Virus record (IMG/VR): IMGVR_UViG_3300025771_000029
Coordinates: 1 to 61,105 of that record
Strand: one strand, 5' to 3'
Source of the DNA: a virus
Taxonomy: Duplodnaviria; Caudoviricetes
Length of the DNA stretch: 61,105 nt
Shown: positions 1 through 61,105 of the stretch, one piece after another
Position numbering within the stretch: the stretch's first letter is position 1
Layout of the letters: each line of letters starts with the position of its first letter
The notes under the pieces: generated by a model
Database searches by the model: none
Seen by the model: the letters and a program-made list of their open reading frames with translations, nothing else
Told to the model about the DNA's origin: nothing
Position numbers and translations under genes: made by a program

Positions 1-126
1 ATGGCAACCGGCTGATTCATCTGCTGGCGTCACGGTTTACGCAACGATTAACGATCTGCCTTTGAGTGGAGTGGCAGAAGGGTCGATGGCGCTAGTCGAT
101 TCTACGGACAAGCTCTATATCTTCAG
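1..126. repeat. Terminal overlap, identical to 60946-61071 (circular or assembly overlap)
   Basis: Direct comparison: 126 identical bases, after which the two copies diverge. Confidence 0.95.
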
Positions 127-2374
127 TGATTCGGGTTGGTACTCAATCAGCATAGTGAACACTACGCCGTCTATCAGCGGCGTTAATGCTACTTACACTC
201 TTGCCGCAGATGGCACGGCCACGGTTGTTACGGTTACTGCAACTGACCCCGAAGGCATACCGCTCACTTACAGCATTGTCAGCGATACGTCGGGGAATAT
301 TGCGACGGTTACCCAAGGCACTGGAGCGAATACTAATCAGTGGACAATTACGCCAAGCACTAATACGGCGAACGCCGGTAACTTTACGTTGGTATTTAGA
401 GCTAGCGATGGCACCAACATCGCATCAGCAAGCTCTACGTTTACGCTTCAGTTTACAGTTGAGAACAGTAACTACACCACAGCGCTGATTACTTCAGTAG
501 GCGCAAATAACGCAGTTAACAATTCGTTTACTGATAGCTCATCAAATTCTCACACGATTACCGCTAACGGTAACGTAACTCAGAACACATTTAGCCCTTA
601 CCGTCATGGTGGGTATTCGACTTATTTTGATGGCAACGGTGACTATCTTGGCTCGTCTTCTAGCTCTGACTTTGCTTTTGGCACCGGAGACTTTACCGTT
701 GAATTTTGGTTTTATGCTACTAGCATTCCAAGCGCAGTTAATATTGTGGATATGAGAAACGGGTCTTCGGGTTTTGTAATAAATTTTCCTAATGGTGTTT
801 TAGGTTTTTATTCAGAGCCTTCTTCTTCTACCTTAAAGCAATCATCAACATTAAATGCCCATGAGTGGTATCACGTTGCCGCTGTAAGAAACGGAACAAA
901 CTTTGATCTTTATGTTAATGGGACAGCTATTGGAAGTTCAGCTACCGATTCGTCTAATTTTTCAGCTAACACTACCGTAACAATAGGCGCTAGATACACT
1001 AGAGATCAACAGTATTTTCCCGGTTATATATCTAATGTTCGTTTAGTAAAAGGCACAGCTGTATATACCTCCGCTTTTACACCACCAACAGAACGCCTTA
1101 CAGCAGTAACAAACACCAGCTTGCTTACCTGCCATCTCCCGTATATAGCAGACGGCTCAACTAACAGTCACTCTATAACTGTAAACGGCAACACCAAAAC
1201 AGAGCCATTCTCACCATACGACTACGGTAGCTATTCGACTGCCGACAACGGGGGGTCGATTTATTTTGATGGGACGGGTGATAGTTTAACTATTCCTGCA
1301 TCTGCGAATTTTGCGTTTGGAACTGGTGATTTTACGATTGAATTTTGGGGTTATTTTTCCGCAATAGATAATTTTGACACTATTTATATTCATAGTAGTA
1401 CAAGCGGAACTATTCAGTTATTCTTTGTTAGTGGAAAATTAAGATATAACAACAATTCCGTTGCCGCTATTTTAGATACAGCAACAACAATCCCAACTAA
1501 TCAATTGATGCATTTTGCATTAGTGCGTTCTAGCGGAACTTCTAAATGGTATTTGAATGGTGTTGAGGATAGCTCTGTTTCTGATACTACAAACTGGACA
1601 AATAGTGCTACAAATTTAACAATTGGTCGTGACCCTATAAGCGGACGAGATATGTCAGGGTATCTTTCCGATTTTCGTGTCGTAAAAGGCACCGCTGTCT
1701 ACACCTCTGCCTTCACCCCGCCCACAGCACCACTAACAGCTATCACTAACACCTCCTTGCTCCTCAACTGCACAGACGCAGGGATTATCGACAAGTCTCA
1801 GTCTGTCAAAGTGGTTACGTTGGACGGGAGCGCTAAGTCATCGACAACTCAAACTAAGTACCTGACCTCGTCTATGTCTTTTGCGGCGCAAACAGACTTC
1901 TTAAAGGTTGAGCTTCCCAGCACACTTGGTACTGGAGATTTTACTATTGAGTGGTGGGCGTACTTTACAAATATAAATCCAGGGGGAACAAATTACCGAG
2001 CCATCCTAGACATGCGCCATTCTGGCGATACGACTAATTTGTGGCTGCAGCAAAGTGGTGACGGGTCGTGGCTTTATTATCCTAACTATCCAACGACAGG
2101 TTTCACCTCTTCAACTTTTAGTAATAACACTTGGTATCACATCGCCATTGCTCGGGAAAATGGGACTATTCGTTTTTACGTTGATGGGTCACTGACGGGA
2201 AGTGGATCAGATAGCTTTGACTACGACTCTGTCTTTTTAACTTTAAACCATTACTCCACTAGTAGCAGGAGGTGGACAGGGTATGCCTCAGATTTGAGAG
2301 TCACCAAAGGCTTGGCACGTTACACCGCCGCAGACGAAACCGCCAACATTCCATCAGCCGCTCTAGGGGGTTAA
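2..2374 (+). CDS. LamG/concanavalin-like tail fibre (receptor-binding) protein, 3' part; probably begins at 60740 across the junction (859 aa if joined)
   Basis: Three LamG-like repeats (GTGDFTxExW...H.A.VR), one Ig/cadherin-like domain; in frame with the ORF opening at 60740. Confidence 0.8.
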   Translation, partial: WQPADSSAGVTVYATINDLPLSGVAEGSMALVDSTDKLYIFSDSGWYSISIVNTTPSISGVNATYTLAADGTATVVTVTATDPEGIPLTYSIVSDTSGNIATVTQGTGANTNQWTITPSTNTANAGNFTLVFRASDGTNIASASSTFTLQFTVENSNYTTALITSVGANNAVNNSFTDSSSNSHTITANGNVTQNTFSPYRHGGYSTYFDGNGDYLGSSSSSDFAFGTGDFTVEFWFYATSIPSAVNIVDMRNGSSGFVINFPNGVLGFYSEPSSSTLKQSSTLNAHEWYHVAAVRNGTNFDLYVNGTAIGSSATDSSNFSANTTVTIGARYTRDQQYFPGYISNVRLVKGTAVYTSAFTPPTERLTAVTNTSLLTCHLPYIADGSTNSHSITVNGNTKTEPFSPYDYGSYSTADNGGSIYFDGTGDSLTIPASANFAFGTGDFTIEFWGYFSAIDNFDTIYIHSSTSGTIQLFFVSGKLRYNNNSVAAILDTATTIPTNQLMHFALVRSSGTSKWYLNGVEDSSVSDTTNWTNSATNLTIGRDPISGRDMSGYLSDFRVVKGTAVYTSAFTPPTAPLTAITNTSLLLNCTDAGIIDKSQSVKVVTLDGSAKSSTTQTKYLTSSMSFAAQTDFLKVELPSTLGTGDFTIEWWAYFTNINPGGTNYRAILDMRHSGDTTNLWLQQSGDGSWLYYPNYPTTGFTSSTFSNNTWYHIAIARENGTIRFYVDGSLTGSGSDSFDYDSVFLTLNHYSTSSRRWTGYASDLRVTKGLARYTAADETANIPSAALGG

Positions 2375-2377
2375 CAG

Positions 2378-4903
2378 ATGGCCGCGTATAACTTTCCCAA
2401 CTCACCTTCTGACGGCGATACGGTAACTTCAAACGGGATTACCTACACCTATAGCAGCAGCAAAACGCGCTGGGACGGTGCAGCACCATCAGGTTCAAGC
2501 ACCACGGTATATGCAACGATTGACGATTTGCCTCTATCCGGTGCATCAACCGGCGACCAAGCGTATGTATCAGGTAACAACCGCTTGTACATTTGGAACG
2601 GCACCGGCTGGTATAACATCGCGCTGATTAACACGACTCCCAGCATTAGTGGAGCATCCTCCGCTTATGATTTAGCGACTGACGGCACCGCTACAACAGT
2701 CACAATCACAGCTACCGATCCCGAAGGCATACCAATTACTTACAGCATTGCGTCGGATACCTCTGGCAACGTGGCGACTGTCACGCAGGGTACTGGGGCT
2801 AACAGCAACGTGTTTACGGTTACGCCGTCTACTAATACGGCTAATGCAGGCACGTTCAGCCTGACGTTTAGAGCGAGCGATGGGGTGAATATTGCGACAG
2901 CGGTCAGTAGTTTTACGCTTCAGTTTTCAGTTGAGAACAGCAACTACACCACAGCACTCATTACGTCTGTAGGCGCTAACAACGCAGTCAATAACTCCAT
3001 TGATGACGCCTCTACGAATAACCACACCATAACCGCTAACGGCAACGTGACGCAAAATACTTTTAGCCCTTACCGTCATGGTGGGTATTCGACTTACCAT
3101 GATGGTAGTGGGGATTACTTAACAGTTTCTAATCAGGCGGCAATAGCGTTAGGGTCTGGCGACTTCTGCGTAGAATGCTGGACGTATTTGAATAGTAGAG
3201 ATAACGATAGACCGGGGATTTGGTCGAATTATGGTGTTGGGGGTTTTGACGCATCCGCGCTTGCATTAATTGCGGGGCACGGAACCTCAACAACAACTCA
3301 GTATCAAGTTGCTGGAAATTACACTGGCGGCTCGTCTTTTATAATAAACGCAGGGACAATTTTATATAAGCAATGGGTGCATCTTGCTGTTGTCAGAAAT
3401 TCAGGAACTATATATTTGTATGTAAATGGCGTTGAAGAAGGATCTGCTAGTGTTTCTCAAAATTTCAATAAAGATGATATGTGGATTGGAGTAACTGGAG
3501 ACAACACCACGAAAGGTATAAATGGTTATGTGACTGATTTTAGAGTTGTAGTTGGTAGCTCAGTTTACACGTCCGCCTTCACACCCCCAACAGAACGCCT
3601 CACCGCAATAGCAAATACCAGCCTACTAACCTGTCATTTGCCCTACATCGCAGACGGCTCAACTAACGCTCACGCTATTACTGTAAACGGCAACACTAAA
3701 ACAGAGCCATTCGGCCCCTACGATCACGGTGTCTATTCGACTGCCGACAACGGCGGGTCGATTTATTTTGATGGGAGTGGGGATTATTTAAGTTCTACTA
3801 TTACTGGTCCAGGTACTGGTGATTTTACATACGAATTTTGGTATTACCCAACCAATAGTTCCTTTGATGGTACATCTTTTAATACACGATCGTCTGGAAA
3901 TTCTGGTGCTGACGGGTTTGATCTAAACCTAACCTCAACAGGCATTCAAGCTACATACACAAATGTAATATGGCTTAACGTTTCTACTTCAGCAATAAAG
4001 GCTTTTAATTGGAATCACATAGCATTAGTCAGAAACAGTGGTACAGTTACGATTTATGTAAACGGCACATCTGTTGGTACCGCCTCTCAAACTAGTAACT
4101 TCAGTTCAACATCATTTAACTTATTTGCCAACGTTTTAAATGGTACGGGTCTATCAGGACATGTTACTGATTTCAGGTATGCAACTACTGCAGTTTACAC
4201 ATCTAGCTTCACCCCACCCACAGCACCACTAACAGCAATCACCAACACGTCTTTGCTCCTCAACGGAACAGACGCAGGAATTATCGACAAATCACAGTCC
4301 GTCAAAACGATCACGTTAAACGGCGACGTTAAGTCGTCTACTACTCAGACAAAGTATTTAACTTCGTCAATGTATTTTGATGGGAGTGGCGATTCGCTCA
4401 CCATTGGAAACAATCAGGGGCTTCACATTGGCAGCGGAGATTTTACTATAGAGATGTGGTTCCGCGCAGCAGCAGTCAATACAAATCAGACTTTAATTAT
4501 AAGACGCTCTTCTGCCACTGCGAGGGGATTTGTAATAACTATAAACCCAGCGTCCGGGCCTAATAAAATAGGGTTTTTAGCAGGAGACACATCTGTTACA
4601 CCCGTTGCGTGGGACGTGTCGATAAACTCAACTTCAGATTTAAGCGCTGACACTTGGCATCACATTGCAATCGTTAGATCTGGAAATAATTTTTATTTAT
4701 ACCTAGATGGAACTCAAGAAACATCAGCGAGTTGGTCTGGAACCATTGCAGACGATACTAGCGACATGCACATTGGAGTTAATGATGCTGCAACAGTTTA
4801 TTTTACTGGGTATTTGTCTGACGTTCGCATCACCAAAGGCCTAGCCCGATACACAGCCTTAGACGAAACCGCAAACATTCCATCAGCCGCGTTGCAGGGG
4901 TAA
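2378..4903 (+). CDS. LamG/concanavalin-like tail fibre protein (paralogue of the preceding gene)
   Basis: 841 aa; NFPNSPSDGD N-terminus, Ig-like domain, three LamG-like domains with shared linkers. Confidence 0.8.
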   Translation: MAAYNFPNSPSDGDTVTSNGITYTYSSSKTRWDGAAPSGSSTTVYATIDDLPLSGASTGDQAYVSGNNRLYIWNGTGWYNIALINTTPSISGASSAYDLATDGTATTVTITATDPEGIPITYSIASDTSGNVATVTQGTGANSNVFTVTPSTNTANAGTFSLTFRASDGVNIATAVSSFTLQFSVENSNYTTALITSVGANNAVNNSIDDASTNNHTITANGNVTQNTFSPYRHGGYSTYHDGSGDYLTVSNQAAIALGSGDFCVECWTYLNSRDNDRPGIWSNYGVGGFDASALALIAGHGTSTTTQYQVAGNYTGGSSFIINAGTILYKQWVHLAVVRNSGTIYLYVNGVEEGSASVSQNFNKDDMWIGVTGDNTTKGINGYVTDFRVVVGSSVYTSAFTPPTERLTAIANTSLLTCHLPYIADGSTNAHAITVNGNTKTEPFGPYDHGVYSTADNGGSIYFDGSGDYLSSTITGPGTGDFTYEFWYYPTNSSFDGTSFNTRSSGNSGADGFDLNLTSTGIQATYTNVIWLNVSTSAIKAFNWNHIALVRNSGTVTIYVNGTSVGTASQTSNFSSTSFNLFANVLNGTGLSGHVTDFRYATTAVYTSSFTPPTAPLTAITNTSLLLNGTDAGIIDKSQSVKTITLNGDVKSSTTQTKYLTSSMYFDGSGDSLTIGNNQGLHIGSGDFTIEMWFRAAAVNTNQTLIIRRSSATARGFVITINPASGPNKIGFLAGDTSVTPVAWDVSINSTSDLSADTWHHIAIVRSGNNFYLYLDGTQETSASWSGTIADDTSDMHIGVNDAATVYFTGYLSDVRITKGLARYTALDETANIPSAALQG

Positions 4904-4909
4904 GACTTT

Positions 4910-5377
4910 GTGGACCCTCTTTCGCTCATGGCAATGGCAAGCACTACGTTTAAGGGCTTGCAAGTGCTCGTTAGCAAAGGGGCGGAGATTGAGCATGTAG
5001 CGCAAAAGCTGGGTCATTGGTACAGCTTAGTAAGTGATCTTAGAGAGGCAGAGAAAGAGGCAGAAAACCCGCCGTTGTTTAAAAAAATGTTTGACGGCGA
5101 GTCGGTGGAGGAACAAGCGCTAAACGCAGTTATTGCAAAGAAAAAGATTGAAGAGCAAGAGAGAGAAATACGAGAGTTAATTACTTGGGCCTACGGTACT
5201 GAAACGTACAAAGAAATGATGCAAATGCGTCGCGATATCAAAGCGAAGCGGGAGAAAATGATCTACAAGCAAAGGCGCAGGCAGCGGCGAATGCTAGATG
5301 TATCTGCATTAACAATGGCTTCAATTTTTTGTGGGGGGATTGTCTACGGCACTTATTCAATCATTACTAGTGTCTGA
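4910..5377 (+). CDS. Hypothetical phage protein with C-terminal hydrophobic segment
   Basis: 155 aa ORF tightly packed in the late operon; coiled-coil followed by a putative TM helix. Confidence 0.6.
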   Translation: MDPLSLMAMASTTFKGLQVLVSKGAEIEHVAQKLGHWYSLVSDLREAEKEAENPPLFKKMFDGESVEEQALNAVIAKKKIEEQEREIRELITWAYGTETYKEMMQMRRDIKAKREKMIYKQRRRQRRMLDVSALTMASIFCGGIVYGTYSIITSV

Positions 5378-5380
5378 CAG

Positions 5381-5397
5381 TATTAGTGTGGATAATA
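5381..5397 (+). promoter_or_regulatory. 17-bp operator copy TATTAGT-GTG-GATAATA
   Basis: Matches the TATTAGC-N3-GCTAATA family; weak -35. Confidence 0.55.
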
Positions 5398-5594
5398 TGG
5401 ATGATAAGTACTGGGAAGCGCTGAACCGAATCACGGCTCATGAAGCCATGTGCGAGGAGCGGTCTAAGACTATTTTTAACCGGCTCGAAAACATCGAAGA
5501 GGCGTTAAACCAAGTTCACAAAAATACGTTTCTCATTGGTGTCGCGCTCATTGGCGGTATGGGCGGAATTATCGTGACTTTAGCGTTGAAGTGA
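5397..5594 (+). CDS. Small coiled-coil membrane protein (XhlA/holin-like)
   Basis: MDDKYW...HEAMCEER coiled-coil plus C-terminal TM; start moved to ATG 5397. Confidence 0.5.
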   Translation: MDDKYWEALNRITAHEAMCEERSKTIFNRLENIEEALNQVHKNTFLIGVALIGGMGGIIVTLALK

Positions 5595-5600
5595 GAGGCC

Positions 5601-7370
5601 ATGACATATTTTAAGCGCACCAGATTTAGCGGTATTGCACCCGGCGTCGCGCCCCGTCTACTAGCAGAGCAATTTGGTCAAGAGGCCGAAAATCTAGACT
5701 TCGAGTCGGGAGAGTTTGCGCCTATCCCAATCGAAGGTTCTACCGCACATGTACTGTCTAACAGCCAGCGCCGCTCAATCTATTATTACGATAACAGCAC
5801 TAGTCCTATGTGGGTTGAATGGGATGAAGACGGCGTTAAAGCAGTAGAGGGTCCGATTCCCGGTGACGCTGATGACCGATTGTACTGGACTGGTGAAACC
5901 TACCCGCGAATGGGTACTTACACAGGACTATCTAACTGGGCAAACCGCGCCGATTACCGCCTGGGAATACCTGCGCCGCAAGCTGCACCTACTATTACTA
6001 TAACGGGCACCCTTGATACGACGGTCACTGCCGAAGAAACAGCGTGGGTATATACGTTTGTAAGTGAGTTTGGCGAAGAAGGACCGCCTAGCGAGGCGTC
6101 TTTGATCTACGAATTTACGCCGACTACAGACGGCGGCACAACAGGTCAGACTGCAACTATTAATATACCTAGTTACAACGTATCGGGTAATTTTGCGTTT
6201 GGCTCACCAGCAAGAAAACGTATTTATCGCGCCAACGTCGGTTCTAACGCAACAGAATTTCAGCTTGTACACGATGTAGCCTACACTGAGACTCAAAAAG
6301 ATGACTCAAAACAGGCGACTGAGCTTGCTGAAGTTCTTCCTTCCACAACATGGATTGGCCCGCCCGATGACGACACCACTAATTACCCTGATGGGCCGCT
6401 GCAAGGACTGACACCTGTAGCGAACGGCATTTTTGCCGGGTTTACAGGCAAGCGCTTGTGTTTAAGCGAAGCGTATCTGCCACACGCATGGCCTGTTGAT
6501 TATCGGATTACGTTGGAAAATGACATCGTTGCTATTGGCACAACTGCTAACGGCATTGTCGCCCTAACTGATGGCAAGCCGTATTTTGTAACAGGTGTCG
6601 ACCCCAGCGCCATGTCAGCGGTGCAGATTAATCTTGAACAGGGCTGCGTTAACCCGCGCTCGGTTGTAGATCTAGGAGACGTAGTGCTCTACGCCGGTCC
6701 TGATGGGCTGTGCGCGATTTCGGGCACCGAAGGCAGAGTAATCACGCGCGGCCTTATTTCGCCTACTCAGTGGAACGACGATTTTTACCCCGAGCAAATC
6801 CGTGCGTTTGAGCATGAAGGCACTTATGTTGCGTTTTACACGGATACTTTTACAAACACACATGCTGGTTGGGTTTACGATCCACGCGCGGAAGAAGCGG
6901 CGCTATCTACTATTACGGCTTCTGCCGAGCGGCGCGGGGGGTATAAAAATCCCAAGACGGGTGAGTTATTTCTGATCATAGGGGCGGCTGTTCAGCCTTA
7001 CCGTGGTAGCACTACAACTAATCGGCTGGGTAGGTGGAAATCAAAAAAGTACGTGACGCCTGTCCCAGTCAGCATGGGCTGGGTGTCATTAAAAGCAAAG
7101 CTTTACCCTAGTACAGGCACTAAAAACCGCGTTCTTGTTTGGGCAGACGGTACGTTGATCGCTGACTATTACATCACCTTTGACAGTAATACAAATACAT
7201 ACACTCAAGAAGTCAACACGCCTTCTGGTATATCAGATACAACGTTGTATGAACCTATTATGCGGCTCCCAGCGGTTGTAGGTTCTGAATGGGAAGTAGA
7301 GATCCGTGGCTCTGAACGGATACACGAGTTTTGTTTAGCGCAAAGTATGGATGAAATTAGACAGTCATGA
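5601..7370 (+). CDS. Virion tail/nozzle (stabilisation-type) structural protein
   Basis: 589 aa beta-rich protein, RBS GAGAGG, directly upstream of the tail tip gene. Confidence 0.55.
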   Translation: MTYFKRTRFSGIAPGVAPRLLAEQFGQEAENLDFESGEFAPIPIEGSTAHVLSNSQRRSIYYYDNSTSPMWVEWDEDGVKAVEGPIPGDADDRLYWTGETYPRMGTYTGLSNWANRADYRLGIPAPQAAPTITITGTLDTTVTAEETAWVYTFVSEFGEEGPPSEASLIYEFTPTTDGGTTGQTATINIPSYNVSGNFAFGSPARKRIYRANVGSNATEFQLVHDVAYTETQKDDSKQATELAEVLPSTTWIGPPDDDTTNYPDGPLQGLTPVANGIFAGFTGKRLCLSEAYLPHAWPVDYRITLENDIVAIGTTANGIVALTDGKPYFVTGVDPSAMSAVQINLEQGCVNPRSVVDLGDVVLYAGPDGLCAISGTEGRVITRGLISPTQWNDDFYPEQIRAFEHEGTYVAFYTDTFTNTHAGWVYDPRAEEAALSTITASAERRGGYKNPKTGELFLIIGAAVQPYRGSTTTNRLGRWKSKKYVTPVPVSMGWVSLKAKLYPSTGTKNRVLVWADGTLIADYYITFDSNTNTYTQEVNTPSGISDTTLYEPIMRLPAVVGSEWEVEIRGSERIHEFCLAQSMDEIRQS

Positions 7371-10300
7371 CTACTGAAGACGGACGCCGCAATCCGCGCT
7401 CGACGGTCGCGACTAAAGTCCCCGGTATACCTAAAGTCCCCACTAAGATATCTGCAGAGTTGCGTCAGTATCTTACGTCTCTTGGCGAGGCGCTTGAAAT
7501 ACGTCTTGGCCGGAAAGGTGATCCGCGCGACCGGGCTGTTACTTTACGTGAGTTAACTGACGGCGGTTTAAGCGGAGTGAATTTGCGCGTTGGCACAGTA
7601 ACTACTACTGGTCCACAAGACGATCCAAATGCAGATTTTCCAGTCGCACCCGTAGGTTTTATTGTAACCGGAGGTTTTTCTTATATATCGCTAAGATGGA
7701 ATTGGCCGGGACAGTCTTACTCAGGCCATTCTCTAACAGAAATATGGCGTAATACAGTAGATGATAGAACCGAAGCAGGTGGTAATCAAAGAATAGGTAT
7801 ATCACCTGGCACTACTTTTATTGATCGTGTAGGAAGCGACGCAAGTTTTTATTATTGGATTCGGCACGTAAATGTAAACGGCCAAGAAGGCCCATTTAAC
7901 GCTACAGCTGGAACGTTAGGCCAAACCCAACCCGACACCACATATCTTACCGGTTTGTTAGCGGGTGCAATTACGAGTACTGAACTTGCAACCGCGTTGT
8001 CTTCCTCTATTGCCGATATCCCAGACATAAAAACATTGGTTGATAACTGGGAAGTAACCATCCCACAAATAGAAGATATGCTTGGTTTTGATGCTACTGT
8101 TACTTACACAGGAGACAGCATCAAACAACGTATTATTGATGCCGAAGGTAATATCTCTACTTTAACAACCGATGTTTATGACAGTAACGGCACATTAAAA
8201 CTCGTTACTTCTTCTACTTATAACGCTGAAATATTTGATGCGAACGGCGTGTCAAGGCTTTCGGGCCTTGAATCAGAGCTTTATAACTCTGACGGGACGC
8301 TCAAGTTAGTATCTTCCGCTGTATTTAGCGCGGTAGAGGCGGAGGTTTTTCCAGATGGTACTAGCTCGGCATCCGCGCTAGACACCTTAAACTCTACTAT
8401 ATACAACTCAGATGGAACCCCAAAAGTCGACTCAACAGTTGTAGATCAACTAACAACAGAAGTGTTTCCAGATGGAACAAGCTCAGCGTCTGCTATAGAT
8501 GGTCTTAACTCTACTATTTACGACGCGAATGGAAACCCAAAAGTCGACTCAACAGTTGTAGATCAACTAACAACAGAAGTGTACCCAGATGGAACAAGTT
8601 CAGCGTCCGCTATTGCAGGTCTTAACTCTACTATCTACGACGCGAATGGAAACCCAAAAGTCGACTCAACAGTTGTAGATCAACTAACAACAGAAGTGTT
8701 TCCAGACGGTACAAGCTCAGCGTCTGCTATAGATGGTCTTAACTCTACTATTTACGACGCGAATGGAAACCCAAAGGTTGATTCAACTGTTGTAGATCTT
8801 CTTAAAACAGAAGTGTTTCCAGACGGTACAAGCTCAGCGTCTGCTATAGATGGTCTTAACTCTACTATTTACGACGCGAATGGAAACCCAAAGGTTGATT
8901 CAACTATTTTTAATCAGATGAAGACTGAGGTCTACCCCGATGGGACGACTTCAGCCTCCGCGATTGAAAACCTATCAAGCGGATACGATGACCCAGATGG
9001 GGGTACATCTAGTGTTACTCTGCAGCAGGCTATGGACACACAGGTCACGCTAAATGGAACACTAAAAGGTCAATACACGTTAAAAATCGATGCTGCGGGA
9101 ACTATTGCTGGTTTTGGTTTAGCTAATACGTCTAGTGCTTCAGGCAACGCAACGTCCGAATTTTTAATCCAAGCCGATAAGTTTGCATTGTTACCACCCT
9201 CTACGGTTGCAACCTCATTTCCAACTACTGGCAACTATCAGAATCGCACTATTTATCGGTCAGACTTGGATGAAACGTATTACTACAGCGTTACTGCTAA
9301 CAACAATGCGGGTGGCTGGGTAACGACTCCTGATAGTTTGCCTTTTATCGTGACGACTACCCCTACTACGTTGCAAGGTGAGACGGTTCCTGCCGGTGTT
9401 TATATTGATACTGCATATATGAATAAGGGTCGGGTACTTGATCTTGTAGCAGGCAGCGTTGTTGCTGACTACATATCCGCTACTGTTGCCATGGACGCGC
9501 CGTACTTGTTTGGCGGCACAATCAACGTAGGGCAGATAAATAAGCCCACCACCGATCCGCGTACATGGACCGTGTCTGGTAACACGCGCGTCAGTAACTT
9601 CTCTGTCGATGCACTTGGCGTGATGCATGCCAATTCTGCTGTGATGGAAGGCATCACAATCAAAGCTCCTGACGGTACAGTGCTTGTTGACGCAGGTGGT
9701 ATGACAGGGAGCAGCGGCGGCAACCTTGCTTACAACGCAAATTTTAGGCGTGGTGATCTTACCTTTAACTCAGCTACTTCGACATGGACTGAAGACGTTT
9801 ATTTAGTAGACGGCTTTGTTGAATATAATCCCAATACTAACCCTACCGTAAGCACTTTTCGAAAGGACTTAGGGTACATACGTTGCGGCGACAATGGTAG
9901 CGGAGATCCAGTTAACAATACAAAAGTTCCGTCTTATATAAGATCTAATAAACAACGGTTTCCTGTTGTGCCGGGCGAAACGCTGTATTTGTATGCACAA
10001 ACAAGTACATTGACTGGCTTGTGGATGGCTGTTGCTTACTATGATAACTCTGACGGGACAACTACGTCCGGCTTTGTTACCCCACAAGGTGCTGTGTCTA
10101 CTTCAAACAGCGATTTTGATTCTAAAAGTATTACAGCCGGGGGCAATTCAAGGCAATTTTCAATTGCTGCGGTAACTGTACCTGCTTCTGCTCAATACGG
10201 AGAGATTCGTTTTGGGTCAAATACTGGCGACTACGTTTATTTTTATAACGTAGGCGTGTCTCGCACTCCGCCTGAACTTACTCCTAAGTACGCAGCCACA

Positions 10301-10741
10301 TACATTCGTGATTTGTCAGTAGACACGCTGCAGATTGCGGGTAACGCGGTAACACTTGCTGATAGCTCAACAACTGGCCCTGTCAATACTGGTTCAAGTT
10401 ACACGACTCATACGCTTGAAACTGGATTAATGCCCGAAAATTCGTCTTTTGTGTGGTTTATAAATGCGATTGTAAACCAAGTTTCAGGAAACCCTTCTAC
10501 TTATGACCTAGTGGTTAAGTTTTACACTAAAACGGCTACTGGCTCCTATGTGCTTAATTCTACCGACACGATTTGGATTTATGCCTATGGCCTTGACGCG
10601 CGCATCTTAAAAAAATCATTCCCAGCCAGCCATGTTGGTGATGGATACATGAAATGTGAAGTAAGGCTTCAGCAACATAACTCAAGTAGTTTGGTTAGCT
10701 CTGGGTCAATTGAGATAGCTTACGTCGGAGCAAAAAAATAA
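7367..10741 (+). CDS. Tail tip/host-specificity fibre protein (J-like, DUF1983-type segment)
   Basis: Fn3-like YYWIRHVN segment, GQYTLKIDAAG.IAGFGL...FLIQADKF motif, internal 39-aa repeats. Confidence 0.7.
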   Translation: MTTEDGRRNPRSTVATKVPGIPKVPTKISAELRQYLTSLGEALEIRLGRKGDPRDRAVTLRELTDGGLSGVNLRVGTVTTTGPQDDPNADFPVAPVGFIVTGGFSYISLRWNWPGQSYSGHSLTEIWRNTVDDRTEAGGNQRIGISPGTTFIDRVGSDASFYYWIRHVNVNGQEGPFNATAGTLGQTQPDTTYLTGLLAGAITSTELATALSSSIADIPDIKTLVDNWEVTIPQIEDMLGFDATVTYTGDSIKQRIIDAEGNISTLTTDVYDSNGTLKLVTSSTYNAEIFDANGVSRLSGLESELYNSDGTLKLVSSAVFSAVEAEVFPDGTSSASALDTLNSTIYNSDGTPKVDSTVVDQLTTEVFPDGTSSASAIDGLNSTIYDANGNPKVDSTVVDQLTTEVYPDGTSSASAIAGLNSTIYDANGNPKVDSTVVDQLTTEVFPDGTSSASAIDGLNSTIYDANGNPKVDSTVVDLLKTEVFPDGTSSASAIDGLNSTIYDANGNPKVDSTIFNQMKTEVYPDGTTSASAIENLSSGYDDPDGGTSSVTLQQAMDTQVTLNGTLKGQYTLKIDAAGTIAGFGLANTSSASGNATSEFLIQADKFALLPPSTVATSFPTTGNYQNRTIYRSDLDETYYYSVTANNNAGGWVTTPDSLPFIVTTTPTTLQGETVPAGVYIDTAYMNKGRVLDLVAGSVVADYISATVAMDAPYLFGGTINVGQINKPTTDPRTWTVSGNTRVSNFSVDALGVMHANSAVMEGITIKAPDGTVLVDAGGMTGSSGGNLAYNANFRRGDLTFNSATSTWTEDVYLVDGFVEYNPNTNPTVSTFRKDLGYIRCGDNGSGDPVNNTKVPSYIRSNKQRFPVVPGETLYLYAQTSTLTGLWMAVAYYDNSDGTTTSGFVTPQGAVSTSNSDFDSKSITAGGNSRQFSIAAVTVPASAQYGEIRFGSNTGDYVYFYNVGVSRTPPELTPKYAATYIRDLSVDTLQIAGNAVTLADSSTTGPVNTGSSYTTHTLETGLMPENSSFVWFINAIVNQVSGNPSTYDLVVKFYTKTATGSYVLNSTDTIWIYAYGLDARILKKSFPASHVGDGYMKCEVRLQQHNSSSLVSSGSIEIAYVGAKK
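8342..8970 (+). repeat. 117-bp in-frame tandem repeat, five full copies plus a partial sixth
   Basis: Unit starts at 8342, 8459, 8576, 8693, 8810 and 8927 (EVFPDGTSSASAIDGLNSTIYDANGNPKVDSTVVDQLTT). Confidence 0.95.
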
Positions 10742-11325
10742 TGATCTATTATATTTTGCACAACGACGATGGCGAAGTTACAGCACGCCAAGCTAGAACT
10801 TTGCCGTTAACTGAAGGCATGGAGGCTTATGCCGCGCAAAAAATAGAAGTTAATGAGGAGCAATATCAACGCTCAACTGGCGAGTTTTGTTTTGTTGACA
10901 CTGAGGTTTTAGCCCTTGTTTTTCCCGTGGCACAACCGTCAAAGGATCATACTTTTGATTATGCTACAAAACAGTGGACAGTATTACTTGCTGATCAAAA
11001 AGCAACTAAATGGTCCGAGATTAAAGCCACTCGCGACTCAGAAGAATTTGGCACCTTTACATGGAGCACGCACACGTTTCAGTGTGATGAAACAAGTCAA
11101 CGGCGCATACAAGGCGCTGTCCAGTTAGCTCAGCTGGACTCAACTACTACCCTGGATTGGACATTAGCAGACAATTCAGTGCAGACTTTTAATGCTACGG
11201 AGCTGCAGCAAATAGGACAGGCGCTAGCAGCACACGTCAACGCATGTCACGTTAAATCTCGTACAAAACGTGGGGAAATAGACGCTGCAACAACTCAAGC
11301 CGCGCTTGACGCAATCACTTGGTAA
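10741..11325 (+). CDS. Tail fibre assembly/chaperone protein (DUF4376-like)
   Basis: IKATRD...FQCDETSQ.RI...WTLADNS...IDAATT.AALDAITW pattern; follows the tail tip gene. Confidence 0.75.
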   Translation: MIYYILHNDDGEVTARQARTLPLTEGMEAYAAQKIEVNEEQYQRSTGEFCFVDTEVLALVFPVAQPSKDHTFDYATKQWTVLLADQKATKWSEIKATRDSEEFGTFTWSTHTFQCDETSQRRIQGAVQLAQLDSTTTLDWTLADNSVQTFNATELQQIGQALAAHVNACHVKSRTKRGEIDAATTQAALDAITW

Positions 11326-11550
11326 TGACGCAGTTTGTGACGCAGTTGATGTCCTAGCATGTCTAATTAACCCCTGTAATGTTGTCCAGCAAAACCTGTT
11401 AAGTCTTAGAAAATGCTGATAAATCAGTCGATTACGATCTGATTCCGACCCGAGCCTCCATCAAAAATGGCGCTTGTAAGTGACTGTTTTACAGAAATAA
11501 AAAATCTTGTTATCGTTTTTCTCATGCAATGACGCAGTTTTGACGCACTT
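11326..11550. mobile_element. attP: attP region: tRNA-Cys-like core (11441-11460) with arm-type repeats and IHF-like sites
   Basis: GATTCCGACCCGAGCCTCCA resembles a tRNA 3' end; TGACGCAGTT at 11326, 11338 and 11530, TGACGCACTT at 11541; WATCARNNNNTTR match at 11422-11434; next to the integrase. Confidence 0.85.
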
Positions 11551-11562
11551 CATGAGGAAGCT

Positions 11563-12609
11563 ATGGCATCGATCCGCAACCGTAACGGGCGTTTTTACGT
11601 AGAGGTCCGAAAGGCTGGATACCCGGCTGTAAGCAAGACTTTTGATACTAAGACCGAGGCTCGTCAGTGGGCGAAGCGGACGGAAGCAGATATTGAGTCC
11701 GGCGCTTTGCTGGCACGCAAGCGACAATCTCAAAAGAAAACGACGTTTGGCGACCTGATTGATCGCTACATCGAAGAAGTCCACCCGCTCAACAACTTTT
11801 GCGAATCTAAGATTGCTACTTACCGTTTGACGCAACGCGACATCGGGCACTACAAGCTGCATGAAATTACGATTGAGAAAGTGTTGGACTATGGTCGGCA
11901 GCGTAGGCTTGGCACAGACGACAGGAAAGGTGTAGCACGAAGCACGCTTAATACTCAGCTGCAGTATATGGCGGAGCTCGTCGAGTTTGCTCGTATCTCA
12001 TGGGGCATGCCATTTGAAACAAACCCTGTGAGAGACGCGCGCTACGCGCTTGCGAAGATGAAGTTGGTGGGTCCGAGTCGCAAGCGTGCACGTAGGCTCG
12101 CCTCTGGTGAGTACGAAAAACTCATGGAAGCGTCAAAAGGGCACTGGATTTCGCACTTCATTGTTATTGCTGTGCATAACGCTATGCGTCTTGGGGAGAT
12201 ACATCGGCAGACGTGGGAGGACGTGGACTTTGAGAACCGCACACTCACGATACGTGATCGCAAAGATCCTCACGAGAAAGAGGGCAACGATGAAACAATC
12301 CCCATGCTCCATGAAACATGGACCCTGCTTCATGGTCTATGGTTGTGCAGCAAGCAGCGGGGCAGGGTGTTCTGTCAGGTAGCTACAGCAGGTGCTGTGT
12401 CAGACAAGTTTGCAGACGTAGCCCAGTTAGCCGGGTGTCCTGATCTGCGTTTTCATGATCTTAGGCACGAAGCGTGTAGCCGGTTGTTTGAGCAAAAGCT
12501 GTCAATAGAGCAAGTAGCGCTAGTTTCAGGTCACAAATCGTGGGACACGTTGAAGCGCTATACGCAGTTAAGGCCTGGAGAAGTGTTGGCTGCTATAGAG
12601 GGTAGTTGA
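11563..12609 (+). CDS. int: Tyrosine recombinase/integrase
   Basis: Catalytic motifs AMRLGEI, FHDLRHE, SGHK and KRY; N-terminal arm-binding domain. Confidence 0.95.
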   Translation: MASIRNRNGRFYVEVRKAGYPAVSKTFDTKTEARQWAKRTEADIESGALLARKRQSQKKTTFGDLIDRYIEEVHPLNNFCESKIATYRLTQRDIGHYKLHEITIEKVLDYGRQRRLGTDDRKGVARSTLNTQLQYMAELVEFARISWGMPFETNPVRDARYALAKMKLVGPSRKRARRLASGEYEKLMEASKGHWISHFIVIAVHNAMRLGEIHRQTWEDVDFENRTLTIRDRKDPHEKEGNDETIPMLHETWTLLHGLWLCSKQRGRVFCQVATAGAVSDKFADVAQLAGCPDLRFHDLRHEACSRLFEQKLSIEQVALVSGHKSWDTLKRYTQLRPGEVLAAIEGS

Positions 12610-12802
12610 TTACTTTGGATTCAAGGTAAGCCGCGACTTCGGGGGTTGGGAACAAATATTTTTTGCCGTGTTTAATGTACGGCAAATTTAGTTGGCCACG
12701 AGCGGCTTGTTTGTAGATTGCGTCATTTTGTACTTTAAGCAGCTGTGCGATTTCTGGCAGGTCCATGAAAGGACCATACTTTTCAATTAACAGTTGCTCC
12801 AT
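12593..12802 (-). CDS. xis: Excisionase-like HTH protein
   Basis: 69 aa with MDLPEIAQLLKV...IYK...LPYIKHGKKYLFP pattern; convergent with int. Confidence 0.75.
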   Translation of the reverse strand: MEQLLIEKYGPFMDLPEIAQLLKVQNDAIYKQAARGQLNLPYIKHGKKYLFPTPEVAAYLESKVINYPL

Positions 12803-12853
12803 CAGACAATACCTCGCTCAGAGGCATACCATTCATGTGTAGACCATATGTTT

Positions 12854-13087
12854 TTAAATGCCATCTTTAACCTCCTCTTGAGTTTTTATTAATTTTTCTA
12901 AGTACCACAGTGCTTTCTGTAAATCTTCAAGAGGTTTGCCTTTATACTGATAACGCCACAAATACTTAATGCAATTCCCTTTGCAATATCCTTGAAATTC
13001 AAGAGAAGACATAGATGCTTCGATTGCAGTGATGCATTCGATGCTTCCTGTATTGTAATGAGGGGGGCGCTGAACTGCGTCTGACAT
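12854..13087 (-). CDS. DUF3310 family protein
   Basis: V..PPHY...IECI.AI...GN.IKYLWR...KG..EDL.KA.WYL. Confidence 0.85.
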   Translation of the reverse strand: MSDAVQRPPHYNTGSIECITAIEASMSSLEFQGYCKGNCIKYLWRYQYKGKPLEDLQKALWYLEKLIKTQEEVKDGI

Positions 13088-13105
13088 TGCTACCTCATGT
13101 AGGTT

Positions 13106-13122
13106 TATTAGAGCAACTAATA
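13106..13122 (-). promoter_or_regulatory. Operator/promoter (TTGTCT-17-TAATAA) upstream of DUF3310 and xis
   Basis: TATTAGA-GCA-ACTAATA on the + strand. Confidence 0.7.
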
Positions 13123-13158
13123 GGTAAAGACAATACCAAAATGGAGTGCAAATGCAAG

Positions 13159-13761
13159 TTAATTTATAAGATACGCGACGATTGGGAGCAGTTTTGCATC
13201 TAGTTGATTTTTAGGCGTTTTATCGTCTGGCCCAACGATTTCTAACTTATTATTATTATTATTATTTTTCTTTTTGATAACCAACCACTGTGGAGTACGA
13301 ATGCTTGATTTGAGTTTTGGTTTAGGGTACTTGAGTAAGTCGTAGCAAAGTATTAGTTGGCCTGCGTAACCAAGTGGTGGAAGATCTTTTTCTAGCCTAA
13401 TAGCGCATACAGCTTTATACTGCTCATCAAACACAGAACCAATGGCGCGGCGTCTGTATTGGACTTCTGTACAAGTGCGTAAAGTTGTGCCGTGCACCCA
13501 AGTAACAGGAACGCGAAAGCGGTCTGCTTCTATGGGGCAGTAGTCTGGATCAATTTCATGGGGATCAACTTCAAGGAAATTAGCAAGTTTTGCTACGGCT
13601 TCGTCGTGTAGCTCGGTAATGTTGTTAAGATATTGACTAAACGCACCTTGGGTCCAACCTAATGCTTTAGCAGCTTCAGATTGATTAGTTTCAAGCGATC
13701 TTTTGCGCTCTTCCCATATGCGGCGAAGATTTTGTACTGCTGTTGGGAGTGTACCTCCCAT
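13159..13761 (-). CDS. CI-like HTH repressor
   Basis: LRRIWEERKRSLETNQSEAAKALGWTQGAFSQYLN resembles the lambda-CI N-domain. Confidence 0.75.
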   Translation of the reverse strand: MGGTLPTAVQNLRRIWEERKRSLETNQSEAAKALGWTQGAFSQYLNNITELHDEAVAKLANFLEVDPHEIDPDYCPIEADRFRVPVTWVHGTTLRTCTEVQYRRRAIGSVFDEQYKAVCAIRLEKDLPPLGYAGQLILCYDLLKYPKPKLKSSIRTPQWLVIKKKNNNNNNKLEIVGPDDKTPKNQLDAKLLPIVAYLIN

Positions 13762-13765
13762 ATTG

Positions 13766-14161
13766 CTATCCTCCTGATAAGCAATGCCGCGTTATTAGCT
13801 CTGCTAACTCTTTAAACCGCAAGGCGTCGTGCACAAGCTCATCTTGTGTTGCTGATTTATGTACATGTGGTCCATAGAATACTTGCGCTGACTGCTCCCA
13901 CCCCACAGCCAGGATGGTAGTCTGTTGGAAATCACTCATTTTTGTCAACCAAATTTGCTGCAATTCGGATAAACCAAAGGTGACAACCGTTGTTTTGCGT
14001 TTAGGCAACTTTATGTACTTGTATTCAACCCATAAAGAACCGGCGGGTCCACAATAAAAAGCATCAGGGACGCCGCCGGTATAGGTATCGTGGATTTTCC
14101 AACGATACACTTCGGGTGAAAGATGCCGATGCACGGCTTTTATGAAGCCGTGCTCGTTCAA
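13766..14161 (-). CDS. PD-(D/E)XK nuclease (VRR-NUC/Holliday junction resolvase-like)
   Basis: GVPD...WVEYK...LS.LQ..W. Confidence 0.75.
   Translation of the reverse strand: MNEHGFIKAVHRHLSPEVYRWKIHDTYTGGVPDAFYCGPAGSLWVEYKYIKLPKRKTTVVTFGLSELQQIWLTKMSDFQQTTILAVGWEQSAQVFYGPHVHKSATQDELVHDALRFKELAELITRHCLSGG
13793..13809 (-). promoter_or_regulatory. Operator copy just upstream of the repressor gene
   Basis: TATTAGC-TCT-GCTAACT, about 30 bp before the repressor start. Confidence 0.55.
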
Positions 14162-14167
14162 TCAGAC

Positions 14168-14854
14168 TTACTTATCGAATGGAGTATTTGCATACTCGTC
14201 GTAAATTTGTCCTGCTTTTTCGTAGGCTTCTTTCGTGGCCCAACCCAGTTTGTTGATAGTAATGTTCTGGTAGCTTGAGCCACCTGCTTTAGATGTCTTT
14301 AGCTCAGAACCGACTTCCCAGACTGTAGCAAAGCGGTCGCCGCCAATGTTACGAAGGTTGGTATTCCATAGCTTTGAAGTTTTGGCTTTGCTTTTGTTGA
14401 GATGAAACATGACTGGTTGATCTGCGACTTCTTTTGTCTTGGGATCAATAGTCAACACCATGTGAGCGTGGTTTTCGTATATCTCGTAGTTCTGCTTGTT
14501 TGCATCGTCAAGATTGTCGAGGTGTTCGTGCGCTTCAGCTTCTGTTTCGAAGTGATATGCACGGTAGTCATTGACTTGCACGCCATACTTTGGCTTGCAA
14601 GTCCAATAACAAAACACCGTGATGTTGAGGCAGGTAAAGCCTTTTGGAAATCGCTCGTCGGTTACGATATTGCGAAAATCACCCGGCTTCCAATCGCCTT
14701 CACCTTCTTGTACTACCTTAGATGAAGCATGAACCTGTACGATTTGCGGAATGATGACGTTGTTGCCAACGTTCTCATTACCACGACCGATGCCGTTCAT
14801 AACATCTTTGAGGTGAGCAGGGATTTTGTCGTCAAGAATTGCTAAATCATTCAT
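14168..14854 (-). CDS. Putative ssDNA-binding/annealing protein
   Basis: Replication-module position; G.EN...IP.I.QV...S N-terminal motif. Confidence 0.4.
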   Translation of the reverse strand: MNDLAILDDKIPAHLKDVMNGIGRGNENVGNNVIIPQIVQVHASSKVVQEGEGDWKPGDFRNIVTDERFPKGFTCLNITVFCYWTCKPKYGVQVNDYRAYHFETEAEAHEHLDNLDDANKQNYEIYENHAHMVLTIDPKTKEVADQPVMFHLNKSKAKTSKLWNTNLRNIGGDRFATVWEVGSELKTSKAGGSSYQNITINKLGWATKEAYEKAGQIYDEYANTPFDK

Positions 14855-14868
14855 CTTTGGTTTCCTAT

Positions 14869-15282
14869 TTACTTTCTACGAAAATTTACTTTTGCTTCTG
14901 TAAACACATCTACTCCAGGGATATCAGCGCCGCCGTCCCATATTTCTTTGCATGGCTTGACGTTTAAGCGGCGTTGAAAAAATGTCCCAACCGAATTAGT
15001 TTCGATTGCGTGTTGGATAAAGGTGTCCCAGTCAGTTACTTGCGGGCGTCGTTCTTCTGTAATGACTATAGACATCAGATCTGTAGAAGCTTTTGTTTGA
15101 CCTTCTTTTTTCATCAGAGTAATAAGAAGGCTGTCTAATTCTTGTTTGTATTTGTTTGCCTCTTTTAGAGTAGTGTTAATTTGATCAATTTGATTTTGAT
15201 TTTCTCGTTTAAGTTCAATGAGTTGACCAATTGTAATGTCTTCTGGAATTTCAACTGGATCAAATTTTGCTACGGCGTTCAT
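14869..15282 (-). CDS. Coiled-coil phage protein, replication module
   Basis: 137 aa; V.DWD.F...FQRRLN motif. Confidence 0.5.
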   Translation of the reverse strand: MNAVAKFDPVEIPEDITIGQLIELKRENQNQIDQINTTLKEANKYKQELDSLLITLMKKEGQTKASTDLMSIVITEERRPQVTDWDTFIQHAIETNSVGTFFQRRLNVKPCKEIWDGGADIPGVDVFTEAKVNFRRK

Positions 15283-16628
15283 GCTGTTTTCCTTAGTTCA
15301 TTAAGTTTATTGAGTACGTTTAGTAAGTCTTCCATTCGTCCAAGTTTGGTTTGTAACTTGTCGTAGACATCTGGCTCCCAAGTGTCGCGAGCCGCAATCT
15401 GAATCACTTCGGTCTTAGCTGTCTGACCGGCACGGTAGATTCGTCGATTGAACTGCTGATAGTGCTCAGCGTTGTAAGTGGGTGATGCCCAGATAACTGA
15501 TGTAGCGCGAGTTAACGTAAGACCGTGACCTGCAGACTGTGGGTGTGCATACACAACCTGCAGCTGACCTGACTGCATGTGATCAACGATGTCTTTGCGT
15601 TTGTTGGCAGGTGTGCTGCCGTCGATAAAGTCGTATTTGATACCGGCTTGTTTTGACAGCTCGGTTAACTTTTCGCGCTCGTGTCGCCAGTTGAAAGCAA
15701 CAAGCGAGTGCTCGCGTGCTTGTACAAGATCCAAGACCAGCTTATAGCGGTCATCATGTACCGTGATAGGTGTGCCATGGTCGTCGTAAATGGCACCGGT
15801 ACACAGTTGCAATAGCTTTTTAACTTTGGCACCAGCGTGGATTGCATTAATTGTGCCTTTGCCTGTGTACAGCACTGACTCGTCAGCAAGTGTGTTGTAT
15901 TGCTTGAGTATTTTAGGTGGCAGATCCACATACATGGTATGGACAGACTGCTCTGGCATATCAAGGCAGGCTTCCAAGGTGTAGCGGATGTTGATGTCTT
16001 TAATAGCAGCAGCAACAATTTCTTGTGCTTCGGGTTTGTCGACCCATACGTTGGCAAAGCCGTTGAATTGCGGTGTGCAAACAGCGTTACGGAAACCGTA
16101 GAACCTATGTCCGAGACGAGCGCCGTCATCGACTAGCAGGGTAGGGTGCCATACGTCGAGAATTGTGTTGCTATTAGGTGTGCCAGACATAGCAATGCGG
16201 TACTCAAACAGCTTTACTAGTTTTGCCATGGCTTTACTGCGCTGGCTGTCTTTGTTTTTGAACGCCGTAAATTCGTCGATACAAATGGTGTCAAAGCCAT
16301 CTAAGGCTTGCGGGTTTTTGACAAGCCACTTTACTGCGTCGTGATTAGTAATCACGATGTCTACGTCGGCTTTGAATGCGTCTGCCCGGTTGCGGGCGTA
16401 TGCGATGGAATACTTTAGTTTCGGTTGGAACTTAGTGCAGTCGTCTCCCCAGCTGGCACCGAGGATGCTAAGGGGGGCGAGAACGAGAAGCTTACCTCTA
16501 CGCCGTTGGGCGTATGCGTCGAGTACAGAACGTGTTTTGCCTGTGCCGGGATCGCTTGTGATGAGTACTCTGGGGTTATTGATAATGAATTGGGTTGTTG
16601 TTGCTTGGTGTTCAAACGGCTTTTGCAT
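15279..16628 (-). CDS. SNF2-like SF2 helicase
   Basis: DPGTGKT, IDEF, MSGTP, GHGLTL and RIYRAGQ motifs. Confidence 0.92.
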   Translation of the reverse strand: MQKPFEHQATTTQFIINNPRVLITSDPGTGKTRSVLDAYAQRRRGKLLVLAPLSILGASWGDDCTKFQPKLKYSIAYARNRADAFKADVDIVITNHDAVKWLVKNPQALDGFDTICIDEFTAFKNKDSQRSKAMAKLVKLFEYRIAMSGTPNSNTILDVWHPTLLVDDGARLGHRFYGFRNAVCTPQFNGFANVWVDKPEAQEIVAAAIKDINIRYTLEACLDMPEQSVHTMYVDLPPKILKQYNTLADESVLYTGKGTINAIHAGAKVKKLLQLCTGAIYDDHGTPITVHDDRYKLVLDLVQAREHSLVAFNWRHEREKLTELSKQAGIKYDFIDGSTPANKRKDIVDHMQSGQLQVVYAHPQSAGHGLTLTRATSVIWASPTYNAEHYQQFNRRIYRAGQTAKTEVIQIAARDTWEPDVYDKLQTKLGRMEDLLNVLNKLNELRKTA

Positions 16629-16647
16629 TTTTCATTTCTCATATTTA

Positions 16648-16812
16648 TTAGCTTTTTCCAATTACTTTTAGTTTCTTTTGAGCTTCTTCAATTACTATTT
16701 CTTCAGGGTCAGGGTCTTCGCCTTCGTCGTATTCAGGTGCAAGAAGTTGTATTTGGAGGGTGCGGCCATCCCATTCATAGGCATCGAGATGTATCTCGAC
16801 TTTTATCCGCAT
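16648..16812 (-). CDS. Small acidic hypothetical protein (54 aa, not in the ORF track)
   Basis: MRIKVEIHLDAYEW...; strong RBS AGGAGG directly after the operator/promoter. Confidence 0.6.
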   Translation of the reverse strand: MRIKVEIHLDAYEWDGRTLQIQLLAPEYDEGEDPDPEEIVIEEAQKKLKVIGKS

Positions 16813-16830
16813 ATGTCCTCCTGACTGCAG

Positions 16831-16853
16831 TAGTATTAGCCATGCTAATACTA
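16831..16853 (-). promoter_or_regulatory. Perfect operator palindrome/promoter (TTGAGC-17-TAATAC)
   Basis: TAGTATTAGC-CAT-GCTAATACTA. Confidence 0.8.
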
Positions 16854-17549
16854 GTGCTCAAAAAATACAACATTTTTATCCTGTGATTCCCAGCAAATTG
16901 TGCATGCTGCACAACTGGGAACTCGGCCAATTTGTTCAGGGCAGACTAGTTTGGTACGACCAAAGTGCCAGTCTTCTGGTCTGCCCTTAACACATGATGT
17001 GCTAAACAAAGTAGCAGTATCGTCCGAAAAGCGAACACGGCATCTCTCCTTATATTTGTTGTTCATTTTGACAATGGCATACCCAATATCTGAAAAATTT
17101 CGATGGTGGGTATAGCCATAGATATGTAAGTTGGATATGTGGTTGAGCATGCATCGCCACCACGCAACGTATTCTTTGCAGTAGAAGTCGCCAAGCACAT
17201 GCAGCCGGATCACGAAACCTGCTTCATGCTGCATGGATAATGTTTCAAGCTGCTTGCGAAGTAGGGGTAGAAACTCAGGGTGTGTATGATCGTAACGAAT
17301 TGCAAACGGCATGTTGTTACCGTAACAGTTGTCCCATTGTTCACAGTAGTCGGGGCAACTGTTACGTTCTTCGAGCGACAATGAGTACAGCGGCATTCCT
17401 TTCCAGCTGCCTTTAGTAATACGTGCGCCTAGTTTTTTGTTATTCCGTCCCGATTTCAGCATATTGGCTGCGGGCGGTTTGACGCTTTTTAAGTATTTTG
17501 TCCTGAGTCGACGGTTTGGGTTGGGTGTGTTCGCGATTAGTAATGTCAT
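16851..17549 (-). CDS. GP88-like Cys-rich (putative Fe-S) protein
   Basis: N.KL, CPDYC...CY, RLHVLGDFY, YGYT and CPEQ...C..C.IC motifs. Confidence 0.65.
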   Translation of the reverse strand: MTLLIANTPNPNRRLRTKYLKSVKPPAANMLKSGRNNKKLGARITKGSWKGMPLYSLSLEERNSCPDYCEQWDNCYGNNMPFAIRYDHTHPEFLPLLRKQLETLSMQHEAGFVIRLHVLGDFYCKEYVAWWRCMLNHISNLHIYGYTHHRNFSDIGYAIVKMNNKYKERCRVRFSDDTATLFSTSCVKGRPEDWHFGRTKLVCPEQIGRVPSCAACTICWESQDKNVVFFEH

Positions 17550-17754
17550 TACATATTTCTCTAGCTAATGCGTTTTTTGTTTGTCGGTCGTATTTGCCTA
17601 CGATTTTTACGTGTGCAGGTTTAAGCTTGTAGGTAGACCAAAAAACTGCTTCTGGCGGATCTGTTTTTAATTTGTATTCGACGGTAGTTCCGTCGTCTCG
17701 GATGAAGAAACATCTTGAGATACATCCGTCTGCGTCGAGCAATCCTGCGGGCAT
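17440..17754 (-). CDS. Hypothetical protein
   Basis: 104 aa ORF with RBS GGAG; overlaps the GP88-like gene start. Confidence 0.45.
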   Translation of the reverse strand: MPAGLLDADGCISRCFFIRDDGTTVEYKLKTDPPEAVFWSTYKLKPAHVKIVGKYDRQTKNALAREICNDITNREHTQPKPSTQDKILKKRQTARSQYAEIGTE

Positions 17755-17833
17755 TGCCGTTCTCTCCGTGCTTGTGTGATAGCTTTGATAAGAAAAATAA
17801 TTTCAAGAGCTGTAAGAAGCCTTGATAGCCAGA

Positions 17834-18007
17834 TCATTGGTCCCCCTTGTTGTGTTTTGCAAAGATGATTGTGCCGATTGCTAATAAGAAAAATAACGGA
17901 AAAACAAAGGCATACATTCCAGCAATCAAGATGTAGCTAAGATAAAAAATAATGAAGATTGCTGTTGCAGCTGCAAAATATTGCAGCGTTTGGATAAGCT
18001 GTTTCAT
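17834..18007 (-). CDS. Small membrane protein (57 aa, not in the ORF track)
   Basis: MKQLIQTLQYFAAATAIFIIFYLSYILIAG...; RBS GAGG. Confidence 0.5.
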   Translation of the reverse strand: MKQLIQTLQYFAAATAIFIIFYLSYILIAGMYAFVFPLFFLLAIGTIIFAKHNKGDQ

Positions 18008-18022
18008 ATAACGGCCTCACAT

Positions 18023-18049
18023 AAAAAAAGACCCCGCCGAAGCAGGGTC
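18023..18049 (-). terminator. Rho-independent terminator
   Basis: GACCCTGC-TTCG-GCGGGGTC followed by T7. Confidence 0.85.
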
Positions 18050-18095
18050 AAATACTTTTAGGAGTTCTCCCCCATGAGCAGAGGAGTTGGTCAGG

Positions 18096-18875
18096 CTATT
18101 CGACACCCCATTGGCATGCGGGATCGTCACCTTGTCTGTACGAACACCATCTGCATGCTGATTTAGATGGGTTCGGTTCAAAGTTAAACTCACTTGTCAT
18201 ACGTGTAGCGCGAGCATGAAACCCAGGAAAGAAGGCCATGGCTTCAGCTCGGGTGTACGATTGTTTAGTTGTTTCAGCGTGGTCGAGATACCACAGCTCG
18301 GTCTGCACATACTCTAAGTTCGAATACCGTATGAATGATGCAATGGCGTAGAGCAGCGCTTGTTGTGAATGGCCGATTTCGTTACCAAATTTTTTACCGG
18401 TTTTGTAATCGATAACGCGTGCGCTGGTATCTGATTCGTGCACTAACGCGTCAAGTTTGATGCGCGCCCATGTGCGGTTTTCAACCCAACCACATGGTTG
18501 CCACTCTTCGGTAAATGCCCATTCGCCTTCGAGCTCGACTTTTGCTTCTGCAAATAACTCTCGTAGCTCTTCAAACTCAGCTTTGAATTTTTTAAGCGAC
18601 TCGGGGAATTCACCTAGTGTGCCATTAACGTAGTCCTCAGCTTCTTGGTGTATTTGTGAGCCGCGATCTGCAGCAGGACTTGATGGTTCTGGTATGCGTT
18701 TAACGCGAGATAAAAATGTTCGGTAAGGACATTCTTCAAATACTTTGAGAGCAGAATAAGACCACGCAGTTACCGGGCCGAGTGGAGCTTTGTCAGTAAA
18801 GAGCTTATCTGCATCTGGTCGAGCGTCTTGCGTAAGAGCAACAGTCATATTGTCACCAGTAATTTTTGCAGGCAT
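18096..18875 (-). CDS. Cas4-like/PD-(D/E)XK exonuclease
   Basis: WSYS.L..FEECP, KLD, IDYKTG, Q..LY and C..C...C motifs. Confidence 0.85.
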   Translation of the reverse strand: MPAKITGDNMTVALTQDARPDADKLFTDKAPLGPVTAWSYSALKVFEECPYRTFLSRVKRIPEPSSPAADRGSQIHQEAEDYVNGTLGEFPESLKKFKAEFEELRELFAEAKVELEGEWAFTEEWQPCGWVENRTWARIKLDALVHESDTSARVIDYKTGKKFGNEIGHSQQALLYAIASFIRYSNLEYVQTELWYLDHAETTKQSYTRAEAMAFFPGFHARATRMTSEFNFEPNPSKSACRWCSYRQGDDPACQWGVE

Positions 18876-18889
18876 TAGTGTAGCTAATT
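18873..18889 (-). promoter_or_regulatory. Operator copy between primase and exonuclease
   Basis: CATTAGT-GTA-GCTAATT. Confidence 0.55.
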
Positions 18890-21376
18890 TTGCTGAGCAT
18901 GCAAGAGTGCAACATCTTGCTCTTTAAAGTATGTGTTAATCAGGCTTTGTATTTTTAAGTCGTCAGCTTGCCACTGAACTTCAACTCCACGGATCGCACT
19001 TTTTGTAGGATCAGAGCCTGTAGGGCGTTTACGTACAAAAACAATGTTGTTTCTTTGTAGGCGTTTTCTGAACTCGTGTAATGATAATTTTGCGTCAGCG
19101 TATACGTTAAACACATTTCTAAAGTGATCAATGGGTATAAGAGATGGCAGGTTCTGGTGCGCGTTAGATATCCACAGCTTTATGTGACGTTGCGCTGCAT
19201 CAATAGCGCCGCTGTTCATCACATCAGTTACATTGATGTCGAGTACTTCAGAAAAGTATTCTATGTTGCCGTCGCGTATAGCGTCGCAGTACTCTTCGAA
19301 AACGGACAGTGATGCAGTTTTCATCATTGTTTTTGCGTCGTTGTCGATAGGCATGCGGACAAGCGTCTCGTCATATTTGAATGTGGATAGCGCGCCTGCA
19401 AAGTGCAGTAGCTCGCGTGGTATCAGCTTGTCCATTGTTGCAACTAGCTCGGGATGCGCCTCAACTAGCTTTTTCTCTTGACGCGGTGCAATATTGTAGC
19501 GCCTGTCTCCCGGCTCAATACGTATTGCATCGACATGGTTTGTTAAGAAGATGAAACTTGTGTAGTTAGGCACTTCAACTTGATTGCTTCTCATCTTTCG
19601 GATTGTGACGCTGGGCTCAGTAATTTGGTTTTTGAGTTTGTTTGCAACTTTTTGCATAGCAGCGCTGCTTGCCATGTGAAACTCATCAACTACGCACAGC
19701 AAAGCTGTTTGTAAGTACGAGTTGAACTGCTCTTCAAGATTTTCAAGTGTTTTAACAGGCGCTTGGTCTTCGCTGAACAGCGGGCGCAGTACAGAGTACG
19801 CAAAGACACCTTTACCTGTGCCGGGTACGCCGCTGAGTACCCATGCTGTTTTGGCTTTCTTTTTGGTTTGATAAATGTAAGCAAGCCAGTTTACAAATCG
19901 CTCTATCTCTTGGTTACCGTCTCCTAGTATATGTTTAAGCAACGTGTAAATAGTCGGACATCGCTCTTGTATTTTGCATGCATAACCAATGCTCAATGGT
20001 TCTTCTGGTGCAATTGCGTTGAGCATATACATGGTTCGGCGGAACGTGTTGATGCGATACGGCAATGACGTTAGATCAACACTTGGTCCGTCGTGCGTTG
20101 GGTCAAAAGCCATGTTTGCGTCAGGCACGAAGTCTGGAGTAGGGCGTCCATGTGTCCGCATGAAGCCTTCAATAGAACTCATAGAGGTAGGTTTGAGTTC
20201 TGTAAATTCGTTTAGATTTGGATCAAAAATGCCGTTCCAATATACGTCAGTGTTAAAGTCGCGAAAGACTACCGGGTATTCTGGGCGGCCTTCTTTCTTC
20301 ATTTCTTCTTCGAACACATCAAAGATTGACTGATAGAAATCGGAGTCAGCTTTTTCAATCAAAAAGATTGGTTCGCCCTTAAAGTTATACATGTAGACGG
20401 GGTTATTAAGATTGAACCAGTAAGCGTTGCTATCGCCGCCGTTAATGTTGCAGCGTATGTATGGAGCAGTAGAAATATCTGCAATGCTGATAGACATCTT
20501 GTCTGGGTTAAGCAGCACTTCTTCTGATTGGTCACCAACTTGCATGACCTTTATCTTTTCTTCCTTCTTTGACAGTCCAGCTTTTTGACGCAGTTCGTTT
20601 TTAAACTTTTGCGATCTGTCATGCATGGCTTGTGCGCTAAGATGTGCCATCCTGCCCAGATCAAATGCGTCATGACTTTTTTTGACTAGAACAATGCGGT
20701 TGTCAGGAGAAGTAAACGGGTCTACTTCTGGTTTGTCGAAAGTAGGCGGGGCGATAAAAAGAATTTTGCTGTTATCTGCTACTGATGTGTCTAAGCCATA
20801 CTTTAATGACTGGCCGTTTGCAGACAGTCCAATCTGGTCTGCAAATACTTGCTGAGTATAGTTGACCTGCTGTAGCCACAGTTTGAGTGTCTTAGGTGGC
20901 ATTGGCACAGATAGCATCATAAATATGTGCATGCTGACCGTATTGTTTTTCAAGCCAATGCTAGATGAAGCTTGTGCTATGTAACTGATGTGTTGCAGCT
21001 CAGTAGGTAGCAGCGCAATCAGCTGTTCTGCCATTGCTTCTAGTTTATCTGCATCAATGTCTCGAAACGAAAGTGCGTCGAGTGTTGATAACGCAATGCC
21101 ATCGAAGTCGAGCGCTAAAAACTGCGTCAGTCCAGCGCGATCCGTTGCGCCTGCCCGGCTTTCGTCTTGTAGCTGCTTTCGCAAGTTGCCTTTAAGAAGA
21201 CAATTGCCTTGTGCTGCATGATGCACAATTGCCTGATGCATGTCTCCGATGCATGTTGCATTTACTTCATAGCTGTTAAAGTTTTTAACGTGTGGGTATG
21301 GTCGAAACTTGTTTTCTGAAGTGAAGTGTTTACTCAATCGGAGACCATTTGATGCCTCCAAAAACGTAAGCTTCAT
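18884..21376 (-). CDS. Primase-helicase (prim-pol N-domain plus SF3-like/DUF5906 ATPase)
   Basis: LDFD and H motifs N-terminally; GVPGTGKG, VVDE, FLTN and DRRY motifs. Confidence 0.85.
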   Translation of the reverse strand: MKLTFLEASNGLRLSKHFTSENKFRPYPHVKNFNSYEVNATCIGDMHQAIVHHAAQGNCLLKGNLRKQLQDESRAGATDRAGLTQFLALDFDGIALSTLDALSFRDIDADKLEAMAEQLIALLPTELQHISYIAQASSSIGLKNNTVSMHIFMMLSVPMPPKTLKLWLQQVNYTQQVFADQIGLSANGQSLKYGLDTSVADNSKILFIAPPTFDKPEVDPFTSPDNRIVLVKKSHDAFDLGRMAHLSAQAMHDRSQKFKNELRQKAGLSKKEEKIKVMQVGDQSEEVLLNPDKMSISIADISTAPYIRCNINGGDSNAYWFNLNNPVYMYNFKGEPIFLIEKADSDFYQSIFDVFEEEMKKEGRPEYPVVFRDFNTDVYWNGIFDPNLNEFTELKPTSMSSIEGFMRTHGRPTPDFVPDANMAFDPTHDGPSVDLTSLPYRINTFRRTMYMLNAIAPEEPLSIGYACKIQERCPTIYTLLKHILGDGNQEIERFVNWLAYIYQTKKKAKTAWVLSGVPGTGKGVFAYSVLRPLFSEDQAPVKTLENLEEQFNSYLQTALLCVVDEFHMASSAAMQKVANKLKNQITEPSVTIRKMRSNQVEVPNYTSFIFLTNHVDAIRIEPGDRRYNIAPRQEKKLVEAHPELVATMDKLIPRELLHFAGALSTFKYDETLVRMPIDNDAKTMMKTASLSVFEEYCDAIRDGNIEYFSEVLDINVTDVMNSGAIDAAQRHIKLWISNAHQNLPSLIPIDHFRNVFNVYADAKLSLHEFRKRLQRNNIVFVRKRPTGSDPTKSAIRGVEVQWQADDLKIQSLINTYFKEQDVALLHAQQN

Positions 21377-21393
21377 GCAGGTAGTCTCCTAAA

Positions 21394-21410
21394 TATTACC
21401 TGGGCTAATA
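21394..21410 (-). promoter_or_regulatory. Operator copy before the primase RBS
   Basis: TATTACC-TGG-GCTAATA. Confidence 0.75.
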
Positions 21411-21413
21411 CGA

Positions 21414-21590
21414 TTAGCCACTTTTTTTCTGTTTGGGTTGGCGCATGATCCGTACAGTAGGGTCAGCTTCAAATGTTAAACGCACTTGGTTACGGTCAAT
21501 TTTCCCAACTGAAATGACAGCGATCTCTTCATCATTCTTTTGCAGAGTGATTTTATCGTTAGTTTTCTGTGTCAATACCAGTCGCGACAT
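21414..21590 (-). CDS. csrA: CsrA/RsmA-like RNA-binding protein (58 aa, not in the ORF track)
   Basis: MSRLVLTQKTNDKITL...VGKIDRNQVRLTFEADPTVRIMR aligns by eye with CsrA MLILTRRVGETL...GNQVRIGVNAPKEVSVHR. Confidence 0.7.
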   Translation of the reverse strand: MSRLVLTQKTNDKITLQKNDEEIAVISVGKIDRNQVRLTFEADPTVRIMRQPKQKKSG

Positions 21591-21593
21591 ATA

Positions 21594-23420
21594 CTACTTG
21601 CTGTAGTTTTTAGCGTAACCACCTTCTGCATCTAAAGGCAGGTCAGAAGCCCAAGATGGAGGGGTGCAAAGAGTGTTGATTACCTGTGACATTGTACCAT
21701 CAGGAGCCTTGTCCGAAGCAACCAAAACTATCTCATCGTGAACAGTTAGTGCAATTGCGGCGTCTGGTAGCTGTTGTTCAAGGCGTAACATGGCGTCTGT
21801 AATGACAATTCTTGATAGCGCCTGCACGACGTTCTCCGCAAGTCGCCCGCCATATGTTTTTTCTTTGCCGTTACGTCCTGTATAAACCAACTGTCCGTCT
21901 TGTAGCGTTAAATCTTGATATTTAAGCCACATTTTGTTAGGCAGCTGGATGTTACCGTTTTCAAATGACAGCACACGAAATGGCAGCGGTGGTTGGTTGC
22001 GTTGCAACGACATCATTAAGAAGTTCTCAAGGCGTCGCCATAGCAATGGAATTTTAGGGTATGACTGCCTGTATTTTGTGACAACAGATGCAGACTCAGC
22101 GTCTGTAAATTCTAGTGACGGACCAGCTGCTCCAGCTGCTAGTGTGTTTTGGAATTTTTTAGCGCCCATACCGTAACCAAGACCGAGAATTGCAGTTTTT
22201 CCAACGAATCTCTCAGTTGGATGGTCTGTTTTGTTAATGGGTTTGTTGTAAACAGTCGATGCAAAGTTTGAGTAGATGTCGTCTCCGTGTGCAAACTGCA
22301 TTAGTAGGTCGTCTTGGCCTGCAAGCCATGCAAGCATGCGTGCTTCGATGTTGCTAAGGTCTGCAACATATACCAGCTGCCCCGGCGGAGCGACGAGACA
22401 CTTCCGCAGCTCACTGCCACGCGGCAGGTTTTGCAGGTTAAGTTTTTCTGTGCCGCCAAAGCGGCCCGTGTGCGCTGCGTAATACCTAAGCGGAGCAGGT
22501 AATGTGTGGTCAACTGGGTCTGCTGCTGCAAGAAAACGCGAAGCGCGTGTCTCATTAATTCGTGACTTTACGGCAGTGCGCCCGTCCCAAATGTGTTGTA
22601 GGTCAGGATACATTTCACACATTTGTTTCCAGCCTGCGTCGTTTTTGCCAAGTGCAGGTATAGATAGTCCTGTTGTAGGGCTGATTTTTGTTGGCACGCT
22701 AATGTTATGGTCCGCCAACAATGCTGCAGTAAACTTTTGATTTGAGGCCAATACATCGCGCGTGTAACCTGATGCATGAATTGCTGTTTCACTCGCCATG
22801 ATTTCTGCTTCATGGTACGCGGTTAACCGTTCTCTATCGATACGCAAAGTCGGTTCGCAAAACATGCGGGTCGTGAGGTCGATCAAATTAAGCTCGGATT
22901 GCGGGAACGTTTCGTGTAGCTGCTTGTATATTGCATAAGTCAACGTCACATCTTGTATGCAGTATCCGGCGATCTGCTCTTCAATGTCAGGGGGTAAGTC
23001 AACGATGCCTTTTGCGTTGATGAGCTCGTCACCTTTACGCATTGTTTTGTCGTGGGGAAAGCAGCGCTCAGCAGTTGCACGCAGCGATGCAGACATGCCG
23101 GGCCAGTAGCCGCGCGACATAGCTGCAGTATCTAAGTAGTACGCAGGGCGATAGCCGTAATAGTGTGTCAACACAAAGCCGTCGAACGGCGTGTTGTGAC
23201 ACAGCAACTTCACGTCTTCCCAGTCAAACTCGGCGAGTGCATCGGCGACTTCATCTTCGCCAACCCAATACGGCTCGTCGTCGTTTACTTGGAGACCGAC
23301 ACCCCACACTTTGAACTTTGGAGCACGGACGTACTCCATTGTAGTGATTTTTGTTAGAGAAAGTTTGGTGTCGTAGTAGGTTTCAAAGTCAAGAGTCAGG
23401 AGCATCTTGCTCACTTGCAT
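21594..23420 (-). CDS. polA: Family A DNA polymerase with 3'-5' exonuclease
   Basis: DFET, HN..FD and YC..D exonuclease motifs; TGRF, NLQNLP, DLSNIEAR, KTAILGLGYG and VHDE; RBS GAGG before ATG 23420. Confidence 0.95.
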   Translation of the reverse strand: MQVSKMLLTLDFETYYDTKLSLTKITTMEYVRAPKFKVWGVGLQVNDDEPYWVGEDEVADALAEFDWEDVKLLCHNTPFDGFVLTHYYGYRPAYYLDTAAMSRGYWPGMSASLRATAERCFPHDKTMRKGDELINAKGIVDLPPDIEEQIAGYCIQDVTLTYAIYKQLHETFPQSELNLIDLTTRMFCEPTLRIDRERLTAYHEAEIMASETAIHASGYTRDVLASNQKFTAALLADHNISVPTKISPTTGLSIPALGKNDAGWKQMCEMYPDLQHIWDGRTAVKSRINETRASRFLAAADPVDHTLPAPLRYYAAHTGRFGGTEKLNLQNLPRGSELRKCLVAPPGQLVYVADLSNIEARMLAWLAGQDDLLMQFAHGDDIYSNFASTVYNKPINKTDHPTERFVGKTAILGLGYGMGAKKFQNTLAAGAAGPSLEFTDAESASVVTKYRQSYPKIPLLWRRLENFLMMSLQRNQPPLPFRVLSFENGNIQLPNKMWLKYQDLTLQDGQLVYTGRNGKEKTYGGRLAENVVQALSRIVITDAMLRLEQQLPDAAIALTVHDEIVLVASDKAPDGTMSQVINTLCTPPSWASDLPLDAEGGYAKNYSK

Positions 23421-23598
23421 TACCTCGCATCTTGTTAGGCATAAACACAACGGCGTCTTCGTTCCATGCACTATCAGCCGTGGAAAGTTGAGTGATAGTG
23501 CCGCCGCGCTCTAAAAATGCTCTTGTGTCTTCTGCAATTTTTTTACTTGCTGCTTGTTTCTCCGGTGTCGGAGAAAGGGTTGGGCTTGCTCCAGGCAT
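23389..23598 (-). CDS. SutA-like RNA polymerase-binding small protein
   Basis: IAEDTRAFLERGGTITQL resembles the SutA core (EEFLARGGKV); 69 aa from ATG 23598. Confidence 0.55.
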   Translation of the reverse strand: MPGASPTLSPTPEKQAASKKIAEDTRAFLERGGTITQLSTADSAWNEDAVVFMPNKMRGNASEQDAPDS

Positions 23599-23899
23599 CG
23601 TTGTATACAACAAGCCCTCTAATGAATGGGTGCTCATCAGAAAAATGTATCCATGCAATGTTGTTGCGTGCACAGCTTTGTAAAATCGAGGCGTAAGCAA
23701 AAGAGCAGCCGTCTCTGACAAGCTGCTGCAAATACTCCATATCTTCTTGCGGCACTCGTTTCCAAGCTGATCCCCCGTGGTATTGACTGTCTATGCCTAG
23801 ACAGATCCATTGCCAATCAGTTGGTGTTATATGGCGGCGATTTATTTGAATTGTTGTTAACAATGATTCTTTGAAATCTCTTGGCGGCGTCGTGCTCAT
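23543..23899 (-). CDS. Hypothetical protein
   Basis: 118 aa, RBS AGGAG, downstream of the operator/promoter. Confidence 0.6.
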   Translation of the reverse strand: MSTTPPRDFKESLLTTIQINRRHITPTDWQWICLGIDSQYHGGSAWKRVPQEDMEYLQQLVRDGCSFAYASILQSCARNNIAWIHFSDEHPFIRGLVVYNDAWSKPNPFSDTGETSSK

Positions 23900-23923
23900 A
23901 TATCAATCTCCTATTGAAATTGA

Positions 23924-23940
23924 TATTAGCTCCGCTAATG
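23924..23940 (-). promoter_or_regulatory. Operator/promoter (TTGCAC-17-TAATAT)
   Basis: TATTAGC-TCC-GCTAATG. Confidence 0.8.
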
Positions 23941-23942
23941 CT

Positions 23943-25058
23943 TTAGTGCAACAAATAAGTTGTAATGCCCCATGGAGCTTCTTCGCTTGCATCGGTTGAA
24001 ACCCAAATAACAGGGTAGGGGGGCTCGTCAGGAAACTCATCGGACGGACGTAAATCTGTAAAGAACACCATACCTTCTGGCTCTATGTAGTTGTTAGTTA
24101 CCCAGTCAAATACGGGTTGGAACAAAGTGCCGCCGCCACCGGCTACGTTTAGGATACTTTGTGTGAGTTCTTCATCTGCTGTGACATCGACAATGCGCGC
24201 TTCGTCAACTTGAGTGTCGCATTGTATAAATACCATACGCTCGGGGCGCATATCGTTGTGAATAGCTACAATTTCTGACAAGAACTTGTGAATCTGATTG
24301 TAAGTAGAACCAGATGTGTCCATGGCAACAACGTATGTGCCCGGTCCCTCGTCGTGCATTGATGGAAAGTACTCGTCTTCGCTGATGTAGGCACGGTGGG
24401 GGCGTCGCCATGTGAAGTCGTTTTTGGTTGTTGCTGCAAAGAAAGGCCAGAGGTGATCGCGGAAGTCGATAGTAGCTTTGCCTAGCTTGTCGACAAGGCG
24501 TTCGATTGATCCCGGTAACTTACCGGCTTGTCGTGCAATCTCAGCTGCTTGTTGTACTGCAAGATTCCAGTCAACTTCAAGTTGGCCTGCATCAACGTCA
24601 ATGGCACTGTTGTCTGCATCTGTTACATGGCCCCATTTGCATGGATCACCTGCATCTTCGGGTAGCAATTCGTAAATTGCTTCAGCTGACATGTCGCGAT
24701 ACTGCGGATCATGTAATCCACCGTCAGGTAATACAAAGCCGCAGTCGAGCAGAATGTGGTTGATAGCATGGTCGCACGCAATGTTCCAGCGAGTTGGATC
24801 ACGTCCGTTGCGGCGAGTCATGTGGTTGTTAGCGCAGTGCAGTACTTCGTGTGCAATAAGTCCCAGTAACTGCGATGCATCTTGCTTCTCCACAAATTTA
24901 GCGTTGAAGTCTAAATGTGTGCCATCAGTAGACGCAGTCTTGCAGTCGTCGCGTTCGCGAACTTTTAGTTTGAGACTTAGCACGCCAAAGAACGGCTCGT
25001 TGAGAATAAGCTGCGACCGTGAGCTGGTCACAGCTTTGTAGGTTGGTGAATGTTCCAT
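23943..25058 (-). CDS. Metallopeptidase-vWA protein (DUF2201-like)
   Basis: TASTDG, HEVLH, WNIACD, MIDAS DTSGS, GGGGT.F and FTD motifs. Confidence 0.9.
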   Translation of the reverse strand: MEHSPTYKAVTSSRSQLILNEPFFGVLSLKLKVRERDDCKTASTDGTHLDFNAKFVEKQDASQLLGLIAHEVLHCANNHMTRRNGRDPTRWNIACDHAINHILLDCGFVLPDGGLHDPQYRDMSAEAIYELLPEDAGDPCKWGHVTDADNSAIDVDAGQLEVDWNLAVQQAAEIARQAGKLPGSIERLVDKLGKATIDFRDHLWPFFAATTKNDFTWRRPHRAYISEDEYFPSMHDEGPGTYVVAMDTSGSTYNQIHKFLSEIVAIHNDMRPERMVFIQCDTQVDEARIVDVTADEELTQSILNVAGGGGTLFQPVFDWVTNNYIEPEGMVFFTDLRPSDEFPDEPPYPVIWVSTDASEEAPWGITTYLLH

Positions 25059-25059
25059 G

Positions 25060-25722
25060 TTATGCCACCAGTTTGGAGGTAAGTACTACTTGGTTTAAGG
25101 AATCAATGTCGACGCCGGATGTGTCAATACGTCGTCTAGCTGCTTGTTTGCGAGTGATTTTCTCGTGCATCTGACGAATGTCATGAGGATCAACAAACTC
25201 TTTAGCAGCAGGCCACGATTCCAGCAGCTGCTTGAGTGTGTTGCATTCCAATAGAAGCTTTTTGGTTTGATTGTAAAACTCGTTGTAGCGGTCTGTTAGC
25301 TGATCAAACTGCGTTGCGTTGTCTCTAACTGCTTCTTCGATTTTGGCGTTGTCTTCATCTGAGTTACCGCCAAGTTTGCCATTGTGCAGACTGTGTACAT
25401 AAGCATTCCGCCCGCCAAACAACTTTCTTTCTGTGGGCCAATGGAAGTCTATTCCACGTTCTTTGTTGTCAAGTTTAAATTTGTAATTGACTCTGTCAGT
25501 TTCAACGTGAGTAATGTTGATCTGACGATCATTTAATGCAGAACGGTTGTCTTCGACAAATTGACGACAAGCAACTTGAATTGGATCTCCGTATGCACCT
25601 TGCCAGATTAGATTTTTGATTTCTGCTGACAGCGTTGGCTGCGGATTGGCTAGTTCAAATGCTCGAATAGCTTTGCGATGAATGTGGTTTTTACGATCTT
25701 TGGTAAGTCTTACTGAACCCAT
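25060..25722 (-). CDS. Nmad5-like protein
   Basis: RLTK N-terminus and C-terminal TLKQLLESWP motif. Confidence 0.55.
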   Translation of the reverse strand: MGSVRLTKDRKNHIHRKAIRAFELANPQPTLSAEIKNLIWQGAYGDPIQVACRQFVEDNRSALNDRQINITHVETDRVNYKFKLDNKERGIDFHWPTERKLFGGRNAYVHSLHNGKLGGNSDEDNAKIEEAVRDNATQFDQLTDRYNEFYNQTKKLLLECNTLKQLLESWPAAKEFVDPHDIRQMHEKITRKQAARRRIDTSGVDIDSLNQVVLTSKLVA

Positions 25723-25732
25723 AGTGGTCTCC

Positions 25733-26734
25733 TTAGAATACGATGGATGCGTTGTCGGTAGTCCAGCTTTGAACAGCTGGTTCAGTGATTAGTGAACGGT
25801 CTTTGCCGATGATGTCTTTGACTGCGACAACCTGATACTCAGGCGGCAAACGACGCAGGTACGTAACGATTGGCTTGATGTCCTGCTGGTTTGCACGAGC
25901 AGACAGCGCGCCAGCTACGGCGTACAAGGTAGATGCAGACGTTGGAACACGCACACTGCCGGGGCTGCGAATAATCTGATCAATGTCAGGCAGCTCGTGG
26001 AAGATCTTCCGATGTGCAATGAACTCACCAGCTGCGCCGTCGCCGATGCTGGCTGCAATGCCGTGAAACTCGTCAGCAAGATGTGGCAGCTTACGGTTGA
26101 GTCGCATCCAGCTACGTGGCGTTGGAAACGCTTTTTCTTGCGTATCTGCGTCATGCAGCAAGTTGGGTCGGTAACGCAAGAACGAAGGAATCGATGGGTC
26201 GCAGCCGGTTTTGTATGCATACGCGCAGAAGTCGTCAACGTTTGGCTCGACAGTGTAGTGCTCGAAGCGATCTGCAACCGCTTGACCCATGTCGTTAGCA
26301 CCAGCGCGGTCGTATGTGCGGTTACCAGCAGCAATAATGATAGTGTTAGTCGGTAGCTCGTATGTACCGATGCGCTTCATCAACAGCAACTGAAGCAATG
26401 CGTTTTGCGTTGCTTTGGGTGCGTGTGTCAGATCATCTATGAAGAGAACAACAGTACCTGGGTAGTTACTATCGGGGTAATCTTCAGGCACGCCGTATCG
26501 GGTGCGGTATGAACCATCTACTTGTTCGACAACTTTGAGACCGCCGCGTACATCGACCGGGTCAAACAAATTGGCGCGGATTTCGTACAGCTTAGCGTTC
26601 TGTGACTTGGCGTATTGATACACCATTTCGGATTTGCCGATGCCCGGCGCACCCCAGATCATCATGGAAAGATCAGCCGTGGCACATGCTGCAATTTCTG
26701 CAGGCAGTTGGCTGGGTTTAATTGTCATGCTCAT
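25733..26734 (-). CDS. MoxR-like AAA+ ATPase
   Basis: WGAPGIGKS, LFIDD, AAGNR and TPRSW motifs. Confidence 0.9.
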   Translation of the reverse strand: MSMTIKPSQLPAEIAACATADLSMMIWGAPGIGKSEMVYQYAKSQNAKLYEIRANLFDPVDVRGGLKVVEQVDGSYRTRYGVPEDYPDSNYPGTVVLFIDDLTHAPKATQNALLQLLLMKRIGTYELPTNTIIIAAGNRTYDRAGANDMGQAVADRFEHYTVEPNVDDFCAYAYKTGCDPSIPSFLRYRPNLLHDADTQEKAFPTPRSWMRLNRKLPHLADEFHGIAASIGDGAAGEFIAHRKIFHELPDIDQIIRSPGSVRVPTSASTLYAVAGALSARANQQDIKPIVTYLRRLPPEYQVVAVKDIIGKDRSLITEPAVQSWTTDNASIVF

Positions 26735-26911
26735 ACATATCTCCTCTTGAGAATTGCTCGGTTGTTAAGACTGTTAATATCTGCGTGAGCTCAGCAGGGT
26801 CTACTTGGATTGTCGTTGGGGGTTTGAAATCTGTAGCGGTGTGCTGCAAATGGTGATGCAGGTGCGTAAGACACCATTGAATTGCTTCTCTGCGGGTTTT
26901 GATCATGTTTC

Positions 26912-27076
26912 CTATCCCATGTTGTCTGGTGCATGTTTCATGAACTGGTGGTCTGTGTAGTTTTCAAAGCAGTAACGACACCAGTATGTTTCGTCGCCCC
27001 AGTCTTCGATCTTGTCGTTAACATAGAGCATGTCTTCAGGGTGGTGTGTTTCACCGCAGGATTCGCAAGGACTCAT
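26912..27076 (-). CDS. Small zinc-ribbon protein (54 aa, not in the ORF track)
   Basis: CESC...CRYC; translationally coupled to the upstream ORF. Confidence 0.5.
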   Translation of the reverse strand: MSPCESCGETHHPEDMLYVNDKIEDWGDETYWCRYCFENYTDHQFMKHAPDNMG

Positions 27077-27264
27077 ACTTCCTCCACAGCTTCGTCAGTC
27101 CAATAATTTGAGTCGTGCAAAACGTCAGGCCTGTACATGGCAAGCTTGGCCTTGACACATCTAGTACAAACACGGCACAAATAAATGCCGCGCGCGTCGT
27201 ATTCTTCCCAGCTGTAGTCGACATCTGGGTCTTGCTTGCACATGTGGTATGAAAGGTCGCTCAT
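27073..27264 (-). CDS. Small hypothetical protein
   Basis: YDARGIYLCRVC..C motif; coupled ORF. Confidence 0.6.
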   Translation of the reverse strand: MSDLSYHMCKQDPDVDYSWEEYDARGIYLCRVCTRCVKAKLAMYRPDVLHDSNYWTDEAVEEV

Positions 27265-27431
27265 AATTTGGCAATCTCTTGAATTGCAATGTGATGTTCA
27301 ACAAATTGCCCCATATGCTGATCCTCTATAATCTGTTCTTCAGCTGCGTTTCTAGCTGTAAGCGCGCAGTCGGCTTCAACTTTGATTATCCACACGTTGG
27401 TTTCTGCTATTTTGATTTCGTAGGTATTCAT
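27261..27431 (-). CDS. Small VEAD-motif (DpnD/PcfM-like) protein
   Basis: MNTYEIKIAETNVWIIKVEAD; ATGA overlap with both neighbours. Confidence 0.55.
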   Translation of the reverse strand: MNTYEIKIAETNVWIIKVEADCALTARNAAEEQIIEDQHMGQFVEHHIAIQEIAKL

Positions 27432-27574
27432 ACGGTCCGCTCCTGCAGCGTCTTGATCTCCTGCTCGACGCGTTCCTTCCACTCTTTTTCGGTACGCTTA
27501 CCTTTCCTGGTAAAGCTAGCGTTACGCAGCCGTTCGAGTGCAGCACGTCGGCGGTTTGCTTGGTTCTTTTTCAT
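27428..27574 (-). CDS. Small basic hypothetical protein
   Basis: RBS GAGGAG then MKKNQANRRRAALERL. Confidence 0.55.
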   Translation of the reverse strand: MKKNQANRRRAALERLRNASFTRKGKRTEKEWKERVEQEIKTLQERTV

Positions 27575-27652
27575 AAAACTCCTCGCTCCCACAGTTGTGT
27601 GATGAAAGAAAATAGCCCGACTAATATCAGCGCCCACGCGTATTCTGGGATA

Positions 27653-27955
27653 TCAGTATCCATGGGACTTGCTTTTGTAGTCGTTGGGTTCATTAGGGTC
27701 AGGTTCGGGTGGTCCGGCACGATCGCGTTGCTCGCGGTAAGCGTCGAAGCAGTCTTCCTCTTCATGCTCCGCATACGGCCCCGTCCTGTCGTGCCAGTGT
27801 GAGTAGTCATTACTTGGGTCGTCCGTGATTGAGCACGGCATGCGACCCTCGGCAGTATCAAGTAACATGGCATATGCCTCCGTGTGGTCTTTGATTTGTT
27901 GGAGTAGGAGTTTGGTGATGTCAGTTGTCATCGTTATCTCCGGTGTAAGGATCAC
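27653..27955 (-). CDS. Hypothetical protein
   Basis: ORF in the early operon; start uncertain. Confidence 0.45.
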   Translation of the reverse strand: MILTPEITMTTDITKLLLQQIKDHTEAYAMLLDTAEGRMPCSITDDPSNDYSHWHDRTGPYAEHEEEDCFDAYREQRDRAGPPEPDPNEPNDYKSKSHGY

Positions 27956-28163
27956 AATCAGTCCAAAAGTTGAAATCAGCGTTGCCGTCTTTGCCCCCGA
28001 TATCTCGGAGTTTTTCTACACAGTCCAAAACAATGTTTTCGGTAAGATGGCGTAGCTTTTCCATGGCTTCTTCTTCGGTATCTGCATGAATGTCAAAACA
28101 GATATCCAAGGTAGGCCAGCACATCCATGTCCATTGCGGTTTTGTGGCAATGTCATTCGTCAT
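27921..28163 (-). CDS. Small protein with IHADTEEEA motif
   Basis: Coupled ORF with paralogous motif. Confidence 0.55.
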   Translation of the reverse strand: MTNDIATKPQWTWMCWPTLDICFDIHADTEEEAMEKLRHLTENIVLDCVEKLRDIGGKDGNADFNFWTDCDPYTGDNDDN

Positions 28164-28414
28164 CCTTCCATCTCCATTAGCTTGTTTTCTATTGCTACTT
28201 CTCGCAGGCCAAATAACGCGTCTTCTATGGCTTCGCTTTCGGTTTTATTGTCGTCGCTAAAAGACGTGTATTCGTTACCTTCGTTGTCCCAAGCTCTAAC
28301 GTGCCAAGTGCCGTTAATTAGCTGGGGTTTTGTGTGGTTGTTCATGACGCTGTTTCCTTTGTTACATCTACAACGCGTGTATGGCTGGTCATTTTGTGGT
28401 GTCTGATCAGCCAC
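28160..28414 (-). CDS. Small hypothetical protein
   Basis: Coupled ORF; start probably internal (MNNHTK). Confidence 0.45.
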   Translation of the reverse strand: MADQTPQNDQPYTRCRCNKGNSVMNNHTKPQLINGTWHVRAWDNEGNEYTSFSDDNKTESEAIEDALFGLREVAIENKLMEMEG

Positions 28415-28684
28415 ATTTCTTTGTCCATTGCAGTTTTCTTGGGGCTAGGTTTCAGCAACATGTTTCTCCATTTGCCGTCACTGGATAACTGCTGGCATTG
28501 CCAAATGTGTTTGCGTTCGTTCATGACGCCACTCCAAAAAGTAATTTGATGTGGTAACGCATTACGTCTATGGAGTCGGACATAAGACACAAAGCGCTGC
28601 CTTGCTCGGGGTAGTCTGCGGCTAGCTCATCTAGCTTTTCGTAGGCTTCATCGAGGTGATTTAAGATGGCCTGCGCTTCACTGC

Positions 28685-28990
28685 TCATGACGCCACTCCT
28701 TTCGGATCGTGAGTGCGCCAGCCGAGCTTGCGGTAGGGAAACTTGTCGGTCTTGATCATGCCGTATGATTCATGGCGCATGGTTCGTTTCATGAAGAACA
28801 ACAGCACGCTGACAATAGTCCCGGCGGTGAGTGCTGCCATCATGCCGCTGAACGTGCCTGCGAGCAGGAACATAAGCAGCACAGTGACGAACAAATCGAC
28901 ATAGATGTCGTAGTTAATGACCCTGCGGACACCGAACTTGAACAACAGAAACAACATGCCCGCAGCGGCTATGAGTCCCGCTAATAACAT
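28685..28990 (-). CDS. Membrane protein (about 3 TM)
   Basis: Hydrophobic 101 aa, RBS AAGGAG. Confidence 0.65.
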   Translation of the reverse strand: MLLAGLIAAAGMLFLLFKFGVRRVINYDIYVDLFVTVLLMFLLAGTFSGMMAALTAGTIVSVLLFFMKRTMRHESYGMIKTDKFPYRKLGWRTHDPKGVAS

Positions 28991-28993
28991 AAG

Positions 28994-29188
28994 TCACTCC
29001 TTGGTTTTGATTGGTGGGGTGCATAGAAAGTTGGTAAGAATGTCGCGTTTGTTAGCCGTGCTAGTACACAGCTCTATGATTAGTTTTTGGATAACTGGTC
29101 GGTTCTCTGCACGGACGCACGATTCAACGTGAGCTGCTGCCATATCAGTTAGCTTGGTCCATGGGTCATGGTTGAGGTTGTTAGTCAT
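28994..29188 (-). CDS. Small hypothetical protein
   Basis: Coupled ORF, RBS GGAG. Confidence 0.5.
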   Translation of the reverse strand: MTNNLNHDPWTKLTDMAAAHVESCVRAENRPVIQKLIIELCTSTANKRDILTNFLCTPPIKTKE

Positions 29189-29481
29189 ATAGGTCTCCCG
29201 TAAATTAATGCGGTACTTGGTGTTAGTTCGTCAGGCGTGGGACATGGTGGGTGGTACGTGACCCATGGTTTACCAAGCCATTTGTTGTGGCAGGGTCTGT
29301 AGTAGACAGCGGCTTTTCCTTCTCGCAGTTTCTTTACTAAGTTTCCTGACTGAGACAACGTGTCGCATGTGTGCCGCACTTTGTTTATTGGCAGACCTAG
29401 ACGCGTTGCAATAGTCCATGCATCAAATTCTTCGCCGCTTCGATACAACCTTGTGTCGAGAATGCGTTCGGCAACAGTCAT
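29185..29481 (-). CDS. Winged-helix DNA-binding protein
   Basis: IATRLGLPINKVRHTCDTLSQSGNLVK. Confidence 0.6.
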   Translation of the reverse strand: MTVAERILDTRLYRSGEEFDAWTIATRLGLPINKVRHTCDTLSQSGNLVKKLREGKAAVYYRPCHNKWLGKPWVTYHPPCPTPDELTPSTALIYGRPI

Positions 29482-29696
29482 GTGTCAGTTTTTGGTACGA
29501 CAGAGAGCACTTTGTTCGCGGCTTCCTGCAACTCTACGTTTGCTTCTTTAGCGTCGTTGAGTGCATCAAGTGCCAGTTGTAGGTCGTCTCTTACTGCTAC
29601 AAGACCCGCCTGCGTTTCTTTCATGAGGTTTATAAACTCTTCATCGGGGGTGAATTCGATTACAAATCCTTCGTTTTCTTCTCTAGGCATAACCAT
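29478..29696 (-). CDS. Small coiled-coil protein
   Basis: 72 aa, RBS AGGAG. Confidence 0.55.
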   Translation of the reverse strand: MVMPREENEGFVIEFTPDEEFINLMKETQAGLVAVRDDLQLALDALNDAKEANVELQEAANKVLSVVPKTDT

Positions 29697-30090
29697 GCTC
29701 CTGTAATAAAGGTGTGAATTCTTGGTTTTCGGTGACGTTGATAACCAGCACGATGTCGCCGGTTTGGGTTACGCGGTACGTGATGGCGACTGTGTCACCG
29801 ATACCAGCGAATGATTTGATGCCGCTGATGCTGAAACGTTTGTCGCCACGGTTACGTGTGCGGTAGAACATAAGCTGCGTTGCGTCACCCTCGACAAACT
29901 CAGCGTTTACCGCACGCTTTTCCCCCGGCTTCATGGTGTCGTAGTCGATACCAAGCAGCTTGGCGAAGGCACGTACTGATGCGTTGGCATCAATAATGTG
30001 TTTCTCAAGCATGGTGCGGGTTAGTTTGAGTACAGCAGGTGGGTTGCTGCCGAGTGTGACGACGTTACCGTCGTTGGTTTTAATGTTCAT
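29683..30090 (-). CDS. Hypothetical protein resembling a stand-alone N-terminal DNA-recognition domain of restriction endonucleases
   Basis: LTRTMLEKHIIDA..SVR.F...FYR...RGD.R..ISGIK..A..GD motif; start set at ATG 30090. Confidence 0.4.
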   Translation of the reverse strand: MNIKTNDGNVVTLGSNPPAVLKLTRTMLEKHIIDANASVRAFAKLLGIDYDTMKPGEKRAVNAEFVEGDATQLMFYRTRNRGDKRFSISGIKSFAGIGDTVAITYRVTQTGDIVLVINVTENQEFTPLLQEHGYA

Positions 30091-30350
30091 GGTGGATAGT
30101 CCTCTGAAGTAAAAGCCCAATCGGCTACGATCTCTATAGGCCATTCAGTGCTGGGTTCTTTGTTGTCTTCGACGTTAGTAACAGTGATATCTGGGTCGTA
30201 AAAATCTAACCCCCTGTCTGTTATTAACAGATCGCCTACAATCTCATGCATATGTTTGTCGGCAATACGGAAAGCTTCGTCGTAGTTGTCGGCAATGACA
30301 TCTATAAACTTGTCAGTAATAAACTGGCCGTGAAATCGGTAGTAGTTCAT
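30087..30350 (-). CDS. Small protein with VIADNYDEA motif
   Basis: RBS GGAGG; coupled ORF. Confidence 0.55.
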   Translation of the reverse strand: MNYYRFHGQFITDKFIDVIADNYDEAFRIADKHMHEIVGDLLITDRGLDFYDPDITVTNVEDNKEPSTEWPIEIVADWAFTSEDYPP

Positions 30351-30505
30351 TGCTCCTCCACTTCGATTACTTCGTACTCGTCGCAGTTGAGGTGCTTGTA
30401 GCTGAAGTCGTCCCAGTAAATTTCTTCGGCTTCTTCAGGGCTATCAGCCTCCACGTAGTAAACGACTAGGTTGGTTTCTTTCACGTAGACTCTGTAATGG
30501 GTCAT
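30347..30505 (-). CDS. Small VEADSPEEA (DpnD/PcfM-like) protein (52 aa, not in the ORF track)
   Basis: MTHYRVYVKETNLVVYYVEADSPEEAEE; RBS GGAGG. Confidence 0.6.
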   Translation of the reverse strand: MTHYRVYVKETNLVVYYVEADSPEEAEEIYWDDFSYKHLNCDEYEVIEVEEQ

Positions 30506-30671
30506 TCATCAATGCCCTCCGTTTCCCGAATAAAAAACTTGACGTGGATAAAGCCGCCCTGCATCGATGAGATGGCGTAATCAAATGGGCAGTTCTCTAC
30601 CCAGTTAAGGAAGCTTTGAATGTTTTTTGCTTGCAGTGTCAGTGCCATGCTTCATGCCTCGTGGTTCAGAA

Positions 30672-31045
30672 TTAGGTGCAACGATTTCGATCCACTGGGA
30701 CGTTGCCGACCAGTTGGCATCCAAACGCGAGCAGTTCTTTACGTTTGGCAGGATCTCCTCCTGTAGTTAGTTGCCCAGCACGCTATGGCCCCAGGCTCCC
30801 CCGGCCCCCGGTGTCGCCGGGTTCTCGGGTGTGAAATAAAAAAAACCCCGATGCCAACTAGTGGCACCGGGGTGGAGTGAATTGGTCAGGCTGGAGCGCT
30901 GTGATACTCCTGTAGTTATTGCCATGCCGCCTGTTGCATGGCTCACCAGCTGAACTGCACTGGTTCCTCCTGTGTAGTTGGTGCCAGATCTTTCCCGCCG
31001 GTCACAGCCAGCGGGACAGCGAGGTGTCTGGCGAAACCTCATGGT
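30672..31045 (-). ncRNA. Candidate structured RNA region (three pseudoknots, GGA motifs, internal terminator)
   Basis: Complementary segments identified by eye; no convincing ORF. Confidence 0.45.
30838..30873 (-). terminator. Rho-independent terminator
   Basis: ACCCCGGTGCCA-CTAGT-TGGCATCGGGGT followed by a T run. Confidence 0.85.
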
Positions 31046-31048
31046 TGA

Positions 31049-31714
31049 TTAAGCGGCCAGTCGCGCGTCGAGCATCTTGGCGCGGTTAGCCATGAAGCCA
31101 GCGAGCTTGGTCGAGTTGTCCTTGGCTTTGAGCTCGTCGACTGTGTTCTGCATGACCTGCATGGCTTCGTCGTATGTAAACGCTGGCGTAGGCTTGAGCC
31201 ACTCACCAGTTGTCTCGTCGAGCACAGACGGGTTGAAGAACAGCAGGTCAATGTCGAATGCTTCGCCGTCGATGCCCAGCTCAGCCATGATCAGAGTCTG
31301 TGTCTGGAACAACAGCTCGTAGTCAGACTGGACAGCTTCCTTGATGCGCTCGGCAGGTACGTCGTGTACACCGACCTCGTCCATAGCGGACTGAGCAAGG
31401 TCAACGCCGTAGATGCCGCCGGACTCCGCTTCCTGTTGCGCCGCGCGTTGGAATGCAATGTCCAGCTTGCGAGCGTTCCACATGATGCGGTCCATGATGT
31501 TCTGGAAGAAACCAAGGACAGCAAATGTGGGGAACGGAGCTGACTCGCGGTCGCCGTTGCACTCGAAGGCGGCTTTGGCAAACGCTACGTCGATGGGCGT
31601 ATCGGCGTCGGTAAACCCAGCAATGTAGTTGGCAAGGTTGGTGTAGAAGGTGTTGCTCTTGCCTTGGCAGAGACGGGTCAACGCACCGGGGATGAATGAT
31701 TCTTTCATGTTCAT
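31049..31714 (-). CDS. Hypothetical early protein (221 aa)
   Basis: Strong RBS AAAGGAG, own promoter upstream and terminator downstream. Confidence 0.8.
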   Translation of the reverse strand: MNMKESFIPGALTRLCQGKSNTFYTNLANYIAGFTDADTPIDVAFAKAAFECNGDRESAPFPTFAVLGFFQNIMDRIMWNARKLDIAFQRAAQQEAESGGIYGVDLAQSAMDEVGVHDVPAERIKEAVQSDYELLFQTQTLIMAELGIDGEAFDIDLLFFNPSVLDETTGEWLKPTPAFTYDEAMQVMQNTVDELKAKDNSTKLAGFMANRAKMLDARLAA

Positions 31715-31735
31715 AAGAACTCCTTTCTGGTTTGA

Positions 31736-31752
31736 GATTAGTACTGCTAATA
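31736..31752 (-). promoter_or_regulatory. Operator/promoter (TTGCAT-17-TAATCT)
   Basis: GATTAGT-ACT-GCTAATA. Confidence 0.8.
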
Positions 31753-32137
31753 ATGCAATGCAAGAAACTATGTCCTAGTAAAGTCTCCTGCATGCTCACT
31801 GGTAACGACCGGCTGCGAGGAACGAGCAGTCGTTGTGTCTTCGAATACGATGTCGCCGTCGTGTTCTGTGTGGTACACGAACGGTTGATCGTCGTCTGGT
31901 TCATGGCACATGGTTCACATCTCCATAAACAGAAAGTCGACAAGAAGCGACAAAGGCAGTAGCCACCACATGTGACGTGCTACCCATACGCGCATACGGT
32001 TCTTGGTCCACCGAAGAGCCCTGATAACAGGGGTCATGACGGTGTACTTGGCGTCGATCCACCAGAACTTGAGCCCATAGCGGAAAAACAAACGCACATC
32101 CGTGCGAAGTTGGTTCATTGACATGGTTCATGCCTCC

Positions 32138-32500
32138 TTAAACGTTGACCACGCGTGTGATCAGGTTGTATTTGCTGGCCTGCTGAATCATGTGAGCAGT
32201 GCCGCGTGATTTGTTGTGAGAGAACGCAATAAGAGCGTCTGCGTACTCCGCCATTTTGACGTTGCGCTTATAACCAGCGCTCTTGCCGTAGGTGTTCCAC
32301 TGAGCAGGGAACAGAGTGAGTGCGTAGCCGTGATCTCTGGCGTACTTCTCGCCTAAACGATCTGCGCCTCTGGCATTACCAGAGACAATTTCAATTGGCT
32401 TCTTGGTTCGTGACAGGCACTCATCACAGGTGCGCTTGAGCAGATCGTAGTCGAGAAAGTCGCGAGATCCGGCGATGATGATGCGGTGAAAGTCGGACAT
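32138..32500 (-). CDS. SLOG superfamily (DUF2493/YspA-like) protein
   Basis: IIIAGSR.F, VSG.ARGAD, AG..RN..M and SRGT.HM motifs. Confidence 0.85.
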   Translation of the reverse strand: MSDFHRIIIAGSRDFLDYDLLKRTCDECLSRTKKPIEIVSGNARGADRLGEKYARDHGYALTLFPAQWNTYGKSAGYKRNVKMAEYADALIAFSHNKSRGTAHMIQQASKYNLITRVVNV

Positions 32501-32502
32501 GC

Positions 32503-32814
32503 TTAGTCCCTCCATTCCATGTAGGTGTGTGTTTCAGGGATGGGCTTCAGGTTGAGATGCTTGGCAAATGCCTCAGCTTCTTCTCGGGTAGCGAACTCTT
32601 TTGGCAACCATGAGTTCTCGTCCTCGTAATCGATGTAGTCCGTGTCAGGATCACCGATGTAGTGGCAGACAATGAAAGTGGTGCTAGTTGGGTCTTCGTG
32701 TGGACATGCGTACCACTTACGAAGCTTGCGAGTGTGGGCTTGGTAGCCGGGTTTGAAATCATGGTCCATGAGAAATGCCTCGTGATTCATGGATCGATAT
32801 ACAGTGGTGTACAT
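32503..32814 (-). CDS. Hypothetical protein
   Basis: 103 aa ORF with FATREEAEAF motif; start uncertain. Confidence 0.55.
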   Translation of the reverse strand: MYTTVYRSMNHEAFLMDHDFKPGYQAHTRKLRKWYACPHEDPTSTTFIVCHYIGDPDTDYIDYEDENSWLPKEFATREEAEAFAKHLNLKPIPETHTYMEWRD

Positions 32815-32889
32815 CGATACAGGTAAAAAATGGGTAAAAAGGGCAAAAATGGCTGTGGAGATCGACGAAGATCGCTACAAATAACTGCA

Positions 32890-33158
32890 TGTACCAGCAT
32901 GTACCAGCATGTACCAGCAATGTACCAGTAAAAAAGACAAAAAAGTTAATAAAAACAACTGTGTACCACTTGTACCAGCAAAAGTGAGTTTTACTCGTAG
33001 ATAAAACGTGTTTTTGAAAATCGGGTTATGTGTGAACCCAAAAAAGGTGGTACAAGTGGTACAAGTGGTACAAATGTGTGAAAAAGCAATTAAAACAACA
33101 GGTTACAGCTGTGCCAGAAGTGGTACAGAGCTGGTACAGAGCTGGTACAAGTGGTACA
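32890..33158. repeat. Inverted iteron array, putative replication origin
   Basis: Six TGTACCAS copies (32890-32978) facing seven STGGTACA copies (33047-33158) around AT-rich spacers. Confidence 0.75.
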
Positions 33159-33225
33159 GGCCTAGTCGGCGTCCTTGAACACGTCCAGCGTGAGGAACTG
33201 CCGCCGTGACAGGAGCACGTCTACA

Positions 33226-33295
33226 GGCACCATGTCGCATGCATCATGCTCCACGATCTCTGGTTCATGCACAGGGATGCATGGTTCATGGTCCA
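33226..33295. repeat. Degenerate 7-bp tandem array (TGNNNCA), 10 units
   Basis: ggcacca tgtcgca tgcatca tgctcca cgatctc tggttca tgcacag ggatgca tggttca tggtcca. Confidence 0.75.
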
Positions 33296-33334
33296 GTTGC
33301 AGGTCGAGTTGAGTCGGTATCATGGCAAGTCTCC

Positions 33335-33541
33335 TTATCGGTAAGAGCGACGTTGTTCGGCGTCGAGTTCTGCGTTGAGCTCACGGAGCATCTCCATGGC
33401 GAGATCCCAGTTGCCGTGCTGTGCTTCATGCACCCAGCGACGACGCTTGATGGCACGTAGGACTGGAACGAAGATGAGGTTGGCGAGGAAACGTTCGATG
33501 GCAACGTAGATGTCAATTACGAAAGTGATGAGTTTGAACAT
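33335..33541 (-). CDS. Hypothetical protein, first gene of the minus arm
   Basis: RBS AGGAG, 68 aa. Confidence 0.6.
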   Translation of the reverse strand: MFKLITFVIDIYVAIERFLANLIFVPVLRAIKRRRWVHEAQHGNWDLAMEMLRELNAELDAEQRRSYR

Positions 33542-33801
33542 GTTGTAACTCCTATCAATCGAGCGTCATTGCTCACAAAACAGACCGACCCACGACGACG
33601 AAGGAGGAGGGTTACTGCCAGACAAGGTTCGATGCATGCGTCATGAGACAAGGTTCATGTACCGCGATCCGGGGTTTGGGGTTGGTTGTGCACGGGCAGG
33701 GGAGACAATGAGTGAGTGATTTAGATAAATTTTTTCAAATTTTTTTCTAGCAAAAATTTTTTGCAGCCCTATCTTGTACTGCAAGCGCTGGGGGGCCGTT
33801 T

Positions 33802-34278
33802 GTGGATAAACAGTTGTGTACGCTCTGTAATGAAGAGCTACCAGTCAGTGAGTTCGAACAATACCCAAGCGGAAAATGGCGCATGCAATGTGAACCATGC
33901 CGCATAAAGCATAAGCAGCGTAAACGCCACATGGCTATGCAGCAGTCGCATGAGGCATATATAAGAAACCTGCACACGAAGCTTAAATCCACGCGTAAGA
34001 AAACCCATCTCTGGAACTTGGTTCCTGAAGACTTAATTGATATTTGGGCCGAACAGAAGGGTAAGTGCGCGGTATCGGGCGTTGCGTTGACACATCATCT
34101 GGATGGGTCAGGAGTCAAAGAGTTCAATGCGTCAATTGATCGCATCAACAATGATCAAGGTTATTCGCGAGAGAATGTTCGCTTAGTTGCCTACAGAATC
34201 AACATCATGCGACATACATTATCCACAGATATGTTTTGGTGGTGGGTCAAGACTATCCATGATCACTCTTGTGATTAA
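33802..34278 (+). CDS. HNH-like endonuclease upstream of terminase
   Basis: CxxC zinc motifs; Q.GKCA.SG and SIDRINNDQGYS..NV.LV motifs. Confidence 0.75.
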   Translation: MDKQLCTLCNEELPVSEFEQYPSGKWRMQCEPCRIKHKQRKRHMAMQQSHEAYIRNLHTKLKSTRKKTHLWNLVPEDLIDIWAEQKGKCAVSGVALTHHLDGSGVKEFNASIDRINNDQGYSRENVRLVAYRINIMRHTLSTDMFWWWVKTIHDHSCD

Positions 34279-34279
34279 G

Positions 34280-34296
34280 TATTAGCGCAGGTAATA
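34280..34296 (+). promoter_or_regulatory. Operator/promoter (TTGTGA-17-TAATAT) for the packaging operon
   Basis: TATTAGC-GCA-GGTAATA. Confidence 0.8.
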
Positions 34297-34304
34297 TTAG
34301 AGGC

Positions 34305-34586
34305 ATGTCCGATTACCAGACAGAAGCATACGCAATAGAGGGTCTGGCTGAAGCTGTCATCGGAATTGGACTTCGCGATTCGGGACGACAAGTTTTGGTC
34401 TACGACGCGATAAGTGTGCAAGACATATTGGAAAGCTCGGGTTCGGGACTTTCGTTTGGCGCGTTCTTAGAGGCTTTGAATATAGAGGGTCTCGGTGAGC
34501 GCGCACCTATGTTTATTTGGTTGGATGACGACATCAAATATGAGCTTAAAGCAGTTGGCGCAGGATCAGGCTATCGACTCCATTAG
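34305..34586 (+). CDS. Small hypothetical phage protein
   Basis: GLAEAVIG...VYD...NI.G.GE.AP pattern. Confidence 0.6.
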   Translation: MSDYQTEAYAIEGLAEAVIGIGLRDSGRQVLVYDAISVQDILESSGSGLSFGAFLEALNIEGLGERAPMFIWLDDDIKYELKAVGAGSGYRLH

Positions 34587-35076
34587 TGATCCTGCGGAGT
34601 TAACGCATTCTGAGTTCCAGTCCCACCTACCTTATATGGGCTTGGACTTAAATTCCTTGACGGTGCAGCAAGAGAAGTTAGTCATGCTCGTTGCATCAGG
34701 TATGTCGATTGCAGCTGCTGGAAGAGCAGCGGGTTACTCGCATAGCAACAAAGTTTATGACGCGATGGCACGGCCCGAATGTAAGCGGGCGCTAGAGTAC
34801 TTTCGTGAGCAGGCGCGAGAGAAGGTCAATTTCACGGTGGCTAACGCACACTCTATGTATATGGAGGCGTACTCCGCATCTGCTACCGCGACCGAGATGA
34901 AGAATACGACGGACAGTCTCGTCAAGTTGCATGGGCTGGTGCAGAACGAGCCGCAGACGCAGGTCAACGTGCAGATAAATGCATCGGCTAAGCAGCTGGA
35001 GCGGCTGTCGGACGAAGAGCTGATAAAGCTGGTGGGAAAAGACGAGCACTACTTGGAGCCTGTCGTTGGAGGTTGA
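34540..35076 (+). CDS. terS: Terminase small subunit
   Basis: LTVQQEK...AAGRAAGYS HTH, KLHGL; directly upstream of TerL. Confidence 0.75.
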   Translation: MSLKQLAQDQAIDSISDPAELTHSEFQSHLPYMGLDLNSLTVQQEKLVMLVASGMSIAAAGRAAGYSHSNKVYDAMARPECKRALEYFREQAREKVNFTVANAHSMYMEAYSASATATEMKNTTDSLVKLHGLVQNEPQTQVNVQINASAKQLERLSDEELIKLVGKDEHYLEPVVGG

Positions 35077-36721
35077 AAAACGAGAATGCAGCGTCTGCAG
35101 AACGTTTCAGCCTGAGACGCTGTTCGCAAGCTCTGAAAGTAACGACTGTGTGTATTGCGTAGCTAAGCAGCAAGAGGCTCTTCCTGCTGCGAAAGAGAAA
35201 GAGGAAGAAGAGCCGCCCAAGGAGGAGATGAGCCTTGAAGATAAAGCTAAAGCAGAACTGGCGCTACGCATCCTTACTAGAAAGCGTCTGCTCCCGTTTG
35301 TCGAACGCTTTAACCCCGATTACAGCGCTGGCTGGGTCCATAAAGACATCTGTCGTCGGCTGGAGCAGTTCAGTCGCGACGTGGCTGAAAAGAAAAGTCC
35401 AAGACTTATGCTCTTTATGCCGCCTCGACACGGCAAGAGTACGCTTGCGTCGATTGCGTTCCCGGCTTGGCATCTGGGTCGACACCCTGACCACGAATTT
35501 ATTTCTTGCTCGTACTCAGGTTCGCTTGCGATGGGCTTCAGTCGTAAGGTCCGTTCGCTACTACGTGATCCTTCCTATAAAACAGCGTTTAAGACGCGCC
35601 TTGATCCAGATTCGCAAAGCGCGGAAGCGTGGCTTACTACCGGTGGCGGCGGGTATGTTGCTGCTGGTGTTGGCGGCGGTATTACTGGTAAGGGAGCTCA
35701 TGTTCTCGTCATCGACGATCCAGTAAAGAACCGTGAAGATGCTGAAAGCCAGAATAATCGCGAAGCTAACTGGGACTGGTACACGTCGACTGCTTATACG
35801 CGTCTCGCTCCTGGTGGTGGCGTACTTGTCATTCTCACTCGCTGGCATGATGACGATCTTGCTGGAAAGCTCCTTCGAGCGGGTTCCGAAGGTGGTGATG
35901 AGTGGACCGTTGTTAAGTACCCCGCAATTGCCGAAGAAGACGAAGAGTTCCGCACCACTGGAGATGCACTACACCCAGAGCGGTATGACGTAGAGGCGCT
36001 GCAGCGTATTCAGCGCGCAGTTGGCCCAAGAGATTGGTCGGCGCTGTACCAGCAGAACCCGGTTGCAGACGATGGTGATTACTTCTCACGAAGCATGATC
36101 CAGTACTACGACTCAGACGACATAGATTTGGATCGGATGAAGTTCTACTGCGCGTGGGACTTGGCGATTGGTAAGAAGGATCGTAACGACTACTCGGTTG
36201 GCATGGTGGTCGGCATCGATGAGATGGAACATATATATGTTGTAGATGTAGTGAGAGGGCGGTTCGACGGCTTTGAGTTGGTCGAGCAGATTCTCGACAT
36301 GTACGAGCTGTGGCGTCCGTCCATTGTGGGTATTGAGAAGGGTCACATTGAGATGGCGCTAGGGCCGTTCCTAGAGAAGCGGGTCAGAGAGCGCGGTTTA
36401 TATGAAGCGTATTTCAAAGATCTGAAAACAGGTAGGCGGGATAAGGAGGCGCGGGCCAGAGCCATCCAAGGACGTATGCAGCAGGGCATGGTGCACTTTC
36501 CGCGCAATGAGATATTTACCGGGCCGTTGGTTGCAGAGTTGCTGCGTTTCCCCAACGGGGTGCATGACGATCAGGTTGATGCGTTGGCATGGCTCGGTCT
36601 CATGATGACGGAATTTGCGGTCTTTACCGCGCCAGTAATTAGAGAGCCATCTTGGAGAGACCGGCTTGACTACTTAGTGAAAGGATCTGCGACTAGGTCA
36701 CGATCCGCGATGAGTGCTTGA
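35066..36721 (+). CDS. terL: Terminase large subunit
   Basis: MPPRHGKS, IDDP, TRWH.DDL, LYQQ.P, WDLA and HDDQVDA motifs. Confidence 0.95.
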   Translation: MEVEKRECSVCRTFQPETLFASSESNDCVYCVAKQQEALPAAKEKEEEEPPKEEMSLEDKAKAELALRILTRKRLLPFVERFNPDYSAGWVHKDICRRLEQFSRDVAEKKSPRLMLFMPPRHGKSTLASIAFPAWHLGRHPDHEFISCSYSGSLAMGFSRKVRSLLRDPSYKTAFKTRLDPDSQSAEAWLTTGGGGYVAAGVGGGITGKGAHVLVIDDPVKNREDAESQNNREANWDWYTSTAYTRLAPGGGVLVILTRWHDDDLAGKLLRAGSEGGDEWTVVKYPAIAEEDEEFRTTGDALHPERYDVEALQRIQRAVGPRDWSALYQQNPVADDGDYFSRSMIQYYDSDDIDLDRMKFYCAWDLAIGKKDRNDYSVGMVVGIDEMEHIYVVDVVRGRFDGFELVEQILDMYELWRPSIVGIEKGHIEMALGPFLEKRVRERGLYEAYFKDLKTGRRDKEARARAIQGRMQQGMVHFPRNEIFTGPLVAELLRFPNGVHDDQVDALAWLGLMMTEFAVFTAPVIREPSWRDRLDYLVKGSATRSRSAMSA

Positions 36722-36722
36722 T

Positions 36723-38885
36723 ATGGCTACCTATAAAGCTGTGGAGAAGATGACACCCGCCGAACAGCAGGAGGTCTCGTCTAAACAGTGGGATCGTTAC
36801 GTTCGCGCCCGTGATAACGGCCACCTTGAATACGTTGAGATGGCTAAGAAGTGCGATGCCTTCTATCGCGGGGACCAGTGGGATGAGTCGGATGTAGCTG
36901 CACTAGATGCAGAGGGTCGGCCCGCTTTGACTATTAATACGGTGCTGCCGACTGTAAACACGGTGCTTGGCGAACAGTCCACGCGGCGTGCAGATGTGCA
37001 GTTCAAACCGCGCCGTGGCGGCGACGAAGCGGTCGCGCACACGCTGACAAAGTTGTACATGCAGATCGCTGACAACAACAAGCTCGACTGGGTTGAGCAG
37101 CAGGTCTTCAGCGACGGTTTGATCCTAGACGGGCGCGGCTACTTCGACGTTCGTATTGATTTCAGCGACCACGTCGAAGGTGAGATCCGCATCACCGCCA
37201 AAGATCCGCTCGACATTCTTATTGATCCCGACGCCAAAGAGTCTGACCCCAAGACGTGGAACGAAGTCTTCGAAACGAAGTGGATGACGCTGGATGAGAT
37301 CGAAGAACTCTACGGTAAGAAGAAAGCGGAAGAGCTGCGTTTCATCGCCGAGAACGGTAACGGCTACGGGCGGGATTCAATTGAGTACGAGGAGAATCGC
37401 TATGGCGATCTCGATAGTACTGACGATTATCTAGGGGCTGGTATTCCCGGCGACGATGAATATCGCAACGTGCGGGCGCTTCGGGTCATCGAAAGACAGC
37501 ACAAACGAATGACCCGTGTGATGTGCTTCGTGGACCCTGAAACAGGCGACACGAGAGATGTACCAGAACCATGGTCCGAGGCAAAGGCCAAGAAGTTTGC
37601 CAAGCAGTACAGCTTAAACCTAATCCGAAAAGTTAAACGAAAAGTCCGATGGACAGTGACATGCGACAAAATAGTACTTCATGACGACTGGTCTCCTTAT
37701 AACGATTTTACCATTGTGCCTTACTTTGCTTATTTTAGGCGCGGTAGACCTTTCGGTATGGTGCGTAACCTCCTTTCGCCGCAGGAACAGCTAAACAAAA
37801 TAGCCAGCCAAGAGCTGCATATCGTTAATACCACAGCTAATAGTGGCTGGATGGTAGAAAGCGGATCGCTGGTGGGTATGTCAGCCGATGACTTGGAAGA
37901 GCACGGCGCTGAGACCGGTCTGGTACTTGAGTACAACCGTGGCTCTACACCGCCCGTGAAGATACAGCCAAACCAGATCCCTACTGGTCTGGATCGTATC
38001 AGCCAGAAAGCGGCGCTAAATATTAAAGCTATTAGTGGTATCAACGATTCGATGTTGGGCACCGACAGTGCCGAGGTATCGGGCGTTGCTATTCAGGCCA
38101 AGCAGAACCGTGGCGCGATAATGATCCAAGTGCCGCTGGACAACCTGCGTAAGACTCGACAGTACCTCGCCGAGAAGATTTTAGACTTGGTGCAGACGTT
38201 CTACACAGAGCGGCGCGTCATCATGATCACCAACGAAGAAGACCCGCTTAAACCACGCGAGCCGATGGTCATCAACGAGATGACACCCGAAGGGCAGATC
38301 ATTAATGACCTGACTATCGGTGAGTACGACGTAGTTATCTCCACCGCGCCCGCGCGCGACTCGTTTGATGAGGTGCAGTTTGCCGAGGCGCTTAACTTGC
38401 GTCAGGTTGGGGTCGCCATCCCAGACGACGCCATTATTGAATACTCGCATCTGGCGAGAAAGCAGGAGCTTGCGAAGCGCATCCGTGTACTCACCGGTCA
38501 GGAACCACCGACACCGGAGCAGGCGGAAGTTATGGCGATGCAGCAGCAGATGGCTATGCAGCAGTTGCAGCTTGAGATTGCCAAGCTCGAAGCGGAAGTC
38601 CGTAAGTTGCAGTCCGACGCGGCGGTCAACATCGCCAAGGTACAGGATATGACTGACGTACAGCCGCAGCTGCGCCTCACCGAGCTGCAAAGTCAGATTG
38701 ACACCAAGATGGAAGAACTCCAGTTGCGTCGTGATCTGGCGGATCTTACGAATCAGACGCGTCAGTCCCAGGCGGAGACTAATGCTGCAACACGAATCGC
38801 TGCAACGGCGATGCAGACCGCTGCTAAGAAGCAGTCTGCAAGGCCGGGGCCGGTAAACATCCCTAACTCGCCTAACAATCAATAG
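36723..38885 (+). CDS. Portal protein (P22/N4-like)
   Basis: FY.GDQW, RPALTIN, PQ...NK..S and YDVV motifs; C-terminal coiled-coil. Confidence 0.9.
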   Translation: MATYKAVEKMTPAEQQEVSSKQWDRYVRARDNGHLEYVEMAKKCDAFYRGDQWDESDVAALDAEGRPALTINTVLPTVNTVLGEQSTRRADVQFKPRRGGDEAVAHTLTKLYMQIADNNKLDWVEQQVFSDGLILDGRGYFDVRIDFSDHVEGEIRITAKDPLDILIDPDAKESDPKTWNEVFETKWMTLDEIEELYGKKKAEELRFIAENGNGYGRDSIEYEENRYGDLDSTDDYLGAGIPGDDEYRNVRALRVIERQHKRMTRVMCFVDPETGDTRDVPEPWSEAKAKKFAKQYSLNLIRKVKRKVRWTVTCDKIVLHDDWSPYNDFTIVPYFAYFRRGRPFGMVRNLLSPQEQLNKIASQELHIVNTTANSGWMVESGSLVGMSADDLEEHGAETGLVLEYNRGSTPPVKIQPNQIPTGLDRISQKAALNIKAISGINDSMLGTDSAEVSGVAIQAKQNRGAIMIQVPLDNLRKTRQYLAEKILDLVQTFYTERRVIMITNEEDPLKPREPMVINEMTPEGQIINDLTIGEYDVVISTAPARDSFDEVQFAEALNLRQVGVAIPDDAIIEYSHLARKQELAKRIRVLTGQEPPTPEQAEVMAMQQQMAMQQLQLEIAKLEAEVRKLQSDAAVNIAKVQDMTDVQPQLRLTELQSQIDTKMEELQLRRDLADLTNQTRQSQAETNAATRIAATAMQTAAKKQSARPGPVNIPNSPNNQ

Positions 38886-38896
38886 GAGATTGCAAA

Positions 38897-39910
38897 ATGG
38901 CTAAGAAAGAAACCCCTGAAGAGCAGTTTGATACGGTATTTGACGTAATGCCCGGTGCAGAGCGCGATACTGAAGAAGTCGAAGCAGTAGATATGAACTT
39001 TGGGCTGGGCGAAGAGGAGCCAGAACCCGAAGAACCCGAAACCGAGGAGCAGGAGGAGCCGGTTGCGGAGGCTGAAACGCCTGAAGAAGAGCAGGAGGAA
39101 GAGGAGGTAGTTGCCGAAGAGACCGAAGAACCGGTCGCAGAGGCTGAATCTGAGCCAGAACCCGAGCCAGAACCCGAGAAAAAAGAGCACATGGTCCCTA
39201 AATCTCGGCTGGACGAGGTGTTGCAGAAGCAGAAAGCCCTGCAAAAGCAGTTGGAGGACATGAAAAAAGCGCAGGAACCCCCTGCAAACGCGCCTGATCC
39301 TTACGATTTTGACTCAAAAGAGCGCGAGTACATGAATTTGGTGCTCGATGGCAAGGAAGCAGACGCGGTCAAGCTCCGCCAAGAGATCCGAAACGCCGAA
39401 AAAGCGCAGCTTGAGTTCGATATGAACGAAAAAATGCAGCAGACCGTGCAGCACAACGCACAAGCTACAGCGTTACAAGCGGCTGCAAACGAGTTAGAGG
39501 CGCAGTTTCCGGTATTTGACCAGAATTCTGAGGCTTATAACGAGGGTTACACGCAGGAAGTCATCGGTTTGCGTGACGCGTTCATCATGCAGGGCTACGA
39601 CGCGGTAGATGCGTTGACTAAAGCGGCAAATTTCGTCATTAAAACAAACGATTTGGCCGCTCCAGAGCCTACAAGTAGCACTTTGGATGCACGAACTGCG
39701 CCGAAACAGAAGCCTGTGGACGAAGTTGCAAAAAAGCGGGCTGAAGTGAGCAAAAAACTGAAGGCTGCAGAGTCACAGCCGCCCGAATTACCCGGTGAGA
39801 GTTCTGCCGCGCGGGGCGAAAGGGCCGTGGACGTATCCACCATGTCTGAGGACGAGTTTAACGCTCTGCCAGACGCCACAATCAAACGATTACGAGGGGA
39901 TATTTTGTAA
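38897..39910 (+). CDS. Capsid scaffolding protein
   Basis: Acidic N-terminus, VPKSRLDEV, C-terminal MSEDEF.ALP...RLRGD; lies between portal and capsid. Confidence 0.8.
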   Translation: MAKKETPEEQFDTVFDVMPGAERDTEEVEAVDMNFGLGEEEPEPEEPETEEQEEPVAEAETPEEEQEEEEVVAEETEEPVAEAESEPEPEPEPEKKEHMVPKSRLDEVLQKQKALQKQLEDMKKAQEPPANAPDPYDFDSKEREYMNLVLDGKEADAVKLRQEIRNAEKAQLEFDMNEKMQQTVQHNAQATALQAAANELEAQFPVFDQNSEAYNEGYTQEVIGLRDAFIMQGYDAVDALTKAANFVIKTNDLAAPEPTSSTLDARTAPKQKPVDEVAKKRAEVSKKLKAAESQPPELPGESSAARGERAVDVSTMSEDEFNALPDATIKRLRGDIL

Positions 39911-40221
39911 TGGCTGAGAAAAAAGACTCCCGGCTCGCGAGGGCGGGTGTGTCTGGGTACAACAAACCCAAACGCACTCCGTCTCATCCCACTAAGTCAC
40001 ACATTGTTGTGGCTAAGTGTGGTGGCAAGGTCAAAACCATACGTTTTGGTCAGCAGGGGGTCAAAACCAACCAGACGGTTGGGCAGCGCAAGGCGTTTAA
40101 GTCGCGCCACGCTAAGAACATAGCCAAAGGTTGCCTTTCAGCGGCTTACTGGGCTGACAAGGTGAAGTGGTCGCCCAGTAAGACGAAGTCGTCATCAACC
40201 AAGTGGAAGAAAGGGAGTTAG
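39910..40221 (+). CDS. Highly basic phage protein
   Basis: GYNKPKRTP.HP.KSH, RFGQQG, F..RH and AAYWA.K.KW motifs. Confidence 0.7.
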   Translation: MAEKKDSRLARAGVSGYNKPKRTPSHPTKSHIVVAKCGGKVKTIRFGQQGVKTNQTVGQRKAFKSRHAKNIAKGCLSAAYWADKVKWSPSKTKSSSTKWKKGS

Positions 40222-40223
40222 TT

Positions 40224-40313
40224 ATGCACGACGGAAAACCATGCAGCGCAAAGCGCGGCAAGAAGAAAGCCTCGACTAAGAAGAAAGCGAAGGCTAAAAA
40301 AACGGCAAAGTAG
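40224..40313 (+). CDS. Lys-rich micro-protein (29 aa, not in the ORF track)
   Basis: MHDGKPCSAKRGKKKASTKKKAKAKKTAK; RBS GGGAG. Confidence 0.5.
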   Translation: MHDGKPCSAKRGKKKASTKKKAKAKKTAK

Positions 40314-40322
40314 CGTTAGGTC

Positions 40323-40351
40323 TTGCGCTTAAATATTACCGGCGCTAATAT
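40323..40351 (+). promoter_or_regulatory. Capsid promoter TTGCGC-17-TAATAT with operator at 40334-40350
   Basis: TATTACC-GGC-GCTAATA overlaps the spacer and the -10 box. Confidence 0.8.
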
Positions 40352-40357
40352 ATAGTT

Positions 40358-40564
40358 AAGATTCGTATGCCTAAACGATAGAAGGCCGTGTCGTACACGT
40401 TAAAACCGACCTCCGCCTGCACAGGCGTTAAACCTGCCGAGGTCGCGCCTCGCTAATAAGCGCTAGTTCGTCGCCTCACGATACGGGGAAACGGATTAGC
40501 CGCTCCATAAGTCGGCTATGAGTGGGCGTATGCCCGTCGTATTTATCGCAAAAGGAGGCCTATC
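40358..40564 (+). ncRNA. Structured capsid 5' leader with tandem pseudoknots
   Basis: Five adjacent S1/S2 units with compensatory differences (see findings). Confidence 0.6.
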
Positions 40565-41710
40565 ATGGCTTTAACTAATTTTGCGGCGCTGACTACTGAA
40601 CAGTTAACAGCATGGAGCCGCGATTTTTGGCGTGTTGCTCGCAACGCATCTTTCATTAACCAGTTCGCCGGTAGTGGCTCTAACGCCATGGTCCAGCGAG
40701 TCACTGAACTCACCAAGTCTGAGAAGGGCACCCGCGCTGTATTGACCTTGCTCGCCGACATGACCGGAGACGGTATCACTGGTGACAACACTCTGGAAGG
40801 TAATGAAGAAGCTCTCAGAAGCTACGACATTACTATTCAGCTTGATCAGCTGCGTTTCGCGAACCGAATCGCTGGCCGACTGGCTGACCAGAAGTCTGTC
40901 GTCAACTTCCGTGAGACCTCTCGCGACATGCTGGCGTATGCCATGGCTGACCGCATGGACCAGCTAGGGTTCTTGACGCTGTCTGGTGTTGCTTACACGC
41001 ACAAGACGAATGGTGGTCTGCGCCCCACTTCAGCATCCGCTGGGCATGAGTTGGTAGACCTAGAGTACGCGTCTGATGTATCTGCGCCTACTGCTAATCG
41101 TCACCGCCGTATTTCAGGTAACGACATCGTTGCTGGAGATACCACGGCTGTAACGGCTACCGACAAGCTGGGCTATCGCCACATTGTAGAGTTGAAGGCT
41201 TACGCCAAAGACAACTACATCCGTGGTCTGCGAGGTCAGGGCAATCAGGAGCTGTTCCACCTGTTTGTCACTCCGCAGCAGATGGCTAACTTGAAGCTTG
41301 ACGCTGACTTCCTCGCTAACGTTCGTAACGCTGGCGTTCGTGGTCCTAACAACGAGCTGTTCTCAGGCTCTGCTTCACTGATGGTTGATGGTGTGATGGT
41401 CCATGAGTTCCGCCACGTCTTCTCAACCGAAGGTGCGACGACCGGTACTTCCGGTAACGCTGGTGCCGCTGGCTATAAGTGGGGTGCTGACGCTGACGTA
41501 GTTGGTGCACGCGCGCTGTTCTGTGGTGCTCAAGCGCTCGCCATGGCTGACATCGGTCTCCCAGAGATCGTAGAAGATACTTTCGATTACGAGAACCAAG
41601 CTGGTATCTCAATCGGCAAGATCTTCGGCCTGCGTAAGCCTAAGTACAACAGCGACTACAACGGCTCTGTTGAAGACTTCGGAGTTATCTGTCTCGACAC
41701 TGCTCAGTAA
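40565..41710 (+). CDS. Major capsid protein (N4-gp56/DUF4043-like)
   Basis: ELTKS.KG, GD.TLEGNEE.L and I..DQLR.A motifs; strong RBS; terminator downstream. Confidence 0.9.
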   Translation: MALTNFAALTTEQLTAWSRDFWRVARNASFINQFAGSGSNAMVQRVTELTKSEKGTRAVLTLLADMTGDGITGDNTLEGNEEALRSYDITIQLDQLRFANRIAGRLADQKSVVNFRETSRDMLAYAMADRMDQLGFLTLSGVAYTHKTNGGLRPTSASAGHELVDLEYASDVSAPTANRHRRISGNDIVAGDTTAVTATDKLGYRHIVELKAYAKDNYIRGLRGQGNQELFHLFVTPQQMANLKLDADFLANVRNAGVRGPNNELFSGSASLMVDGVMVHEFRHVFSTEGATTGTSGNAGAAGYKWGADADVVGARALFCGAQALAMADIGLPEIVEDTFDYENQAGISIGKIFGLRKPKYNSDYNGSVEDFGVICLDTAQ

Positions 41711-41718
41711 ACCTGATC

Positions 41719-41742
41719 ACCCCCTCTTCGGAGGGGGTTTTT
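41719..41742 (+). terminator. Rho-independent terminator after the capsid gene
   Basis: ACCCCCTC-TTCG-GAGGGGGT-TTTT. Confidence 0.9.
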
Positions 41743-41755
41743 CTTTAAGGATTAA

Positions 41756-42118
41756 GTGATGAAAGTGATTTCCGACAAAGATTTACGAGTGACGACGCTA
41801 GGTGGTACGGCGGTGTTACTCCAAGCCGGGGTTCCACGAGAACTCGGAGACGACATAGGCCTGAAGGCCATAACCATGGGTGCAAGACGTGCAGATGAGC
41901 CTTTAGTCACCCATGAAGTCGTGATCGATGAACCATTAATCACGAAGGATGAAGAGGAAGCATTAGTCGGAGTCATGAATGATCTGATCGATTCAGCTGA
42001 CCCTGACAACTTTAAATCAGACGGCACTCCGAAAGCGGCTGTCGTAAATAAAGCAGCCGGTAGGACAGTCCCACCGGAAGAGCGCGAACAGGCTTGGGAA
42101 CAAGCGCTTAATTCTTAA
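41756..42118 (+). CDS. Hypothetical virion-associated protein
   Basis: 120 aa after the capsid gene; F..DG.PK...V motif. Confidence 0.6.
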   Translation: MMKVISDKDLRVTTLGGTAVLLQAGVPRELGDDIGLKAITMGARRADEPLVTHEVVIDEPLITKDEEEALVGVMNDLIDSADPDNFKSDGTPKAAVVNKAAGRTVPPEEREQAWEQALNS

Positions 42119-42130
42119 CGAGGAAAGATA

Positions 42131-42844
42131 ATGGCCGTTTCAGTAGCAAGTGTTATCGATAGAGTTCAAGTTACCTTGCAGGATACAACTGGTATCCGGT
42201 GGCCCGAAACGTCCGAGCTCATTCTTTGGGTGAACGACGCGCAGCGTGAAATAGCGCTGCTAAAGCCCGACGCATCTGCCACTAATGACACGATTACGCT
42301 TGTCACTGGAACAAAGCAGTCGATCCCAAGCGCGGGGAACCGGCTGTTGCGCGTGGTACGTAACATGTCTGCTGCGAGCGGGGGTACTGGAAAGCGTTCT
42401 ATTCGGTTAGTTTCGCGCGAGATTCTTGATGCTCAGACACCTGATTGGCACGACCCGACTGTATCAGGCGATGCAGCACATGGATCTGTCGTCAAACACT
42501 ACATGTACGACGAGCAAGACCCACGTAATTTTTATGTGTACCCCGGCGTAAGTGGGAGTGCTTATATAGAAATTGTCTATTCTGCTAATCCAACTACTGT
42601 CACCGCAAGCGACAATCTGTCTATCCCAGATATTTATGCCAATGCGGTTATGAACTACGTGCTGTATATGGCTTACATGAAGGACGCGGAATACGCAGGT
42701 AACAGCCAGCGTGCCGCGAATCATTTCCAGCTATTTACAGCGTCTGTAACAGGCAAAGCGCAGGTTGATCTCATCACAACGCCGAACGCCGAGTCACGTT
42801 CAAATCCTAATCTGACTGCCGGTGGGCAGATGATGGCTCAGTAA
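42131..42844 (+). CDS. Head-tail adaptor protein
   Basis: LQD....RW...EL..WVNDAQREI...KPD; FYVYP. Confidence 0.7.
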   Translation: MAVSVASVIDRVQVTLQDTTGIRWPETSELILWVNDAQREIALLKPDASATNDTITLVTGTKQSIPSAGNRLLRVVRNMSAASGGTGKRSIRLVSREILDAQTPDWHDPTVSGDAAHGSVVKHYMYDEQDPRNFYVYPGVSGSAYIEIVYSANPTTVTASDNLSIPDIYANAVMNYVLYMAYMKDAEYAGNSQRAANHFQLFTASVTGKAQVDLITTPNAESRSNPNLTAGGQMMAQ

Positions 42845-43534
42845 ATGGCGATACTTTACGAATCGTTACTCCCCGAGGTCATCCCTATGGTGCCGGGGTG
42901 CCCCGATACGCTAATCGAAAGCAATATTCGAGCGGCGGTGATAGAGCTGTGTGAAAAGGCGGGGGTATATCAGGCTGAACTTGACCCAGTGACTACTGTA
43001 GCGGGGCTGTACGAGTACGACCTTGAACCCCCCGCGAACACGGTAGTAGAAAAGGTTCTGTGGGTAGTACACAAGGGCAAGGATCTAGAGCCGATATCTA
43101 CTGGTCTCTTGGAGCAACGTAAACCCAGCTGGCGGGATGCGGATAAGCGCGGCGAGCCCGAGTATTTCGTGAAGCCCTCGCAGGCGCTGTTTTGGCTAGT
43201 GCCTGTCCCAGACGAAACCATTGTATCTAGCACTGTGCTCCGTGTGCAGCTGAAGCCAACGCATACTTCGACAGCATGCGAAAACGAGATCATGGACGAC
43301 TACCGAGACACCATTATCAATGGAGCGCTGTTCCGTTTGCTTCGTCTGCCAAGCAAAGAGTGGACGGACTACGCGGGCGCGCAGGTGTACGGCAGTTTGT
43401 TCCAGCAAGGCATCAAAGATGCTGAAACAAAAGCGCGACATGGCGACATGCCTATCGCAAGGAAGGTCCGGTACGGAGGAGTTCACCGGTCCTATGGTCT
43501 TTCTAGGAAGAAGTATGGACGAGAAATCGCGTGA
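42845..43534 (+). CDS. Adaptor/tail tubular protein
   Basis: VPGCP...IR.A.IE.C; I..GAL.RL...P.K.W. Confidence 0.6.
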   Translation: MAILYESLLPEVIPMVPGCPDTLIESNIRAAVIELCEKAGVYQAELDPVTTVAGLYEYDLEPPANTVVEKVLWVVHKGKDLEPISTGLLEQRKPSWRDADKRGEPEYFVKPSQALFWLVPVPDETIVSSTVLRVQLKPTHTSTACENEIMDDYRDTIINGALFRLLRLPSKEWTDYAGAQVYGSLFQQGIKDAETKARHGDMPIARKVRYGGVHRSYGLSRKKYGREIA

Positions 43535-43943
43535 CCCAGTTATTGCAGATATTCGCGAGCATTGGGGTTGGGTTAGGCCGGGGCTTGAAGAGATTCTTAA
43601 TGAAGATCCCTTTATTGATGTCATCCCCGAAGACGTTTTTACGGCATGCAAAACAGAGTCTGCACATCTGTGGGTTACAGATGATGGGTTTGTGGTAACG
43701 ACGGGGTTGACTGACCCTTACAGCGGTAAACGAACATTGCTGATTTGGTTCGCTTGGGCAAAAAAGAAAGGCATGAACATAGCGGCACAGTGCGTAGGGT
43801 TTTTTGAGCAAGTTGCTTACGACGCGGGTTTTAGTTCTATCGAAGTAAGAACCCGCCACGAGCAACTAGGTGAGTACATAGAACAGTCTGTTGGTTGGGA
43901 AAAAGAGACAGTTGTCTACAGAAGAGATTTGAGAAATGGGTAG
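43515..43943 (+). CDS. Putative GNAT-like head/tail assembly protein
   Basis: W.WV.PGL...LLIW.AW pattern; precedes the ejection proteins; start at MDEKSR. Confidence 0.45.
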   Translation: MDEKSRDPVIADIREHWGWVRPGLEEILNEDPFIDVIPEDVFTACKTESAHLWVTDDGFVVTTGLTDPYSGKRTLLIWFAWAKKKGMNIAAQCVGFFEQVAYDAGFSSIEVRTRHEQLGEYIEQSVGWEKETVVYRRDLRNG

Positions 43944-44571
43944 TACACCAAGTCAATCCGATTACAAACCAAGCGAAGCTGACAAGGCGAACGCATCGGT
44001 TGCCATGGCTGAGTATCGGTTCTTCAAGCAGAACTATGACCCACTTCTGCAGCAGATGCGCGACAAGTCTATGAACGAGGACTTTTCAGCAACGCTGCGG
44101 GGCCGTGCTAATGCCGACACGATGCAAGCGTTAACGCCGTCTGGCTACAGAAGTACCCAGATGAGTGATTTACCTAGCGATATAAACACGGCGTTGCAAG
44201 GACAGCTGCAAGGAGCCAGCGCCGCCGGTAAAGAGATCCAGAATACGATGCAGACTAACGTACTTGGTACAGCGCGCGGACAGGCTGCGGACGCACAAAC
44301 AGGCATGGCGCAAGCAGCGCGGTTAGGCACATCTGAAGCGCTTGCTAGAGCGCAAGCTAAGCAGACCGAAAAAGACGCGTTGTACGGAGCCGCTGCCCAA
44401 TTAATTACATCTGCTGCGCTGCAGGGCTTTGACAATATGCAGACGAGCGGCACAAAAGTAAATATGGGTCCGTCTACCAAGGTTCAGGGCTCGTTCTTCA
44501 CGCCAGTTGATAAGCAAGGCAAGCCGATCACAGGGTTTAAAAACAGGTTCACTTACGGGACGGGTGGCTAA
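43936..44571 (+). CDS. Internal virion/ejection protein
   Basis: Ala/Gln/Gly-rich helical protein in podovirus synteny. Confidence 0.55.
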   Translation: MGSTPSQSDYKPSEADKANASVAMAEYRFFKQNYDPLLQQMRDKSMNEDFSATLRGRANADTMQALTPSGYRSTQMSDLPSDINTALQGQLQGASAAGKEIQNTMQTNVLGTARGQAADAQTGMAQAARLGTSEALARAQAKQTEKDALYGAAAQLITSAALQGFDNMQTSGTKVNMGPSTKVQGSFFTPVDKQGKPITGFKNRFTYGTGG

Positions 44572-45317
44572 TGATTAGTTTAGGCAATCTAGGCAATATA
44601 GATGCTGCGCGCGTAAGAGCGATTCAAGACTCATACATGACGGGCGCTGTAGATCCAGAGGATGGGGGGATTGGTGCTGGCGCTGCTGGGGTAACTGGGA
44701 CTACTGCCGGAACGACCGCAGGCGCCGCAACAGGCGGCGGGACAGGGTATACCGGCCCACGCGGTGGATACCCCGGTATTTACAACACCGGCAATAATCT
44801 GCCAGCTGTTTCTGATCCCGACAAGGCTTACGCTGATCTGACTCGGCAAGAGTATCTCGACTACATCACGAACTACCGTGATTTTGAGCTTGACCTGATT
44901 AATAAAGCGACGACGGACACGAGCCTGATTGATCAAGCGAGAGAGGACCGCGAGAAAGCTTCGGCGCTTACTGCAGGCATGGCTGAACGAAATCGTAGTC
45001 GGTACGGGGCGGCGTTGACACCCGTGCAGCAACAGCAGCAGGACCGGCGGCTGCAGTTAGGTAACACCCTGGGGGGTATACAGGCGGTGAGCGACGCCAA
45101 AATTGCTCAGCGAGAGTCGAATACGCGGCTGTTGTCTGACTTGATAAATATCGGGCAGGGCGTAAACCGCTCCAGTCAGCAGCAGCTTGCGACATCTGCT
45201 GCTAACAAGGTGCAGTTAGATAACGCATACCGTCAGGCCAAAGCGAATTCCCGAGCACAAACCTACAGCACCCTAGGCACTTTGGGCGCTATGGCAATTT
45301 TTGCGTTCGCGTTTTAA
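44571..45317 (+). CDS. Internal virion/ejection protein
   Basis: Gly-rich N-terminus, helical body, hydrophobic C-terminus. Confidence 0.55.
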   Translation: MISLGNLGNIDAARVRAIQDSYMTGAVDPEDGGIGAGAAGVTGTTAGTTAGAATGGGTGYTGPRGGYPGIYNTGNNLPAVSDPDKAYADLTRQEYLDYITNYRDFELDLINKATTDTSLIDQAREDREKASALTAGMAERNRSRYGAALTPVQQQQQDRRLQLGNTLGGIQAVSDAKIAQRESNTRLLSDLINIGQGVNRSSQQQLATSAANKVQLDNAYRQAKANSRAQTYSTLGTLGAMAIFAFAF

Positions 45318-45324
45318 GGGGTAA

Positions 45325-47409
45325 GTGATGTCAATTGCTGAAGGGGCTACCAGCGCGATTTCTATGTTTCAAGCTATGCAGAGAAACCGCATGGCTAGGG
45401 ACGAGCTTGAGTATCAGCGGCAGCAGGATGCGATAAATCGTGCGGATCGGCTAGCAGAATCACGGGCGCTTGCTGAATATCGGAGAGATATTTTAGATGG
45501 GCAAGAAGCAACGAGGGCGTTAGCAGAAAGACAATACGACGAAGCAGCTCCGTTTCGGGCACAAAACTTACGTAAAACAACGGCTGAAGCTGACCGCGCA
45601 GAGGTACAGGCCAGATCTGAACTGCTTACACACGATACCCGAGTAAACACGGATCTGATTGACGGGTGGACTAGTCAGAACCTTATAAATCCTAATGATT
45701 GGACTCTGCTAGACAAGCGTAGGCTAGCGGAAGGTATTCGAAATGGAGACAAGACCTCTACAGATTTAATACTTAGTCAAGCAAGTAGTCAGCTAGACCT
45801 ACCAACAGGTTCGACGGCTGTTGGGTTAGATCGACTACCGAATGGGAATTACGTCGTCAGAGTGAAGAATAGTGATGGGTCTCCAGGGGTTGTTACTGGC
45901 CCTGATGGTAGCAGTGACCCTAATGCTAAACCGGCTCAGTTTACTGCGGAGCAGTTAGCAGGCTTAGCTGAAGTGGGTTACCAGCTCGGTACGCTCGCAG
46001 CGAGCAAATATGACCCTATGCTGCTTCGCCAGTTACAAAATAAAATAGGCTTAGATGCGGATGCCGCTGAAATAGATGCCGCACTTAGCTCTGCTGCTTA
46101 CGGAAGTCAGGTGGTAAAAAGTTTGCCAGCCGAGGCGCAACGATCCGCTATGAGTGTGATCGCTGCTGCTGAGACGGTCGAAGAGCGCGCCGAAGTGATA
46201 GATGCGATAGCACAAGATGCCGGTATGCCGCCACAAGCGCAGGCTTTGTTAGAGCAGCGCAGACAGGCGCAAGAAAAAGGGAAGCTGGGCGGCAATCGGG
46301 AACGTACTACGGCAAGAATTGCTGAAATCGATGCAGAACTCGCTGAGCTTGGTTTTAACAGCAGTGGTGCTCGCACGGAGGCGGCGAATCTTGTTGCCGC
46401 CACAGAAAGTGCGTCTGCAGAAGAGCTAAGTCAGGCCATTCAAAGCGGGCAACTCAAAGTCACGCCAGAGGTCACTAAATTAACTGCGGATATGCTCCGT
46501 GGCAAAGGTATCGAAGAACTCCAGCAGCTCAAACGGCTCAACAACACTGAGCGCTCTTTAGCTATTGCGGTTATGGCGGCTTCGACAACAGATCCAGCAA
46601 CTCAGCGCGCTTTGTTAGACAACATAGATAACATCATGGAAACCGGCTCACCGTCCATGAGCCGGAAGGATAGTATTAGTGCCAGACAGACTGATGAGCA
46701 GATAACCCAAGCCGAGGAAAGGCTCGCTCAGTCGGAAGCGCGGTTACGGATTGATATGGCTAAATTTAGGCGCGAACTTTCGAAAGACGGTCAGGCTAGA
46801 ACTGATGGAATGGTTGAAGGCCTGCAAGAAATAAGAAAAACGACCGAAACTATGTTTTTCGATGAAAACGGAAAGTTCAGAGACCCGTGGTCCGGTTCTG
46901 CACCCATAGCAGACAAGTGGGCAAAAACAGTTTTGCCTGACCTTCAAGCACAGCTATCGAAGATAGAATTAGGTAGAGATGGACAGCCCATAAACCCTGA
47001 TCAAATAGCAGAATATCAAGCGCTGCGGGCCGCAATAACGCAAGGCGTTGGTCTGTCATTAGCCGCCTACGCAAATAATTTTGATTGGTTTACGTCTATT
47101 GGGGTTCTTCCGGTCCCAAATCTTGGCGACATATTGAATCTTAGAGGCTGGTTGCCGTTTGATCGCGGAGAAGCTGATCAGTCTGCGGTTTCCACTGATT
47201 TTATAGGCGACCGTATCGAATTGGTTACGGCAGACGGTAGCATCAATGGCCGACCTAAAACATTTTATTACCTCGACGTTAGGGGAAATCGTACAGACCG
47301 AGGCGTAGATGCAAGTGAAATAGAAGCAAATCTCGGGAAAGAAATGTATACCTGGATGGTAGACGCTGGGAGACGCCGGTTATCACGGATTGCAGAAGAG
47401 GGTAAGTAA
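45325..47409 (+). CDS. Internal virion/ejection protein
   Basis: 694 aa helical/coiled-coil protein. Confidence 0.55.
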   Translation: MMSIAEGATSAISMFQAMQRNRMARDELEYQRQQDAINRADRLAESRALAEYRRDILDGQEATRALAERQYDEAAPFRAQNLRKTTAEADRAEVQARSELLTHDTRVNTDLIDGWTSQNLINPNDWTLLDKRRLAEGIRNGDKTSTDLILSQASSQLDLPTGSTAVGLDRLPNGNYVVRVKNSDGSPGVVTGPDGSSDPNAKPAQFTAEQLAGLAEVGYQLGTLAASKYDPMLLRQLQNKIGLDADAAEIDAALSSAAYGSQVVKSLPAEAQRSAMSVIAAAETVEERAEVIDAIAQDAGMPPQAQALLEQRRQAQEKGKLGGNRERTTARIAEIDAELAELGFNSSGARTEAANLVAATESASAEELSQAIQSGQLKVTPEVTKLTADMLRGKGIEELQQLKRLNNTERSLAIAVMAASTTDPATQRALLDNIDNIMETGSPSMSRKDSISARQTDEQITQAEERLAQSEARLRIDMAKFRRELSKDGQARTDGMVEGLQEIRKTTETMFFDENGKFRDPWSGSAPIADKWAKTVLPDLQAQLSKIELGRDGQPINPDQIAEYQALRAAITQGVGLSLAAYANNFDWFTSIGVLPVPNLGDILNLRGWLPFDRGEADQSAVSTDFIGDRIELVTADGSINGRPKTFYYLDVRGNRTDRGVDASEIEANLGKEMYTWMVDAGRRRLSRIAEEGK

Positions 47410-50400
47410 GTGGCCGTCGATCCGCTGCGTCAGTTTCTAGAGGCTGATTTTCCTGCGGATAATCAGGAGCCTATAGATCCGCAAGGTGTAAGCAATGCAC
47501 CGCGCGCAGCTTTACCGTTACCGGGAGTATTTGACGCGCAAGTCAAAGCCTCTACGGCGGGTTTTGAGGCTGATCTCGAATACTTTAAAGCATTGGGTAA
47601 TACACTCATAGGCGACGACGAGGCTGCAGTTGAAAATATTCGGCAGGCTCGTTACGACGAAGTCCGTGCGGCAAATGCTTCAGAGGGGATACAGCCTTTC
47701 GAAGAGTTTTTAGACGCGCCTACTTGGGAAGGATTTGCAACTCAACTAACCAAAGCACCTGCACAGCTTCTTCCGTATGCCTTAACTTCTATTGCGGGCG
47801 GTGTTATAGGCGGAGTAACGGCGGTGGCAGGCAAAGCTGCTTTCTCGACTGTCACGAAAAAAGCCGCCGAGAAAATTGTCAAAGATGCCCTTCGTAAAAC
47901 AGCCAATAAAACAGCCACGCCCGATGAGCAAAAACTAGCGCAAGCTGCCTACACTACATTCAAACGCGGGGCTATTACCGGTGCTTTCGGATCTGAGTTC
48001 GTGCCACTAGCAGGGTCGAATTTGTCCGAAGCGTTAGATTCCGGTCAGGAGTTGGACCGTGGTCAAGCTTTGCGAGCAGCGGGCGTTGCGGTCCCGCAAG
48101 CCGCATTAGGTGTTGGGGGGGATGTCGCTTTCCTAAAATTGTTGGGCGATGTTGCAGCGCGACGGACTGTAAAAGCAGACAGTATTTATGGTCAGTTAGC
48201 AGCAGATATTAGTCGTAGTGCCGGAAAAGGGGGCGTCATTCAAACAGCCTCTGAAATGGCCCAAGAAGAGATCGCCATACAAAATCGATTTGACCTCGAC
48301 GAAACCTACACACAGGAAGACGCAAATTTACGAAGATTAGAAACCGCGTTCACATCACTTATTGGAGGAACAGCGTTAGGTGGTACTACAGGAGCGGCTG
48401 GTTCTGTAGTTGGAAATCGTAATGAGATCGCGCAAGCTGTTGGTGAATCTCTGTCGCAGCCGGTGAAAGGTGCTACGGAACAGGTAGCGACAATATTTGA
48501 TAAAGCCCGCCGTTATATGGATGACGCTCAGACGCAACGCACTGAAGAGGCGATTGCTGAAGAGACGGTGGGCGACGTACCAGAGGGACAGACTCAGCCC
48601 GAAGCGGCGGCGGACATTAATGCTCAGCTGAGCGCAATGGTGAACCCAACCAGTAAGAAGCAAGCGGTATGGGTATCTGGTGATGAAGCTCAGTACAGCG
48701 CTCGCCCCAACAAATCCACTGAGATTACTGTAGATGGTCAGCTGGCATTTGCAGCTTTCATACCCGGTCGTGGGACAATCGTCAGTACTAGTCGGAAAAT
48801 AGTCGACGAGGTAGTAGCGTCTGGAGCTTCAGATGAGGCGGTCGGTGCCGCGCTTGGGTATAGCAACGTAAAACCCCAGAGTTTTGGAAGCGGTGAATCG
48901 TTGTTAGTAGCGCGGGCGCTAGATGCAGACGGTAACGTCGTCTCTGAGGAGCTAGCCAGCGAGGACACCATAGACGCGGCTATGGAGGCAGCGCGCGGCT
49001 TGATGCCAGAGGGCGGCAGCGTGCAGCGCGTCGATGCCGAACAAGCACTCGAAGAGCGCGCCAAGCGGTTTAATGGAGAGCGAGGACCGACTGTAGAGCC
49101 TGTCGATGACGACCCTGACTCTTTCGACGCTCCCGATCAAACAGAAACACCTACATTTGGCTCTGAGTTTGAAGAGTTGTCTGCCTTGAAGTCAGAGCTC
49201 GCGATGACTGAACAGGAAGGTGAGCGCACCATAGTCGAAACTTATGCGCCTAAGACTGATCCTGCGCGAACGTTCGACAACACTGAACAGGCTAGAGCAG
49301 ATTATGTAGCGGCGTTTGGTGAAACAGACTTCAATTCGCCAGAGTTTGCGGGCGTCAGTGAGTCTACGTTAAATCGCGCGGTCCAAGAGTCCCGAAATAA
49401 CCCGAACTCAATCGTTGAGATCACCAAGAACCAAGACGGGCAGTTTGAGGTTGTGCGGACAGATTTTGACAAGCTTTATCGGTTCCAAGCTGGCGGCAAA
49501 GAGCTGCGTCTTACGCTGCCTGAGTTTATTAGCCGGGCTATTACTAAGGCGAAGCAGGGCAAGTTCTCGCGTCAGTCTGGCGTTGTTTTAATCGCGCCTG
49601 ACGGTAAGACCCATCGCATCAATCTGGCAGACCTGACTTTCTCTGGGCAGAGGTTGGTAGAGAACAGAGAAGGTAAGCCCTTTGTCGGCGCAGAGCCGAT
49701 ACAGTCCGCACAGCAAGGCCTGTCAGAAGTGCTGGGTGACCTACTTCTTGAGGGGTATCAGGTTGAGGTGCTCGGTCAGCCTATAAATGAGGTGTTAAGT
49801 GGTCGGGTGGACGAGCGGTTAAATGTACCCGCCGCTAGGATCGCAGGGCAGACGGTTGGTCTCGCGGACCTGTTTAACGGTGTGAAAGATCCCGGCAAAC
49901 AGCGGTTCCTTACCGAAGATCAGAAGGCTGAAAATAAACGTCAGTTGCGTCAGACCTACAACGACCCCGCACTGCGGCAGATCGTGCCGTATCAAATGCC
50001 CCGCGAGACACGTAGCGAGGAAGTAGTCCCAGGTGACCCTGACTACGTTGAGGGACAACGTACCTTTAGGCAAGTGCCGATAGAACAAGCTGCCGAGGGA
50101 AGGACAGAGACAGAAGTTTTTGCTGGCGACCCCCGCGACGATATCGATCCTGATCGACGCACTGGCTCCGCACCTTCTACTGGTACAGGAGAGACAGCAG
50201 CGGACCCTGTGTCTGTGCCCCCACCGCGAGAAGATCCACAGGGCTTTGACGACCCTCTTGTGCGAAGCCTAATCAACGATGCGCTCGACGCCGTTAAGCT
50301 CGTAAACCCCCCGCGTATTTTTAATCTGGAGCGACTGACGCAGCTGTCGGACGCGCAGCTTTCTCGGTTGTTTTCCGAAGTCGAGCTTGTTGCAGTGCAG

Positions 50401-52992
50401 CGAATGATACAGCGGCAGCTAGACAATCTTGAAATTGGCGGCAGTTACGACGGCAAAGTAAATATCGCTGTTATTAACCCGACTGGCAACGCTCTTAGTG
50501 ATGCTATGACAGCTGCCCATGAAATCGGACACGCGGTGTATCAGCAGGAGCAACAGGCCGCGTTAGAGAACGACGCACTCCGACCACGGCTTGTTGAGTC
50601 TTACAAACGACATCCCAAGCATGATCGGTATGTCGAACTCTACGGCTTCGAGAAAGGCTTTGAAGAGTGGTACGCAGATCAGCTGTCTCGCTGGGCGACT
50701 AAGCGGTACGCAAATAAAGCCGCCAAAAATATGGTTGATAAGCATTTCAAAGAGCTTGTAGAAAAGCTCAAAAAAATGTGGCGAGCCATGAAGCAGGGAT
50801 TCCGAGCACGTAAAGGACCAAAATCACCCGAGTTTGAACAGTACATCGAAGGCGTGGTGGCTTCTAAGAAACAAAGCGCGTTCGTAAATGAAGTAGTGCG
50901 AGGGCAGGTTAAGTATCAGTACGGGGGCAGGCCAGCGCCTACCCAAATAACTGGGCAAGTTCAGGAAGATGCAGGTCCAGCACCCTCAGAGCCACCGCTT
51001 ACCTTTACCGAAAAAGCCATGCCGCATGCGGTTAAAGAGGCTGTCGTCAAAGAGGGCGGCGAAGCGTTGGCGCGCCACTGGGAACGCAGCATTAGCCGTG
51101 CGTCTCGACCTTTGATGAAGTTTGTTGCAACCGCAGACGGCGTGCTGCGAATGCATGCAGGAAACCGAGTCGCGGACATGTTTTACCGTCGCTCTCAAGA
51201 AGATGGGTCTGGCGGTAATTTAGGCATGTTGCGGGCATCGGCGTTGAAAGTGGCAGAGTTTCAGAACACATTCGAAGATACGGTCGGAAGTTTAGATGAC
51301 CCAGAGGTAAAGGATGCGTTGCGTGAGGCCGCGTCGTCTGACGCTACAGAGACGCTGTCTCCCAAGGCTCAGCAAGTGAGACAGTTTTTACAAGACGTGT
51401 ATACCGACTATATCCAGCCGTCGAATACAGACATCGGTTTCCAGAAAGATTACTTCCCGGTCTTGCTGAACATGCTGGAAATTGAAAACCGGACGGAAGA
51501 GTTCAAGAACTTGATTCTTGCTGAGCAGCAAGGCATCTCACCAGCCCGTGCAGAGGCGGCTATCTATCGGTTGCGACAGTACAGCCAAGCGATGCGCGAC
51601 GACAAGCCGGTTGATTATGACCCTACTAACCCAGCGGCAGGCGTTGAGCAGGACATTATGCTCACGCGCGGTATCGACCGTAAAACGCTACAAGACGCGG
51701 GCTTCCTGCAAGAACCAGAGGAAGCGTTGGTGTCCTATTTGCGCCACGTTGCAAAGCGTGTTGAGTTCAACAAAGCAACTAACAACGGCCTCGCGCTGAA
51801 AGAAGAGCTGTCGAAACTTTCTGAAGAGGATAGAGCGGCAACGCTAGAGGTGCTGAATGCTTACATGGGCTATCAGTCCAGTCCGATCAGCCCGCTATGG
51901 CGAAAGCTCAACAGCTACGGTCAGTTTCTGCAGTTCGTCACGATTCTGCCTTTTGCCACTATTGCGTCACTCACCGACCTTGCGGGTCCGGTAATCAACT
52001 CAAAAGAGTTTTCTCTTCATACCTTCGGTATGGCGATGAAACAGATCAAAGACGGCTTGCGTGATCCTGAAGAGCGAAGACAGTTTGCAAGGGATGTTGG
52101 GGTTGTAACGAACGAGACCGTCGCTAATGGCTGGGTCACTCAGGCCGAGCAGGATTACATGGACCCGAAAGTTCGAAAGCTGTCGGACGCGTATTTTAGG
52201 GTCATCATGCTGGATCAGTTCACGCGGTTTAGCCGTGAGTTTGCAGCAGGCATGGGTGCTTCATTTATCACGCACCATGCGCGGAACGAATTTGATAACC
52301 CCCGTTCTGAGCGCTACCTGCGTGAGCTCGGTCTGACTGCCGAAGATGTAAACAAGTGGAACAAAGAGGGCCGTAAGTTCTCGACCCCTGAAGGTAAAAA
52401 GGTGAAGCAGGCCATCCAGCGTTTCACTGAGTCTTCGATCCTGCGACCCAATGCTGCTGAGCGACCGATCTGGGCATCTGATCCACGGTGGGCGTTGGTC
52501 TGGCAGTTGAAGTCTTACTTCTACGCTTATTCAAAAGTCATCGGCGGCGGAATCGTTCGAGAAGCGCAGTCGCGGATGGCAGAGAACCCCGGCGAACTCA
52601 ACGCGGCGCAGATTAGCGCGACGCTGAGTGTGTTCGCATTGGCAGCGGTCGCAACGATGCCGCTCGCCATGTTGGGCATGGAACTGCGCGAGTACGCGAA
52701 GACAGGGCTAGCGTGGGCGCTCCCCGGTGTCGAGCCGAAAGCGCGGTACTTCAGAACCGACCGCATGGATTGGGACGAGTACCTGTTCGAGACCATTGAC
52801 CGGTCAGGTTTCTTAGGCCCGCTGTCACTTGGAGTAATGGCACATCAACAGTATGAATGGGATGGCCCGATTGGCGGGGCCACTTCAATTCTTGGTCCAA
52901 CTGCAGAAACGATCACAGAAGCGTTAGAGAACGGTTGGCGTGTAGATCGCACGTTAAAAGATCGCTTGTTACCTGTTTACAACGTCCTATGA
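47410..52992 (+). CDS. Large internal virion (DNA ejection/polyvalent) protein
   Basis: 1860 aa; Gly/Ala hydrophobic segments, HEIGH zincin motif, Q.KS..Y C-terminal region. Confidence 0.7.
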   Translation: MAVDPLRQFLEADFPADNQEPIDPQGVSNAPRAALPLPGVFDAQVKASTAGFEADLEYFKALGNTLIGDDEAAVENIRQARYDEVRAANASEGIQPFEEFLDAPTWEGFATQLTKAPAQLLPYALTSIAGGVIGGVTAVAGKAAFSTVTKKAAEKIVKDALRKTANKTATPDEQKLAQAAYTTFKRGAITGAFGSEFVPLAGSNLSEALDSGQELDRGQALRAAGVAVPQAALGVGGDVAFLKLLGDVAARRTVKADSIYGQLAADISRSAGKGGVIQTASEMAQEEIAIQNRFDLDETYTQEDANLRRLETAFTSLIGGTALGGTTGAAGSVVGNRNEIAQAVGESLSQPVKGATEQVATIFDKARRYMDDAQTQRTEEAIAEETVGDVPEGQTQPEAAADINAQLSAMVNPTSKKQAVWVSGDEAQYSARPNKSTEITVDGQLAFAAFIPGRGTIVSTSRKIVDEVVASGASDEAVGAALGYSNVKPQSFGSGESLLVARALDADGNVVSEELASEDTIDAAMEAARGLMPEGGSVQRVDAEQALEERAKRFNGERGPTVEPVDDDPDSFDAPDQTETPTFGSEFEELSALKSELAMTEQEGERTIVETYAPKTDPARTFDNTEQARADYVAAFGETDFNSPEFAGVSESTLNRAVQESRNNPNSIVEITKNQDGQFEVVRTDFDKLYRFQAGGKELRLTLPEFISRAITKAKQGKFSRQSGVVLIAPDGKTHRINLADLTFSGQRLVENREGKPFVGAEPIQSAQQGLSEVLGDLLLEGYQVEVLGQPINEVLSGRVDERLNVPAARIAGQTVGLADLFNGVKDPGKQRFLTEDQKAENKRQLRQTYNDPALRQIVPYQMPRETRSEEVVPGDPDYVEGQRTFRQVPIEQAAEGRTETEVFAGDPRDDIDPDRRTGSAPSTGTGETAADPVSVPPPREDPQGFDDPLVRSLINDALDAVKLVNPPRIFNLERLTQLSDAQLSRLFSEVELVAVQRMIQRQLDNLEIGGSYDGKVNIAVINPTGNALSDAMTAAHEIGHAVYQQEQQAALENDALRPRLVESYKRHPKHDRYVELYGFEKGFEEWYADQLSRWATKRYANKAAKNMVDKHFKELVEKLKKMWRAMKQGFRARKGPKSPEFEQYIEGVVASKKQSAFVNEVVRGQVKYQYGGRPAPTQITGQVQEDAGPAPSEPPLTFTEKAMPHAVKEAVVKEGGEALARHWERSISRASRPLMKFVATADGVLRMHAGNRVADMFYRRSQEDGSGGNLGMLRASALKVAEFQNTFEDTVGSLDDPEVKDALREAASSDATETLSPKAQQVRQFLQDVYTDYIQPSNTDIGFQKDYFPVLLNMLEIENRTEEFKNLILAEQQGISPARAEAAIYRLRQYSQAMRDDKPVDYDPTNPAAGVEQDIMLTRGIDRKTLQDAGFLQEPEEALVSYLRHVAKRVEFNKATNNGLALKEELSKLSEEDRAATLEVLNAYMGYQSSPISPLWRKLNSYGQFLQFVTILPFATIASLTDLAGPVINSKEFSLHTFGMAMKQIKDGLRDPEERRQFARDVGVVTNETVANGWVTQAEQDYMDPKVRKLSDAYFRVIMLDQFTRFSREFAAGMGASFITHHARNEFDNPRSERYLRELGLTAEDVNKWNKEGRKFSTPEGKKVKQAIQRFTESSILRPNAAERPIWASDPRWALVWQLKSYFYAYSKVIGGGIVREAQSRMAENPGELNAAQISATLSVFALAAVATMPLAMLGMELREYAKTGLAWALPGVEPKARYFRTDRMDWDEYLFETIDRSGFLGPLSLGVMAHQQYEWDGPIGGATSILGPTAETITEALENGWRVDRTLKDRLLPVYNVL

Positions 52993-53002
52993 GGGGAAGG
53001 TC

Positions 53003-53383
53003 ATGAAAAAAACAGCACTAGCAGCATTACTCGCGGCAAGCGCCGCGTCAGCGGAAACCGTTATTAACTATGACGACGGGTCTACATACACGCTGAAAAC
53101 TAATCAGGAGATTTACATCAGCACTCCAAATAGCGCTTTATTCAAGCGGCAACTGATGAAGAACAAGGATACGTTTTTTCGTGTCCAAAAGCCTTGGTCT
53201 AAGCGTGATTATGTCCCCGATCCAGATGGTACTGATGACATGGCTATAGGCTCCCATGAATGGTGTAAAGCCTATATCCCATGGCACGAAGGTTTAACTT
53301 TCGACATGATTTCGTGGCAGCGGGCGTGTGACACCAACAACGACGGCAAATACGACGAAAATGATGACGGTTGGGGTGAGTAA
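53003..53383 (+). CDS. Secreted protein with signal peptide
   Basis: MKKTALAALLAASAASA; DTNNDGKYD Ca-binding-like motif. Confidence 0.65.
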   Translation: MKKTALAALLAASAASAETVINYDDGSTYTLKTNQEIYISTPNSALFKRQLMKNKDTFFRVQKPWSKRDYVPDPDGTDDMAIGSHEWCKAYIPWHEGLTFDMISWQRACDTNNDGKYDENDDGWGE

Positions 53384-53784
53384 TGCTTGAAGCATTAATC
53401 GGCCCCGTCACGGGGCTTCTCGACAAGTTCATCCCTGACGCAGATGAGCGTAATCGTTTGGCCCATGAGATCGCCACCATGTCCGAACGCCATGCTCACG
53501 AACTGGCGAAAGGTCAAATTGAGATAAATAAGGCCGAAGCAACGCACAAATCGATCTTTGTGGCGGGCTGGCGTCCGGCAACCGGCTGGTGCTGTTCAAT
53601 CGCCTTATTCTGGCATTTCGTTTTACAGCCATTGGCTACGTTTGTGATTGCGTACACGGGTGTGGAAGCGCCCCCGCTTCCTGAGTTTGACATGGACAGC
53701 TTGCTGACAGTGCTTCTCGGAATGTTGGGGCTTGGAGGTTTAAGGACGTTCGAAAAGACCAAAAGAGTGTCACGCGAGAAATGA
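53383..53784 (+). CDS. Holin (3TM/GTA-type)
   Basis: LDKFIPD, EIN..EA, FVAGWRP..GW and LLGMLGLGG.RT.EK motifs. Confidence 0.85.
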   Translation: MLEALIGPVTGLLDKFIPDADERNRLAHEIATMSERHAHELAKGQIEINKAEATHKSIFVAGWRPATGWCCSIALFWHFVLQPLATFVIAYTGVEAPPLPEFDMDSLLTVLLGMLGLGGLRTFEKTKRVSREK

Positions 53785-53975
53785 CGCCCGAAAACCTTAA
53801 TGCTTGGCGAATCATCCCCAGGTTATTAATGCTGGCGATGGTCGTTATGACTTATCGGGTCGTCGAGTGGTTTATGACGCTGCCCGCGCCAATGCCCGAG
53901 CAGGCGGCGATGGTATCGGTTATGACCGGAGCGCTGACTGGGGCGTTTGGCCTGTTTTTAGGGAAAAAAGAATGA
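53781..53975 (+). CDS. Small two-TM membrane protein in the lysis cassette
   Basis: WRIIPRL...WFM.L..P..EQA. Confidence 0.65.
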   Translation: MTPENLNAWRIIPRLLMLAMVVMTYRVVEWFMTLPAPMPEQAAMVSVMTGALTGAFGLFLGKKE

Positions 53976-54325
53976 GCGCGTTTAAATACTTCAAGCTGAG
54001 CGATTTTAACTGCCAAGAGACGGGTGAGAACGAGATGGATCTTGACTTCATTATGAGCTTGGATGAATTGCGAGAAGCGTGTGGCTTTCCATTTGTCATT
54101 ACTTCTGGTTATAGATCTCCCAGACACAGCCTCGAAGCTAAAAAAAGTTCCCCCGGTCAACATGCTCAAGGGATTGCAGCAGATATAGCGGTAAGTGGTG
54201 GGGCGCAGCGATGGACTATCGTAACAAAGGCGATAGAGCAAGGATTTACCGGAATTGGAGTAGCAAAAACCTTCATCCATGTGGATCGGCGTGATAGTTC
54301 TCCGATGCTATGGACTTACGTTTGA
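53972..54325 (+). CDS. Peptidase M15 endolysin
   Basis: YFK..DF.C, ITSGYR, H..G.AAD and FIHVD motifs; start at ATG 53972. Confidence 0.88.
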   Translation: MSAFKYFKLSDFNCQETGENEMDLDFIMSLDELREACGFPFVITSGYRSPRHSLEAKKSSPGQHAQGIAADIAVSGGAQRWTIVTKAIEQGFTGIGVAKTFIHVDRRDSSPMLWTYV

Positions 54326-54326
54326 C

Positions 54327-54343
54327 TATTAGCAGTGGTAATA
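54327..54343 (+). promoter_or_regulatory. Operator/promoter upstream of the fibre operon
   Basis: TATTAGC-AGT-GGTAATA; TTACGT-17-TAATAT. Confidence 0.75.
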
Positions 54344-54349
54344 TAAGAT

Positions 54350-54724
54350 ATGGCTTACTCGGATACACTCGAACTCGTTCAGGGAGATACGCTGCCAAGG
54401 GTAGTAGTTACTCTGAAAGACGCTAGCGAAGCTGCTTCGGGGGCTACGCTCGACCCTAATAATCCCGATACTTGGGCTCCCATTGACCTCAACGGGGCCA
54501 CTGTACGATTACGTATCAGGGAGCTTGGATCATCAACGGTCAAGTCGACTTTGACGATGACCATTAGTGATGCTGACAACGGGGTTGCGACGACAGATTT
54601 TCCTGCACCTGCGTTAGATACAGCGGGGATTTTCGAAGGAGAAATCGAAGCCACATTCCAAGACGGATCAATCCAGACAGTAGTTGACCTACTGAAATTA
54701 AAGGTTAGAGCCGCTTTCGGATGA
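54350..54724 (+). CDS. BppU-N-like structural protein
   Basis: LVQGDT.P...PIDL.GATVRL...G.FEGEIE.TF.DG. Confidence 0.65.
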   Translation: MAYSDTLELVQGDTLPRVVVTLKDASEAASGATLDPNNPDTWAPIDLNGATVRLRIRELGSSTVKSTLTMTISDADNGVATTDFPAPALDTAGIFEGEIEATFQDGSIQTVVDLLKLKVRAAFG

Positions 54725-56001
54725 TTCGCGCTTTCATACAGCAAGCACTGCTTAGAGCAATTAGCGAGGCTAATGCACAGATTAGCCTTGCGGACGTTCG
54801 CACAGCAGAAATGATTGCTACAAACGTGCATTTGGACTCTGGATCGTTGTTTGTCGGTAAGATTATTTCTCTAACTGATGAAATGTTATTGGCCGATCTT
54901 ATGCGAGTCGCAGTGGAAAAAGCCATTATCGATTCGGCAGGCAGTTCTGATCTTTACGTTGCTCACTTGTTCAAAAATGTTTCTGACGTGGTGTCCACGG
55001 GCACGGTTCTGGACGCCGCCGCTGTTCAATTTGCAAAGAATGTCTCAGAAATGGCTGAGGCTAGCGATAGCTTTAGTTTTGACCTCGATACTGTTTACGC
55101 AGACGCGTGGTCGGCGACTGATATAGCTCAGATATATTTTCAGCCTGCGTACTCAGACGCCGCGTCTAGTACTGACAGCTATCTATGGAGTTTTTCTAAA
55201 AATCTGTCAGAAGCTCCACAAATTACTGACGCGCAAATATTTACAGTCAATAAAAGTTTAACTGATACGCCCGTAGCTGCAGACGTGTTTTCCCGTGTAG
55301 TACAGTACGTGCGAACGTTTAGCGACTCAGTTAGTGTTGGAGACTCAATTTCTCCTTCAATAACTGAGGGCTTAAATCAGTTCCCCCAAAATACGGCGGG
55401 AGCAACAGACGTTGCTGCTTTAGGTTACAGCAAGTCTATTTCCGAAAGCCCGTCAGCAACGGATGTTCACTCTTACACATTCAGCAAGACCCTTAGCGAA
55501 GCCCCGTCAATATCAGAGCAGGTAGGCAAAACACCCAGCTTGGTTAAGTCGGATGGCGCGGACGCCGCTGACAGCCCGCTACTCCTGCTTGAGAAAAACT
55601 TTGGCACCGGCCTTCAGACAGGAAACACGGCAGAAGTTAGTGAGAGTACTGTGTTCTCTCTGTCTCTTGTCAGGACCGAAACGCCTTCGGTTGCCGACGT
55701 GTTCGCCAAGTCGATTTCCAAAGTTATTGCTGACACCGCTGACATCTCGGATGCGTTCTCACTTGAGGAAGTGGTTAACCCCAGCAACACAGCCAATGCG
55801 ACAGACGCTGCTGCTTTCTCCTTCGGCGCGAACAAATCAAACACTTTCGATGCGGCGGATGCTTACGTTGCCGCATTCTCCAAGACCCTAGAAGACCCCG
55901 CTAACTGCTCCGACACGGGCGTTCTTCTGGCTCAGGGCTACGTCAGTAGCACTGACTATTTCAGCGACGACTTTGTCGGAGTCAAACGAACCCTAACCTA
56001 A
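54721..56001 (+). CDS. Repetitive structural (fibre) protein
   Basis: About 19-aa K.LSD...A.D repeats; C-terminal DYF..D.VG. Confidence 0.6.
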   Translation: MIRAFIQQALLRAISEANAQISLADVRTAEMIATNVHLDSGSLFVGKIISLTDEMLLADLMRVAVEKAIIDSAGSSDLYVAHLFKNVSDVVSTGTVLDAAAVQFAKNVSEMAEASDSFSFDLDTVYADAWSATDIAQIYFQPAYSDAASSTDSYLWSFSKNLSEAPQITDAQIFTVNKSLTDTPVAADVFSRVVQYVRTFSDSVSVGDSISPSITEGLNQFPQNTAGATDVAALGYSKSISESPSATDVHSYTFSKTLSEAPSISEQVGKTPSLVKSDGADAADSPLLLLEKNFGTGLQTGNTAEVSESTVFSLSLVRTETPSVADVFAKSISKVIADTADISDAFSLEEVVNPSNTANATDAAAFSFGANKSNTFDAADAYVAAFSKTLEDPANCSDTGVLLAQGYVSSTDYFSDDFVGVKRTLT

Positions 56002-56013
56002 AGGAACTAAGCC

Positions 56014-56460
56014 ATGATCATCGATGGACTCAAAGCTAAGGGAACACTGGACATCATTGTTCGTGGCCCCGATGGAAGTATCAAAGACGAGAAGAAGGTT
56101 GAAAACCTGATTGTTGACACTGGACTGGACTACATTGCATCTCGCATGAGCGGTACGAGCGAGAACGTAATGAGCCACATGGCAGTGGGCACTGGCTCTA
56201 CTGCTGCGGCTGGCGCTGACACTGCTCTCGGCACCGAGCTGGATCGTAACGCCTTAACCAGCACCACGGTTACAGATAACGCTATTGCATATGTTTGTAG
56301 CTGGGCCGCAGGTGACGGAACTGGTTCATTGACCGAAGCCGGTATCTTCAATGCCTCTTCAGCAGGAACGATGCTCTGCCGTACGGTCTTTGGGACCGTC
56401 ACAAAAGCTGCTGATGACAGCATGACCATTACGTGGACTATAACGGTCTCAGCTTCCTAA
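56014..56460 (+). CDS. Structural protein (fibre attachment/collar-like)
   Basis: NLIVD.G, MAVGTG...A...DT.L..E, TEAGIFNA and ITWTI motifs. Confidence 0.65.
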   Translation: MIIDGLKAKGTLDIIVRGPDGSIKDEKKVENLIVDTGLDYIASRMSGTSENVMSHMAVGTGSTAAAGADTALGTELDRNALTSTTVTDNAIAYVCSWAAGDGTGSLTEAGIFNASSAGTMLCRTVFGTVTKAADDSMTITWTITVSAS

Positions 56461-56474
56461 TATAGGAAAACACG

Positions 56475-57362
56475 ATGGCAACCATTGTCACTCGTAGTGG
56501 AAAGGGTTCACCTCTGACTAACACAGAGGTGGACTCTAATTTCACTAATCTGAATACAGACAAGATCGAGGACGCTCCATCTGACGGAACCACTTATGCC
56601 CGTCAGTCTGGTGCGTGGACGGCGGTTACTGCTGCTGCGGCTACGATCACAACGTCTAGCACAGCACCGTCATCTCCATCTGATGGAGACGTTTGGTATT
56701 CAGAAAGTAATGGCGTTACTTACGTGTATTACGACGATGGAACATCTTCGCAGTGGGTGGCTACTGGTGCGCCGACTGGTTCGCTAGGTGGTTTCAGCAA
56801 TTTGTCTGAGATGAGTGACGTAGCAATCACGTCTGTCCAAGATAAAGACATTCTCGTTTATGACAGCGGCGCGTCCAAGTGGATAAACGAAACGCCTGTC
56901 ATTGAGCAGTGGGAAAGCGGAACGTTGACCTTCGGCGCGAGCACAAACTCCGTTGTTAGTTCAGGTTGGGCGCGGCAGACAAATATTAACGGCGCAATGA
57001 CGCAGACATCTGGTGTGTTTACCTTCCCTTCTACTGGTCATTGGCTTGTTAGAGCTGACTTTTCTTTTTATGGCACTTCCTCCTCAAATCGGACTGCAGC
57101 AATTCTTGGGGGAAGCATAGAAAAAACTACAGACGGCTCGACCTACTCGAACCTCACTGGAAATAGCTTTGCTGATAGATCACATCAGACTAGCTCTTCT
57201 AACACGGCGGAGCATAATTCAACAGCCACGCTTTCTTTTGTTTTTGATGTAACTAGCACTAGCACACATAAAATAAGGCTTAGAGCCAAATCAGACTCAA
57301 ACGCTGCCTCAAGTGACAAGTTAGATGTCCATGTGCTGTTTCAGCGACTAGGGGCAACCTAA
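56475..57362 (+). CDS. Tail fibre protein
   Basis: R..KGSPLT..EVD.NF.NL, DAPSDG..Y.R and PS.P..GD.W motifs. Confidence 0.65.
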   Translation: MATIVTRSGKGSPLTNTEVDSNFTNLNTDKIEDAPSDGTTYARQSGAWTAVTAAAATITTSSTAPSSPSDGDVWYSESNGVTYVYYDDGTSSQWVATGAPTGSLGGFSNLSEMSDVAITSVQDKDILVYDSGASKWINETPVIEQWESGTLTFGASTNSVVSSGWARQTNINGAMTQTSGVFTFPSTGHWLVRADFSFYGTSSSNRTAAILGGSIEKTTDGSTYSNLTGNSFADRSHQTSSSNTAEHNSTATLSFVFDVTSTSTHKIRLRAKSDSNAASSDKLDVHVLFQRLGAT

Positions 57363-58135
57363 TGGCTACGGTTGTCACAGTATCAGGTAAAGGCTCGCCT
57401 CTCAGCGCCACTGAGATGGACGCAAACTTCTCTAACTTGAATACAGACAAGTTAGACGACGCGCCCTCAGATGGTACGCAGTACATAAGAGAAAACGGGT
57501 CGTGGGCTAATTTAGTTGCTGATTCATTTATAACAACCTCGTCTACCAAGCCATCAAACCCTATCGACGGTCAGCCTTGGTTCTCAGAGAGCAATGGGGT
57601 GACGTATGTTTACGACTCAGCGTCGGGTGACTGGGTTGCGGTGGGAACATCGTCTGGAGAGTCTGGTGTCCACTCTTTAGCCGCAATGCAGGATGTAGGC
57701 TTCACCTCCGCTGCAGCGGGCAGCTCTTTAAGTTACGAGAGCACGTCTTCTGACTGGCTAACTTCTGATAAAAACAGCTTTGTTCATGGTGTTGCGTTTG
57801 GAACTTATACCCTTTCGGCTGGAGCGTGGCTTGTTGATGTGAGGATGTCTATCGGAAAAAGCACGGCGTCTGGTGGTGTCCCCAGCGCCTCAGTACGACT
57901 GGAAACTAATGACGGAAATGGGTGGGTGACGCAGAACCCATACGACTTATGGTTCGGGGGTTTTGCAGCCACGGCAACAATTCGTGATAACTCGGCAGAT
58001 GAGCCTTTAGAAGGCGCTTGGGTGCGGCTTGTGTCTGTTAGCAGCTCTTATCAGATCAGGACTAGTTATGACCAATTTAATAGAACGGGCGATATTTCTG
58101 CTGAAGTAACAGCCGTCAAGGTCGGAGACGTTTAA
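57362..58135 (+). CDS. Tail fibre protein (paralogue)
   Basis: Same N-terminal modules as 56475-57362. Confidence 0.65.
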   Translation: MATVVTVSGKGSPLSATEMDANFSNLNTDKLDDAPSDGTQYIRENGSWANLVADSFITTSSTKPSNPIDGQPWFSESNGVTYVYDSASGDWVAVGTSSGESGVHSLAAMQDVGFTSAAAGSSLSYESTSSDWLTSDKNSFVHGVAFGTYTLSAGAWLVDVRMSIGKSTASGGVPSASVRLETNDGNGWVTQNPYDLWFGGFAATATIRDNSADEPLEGAWVRLVSVSSSYQIRTSYDQFNRTGDISAEVTAVKVGDV

Positions 58136-60057
58136 TGAATTTCCCAGACAACCCATCAGGCGGCGACCTTTTCAACGGATTTATCTATAACGCCACACTC
58201 GGCGTGTGGGACGTTGCCACATCTGACGGATACTTCGCTGTTACCAACAATGCTTCCAGTGCTTATGTCTTCAACGGATTCGGCACCGATAGCGACAGTA
58301 ACCCGACGCTTTACCTGCACAGGGGTAAGACTTACGAGTTTGCAGTAAACGCCACCGGCCATCCGTTCTACATCAAGACGGTATCTGGCACCGGCACGGG
58401 CAACGCTTACTCCGATGGTGTAACCAACAACGGAACTGCCAGCGGGACGATTAAGTTTGTTGTTCCGCAGGACGCGCCGTCTAAGCTTTATTACAACTGT
58501 TCTGCTCATGCTGCGATGGCAGGGGAAATTATCATCCCCAGGGCTGCACAAATTGATGATCTTAGTGATGTAGATACATCGACGACAGCGCCGACTGATG
58601 GGCAGGTTCTGACTTGGGACAATGCGAACAGTAAGTGGGAGCCTGCTACAGCGAGCGGCGGCATTGCGCTGACTGACATTTCTGTTACGACCAACACCGC
58701 AGGCACAGCGGCGCTTACATATACCAATAACACCGGGGTGTTTACTTATACACCTCCTGACTTATCGGGGTATCTGACAAGCATTTCAGGTCAGAGTATT
58801 GAGGACTTGTCTGATGTAAACACTATGGCCCCAACAGACGGTCAAGTGCTTACATGGGACAACGCAAACAGCCGCTGGGACGCGGCCTCGCCATCGGGCG
58901 GTAGTTATAACGACGCCAGTGTAGATACGCACCTCAATACCAGTACAGCCGCCACAAACGAAGTTTTAAGTTGGAACGGCACAGATTACGATTGGGTTGC
59001 ACAGTCGGGCGGTGGCGGCGGGGCGTCTGTAACCACCGCAGATACAGCACCAAGCTCCCCGTCTGATGGTGATCTTTGGTACGACACAACCACTCTGCGG
59101 CTTTACGTTTACTACAACGACGGATCTTCGTCGCAGTGGGTCAAGGCTAACCCCTCTGGTTCCCGCGATTCCAATACATCTGTGGCGATCCAAGAAACTG
59201 CGCCGAGCAACCCCAGCTCGGGGGATATGTGGTTCGACCCCAACGCGCTCAAGACCTATATCTATTACAACGACGGCGATTCAGATCAGTGGGTTCAGGC
59301 CAACCCGACAGGCGGCGGTGGTTCAGGGTCAGGCGGAGCGTCCGTCACTGTCTCAGATACGGCTCCTAGCAGCCCGTCCTCGGGAGATCTTTGGTGGCAC
59401 AGCACCGACTTGAAGTTGTACGTCTACTACACCGATGGCTCGTCTAACCAGTGGGTACAAACAAACCCGTCCGGCACTGTCTCTTTGGGTGTTGATGACT
59501 TAACTGACGTAGATACAACAACTGCTGCCCCATCTACGGGCGACCTATTGCAATGGAACGGAACTAATTGGGTGCCCTACACGCACACCAATGGGATTAC
59601 CGAAATAGATCAGTGGCGACTTACTGCGGATTTAACCTCAGACGCTGACCCTATTAGCGCGAACCTTGAAAGAGTAGATGATGCATCGTTTTCCAAGATT
59701 GGCACTGGAATGTCCGTCAGCAATGGCGTGTGGTCGTTCCCTAGCACTGGGCTGTGGAAAGTGAGCGTGAACGTCTCGTTTTATTTTACGGTGGTTGATT
59801 TAGCTATTCGCGTAATTATACAGGTGTCCTCAGATGGCGGCTCAAACTGGGATAACACTGCTCAAATGAAAGCGGGAACTGCTAGTGACGATAACTTTGC
59901 ACACGGCGCGGGAGAATGTTTCGTAAATTGCACAAGCACTAGCGACATAAAATTACGTTTTAGTTTCACTTCAATCTCATCTGGTAACCAAGTTATTGGG
60001 GAACCGGACACATCAGATACCTATTTCAGTTTTATGAGATTAGGGGATAGCCAATAA
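58135..60057 (+). CDS. Tail fibre protein
   Basis: NFP start, cupredoxin-like GHPFYI...YYNC..H..M, LSDV/GQVL.W and three GD.W repeats. Confidence 0.7.
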   Translation: MNFPDNPSGGDLFNGFIYNATLGVWDVATSDGYFAVTNNASSAYVFNGFGTDSDSNPTLYLHRGKTYEFAVNATGHPFYIKTVSGTGTGNAYSDGVTNNGTASGTIKFVVPQDAPSKLYYNCSAHAAMAGEIIIPRAAQIDDLSDVDTSTTAPTDGQVLTWDNANSKWEPATASGGIALTDISVTTNTAGTAALTYTNNTGVFTYTPPDLSGYLTSISGQSIEDLSDVNTMAPTDGQVLTWDNANSRWDAASPSGGSYNDASVDTHLNTSTAATNEVLSWNGTDYDWVAQSGGGGGASVTTADTAPSSPSDGDLWYDTTTLRLYVYYNDGSSSQWVKANPSGSRDSNTSVAIQETAPSNPSSGDMWFDPNALKTYIYYNDGDSDQWVQANPTGGGGSGSGGASVTVSDTAPSSPSSGDLWWHSTDLKLYVYYTDGSSNQWVQTNPSGTVSLGVDDLTDVDTTTAAPSTGDLLQWNGTNWVPYTHTNGITEIDQWRLTADLTSDADPISANLERVDDASFSKIGTGMSVSNGVWSFPSTGLWKVSVNVSFYFTVVDLAIRVIIQVSSDGGSNWDNTAQMKAGTASDDNFAHGAGECFVNCTSTSDIKLRFSFTSISSGNQVIGEPDTSDTYFSFMRLGDSQ

Positions 60058-60740
60058 TGGCCGTTAACTTTCCAAACAGCCCCTCGAACGGAGATACCTT
60101 CACCTCTGGCGGTATCTCGTTTACCTACAACTCAACAGACGGGACATGGGCTAGCAGCACCTCGGCGTCTGGGATCAACGGTCTTAGCGATGTTGATACG
60201 TCTACTAACGCTCCAACTACGGGTCAGCTCCTTCAGTGGAACGGAACTAATTGGGTGCCCTACACGCACACCAATGGGATTACCGAAATAGATCAGTGGA
60301 GGATTACGGCTGATCTATCTGTAGATACTGACCCTATTAGCGCGAACCTTGAAAGAGTAGATGATGCATCGTTTTCCAAGATTGGCACTGGAATGTCCGT
60401 CAGCAGTGGGATATGGACGTTTCCTACTACAGGACTTTACGAAATTGCTACACAAGCACTTTTTTATAACACAGCCACCGATGGCTTTATGTCTCTCACA
60501 ACGTGGGTGTCTACGGACGGGGGGGTTAATTGGGATACCACCAATGAAGCCGTAACTCAGTACACCGGAAAGTGGGGGCAGATAATGGGATCGGGTTGCA
60601 ATTATGTGAATGTCACAGATGTCTCGAATGTGAAACTTAAATTTTCATTGGACAACATGGTATCTGGAAACGTGCTCAAGGGCGCTACAAACCATAATAG
60701 GACAGCTTTCACCTTTAAAAGATTAGGGGATAGCCAATAA
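60057..60740 (+). CDS. Tail fibre protein (paralogue of the preceding C-terminal domain)
   Basis: NFP start; shared GITEIDQWR...RLGDSQ domain. Confidence 0.7.
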   Translation: MAVNFPNSPSNGDTFTSGGISFTYNSTDGTWASSTSASGINGLSDVDTSTNAPTTGQLLQWNGTNWVPYTHTNGITEIDQWRITADLSVDTDPISANLERVDDASFSKIGTGMSVSSGIWTFPTTGLYEIATQALFYNTATDGFMSLTTWVSTDGGVNWDTTNEAVTQYTGKWGQIMGSGCNYVNVTDVSNVKLKFSLDNMVSGNVLKGATNHNRTAFTFKRLGDSQ

Positions 60741-61105
60741 TGGCCGTTAACTTTCCAAGCAACCCTACTAACGGACAAACCATTACCGTTAGCGGAATCA
60801 CTTACGCTTACGACTCTACGCAGGGCGTTTGGTCTGACAGCCCGCAGGGTCTTACTCAGGCAATCGACGCGCTGACAGACGTAGATACGTCCACAGTAGC
60901 GCCCACTAACGGGCAAGTGCTGCAATGGAATAGCACGGATAGCGAATGGCAACCGGCTGATTCATCTGCTGGCGTCACGGTTTACGCAACGATTAACGAT
61001 CTGCCTTTGAGTGGAGTGGCAGAAGGGTCGATGGCGCTAGTCGATTCTACGGACAAGCTCTATATCTTCAGCGATGCGGGGTGGTATTCAATTACCCTGG
61101 TAAAC
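60740..61105 (+). CDS. 5' part of a LamG tail fibre gene, open at the window end
   Basis: MAVNFPSNPTNGQT... reads through the terminal overlap in frame with 2-2374. Confidence 0.8.
   Translation, partial: MAVNFPSNPTNGQTITVSGITYAYDSTQGVWSDSPQGLTQAIDALTDVDTSTVAPTNGQVLQWNSTDSEWQPADSSAGVTVYATINDLPLSGVAEGSMALVDSTDKLYIFSDAGWYSITLVN

What the first reader, a model, noticed from the sequence alone, without database searches (positions are those of the whole stretch)
40358..40564. Five tandem covarying H-type pseudoknots in the major capsid leader
Seen: about 205 non-coding nt lie between the capsid promoter and the ATG, tiled almost without gaps by units of the form S1-loop(S2)-S1'-NTA linker-S2'. 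U1: TCGT(40363)/ACGA with GCCT/AGGC. U2: CGTG(40387)/CACG, TTAAAA, with TCG/CGA. U3: CGCCT(40414)/AGGCG, TTAAA, with GCA/TGC. U4: CGAGG(40438)/CCTCG, CTAATAA, with GCG/CGC. U5: TCGT(40468)/ACGA with CCTC/GGGG. Every S1 has CG...CG followed by NTA while the inner pairs differ in compensatory fashion. Hairpins TAGCCG/CGGCTA and GGGC/GCCC then precede the RBS. Known: A-rich L3 minor-groove triplexes stabilise such pseudoknots (preQ1-I, pistol P1), and T4 gene 32 uses a leader pseudoknot for translational autoregulation. Inference: a multivalent cis-regulatory RNA for capsid/scaffold feedback, nuclease protection or ligand sensing. I do not recognise it as a named family. S2 stems are only 3-4 bp, so single units are marginal and the repetition is the evidence.
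Basis: partly seen in the sequence, partly recalled or inferred. Interest (0 to 1): 0.85.

Follow-up and report, generated by a model that had tools for sequence, protein, structure and literature searches.

The report
Tandem-pseudoknot leader of capsid mRNA
The untranslated start of this uncultured phage's major capsid messenger folds into a row of five small RNA knots that is kept, with matching base changes, in hundreds of related environmental phages, is in no RNA catalogue searched, and most likely shields this very abundant message from decay, though that is untested.

Summary
Between a conserved sigma-70-like promoter (40323-40351) and the capsid ATG (40565) lie five back-to-back hairpin/pseudoknot units (40363-40488), a hairpin with a CUCC loop (40497-40518) and a variable hairpin (40524-40535). 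In 80 distinct relatives 95.2% of pair cells are standard pairs, against 29-43% when partners are slid, and 27 of 46 pairs change on both sides. A structure-blind alignment of 55 more distant leaders gives 93.5%. Both stems covary in units 1, 3 and 4. In unit 5 one stem covaries strongly. In unit 2 the knot-forming stem is only an invariant CG/CG plus one compensated lineage.

Rfam 15 has no match. A model of the element hits the window once. In 62 of 66 further contigs it lies 41-63 nt before a capsid gene; the other 4 end at the contig edge.

A more distant clade (capsid about 50% identical) has leaders built from the same two unit types.

Units 2-4 resemble the plant-virus 'coremin' exonuclease-blocking motif but fail its sequence rules.

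Function is inferred: a 5'-terminal roadblock stabilising capsid mRNA (about 0.45).

This scan had noted similar leaders on other DNA.

The parts
40323..40351 (+). Sigma-70-like promoter: TTGCGC, 17 nt, TAATAT. The spacer and -10 form a palindrome (ATATTA..TAATAT).
   Evidence: Sequence. TTG and TAATAT-like hexamers are kept upstream of the element in the 81 relatives printed. Two more sites of this promoter type occur in the window. The tool's consensus scan did not list it. The transcript start at about 40358-40360 is inferred, not mapped.
40363..40386 (+). Unit 1, type I pseudoknot: S1 40363-66/40375-78 (UCGU/ACGA); S2 40369-73/40382-86; L3 is UAG.
   Evidence: S2: 5 of 5 pairs change on both sides, 97-98% paired. 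S1: innermost pair is C-G in 29 and U-A in 21 sequences of family C; elsewhere it is almost invariant.
40387..40409 (+). Unit 2, type II: S1 40387-90/40396-99; loop UCGUA; A-rich spacer UUAAAAC; proposed S2 C40392 G40393 / C40407 G40408.
   Evidence: S1 is 100% paired with 2 covarying pairs and has 4 of 4 covarying pairs in family C. S2 is only an invariant CG/CG. One lineage (L376) replaces it with GCAGU/ACUGU. The pseudoknot here is therefore plausible but weakly tested.
40414..40437 (+). Unit 3, type II pseudoknot: S1 40414-18/40423-27; S2 40419-21/40435-37; spacer UUAAACC.
   Evidence: S2 was not part of the search model, yet 3 of 3 pairs covary and 3 of 4 in family C, 93% paired. S1 covaries (C-G/U-A in 16 of 80; 3 of 4 pairs).
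40438..40462 (+). Unit 4, type II pseudoknot: S1 40438-42/40448-52; S2 40444-46/40460-62; spacer CUAAUAA.
   Evidence: S1 is 100% paired with 3 covarying pairs. S2 is nearly invariant in the window's own family, but in family C it reads UCGU/ACGA, UCAU/AUGA or UCGC/GCGA: 2 of 4 pairs covary, 97.7% paired.
40468..40488 (+). Unit 5, type I pseudoknot: S1 40468-71/40478-81 (UCGU/ACGA); S2 40474-77/40485-88; L3 is UAC.
   Evidence: S2: 4 of 4 pairs covary, 97.8% paired. S1: conserved complementarity, 92% paired, one compensated sequence, invariant in family C.
40491..40494 (+). Single-stranded ACGG kept between unit 5 and the next hairpin.
   Evidence: A, G and G are invariant and C nearly so in A3. 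ACGG is invariant in A7. No partner found.
40497..40518 (+). Hairpin H6 (UAGCCG/CGGCUA); its loop starts with CUCC (40503-06), the complement of the ribosome-binding site core.
   Evidence: 98.7% paired with 5 of 6 pairs changed on both sides; 4 of 5 in family C. The loop starts with CUCC in most leaders, but variants are not matched by changes in the ribosome-binding site.
40524..40535 (+). Hairpin H7 (GGGC/GCCC), variable in sequence and not a constant part of the element.
   Evidence: A hairpin is present in 62 of 62 unique spacers of the window's family, and 26 of 62 are followed by at least 5 T in 8. It is absent in 0 of 38 spacers of family C, which are 76% A+T.
40554..40567 (+). Ribosome-binding site GGAGG (40554-58) and ATG (40565) of the major capsid gene.
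40565..41710 (+). Major capsid protein gene, 381 aa.
   Evidence: phrog_334 major head protein, E 1e-80. Pfam Phage_capsid_3, E 9.8e-43.
41719..41745 (+). Intrinsic terminator closing the capsid transcription unit: 8-bp stem with 6 G-C pairs, then TTTTCTTT.
   Evidence: A strong terminator-like site lies within 90 nt of the capsid stop in 36 of 51 unique relatives.

Best explanation
This is the 5' untranslated leader of a promoter-to-terminator capsid messenger. The RNA folds, almost from its first nucleotide, into a string of five compact H-type pseudoknots. There are two 'type I' knots (UCGU..ACGAUA, short third loop; units 1 and 5) and three 'type II' knots (G+C hairpin, U-N-AAA spacer, 2-4 bp between loop and spacer end; units 2-4). 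A hairpin with a CUCC loop follows, and then the ribosome-binding site.

Proposed mechanism (inferred): the array buries the 5' end and forms a series of directional roadblocks against 5'-end-dependent decay. That means RNase E, which searches from the 5' end, or RNase J in hosts that have it. The most heavily needed late message would then live long and be translated at a high level.

Shown: the structure, its conservation, its fixed place before capsid genes, and the transcription-unit boundaries by sequence. Inferred: the transcript start, knot formation in unit 2, and the whole stabilising function.
For: Structure: (92.7-95.2% paired; slid controls 28-43%; 23-28 pairs changed on both sides). 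Strand.

The element occurs once in the window (183.5 bits; next hit 12.1 bits) and only in front of the capsid gene (62 of 66, the rest at contig ends). The two other promoters of this type in the window have short leaders.

The array begins 7-12 nt after the -10 hexamer in relatives. A strong terminator follows the capsid gene (36 of 51 relatives).

Contigs from RNA libraries join leader and capsid reading frame in 3 of 4 runs laid: X1 40379-41057, X2 40396-41682, X6 40322-41788. This is weak, because DNA carry-over cannot be excluded.

Units 2-4 share the coremin layout: hairpin, (U)UAAA(C) spacer, loop-spacer contact and a directly following hairpin. Coremin blocks Xrn1 and scanning ribosomes (passages of PMC6546385 and PMC10520033). 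As in coremin, the spacer's AAA is invariant here while its second position varies.

RNase E locates sites by scanning from the 5' end and is slowed by obstacles (abstract starts of PMC9943677 and PMC11194081 in the listing).

The same two unit types recur in a clade whose capsid protein is only about 50% identical.
Against: There is no experiment and no mapped 5' end. The host is unknown, so the relevant nuclease is unknown.

Stem 1 of the type I units and the loop and spacer letters are far more constant than a purely structural roadblock needs. That could instead mark a protein-binding site.

The units fail coremin's tested sequence rules: loop YGAD/YGNNAD, and a Y-R closing pair in units 2 and 4.

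One RNA-library contig (X6) runs 36 nt upstream of the predicted start and on into a relative's upstream gene. So read-through transcripts or DNA are present.

Five knots are more than known 5' stabilisers use.
Confidence: 0.45

Rival explanations
1. Translational operator. The array is a multivalent binding platform for a phage protein (capsid, scaffold 38897-39910, the 103-aa protein 39910-40221, or another) or a host protein (S1, Hfq). The bound protein sets capsid translation, as gp32 does on its own leader in T4.
For: Sequence-specific invariance inside a covarying frame: UCGU/ACGAUA in two units, CG..CG clamps, U-N-AAA spacers, ACGG, and the CUCC loop. The units are repeated. The CUCC loop of H6 could pair with the GGAG ribosome-binding site. 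The T4 gene 32 precedent is recalled; the review PMC3014915 was seen only as a search listing.
Against: The invariant letters can also be explained by base triples inside the knots. Loop variants of H6 are not compensated at the ribosome-binding site. The downstream gene is a capsid protein with no known RNA-binding activity.
Confidence: 0.25
2. RNA-polymerase modifier. Like HK022 put RNA, the nascent leader binds the transcribing host polymerase and makes it resistant to pausing and termination, so that the long downstream structural operon is read.
For: It sits directly after a host-type promoter in a phage whose window shows no polymerase of its own (first-reader note, not tested). No + strand promoter-like site was listed in 33000-52999. 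A strong terminator follows the capsid gene. Put biology is recalled, not read.
Against: The two other promoters of the same type, which head long operons, lack the array. A conserved strong terminator right after the capsid gene (36 of 51) fits a short abundant message better than read-through. There is no likeness to put beyond position.
Confidence: 0.07
3. Separate small RNA. The about 180-nt structured RNA ends at hairpin H7 and acts in trans, for example as a sponge for a host RNA-binding protein or nuclease. The capsid message would arise by read-through.
For: H7 is followed by a T-rich run in 26 of 62 unique spacers. In run X8 one RNA-library contig ends at 40540 and the next starts at 40567 (low depth, a single run).
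Against: H7 is missing in 0 of 38 spacers of family C, which keeps the array. Three of four runs laid have contigs crossing H7 into the capsid frame. The window's own H7 is a weak 4-6 bp stem.
Confidence: 0.06
4. Riboswitch or other ligand sensor with H7 or the CUCC loop as its expression platform.
For: High conservation of unpaired letters. A possible alternative pairing of CUCC with the ribosome-binding site.
Against: No Rfam match even at E up to 10. The repeated modular build is unlike a single ligand pocket. The terminator-like platform is not conserved. A late structural gene gives no metabolic logic.
Confidence: 0.04

Closest known systems
Coremin motif / xrRNA-C of beny-, cucumo- and other RNA viruses (Dilweg et al. 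2019, PMC6546385; 2023, PMC10520033; passages read)
   Same: A small G+C hairpin, then a conserved spacer starting (U)UAAA(C), then a second hairpin directly after, with a suspected loop-spacer pseudoknot. Unit 3 plus unit 4 reads ..AGGCGUUAAACCUGC + hairpin, against coremin ..GACGUUAAACUAC + hairpin. In both, the AAA is essential or invariant and the second spacer position is tolerant.
   Different: The loops here are UCGUA, GCAC and UCGCG, not YGAD/YGNNAD. The closing pair is G-C in units 2 and 4; that change abolished Xrn1 resistance in coremin. The spacers of units 2 and 4 are 14-15 nt. The element sits in the 5' leader of a DNA phage message, in tandem and flanked by another knot type. 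Bacteria have no Xrn1. Resistance is untested.
T4 gene 32 mRNA leader (5' pseudoknot plus A/U-rich operator; autogenous translational control). Recalled; the review PMC3014915 was seen only in a search listing.
   Same: A phage message whose 5' leader starts with an H-type pseudoknot followed by UUAAA/UAAA-like elements before the ribosome-binding site.
   Different: T4 has one knot, not five. There the A/U tracts are single-stranded binding sites for gp32. Here the downstream gene is a capsid protein, and the A-rich tracts lie between G+C stems and appear to be knot loops.
Strings of pseudoknots in the TMV 3' upstream pseudoknot domain and in tmRNA (recalled, not read)
   Same: Several H-type pseudoknots placed head to tail, likely stacked into a rod.
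   Different: Different location (3' UTR of an RNA virus; a stable non-coding RNA). No sequence likeness. Different partners.
5'-terminal stabilisers and obstacles to RNase E scanning (PMC9943677 and PMC11194081, abstract starts in a search listing; the ompA 5' stem-loop is recalled)
   Same: Structure at or near the 5' end of a bacterial message that protects everything downstream from 5'-end-dependent decay.
   Different: Known examples are single hairpins or bound proteins. Here five conserved pseudoknots are used, and the effect has not been measured.
Candidate structured RNAs predicted from IMG/VR (PMC10690425; passages read, supplements closed)
   Same: The same data source and kind of object. 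That paper lists candidates directly upstream of phage genes, including five upstream of a capsid domain (PHA00201).
   Different: PHA00201 is a different capsid family. Whether this element is among the 8,495 candidates cannot be checked without the supplementary files. The text describes no tandem-pseudoknot capsid leader.

Membership tests
H-type RNA pseudoknot (structural class) | Two helices, the 5' strand of the second lying in the loop of the first, both supported by compensatory change. | tested here: met
   Units 1, 3 and 4: both helices covary. Unit 5: S2 4 of 4 covary, S1 conserved with one compensation. Unit 2: S1 covaries; S2 is an invariant CG/CG with one compensated lineage, so that unit alone is inconclusive.
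Any Rfam 15 family | A covariance-model match at or near the gathering score. | tested here: not met
   Window 39800-41000 at E up to 10: best 17.7 bits against a gathering score of 47, and unrelated families. Fifteen related loci at gathering: 0 matches. Family-B leader: nothing relevant.
Coremin / xrRNA-C | First hairpin of 3-5 bp with a pyrimidine-purine loop-closing pair. | tested here: not met
   The closing pairs are G40390-C40396 (unit 2) and G40442-C40448 (unit 4). Only unit 3 has U40418-A40423. The rule is from PMC6546385.
Coremin / xrRNA-C | First loop YGAD or YGNNAD. | tested here: not met
   The loops are UCGUA, GCAC and UCGCG. Relatives read NCGNN. Pentaloops mostly failed in PMC10520033.
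Coremin / xrRNA-C | Conserved 8-10 nt spacer (UUAAACUAC-like) followed directly by a second hairpin. | tested here: inconclusive
   Unit 3: a 10-nt spacer UUAAACCUGC, then the unit 4 hairpin at once. Units 2 and 4: spacers of 14-15 nt. U-N-AAA is invariant or nearly so in all three.
Coremin / xrRNA-C | Stalls a 5'-to-3' exonuclease or a scanning ribosome. | not testable with these tools
   Needs an in vitro RNase J1/Xrn1 or RNase E assay.
T4 gene 32-type autogenous operator | The leader is bound by the product of the gene it precedes. | not testable with these tools
   The downstream gene is a capsid protein. No binding test was run.
Riboswitch / attenuator | A conserved expression platform (terminator or ribosome-binding-site sequestering helix) coupled to the sensing domain. 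| tested here: not met
   H7 is absent in 0 of 38 family-C spacers and terminator-like in only 26 of 62 of the window's family. CUCC loop variants are not compensated.
5'-terminal mRNA stabiliser | Stable structure within a few nucleotides of the transcript's 5' end. | tested here: inconclusive
   The array starts 7-12 nt after the -10 hexamer in 81 relatives. This implies a 0-5 nt overhang if transcription starts 6-8 nt after the hexamer. The start is not mapped, and contigs cannot show it.

The most novel reading that the evidence does not exclude
Phages of bacteria carry their own exonuclease-resistant RNAs. On this reading the leader is a tandem array of coremin-like and compact H-type knots forming a one-way mechanical barrier at the 5' end of the capsid message. 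It would stop RNase E scanning, or RNase J, in the way xrRNAs of eukaryotic viruses stop Xrn1. The shared hairpin-UUAAAC-hairpin core would reflect either a common origin or striking convergence between DNA phages and plant RNA viruses.
Probability: 0.3. Interest if true: 0.85.

Novelty: new variant of a known kind. Interest (0 to 1): 0.68.

Why it matters
Pseudoknots in phage leaders are known singly (T4 gene 32). Tandem knots are known from plant-virus 3' ends and from tmRNA. A five-knot array conserved at the very start of the capsid message is not in Rfam or in the papers I could search. It occurs in a large group of uncultured aquatic podoviruses: at least 592 capsid relatives were found in one collection, and every leader examined in two sub-clades has it.

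If it works as a directional roadblock, it would be a bacterial counterpart of viral xrRNAs. It would also be a natural test object for the RNase E scanning model. In practice it could serve as a compact, modular 5' stabiliser for expression constructs. If it is instead a protein operator, it points to an unknown layer of capsid dosage control.

Tried and rejected
Nested folding of the single sequence: -86 kcal/mol, z -1.71, 12 of 200 shuffles as good. This is uninformative because the knots are not nested.

DNA similarity to 50,697 phage records: no match for the leader, the window element or the family-B leader. No cultured phage carries it at blastn sensitivity.

The named phages nearest by capsid protein (KPP25, phiA008, AP1; 45-55% identical) have 160-200 nt leaders that I read only by eye. 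Model R1 finds nothing in them.

Model R1 does not reach family B: 1 weak hit (L099, 13 bits) in 83 sources. Homology between the window's family and family B therefore rests on shared unit types and intermediate forms (L291, L293-L297), not on a score.

In family B1 the strand GUCG can pair equally well with the loop CGAC or with a 3' CGAC. This is undecided.

The pattern scan returned 14 of 80 listed loci that are chance matches in coding DNA. They were dropped.

Rows dropped before counts:
- Identical leaders were counted once.
- Loci with less than 235 nt upstream were left out of A1.
- L023, L034, L066, L067 and L079 (variant 3' halves) were left out of A3 but are in A1 and A5.
- L335 (cut at its 5' end) was left out of A7.
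- L301 was not searched (no upstream DNA).

Host: capsid relatives lie in MAGs labelled as seven different phyla, including an archaeon. I read this as binning noise, not host evidence.

Sequencing runs: only 4 of 24 listed runs were laid. Parts without cover and depth differences are not used.

CsrA as partner: rejected (see the first-reader field).

A promoter scan with the wrong spacer length found nothing. It was redone.

Literature searches that found nothing on such a leader. KPP25-group papers were seen as listings only. The supplements of PMC10690425 are closed and may list this element.

Full report
CONTEXT. The window is a complete 61,105-bp virus record. Around the finding lie:
- a P22-type portal gene (36714-38885);
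- a 337-aa gene (38897-39910);
- a 103-aa gene (39910-40221);
- a 29-codon lysine-rich reading frame (40225-40314);
- a 250-nt gap;
- the major capsid gene (40565-41710; phrog_334 E 1e-80, Pfam Phage_capsid_3);
- an SU10-type adaptor gene.

The nearest named phages by capsid protein are Pseudomonas phages KPP25 and phiR18, at 54.5% identity.

THE OBSERVATION. In the single sequence, strict Watson-Crick knot-like units tile the leader 4 times, against 1.36 +/- 0.90 in dinucleotide shuffles (4 of 300 shuffles reach 4). The nested folding energy is ordinary (z -1.71).

RELATIVES. A capsid-protein scan of viral contigs found 592 relatives, and the best 80 were kept (82-99% identical).

- The 51 distinct leaders with at least 235 nt upstream align well (A1).
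- A pattern scan added 80 listed loci. Of these, 66 hold the element by covariance model R1 and 14 are chance matches.
- A capsid query from an intermediate relative (L291, 76% identical) gave a sister clade, family C. R1 hits 81 of 82 sources there.

COVARIATION. With pseudoknot brackets the counts were as follows.

| Alignment | Sequences | Cells paired | Shuffled | Partners slid | Pairs changed on both sides |
|---|---|---|---|---|---|
| A1 (MAFFT) | 51 | 92.7% | 85.3% (0/500 reach it) | 30-42% | 23 of 50 |
| A5 (model-aligned) | 80 distinct | 95.2% | 86.1% | 29-43% | 27 of 46 |
| A7 (family C, MAFFT only, blind to structure) | 55 distinct | 93.5% | 83.6% | 28-39% | 28 of 43 |

A5 leans towards the six helices that were in the model. 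The knot-only helices (S1 of units 1 and 5, S2 of units 2-4) were not in the model.

Helix by helix:
- Unit 1: S2 covaries at 5 of 5 pairs everywhere. The innermost S1 pair is C-G in 29 and U-A in 21 family-C leaders.
- Unit 2: S1 covaries at 2 of 4 pairs, and at 4 of 4 in family C. S2 is an invariant CG/CG whose third pair is mostly unpaired; one lineage swaps in GCAGU/ACUGU.
- Unit 3: S2 covaries at 3 of 3 and at 3 of 4. S1 covaries.
- Unit 4: S1 covaries. S2 is invariant in the window's family but reads UCGU/ACGA, UCAU/AUGA or UCGC/GCGA in family C.
- Unit 5: S2 covaries at 4 of 4. S1 is essentially fixed.
- H6: covaries.

G.U-type cells outnumber A.C-type cells 68 to 27, as expected for an RNA made from the + strand. 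RNAalifold, which cannot draw knots, picks one helix per unit.

I conclude that units 1, 3 and 4 are pseudoknots by the usual comparative standard. Unit 5 very probably is. Unit 2 is a firm hairpin with an unproven knot.

WHERE IT SITS. Upstream is TTGCGC-17-TAATAT (40323-40351). This is kept in relatives, some with a perfect TTGACA. The array starts 7-12 nt after the -10 hexamer, so the transcript should begin 0-5 nt before unit 1. This is inferred and unmapped.

The window has two more promoters of this type, all with a palindrome across spacer and -10 (34269-34297 on +, 23951-23923 on -). Neither has a long leader.

R1 finds the element once in the window. In the pattern-derived loci a capsid homologue starts 41-63 nt after the element in 62 of 66; the other 4 are at contig ends.

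A strong terminator follows the capsid gene (41719-41745). A similar site is found in 36 of 51 unique relatives. The capsid gene is thus a self-contained promoter-leader-gene-terminator unit.

Contigs assembled from four metatranscriptome runs cover the leader. In three runs they join it to the capsid frame. The tool warns that DNA may be present in such libraries, so this is a weak hint only.

WIDER REACH. A scan with the KPP25 capsid protein gave 80 loci that are 61-74% identical to it. Their leaders also follow a TTGACA-type promoter and are built from the same two unit types:
- a type I knot with CGAYA in the loop;
- a type II knot, GGAG..CGAC..CUCC-UAAAAA-GUCG;
- a third knot.

For 20 of them (A2), 85.9% of cells pair, against 77.5% shuffled and 25-44% slid. 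Across 64 distinct family-B leaders, strict units average 1.59, against 0.34 in shuffles and 0.34 in capsid coding DNA. The sequences are related, so the p-values overstate.

Intermediate forms link the families. L291's unit 3 has the CGAC/GUCG pairing of family B. L296 has CGUC/GAUG. An isolate genome (Motiliproteus coralliicola C34, capsid 57% identical) has a leader with three type I knots.

WHAT IT IS NOT. It matches no Rfam family. It does not look like a terminator-based switch: H7 is absent in 0 of 38 family-C spacers, which are short and 76% A+T. It is not a CsrA target as far as GGA motifs go, although the phage does encode a CsrA homologue. It does not look like a DNA-level repeat, given the G.U pattern and the compensatory changes.

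HOW IT MAY WORK. Earlier notes of this scan pointed me to the plant-virus coremin motif, and I read passages of two papers. Coremin is a 3-4 bp hairpin with a YGAD loop and a C-G closing pair. A conserved roughly 10-nt spacer follows (the motif is GUCCGAAGACGUUAAACUAC), and then a second hairpin. It blocks Xrn1 and scanning ribosomes, and a loop-spacer knot is suspected.

Unit 3 with unit 4 has the same layout and shares CGUUAAAC. The spacer AAA is invariant here and essential there, while the second spacer position varies in both. But the loops and two closing pairs break coremin's tested rules. I therefore file units 2-4 as 'works like', not as members.

Bacterial RNase E finds its sites by scanning from the 5' end and is slowed by obstacles (abstract starts). 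This fits the 5'-terminal position, the capsid-only occurrence and the strong 3' terminator. Together these make a 5' roadblock and stabiliser my best reading (about 0.45).

The main rival is a protein operator (about 0.25). Stem 1 of the type I units, the CG clamps, ACGG and the CUCC loop are more constant than structure alone demands. The CUCC loop is the complement of the ribosome-binding site, but shows no compensating change.

A put-like polymerase modifier, a separate small RNA and a riboswitch are less likely, for the reasons given under the rivals.

NOVELTY. I found no description in the searchable literature. A 2023 catalogue of 10,006 candidate viral RNAs (PMC10690425) may contain it in supplements that I could not open.

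This scan has itself reported tandem-knot capsid leaders and coremin-like knots on other DNA. Those include first-reader notes on members of this same family. I treat these as leads only.

My verdict is a new variant of a known kind. The element is well supported as a structure, widespread, uncatalogued, and of untested function.

Noticed in passing
window 34269-34297 (+), 40323-40351 (+), 23951-23923 (-): Three promoter-like sites share TTGnnn-17-TAATAT with an inverted repeat (ATATTAsC .. GsTAATAT) across the spacer and -10 hexamer. This looks like a phage-specific promoter/operator class heading the packaging operon, the capsid gene and the replication operon.
   Followed up: partly
   Followed up: partly
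window 52939-52963 (+): A single type II-like unit (CGTG..CACG, TTAAAA, GATC/GATC) with the same first stem as unit 2. It lies in the last 50 nt of the 1860-aa gene, just before the next gene. Conservation not checked.
   Followed up: no
window 40225-40314 (+): A 29-codon lysine-rich reading frame directly upstream of the capsid promoter. In many relatives the gene ending there also has a Lys/Arg-rich tail. It may be a split C-terminus of the 103-aa gene.
   Followed up: no
L293 (Motiliproteus coralliicola C34 scaffold, 1,543,451 bp), about 1230-1500: An isolate genome carries a capsid homologue (57% identical). It is preceded by the same promoter type and a leader with three UCGU..ACGACAC knots, so this is probably a prophage or phage-like region in a cultivable gammaproteobacterium.
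   Followed up: partly
L286-L298 (genome contigs): Near-identical phage contigs (capsid 74-85% identical) are filed inside MAGs labelled Poseidoniales archaeon, Dehalococcoidales, Verrucomicrobiales, Neomarinimicrobiota and Gammaproteobacteria. This is most simply phage contigs mis-binned into MAGs.
   Followed up: no
L288 1277-1466: One relative has an extra hairpin of about 25 nt inserted in the loop of H6 (..CTCCAAATATATTAGCAAAGCTAATGTATAAGTCGG..). The H6 loop therefore tolerates an insertion.
   Followed up: no
window 30672-31045 (-): An earlier first-reader note reports another 'pseudoknot-rich' non-coding region on the minus strand. Model R1 does not hit it above noise. I did not examine it otherwise.
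   Followed up: no
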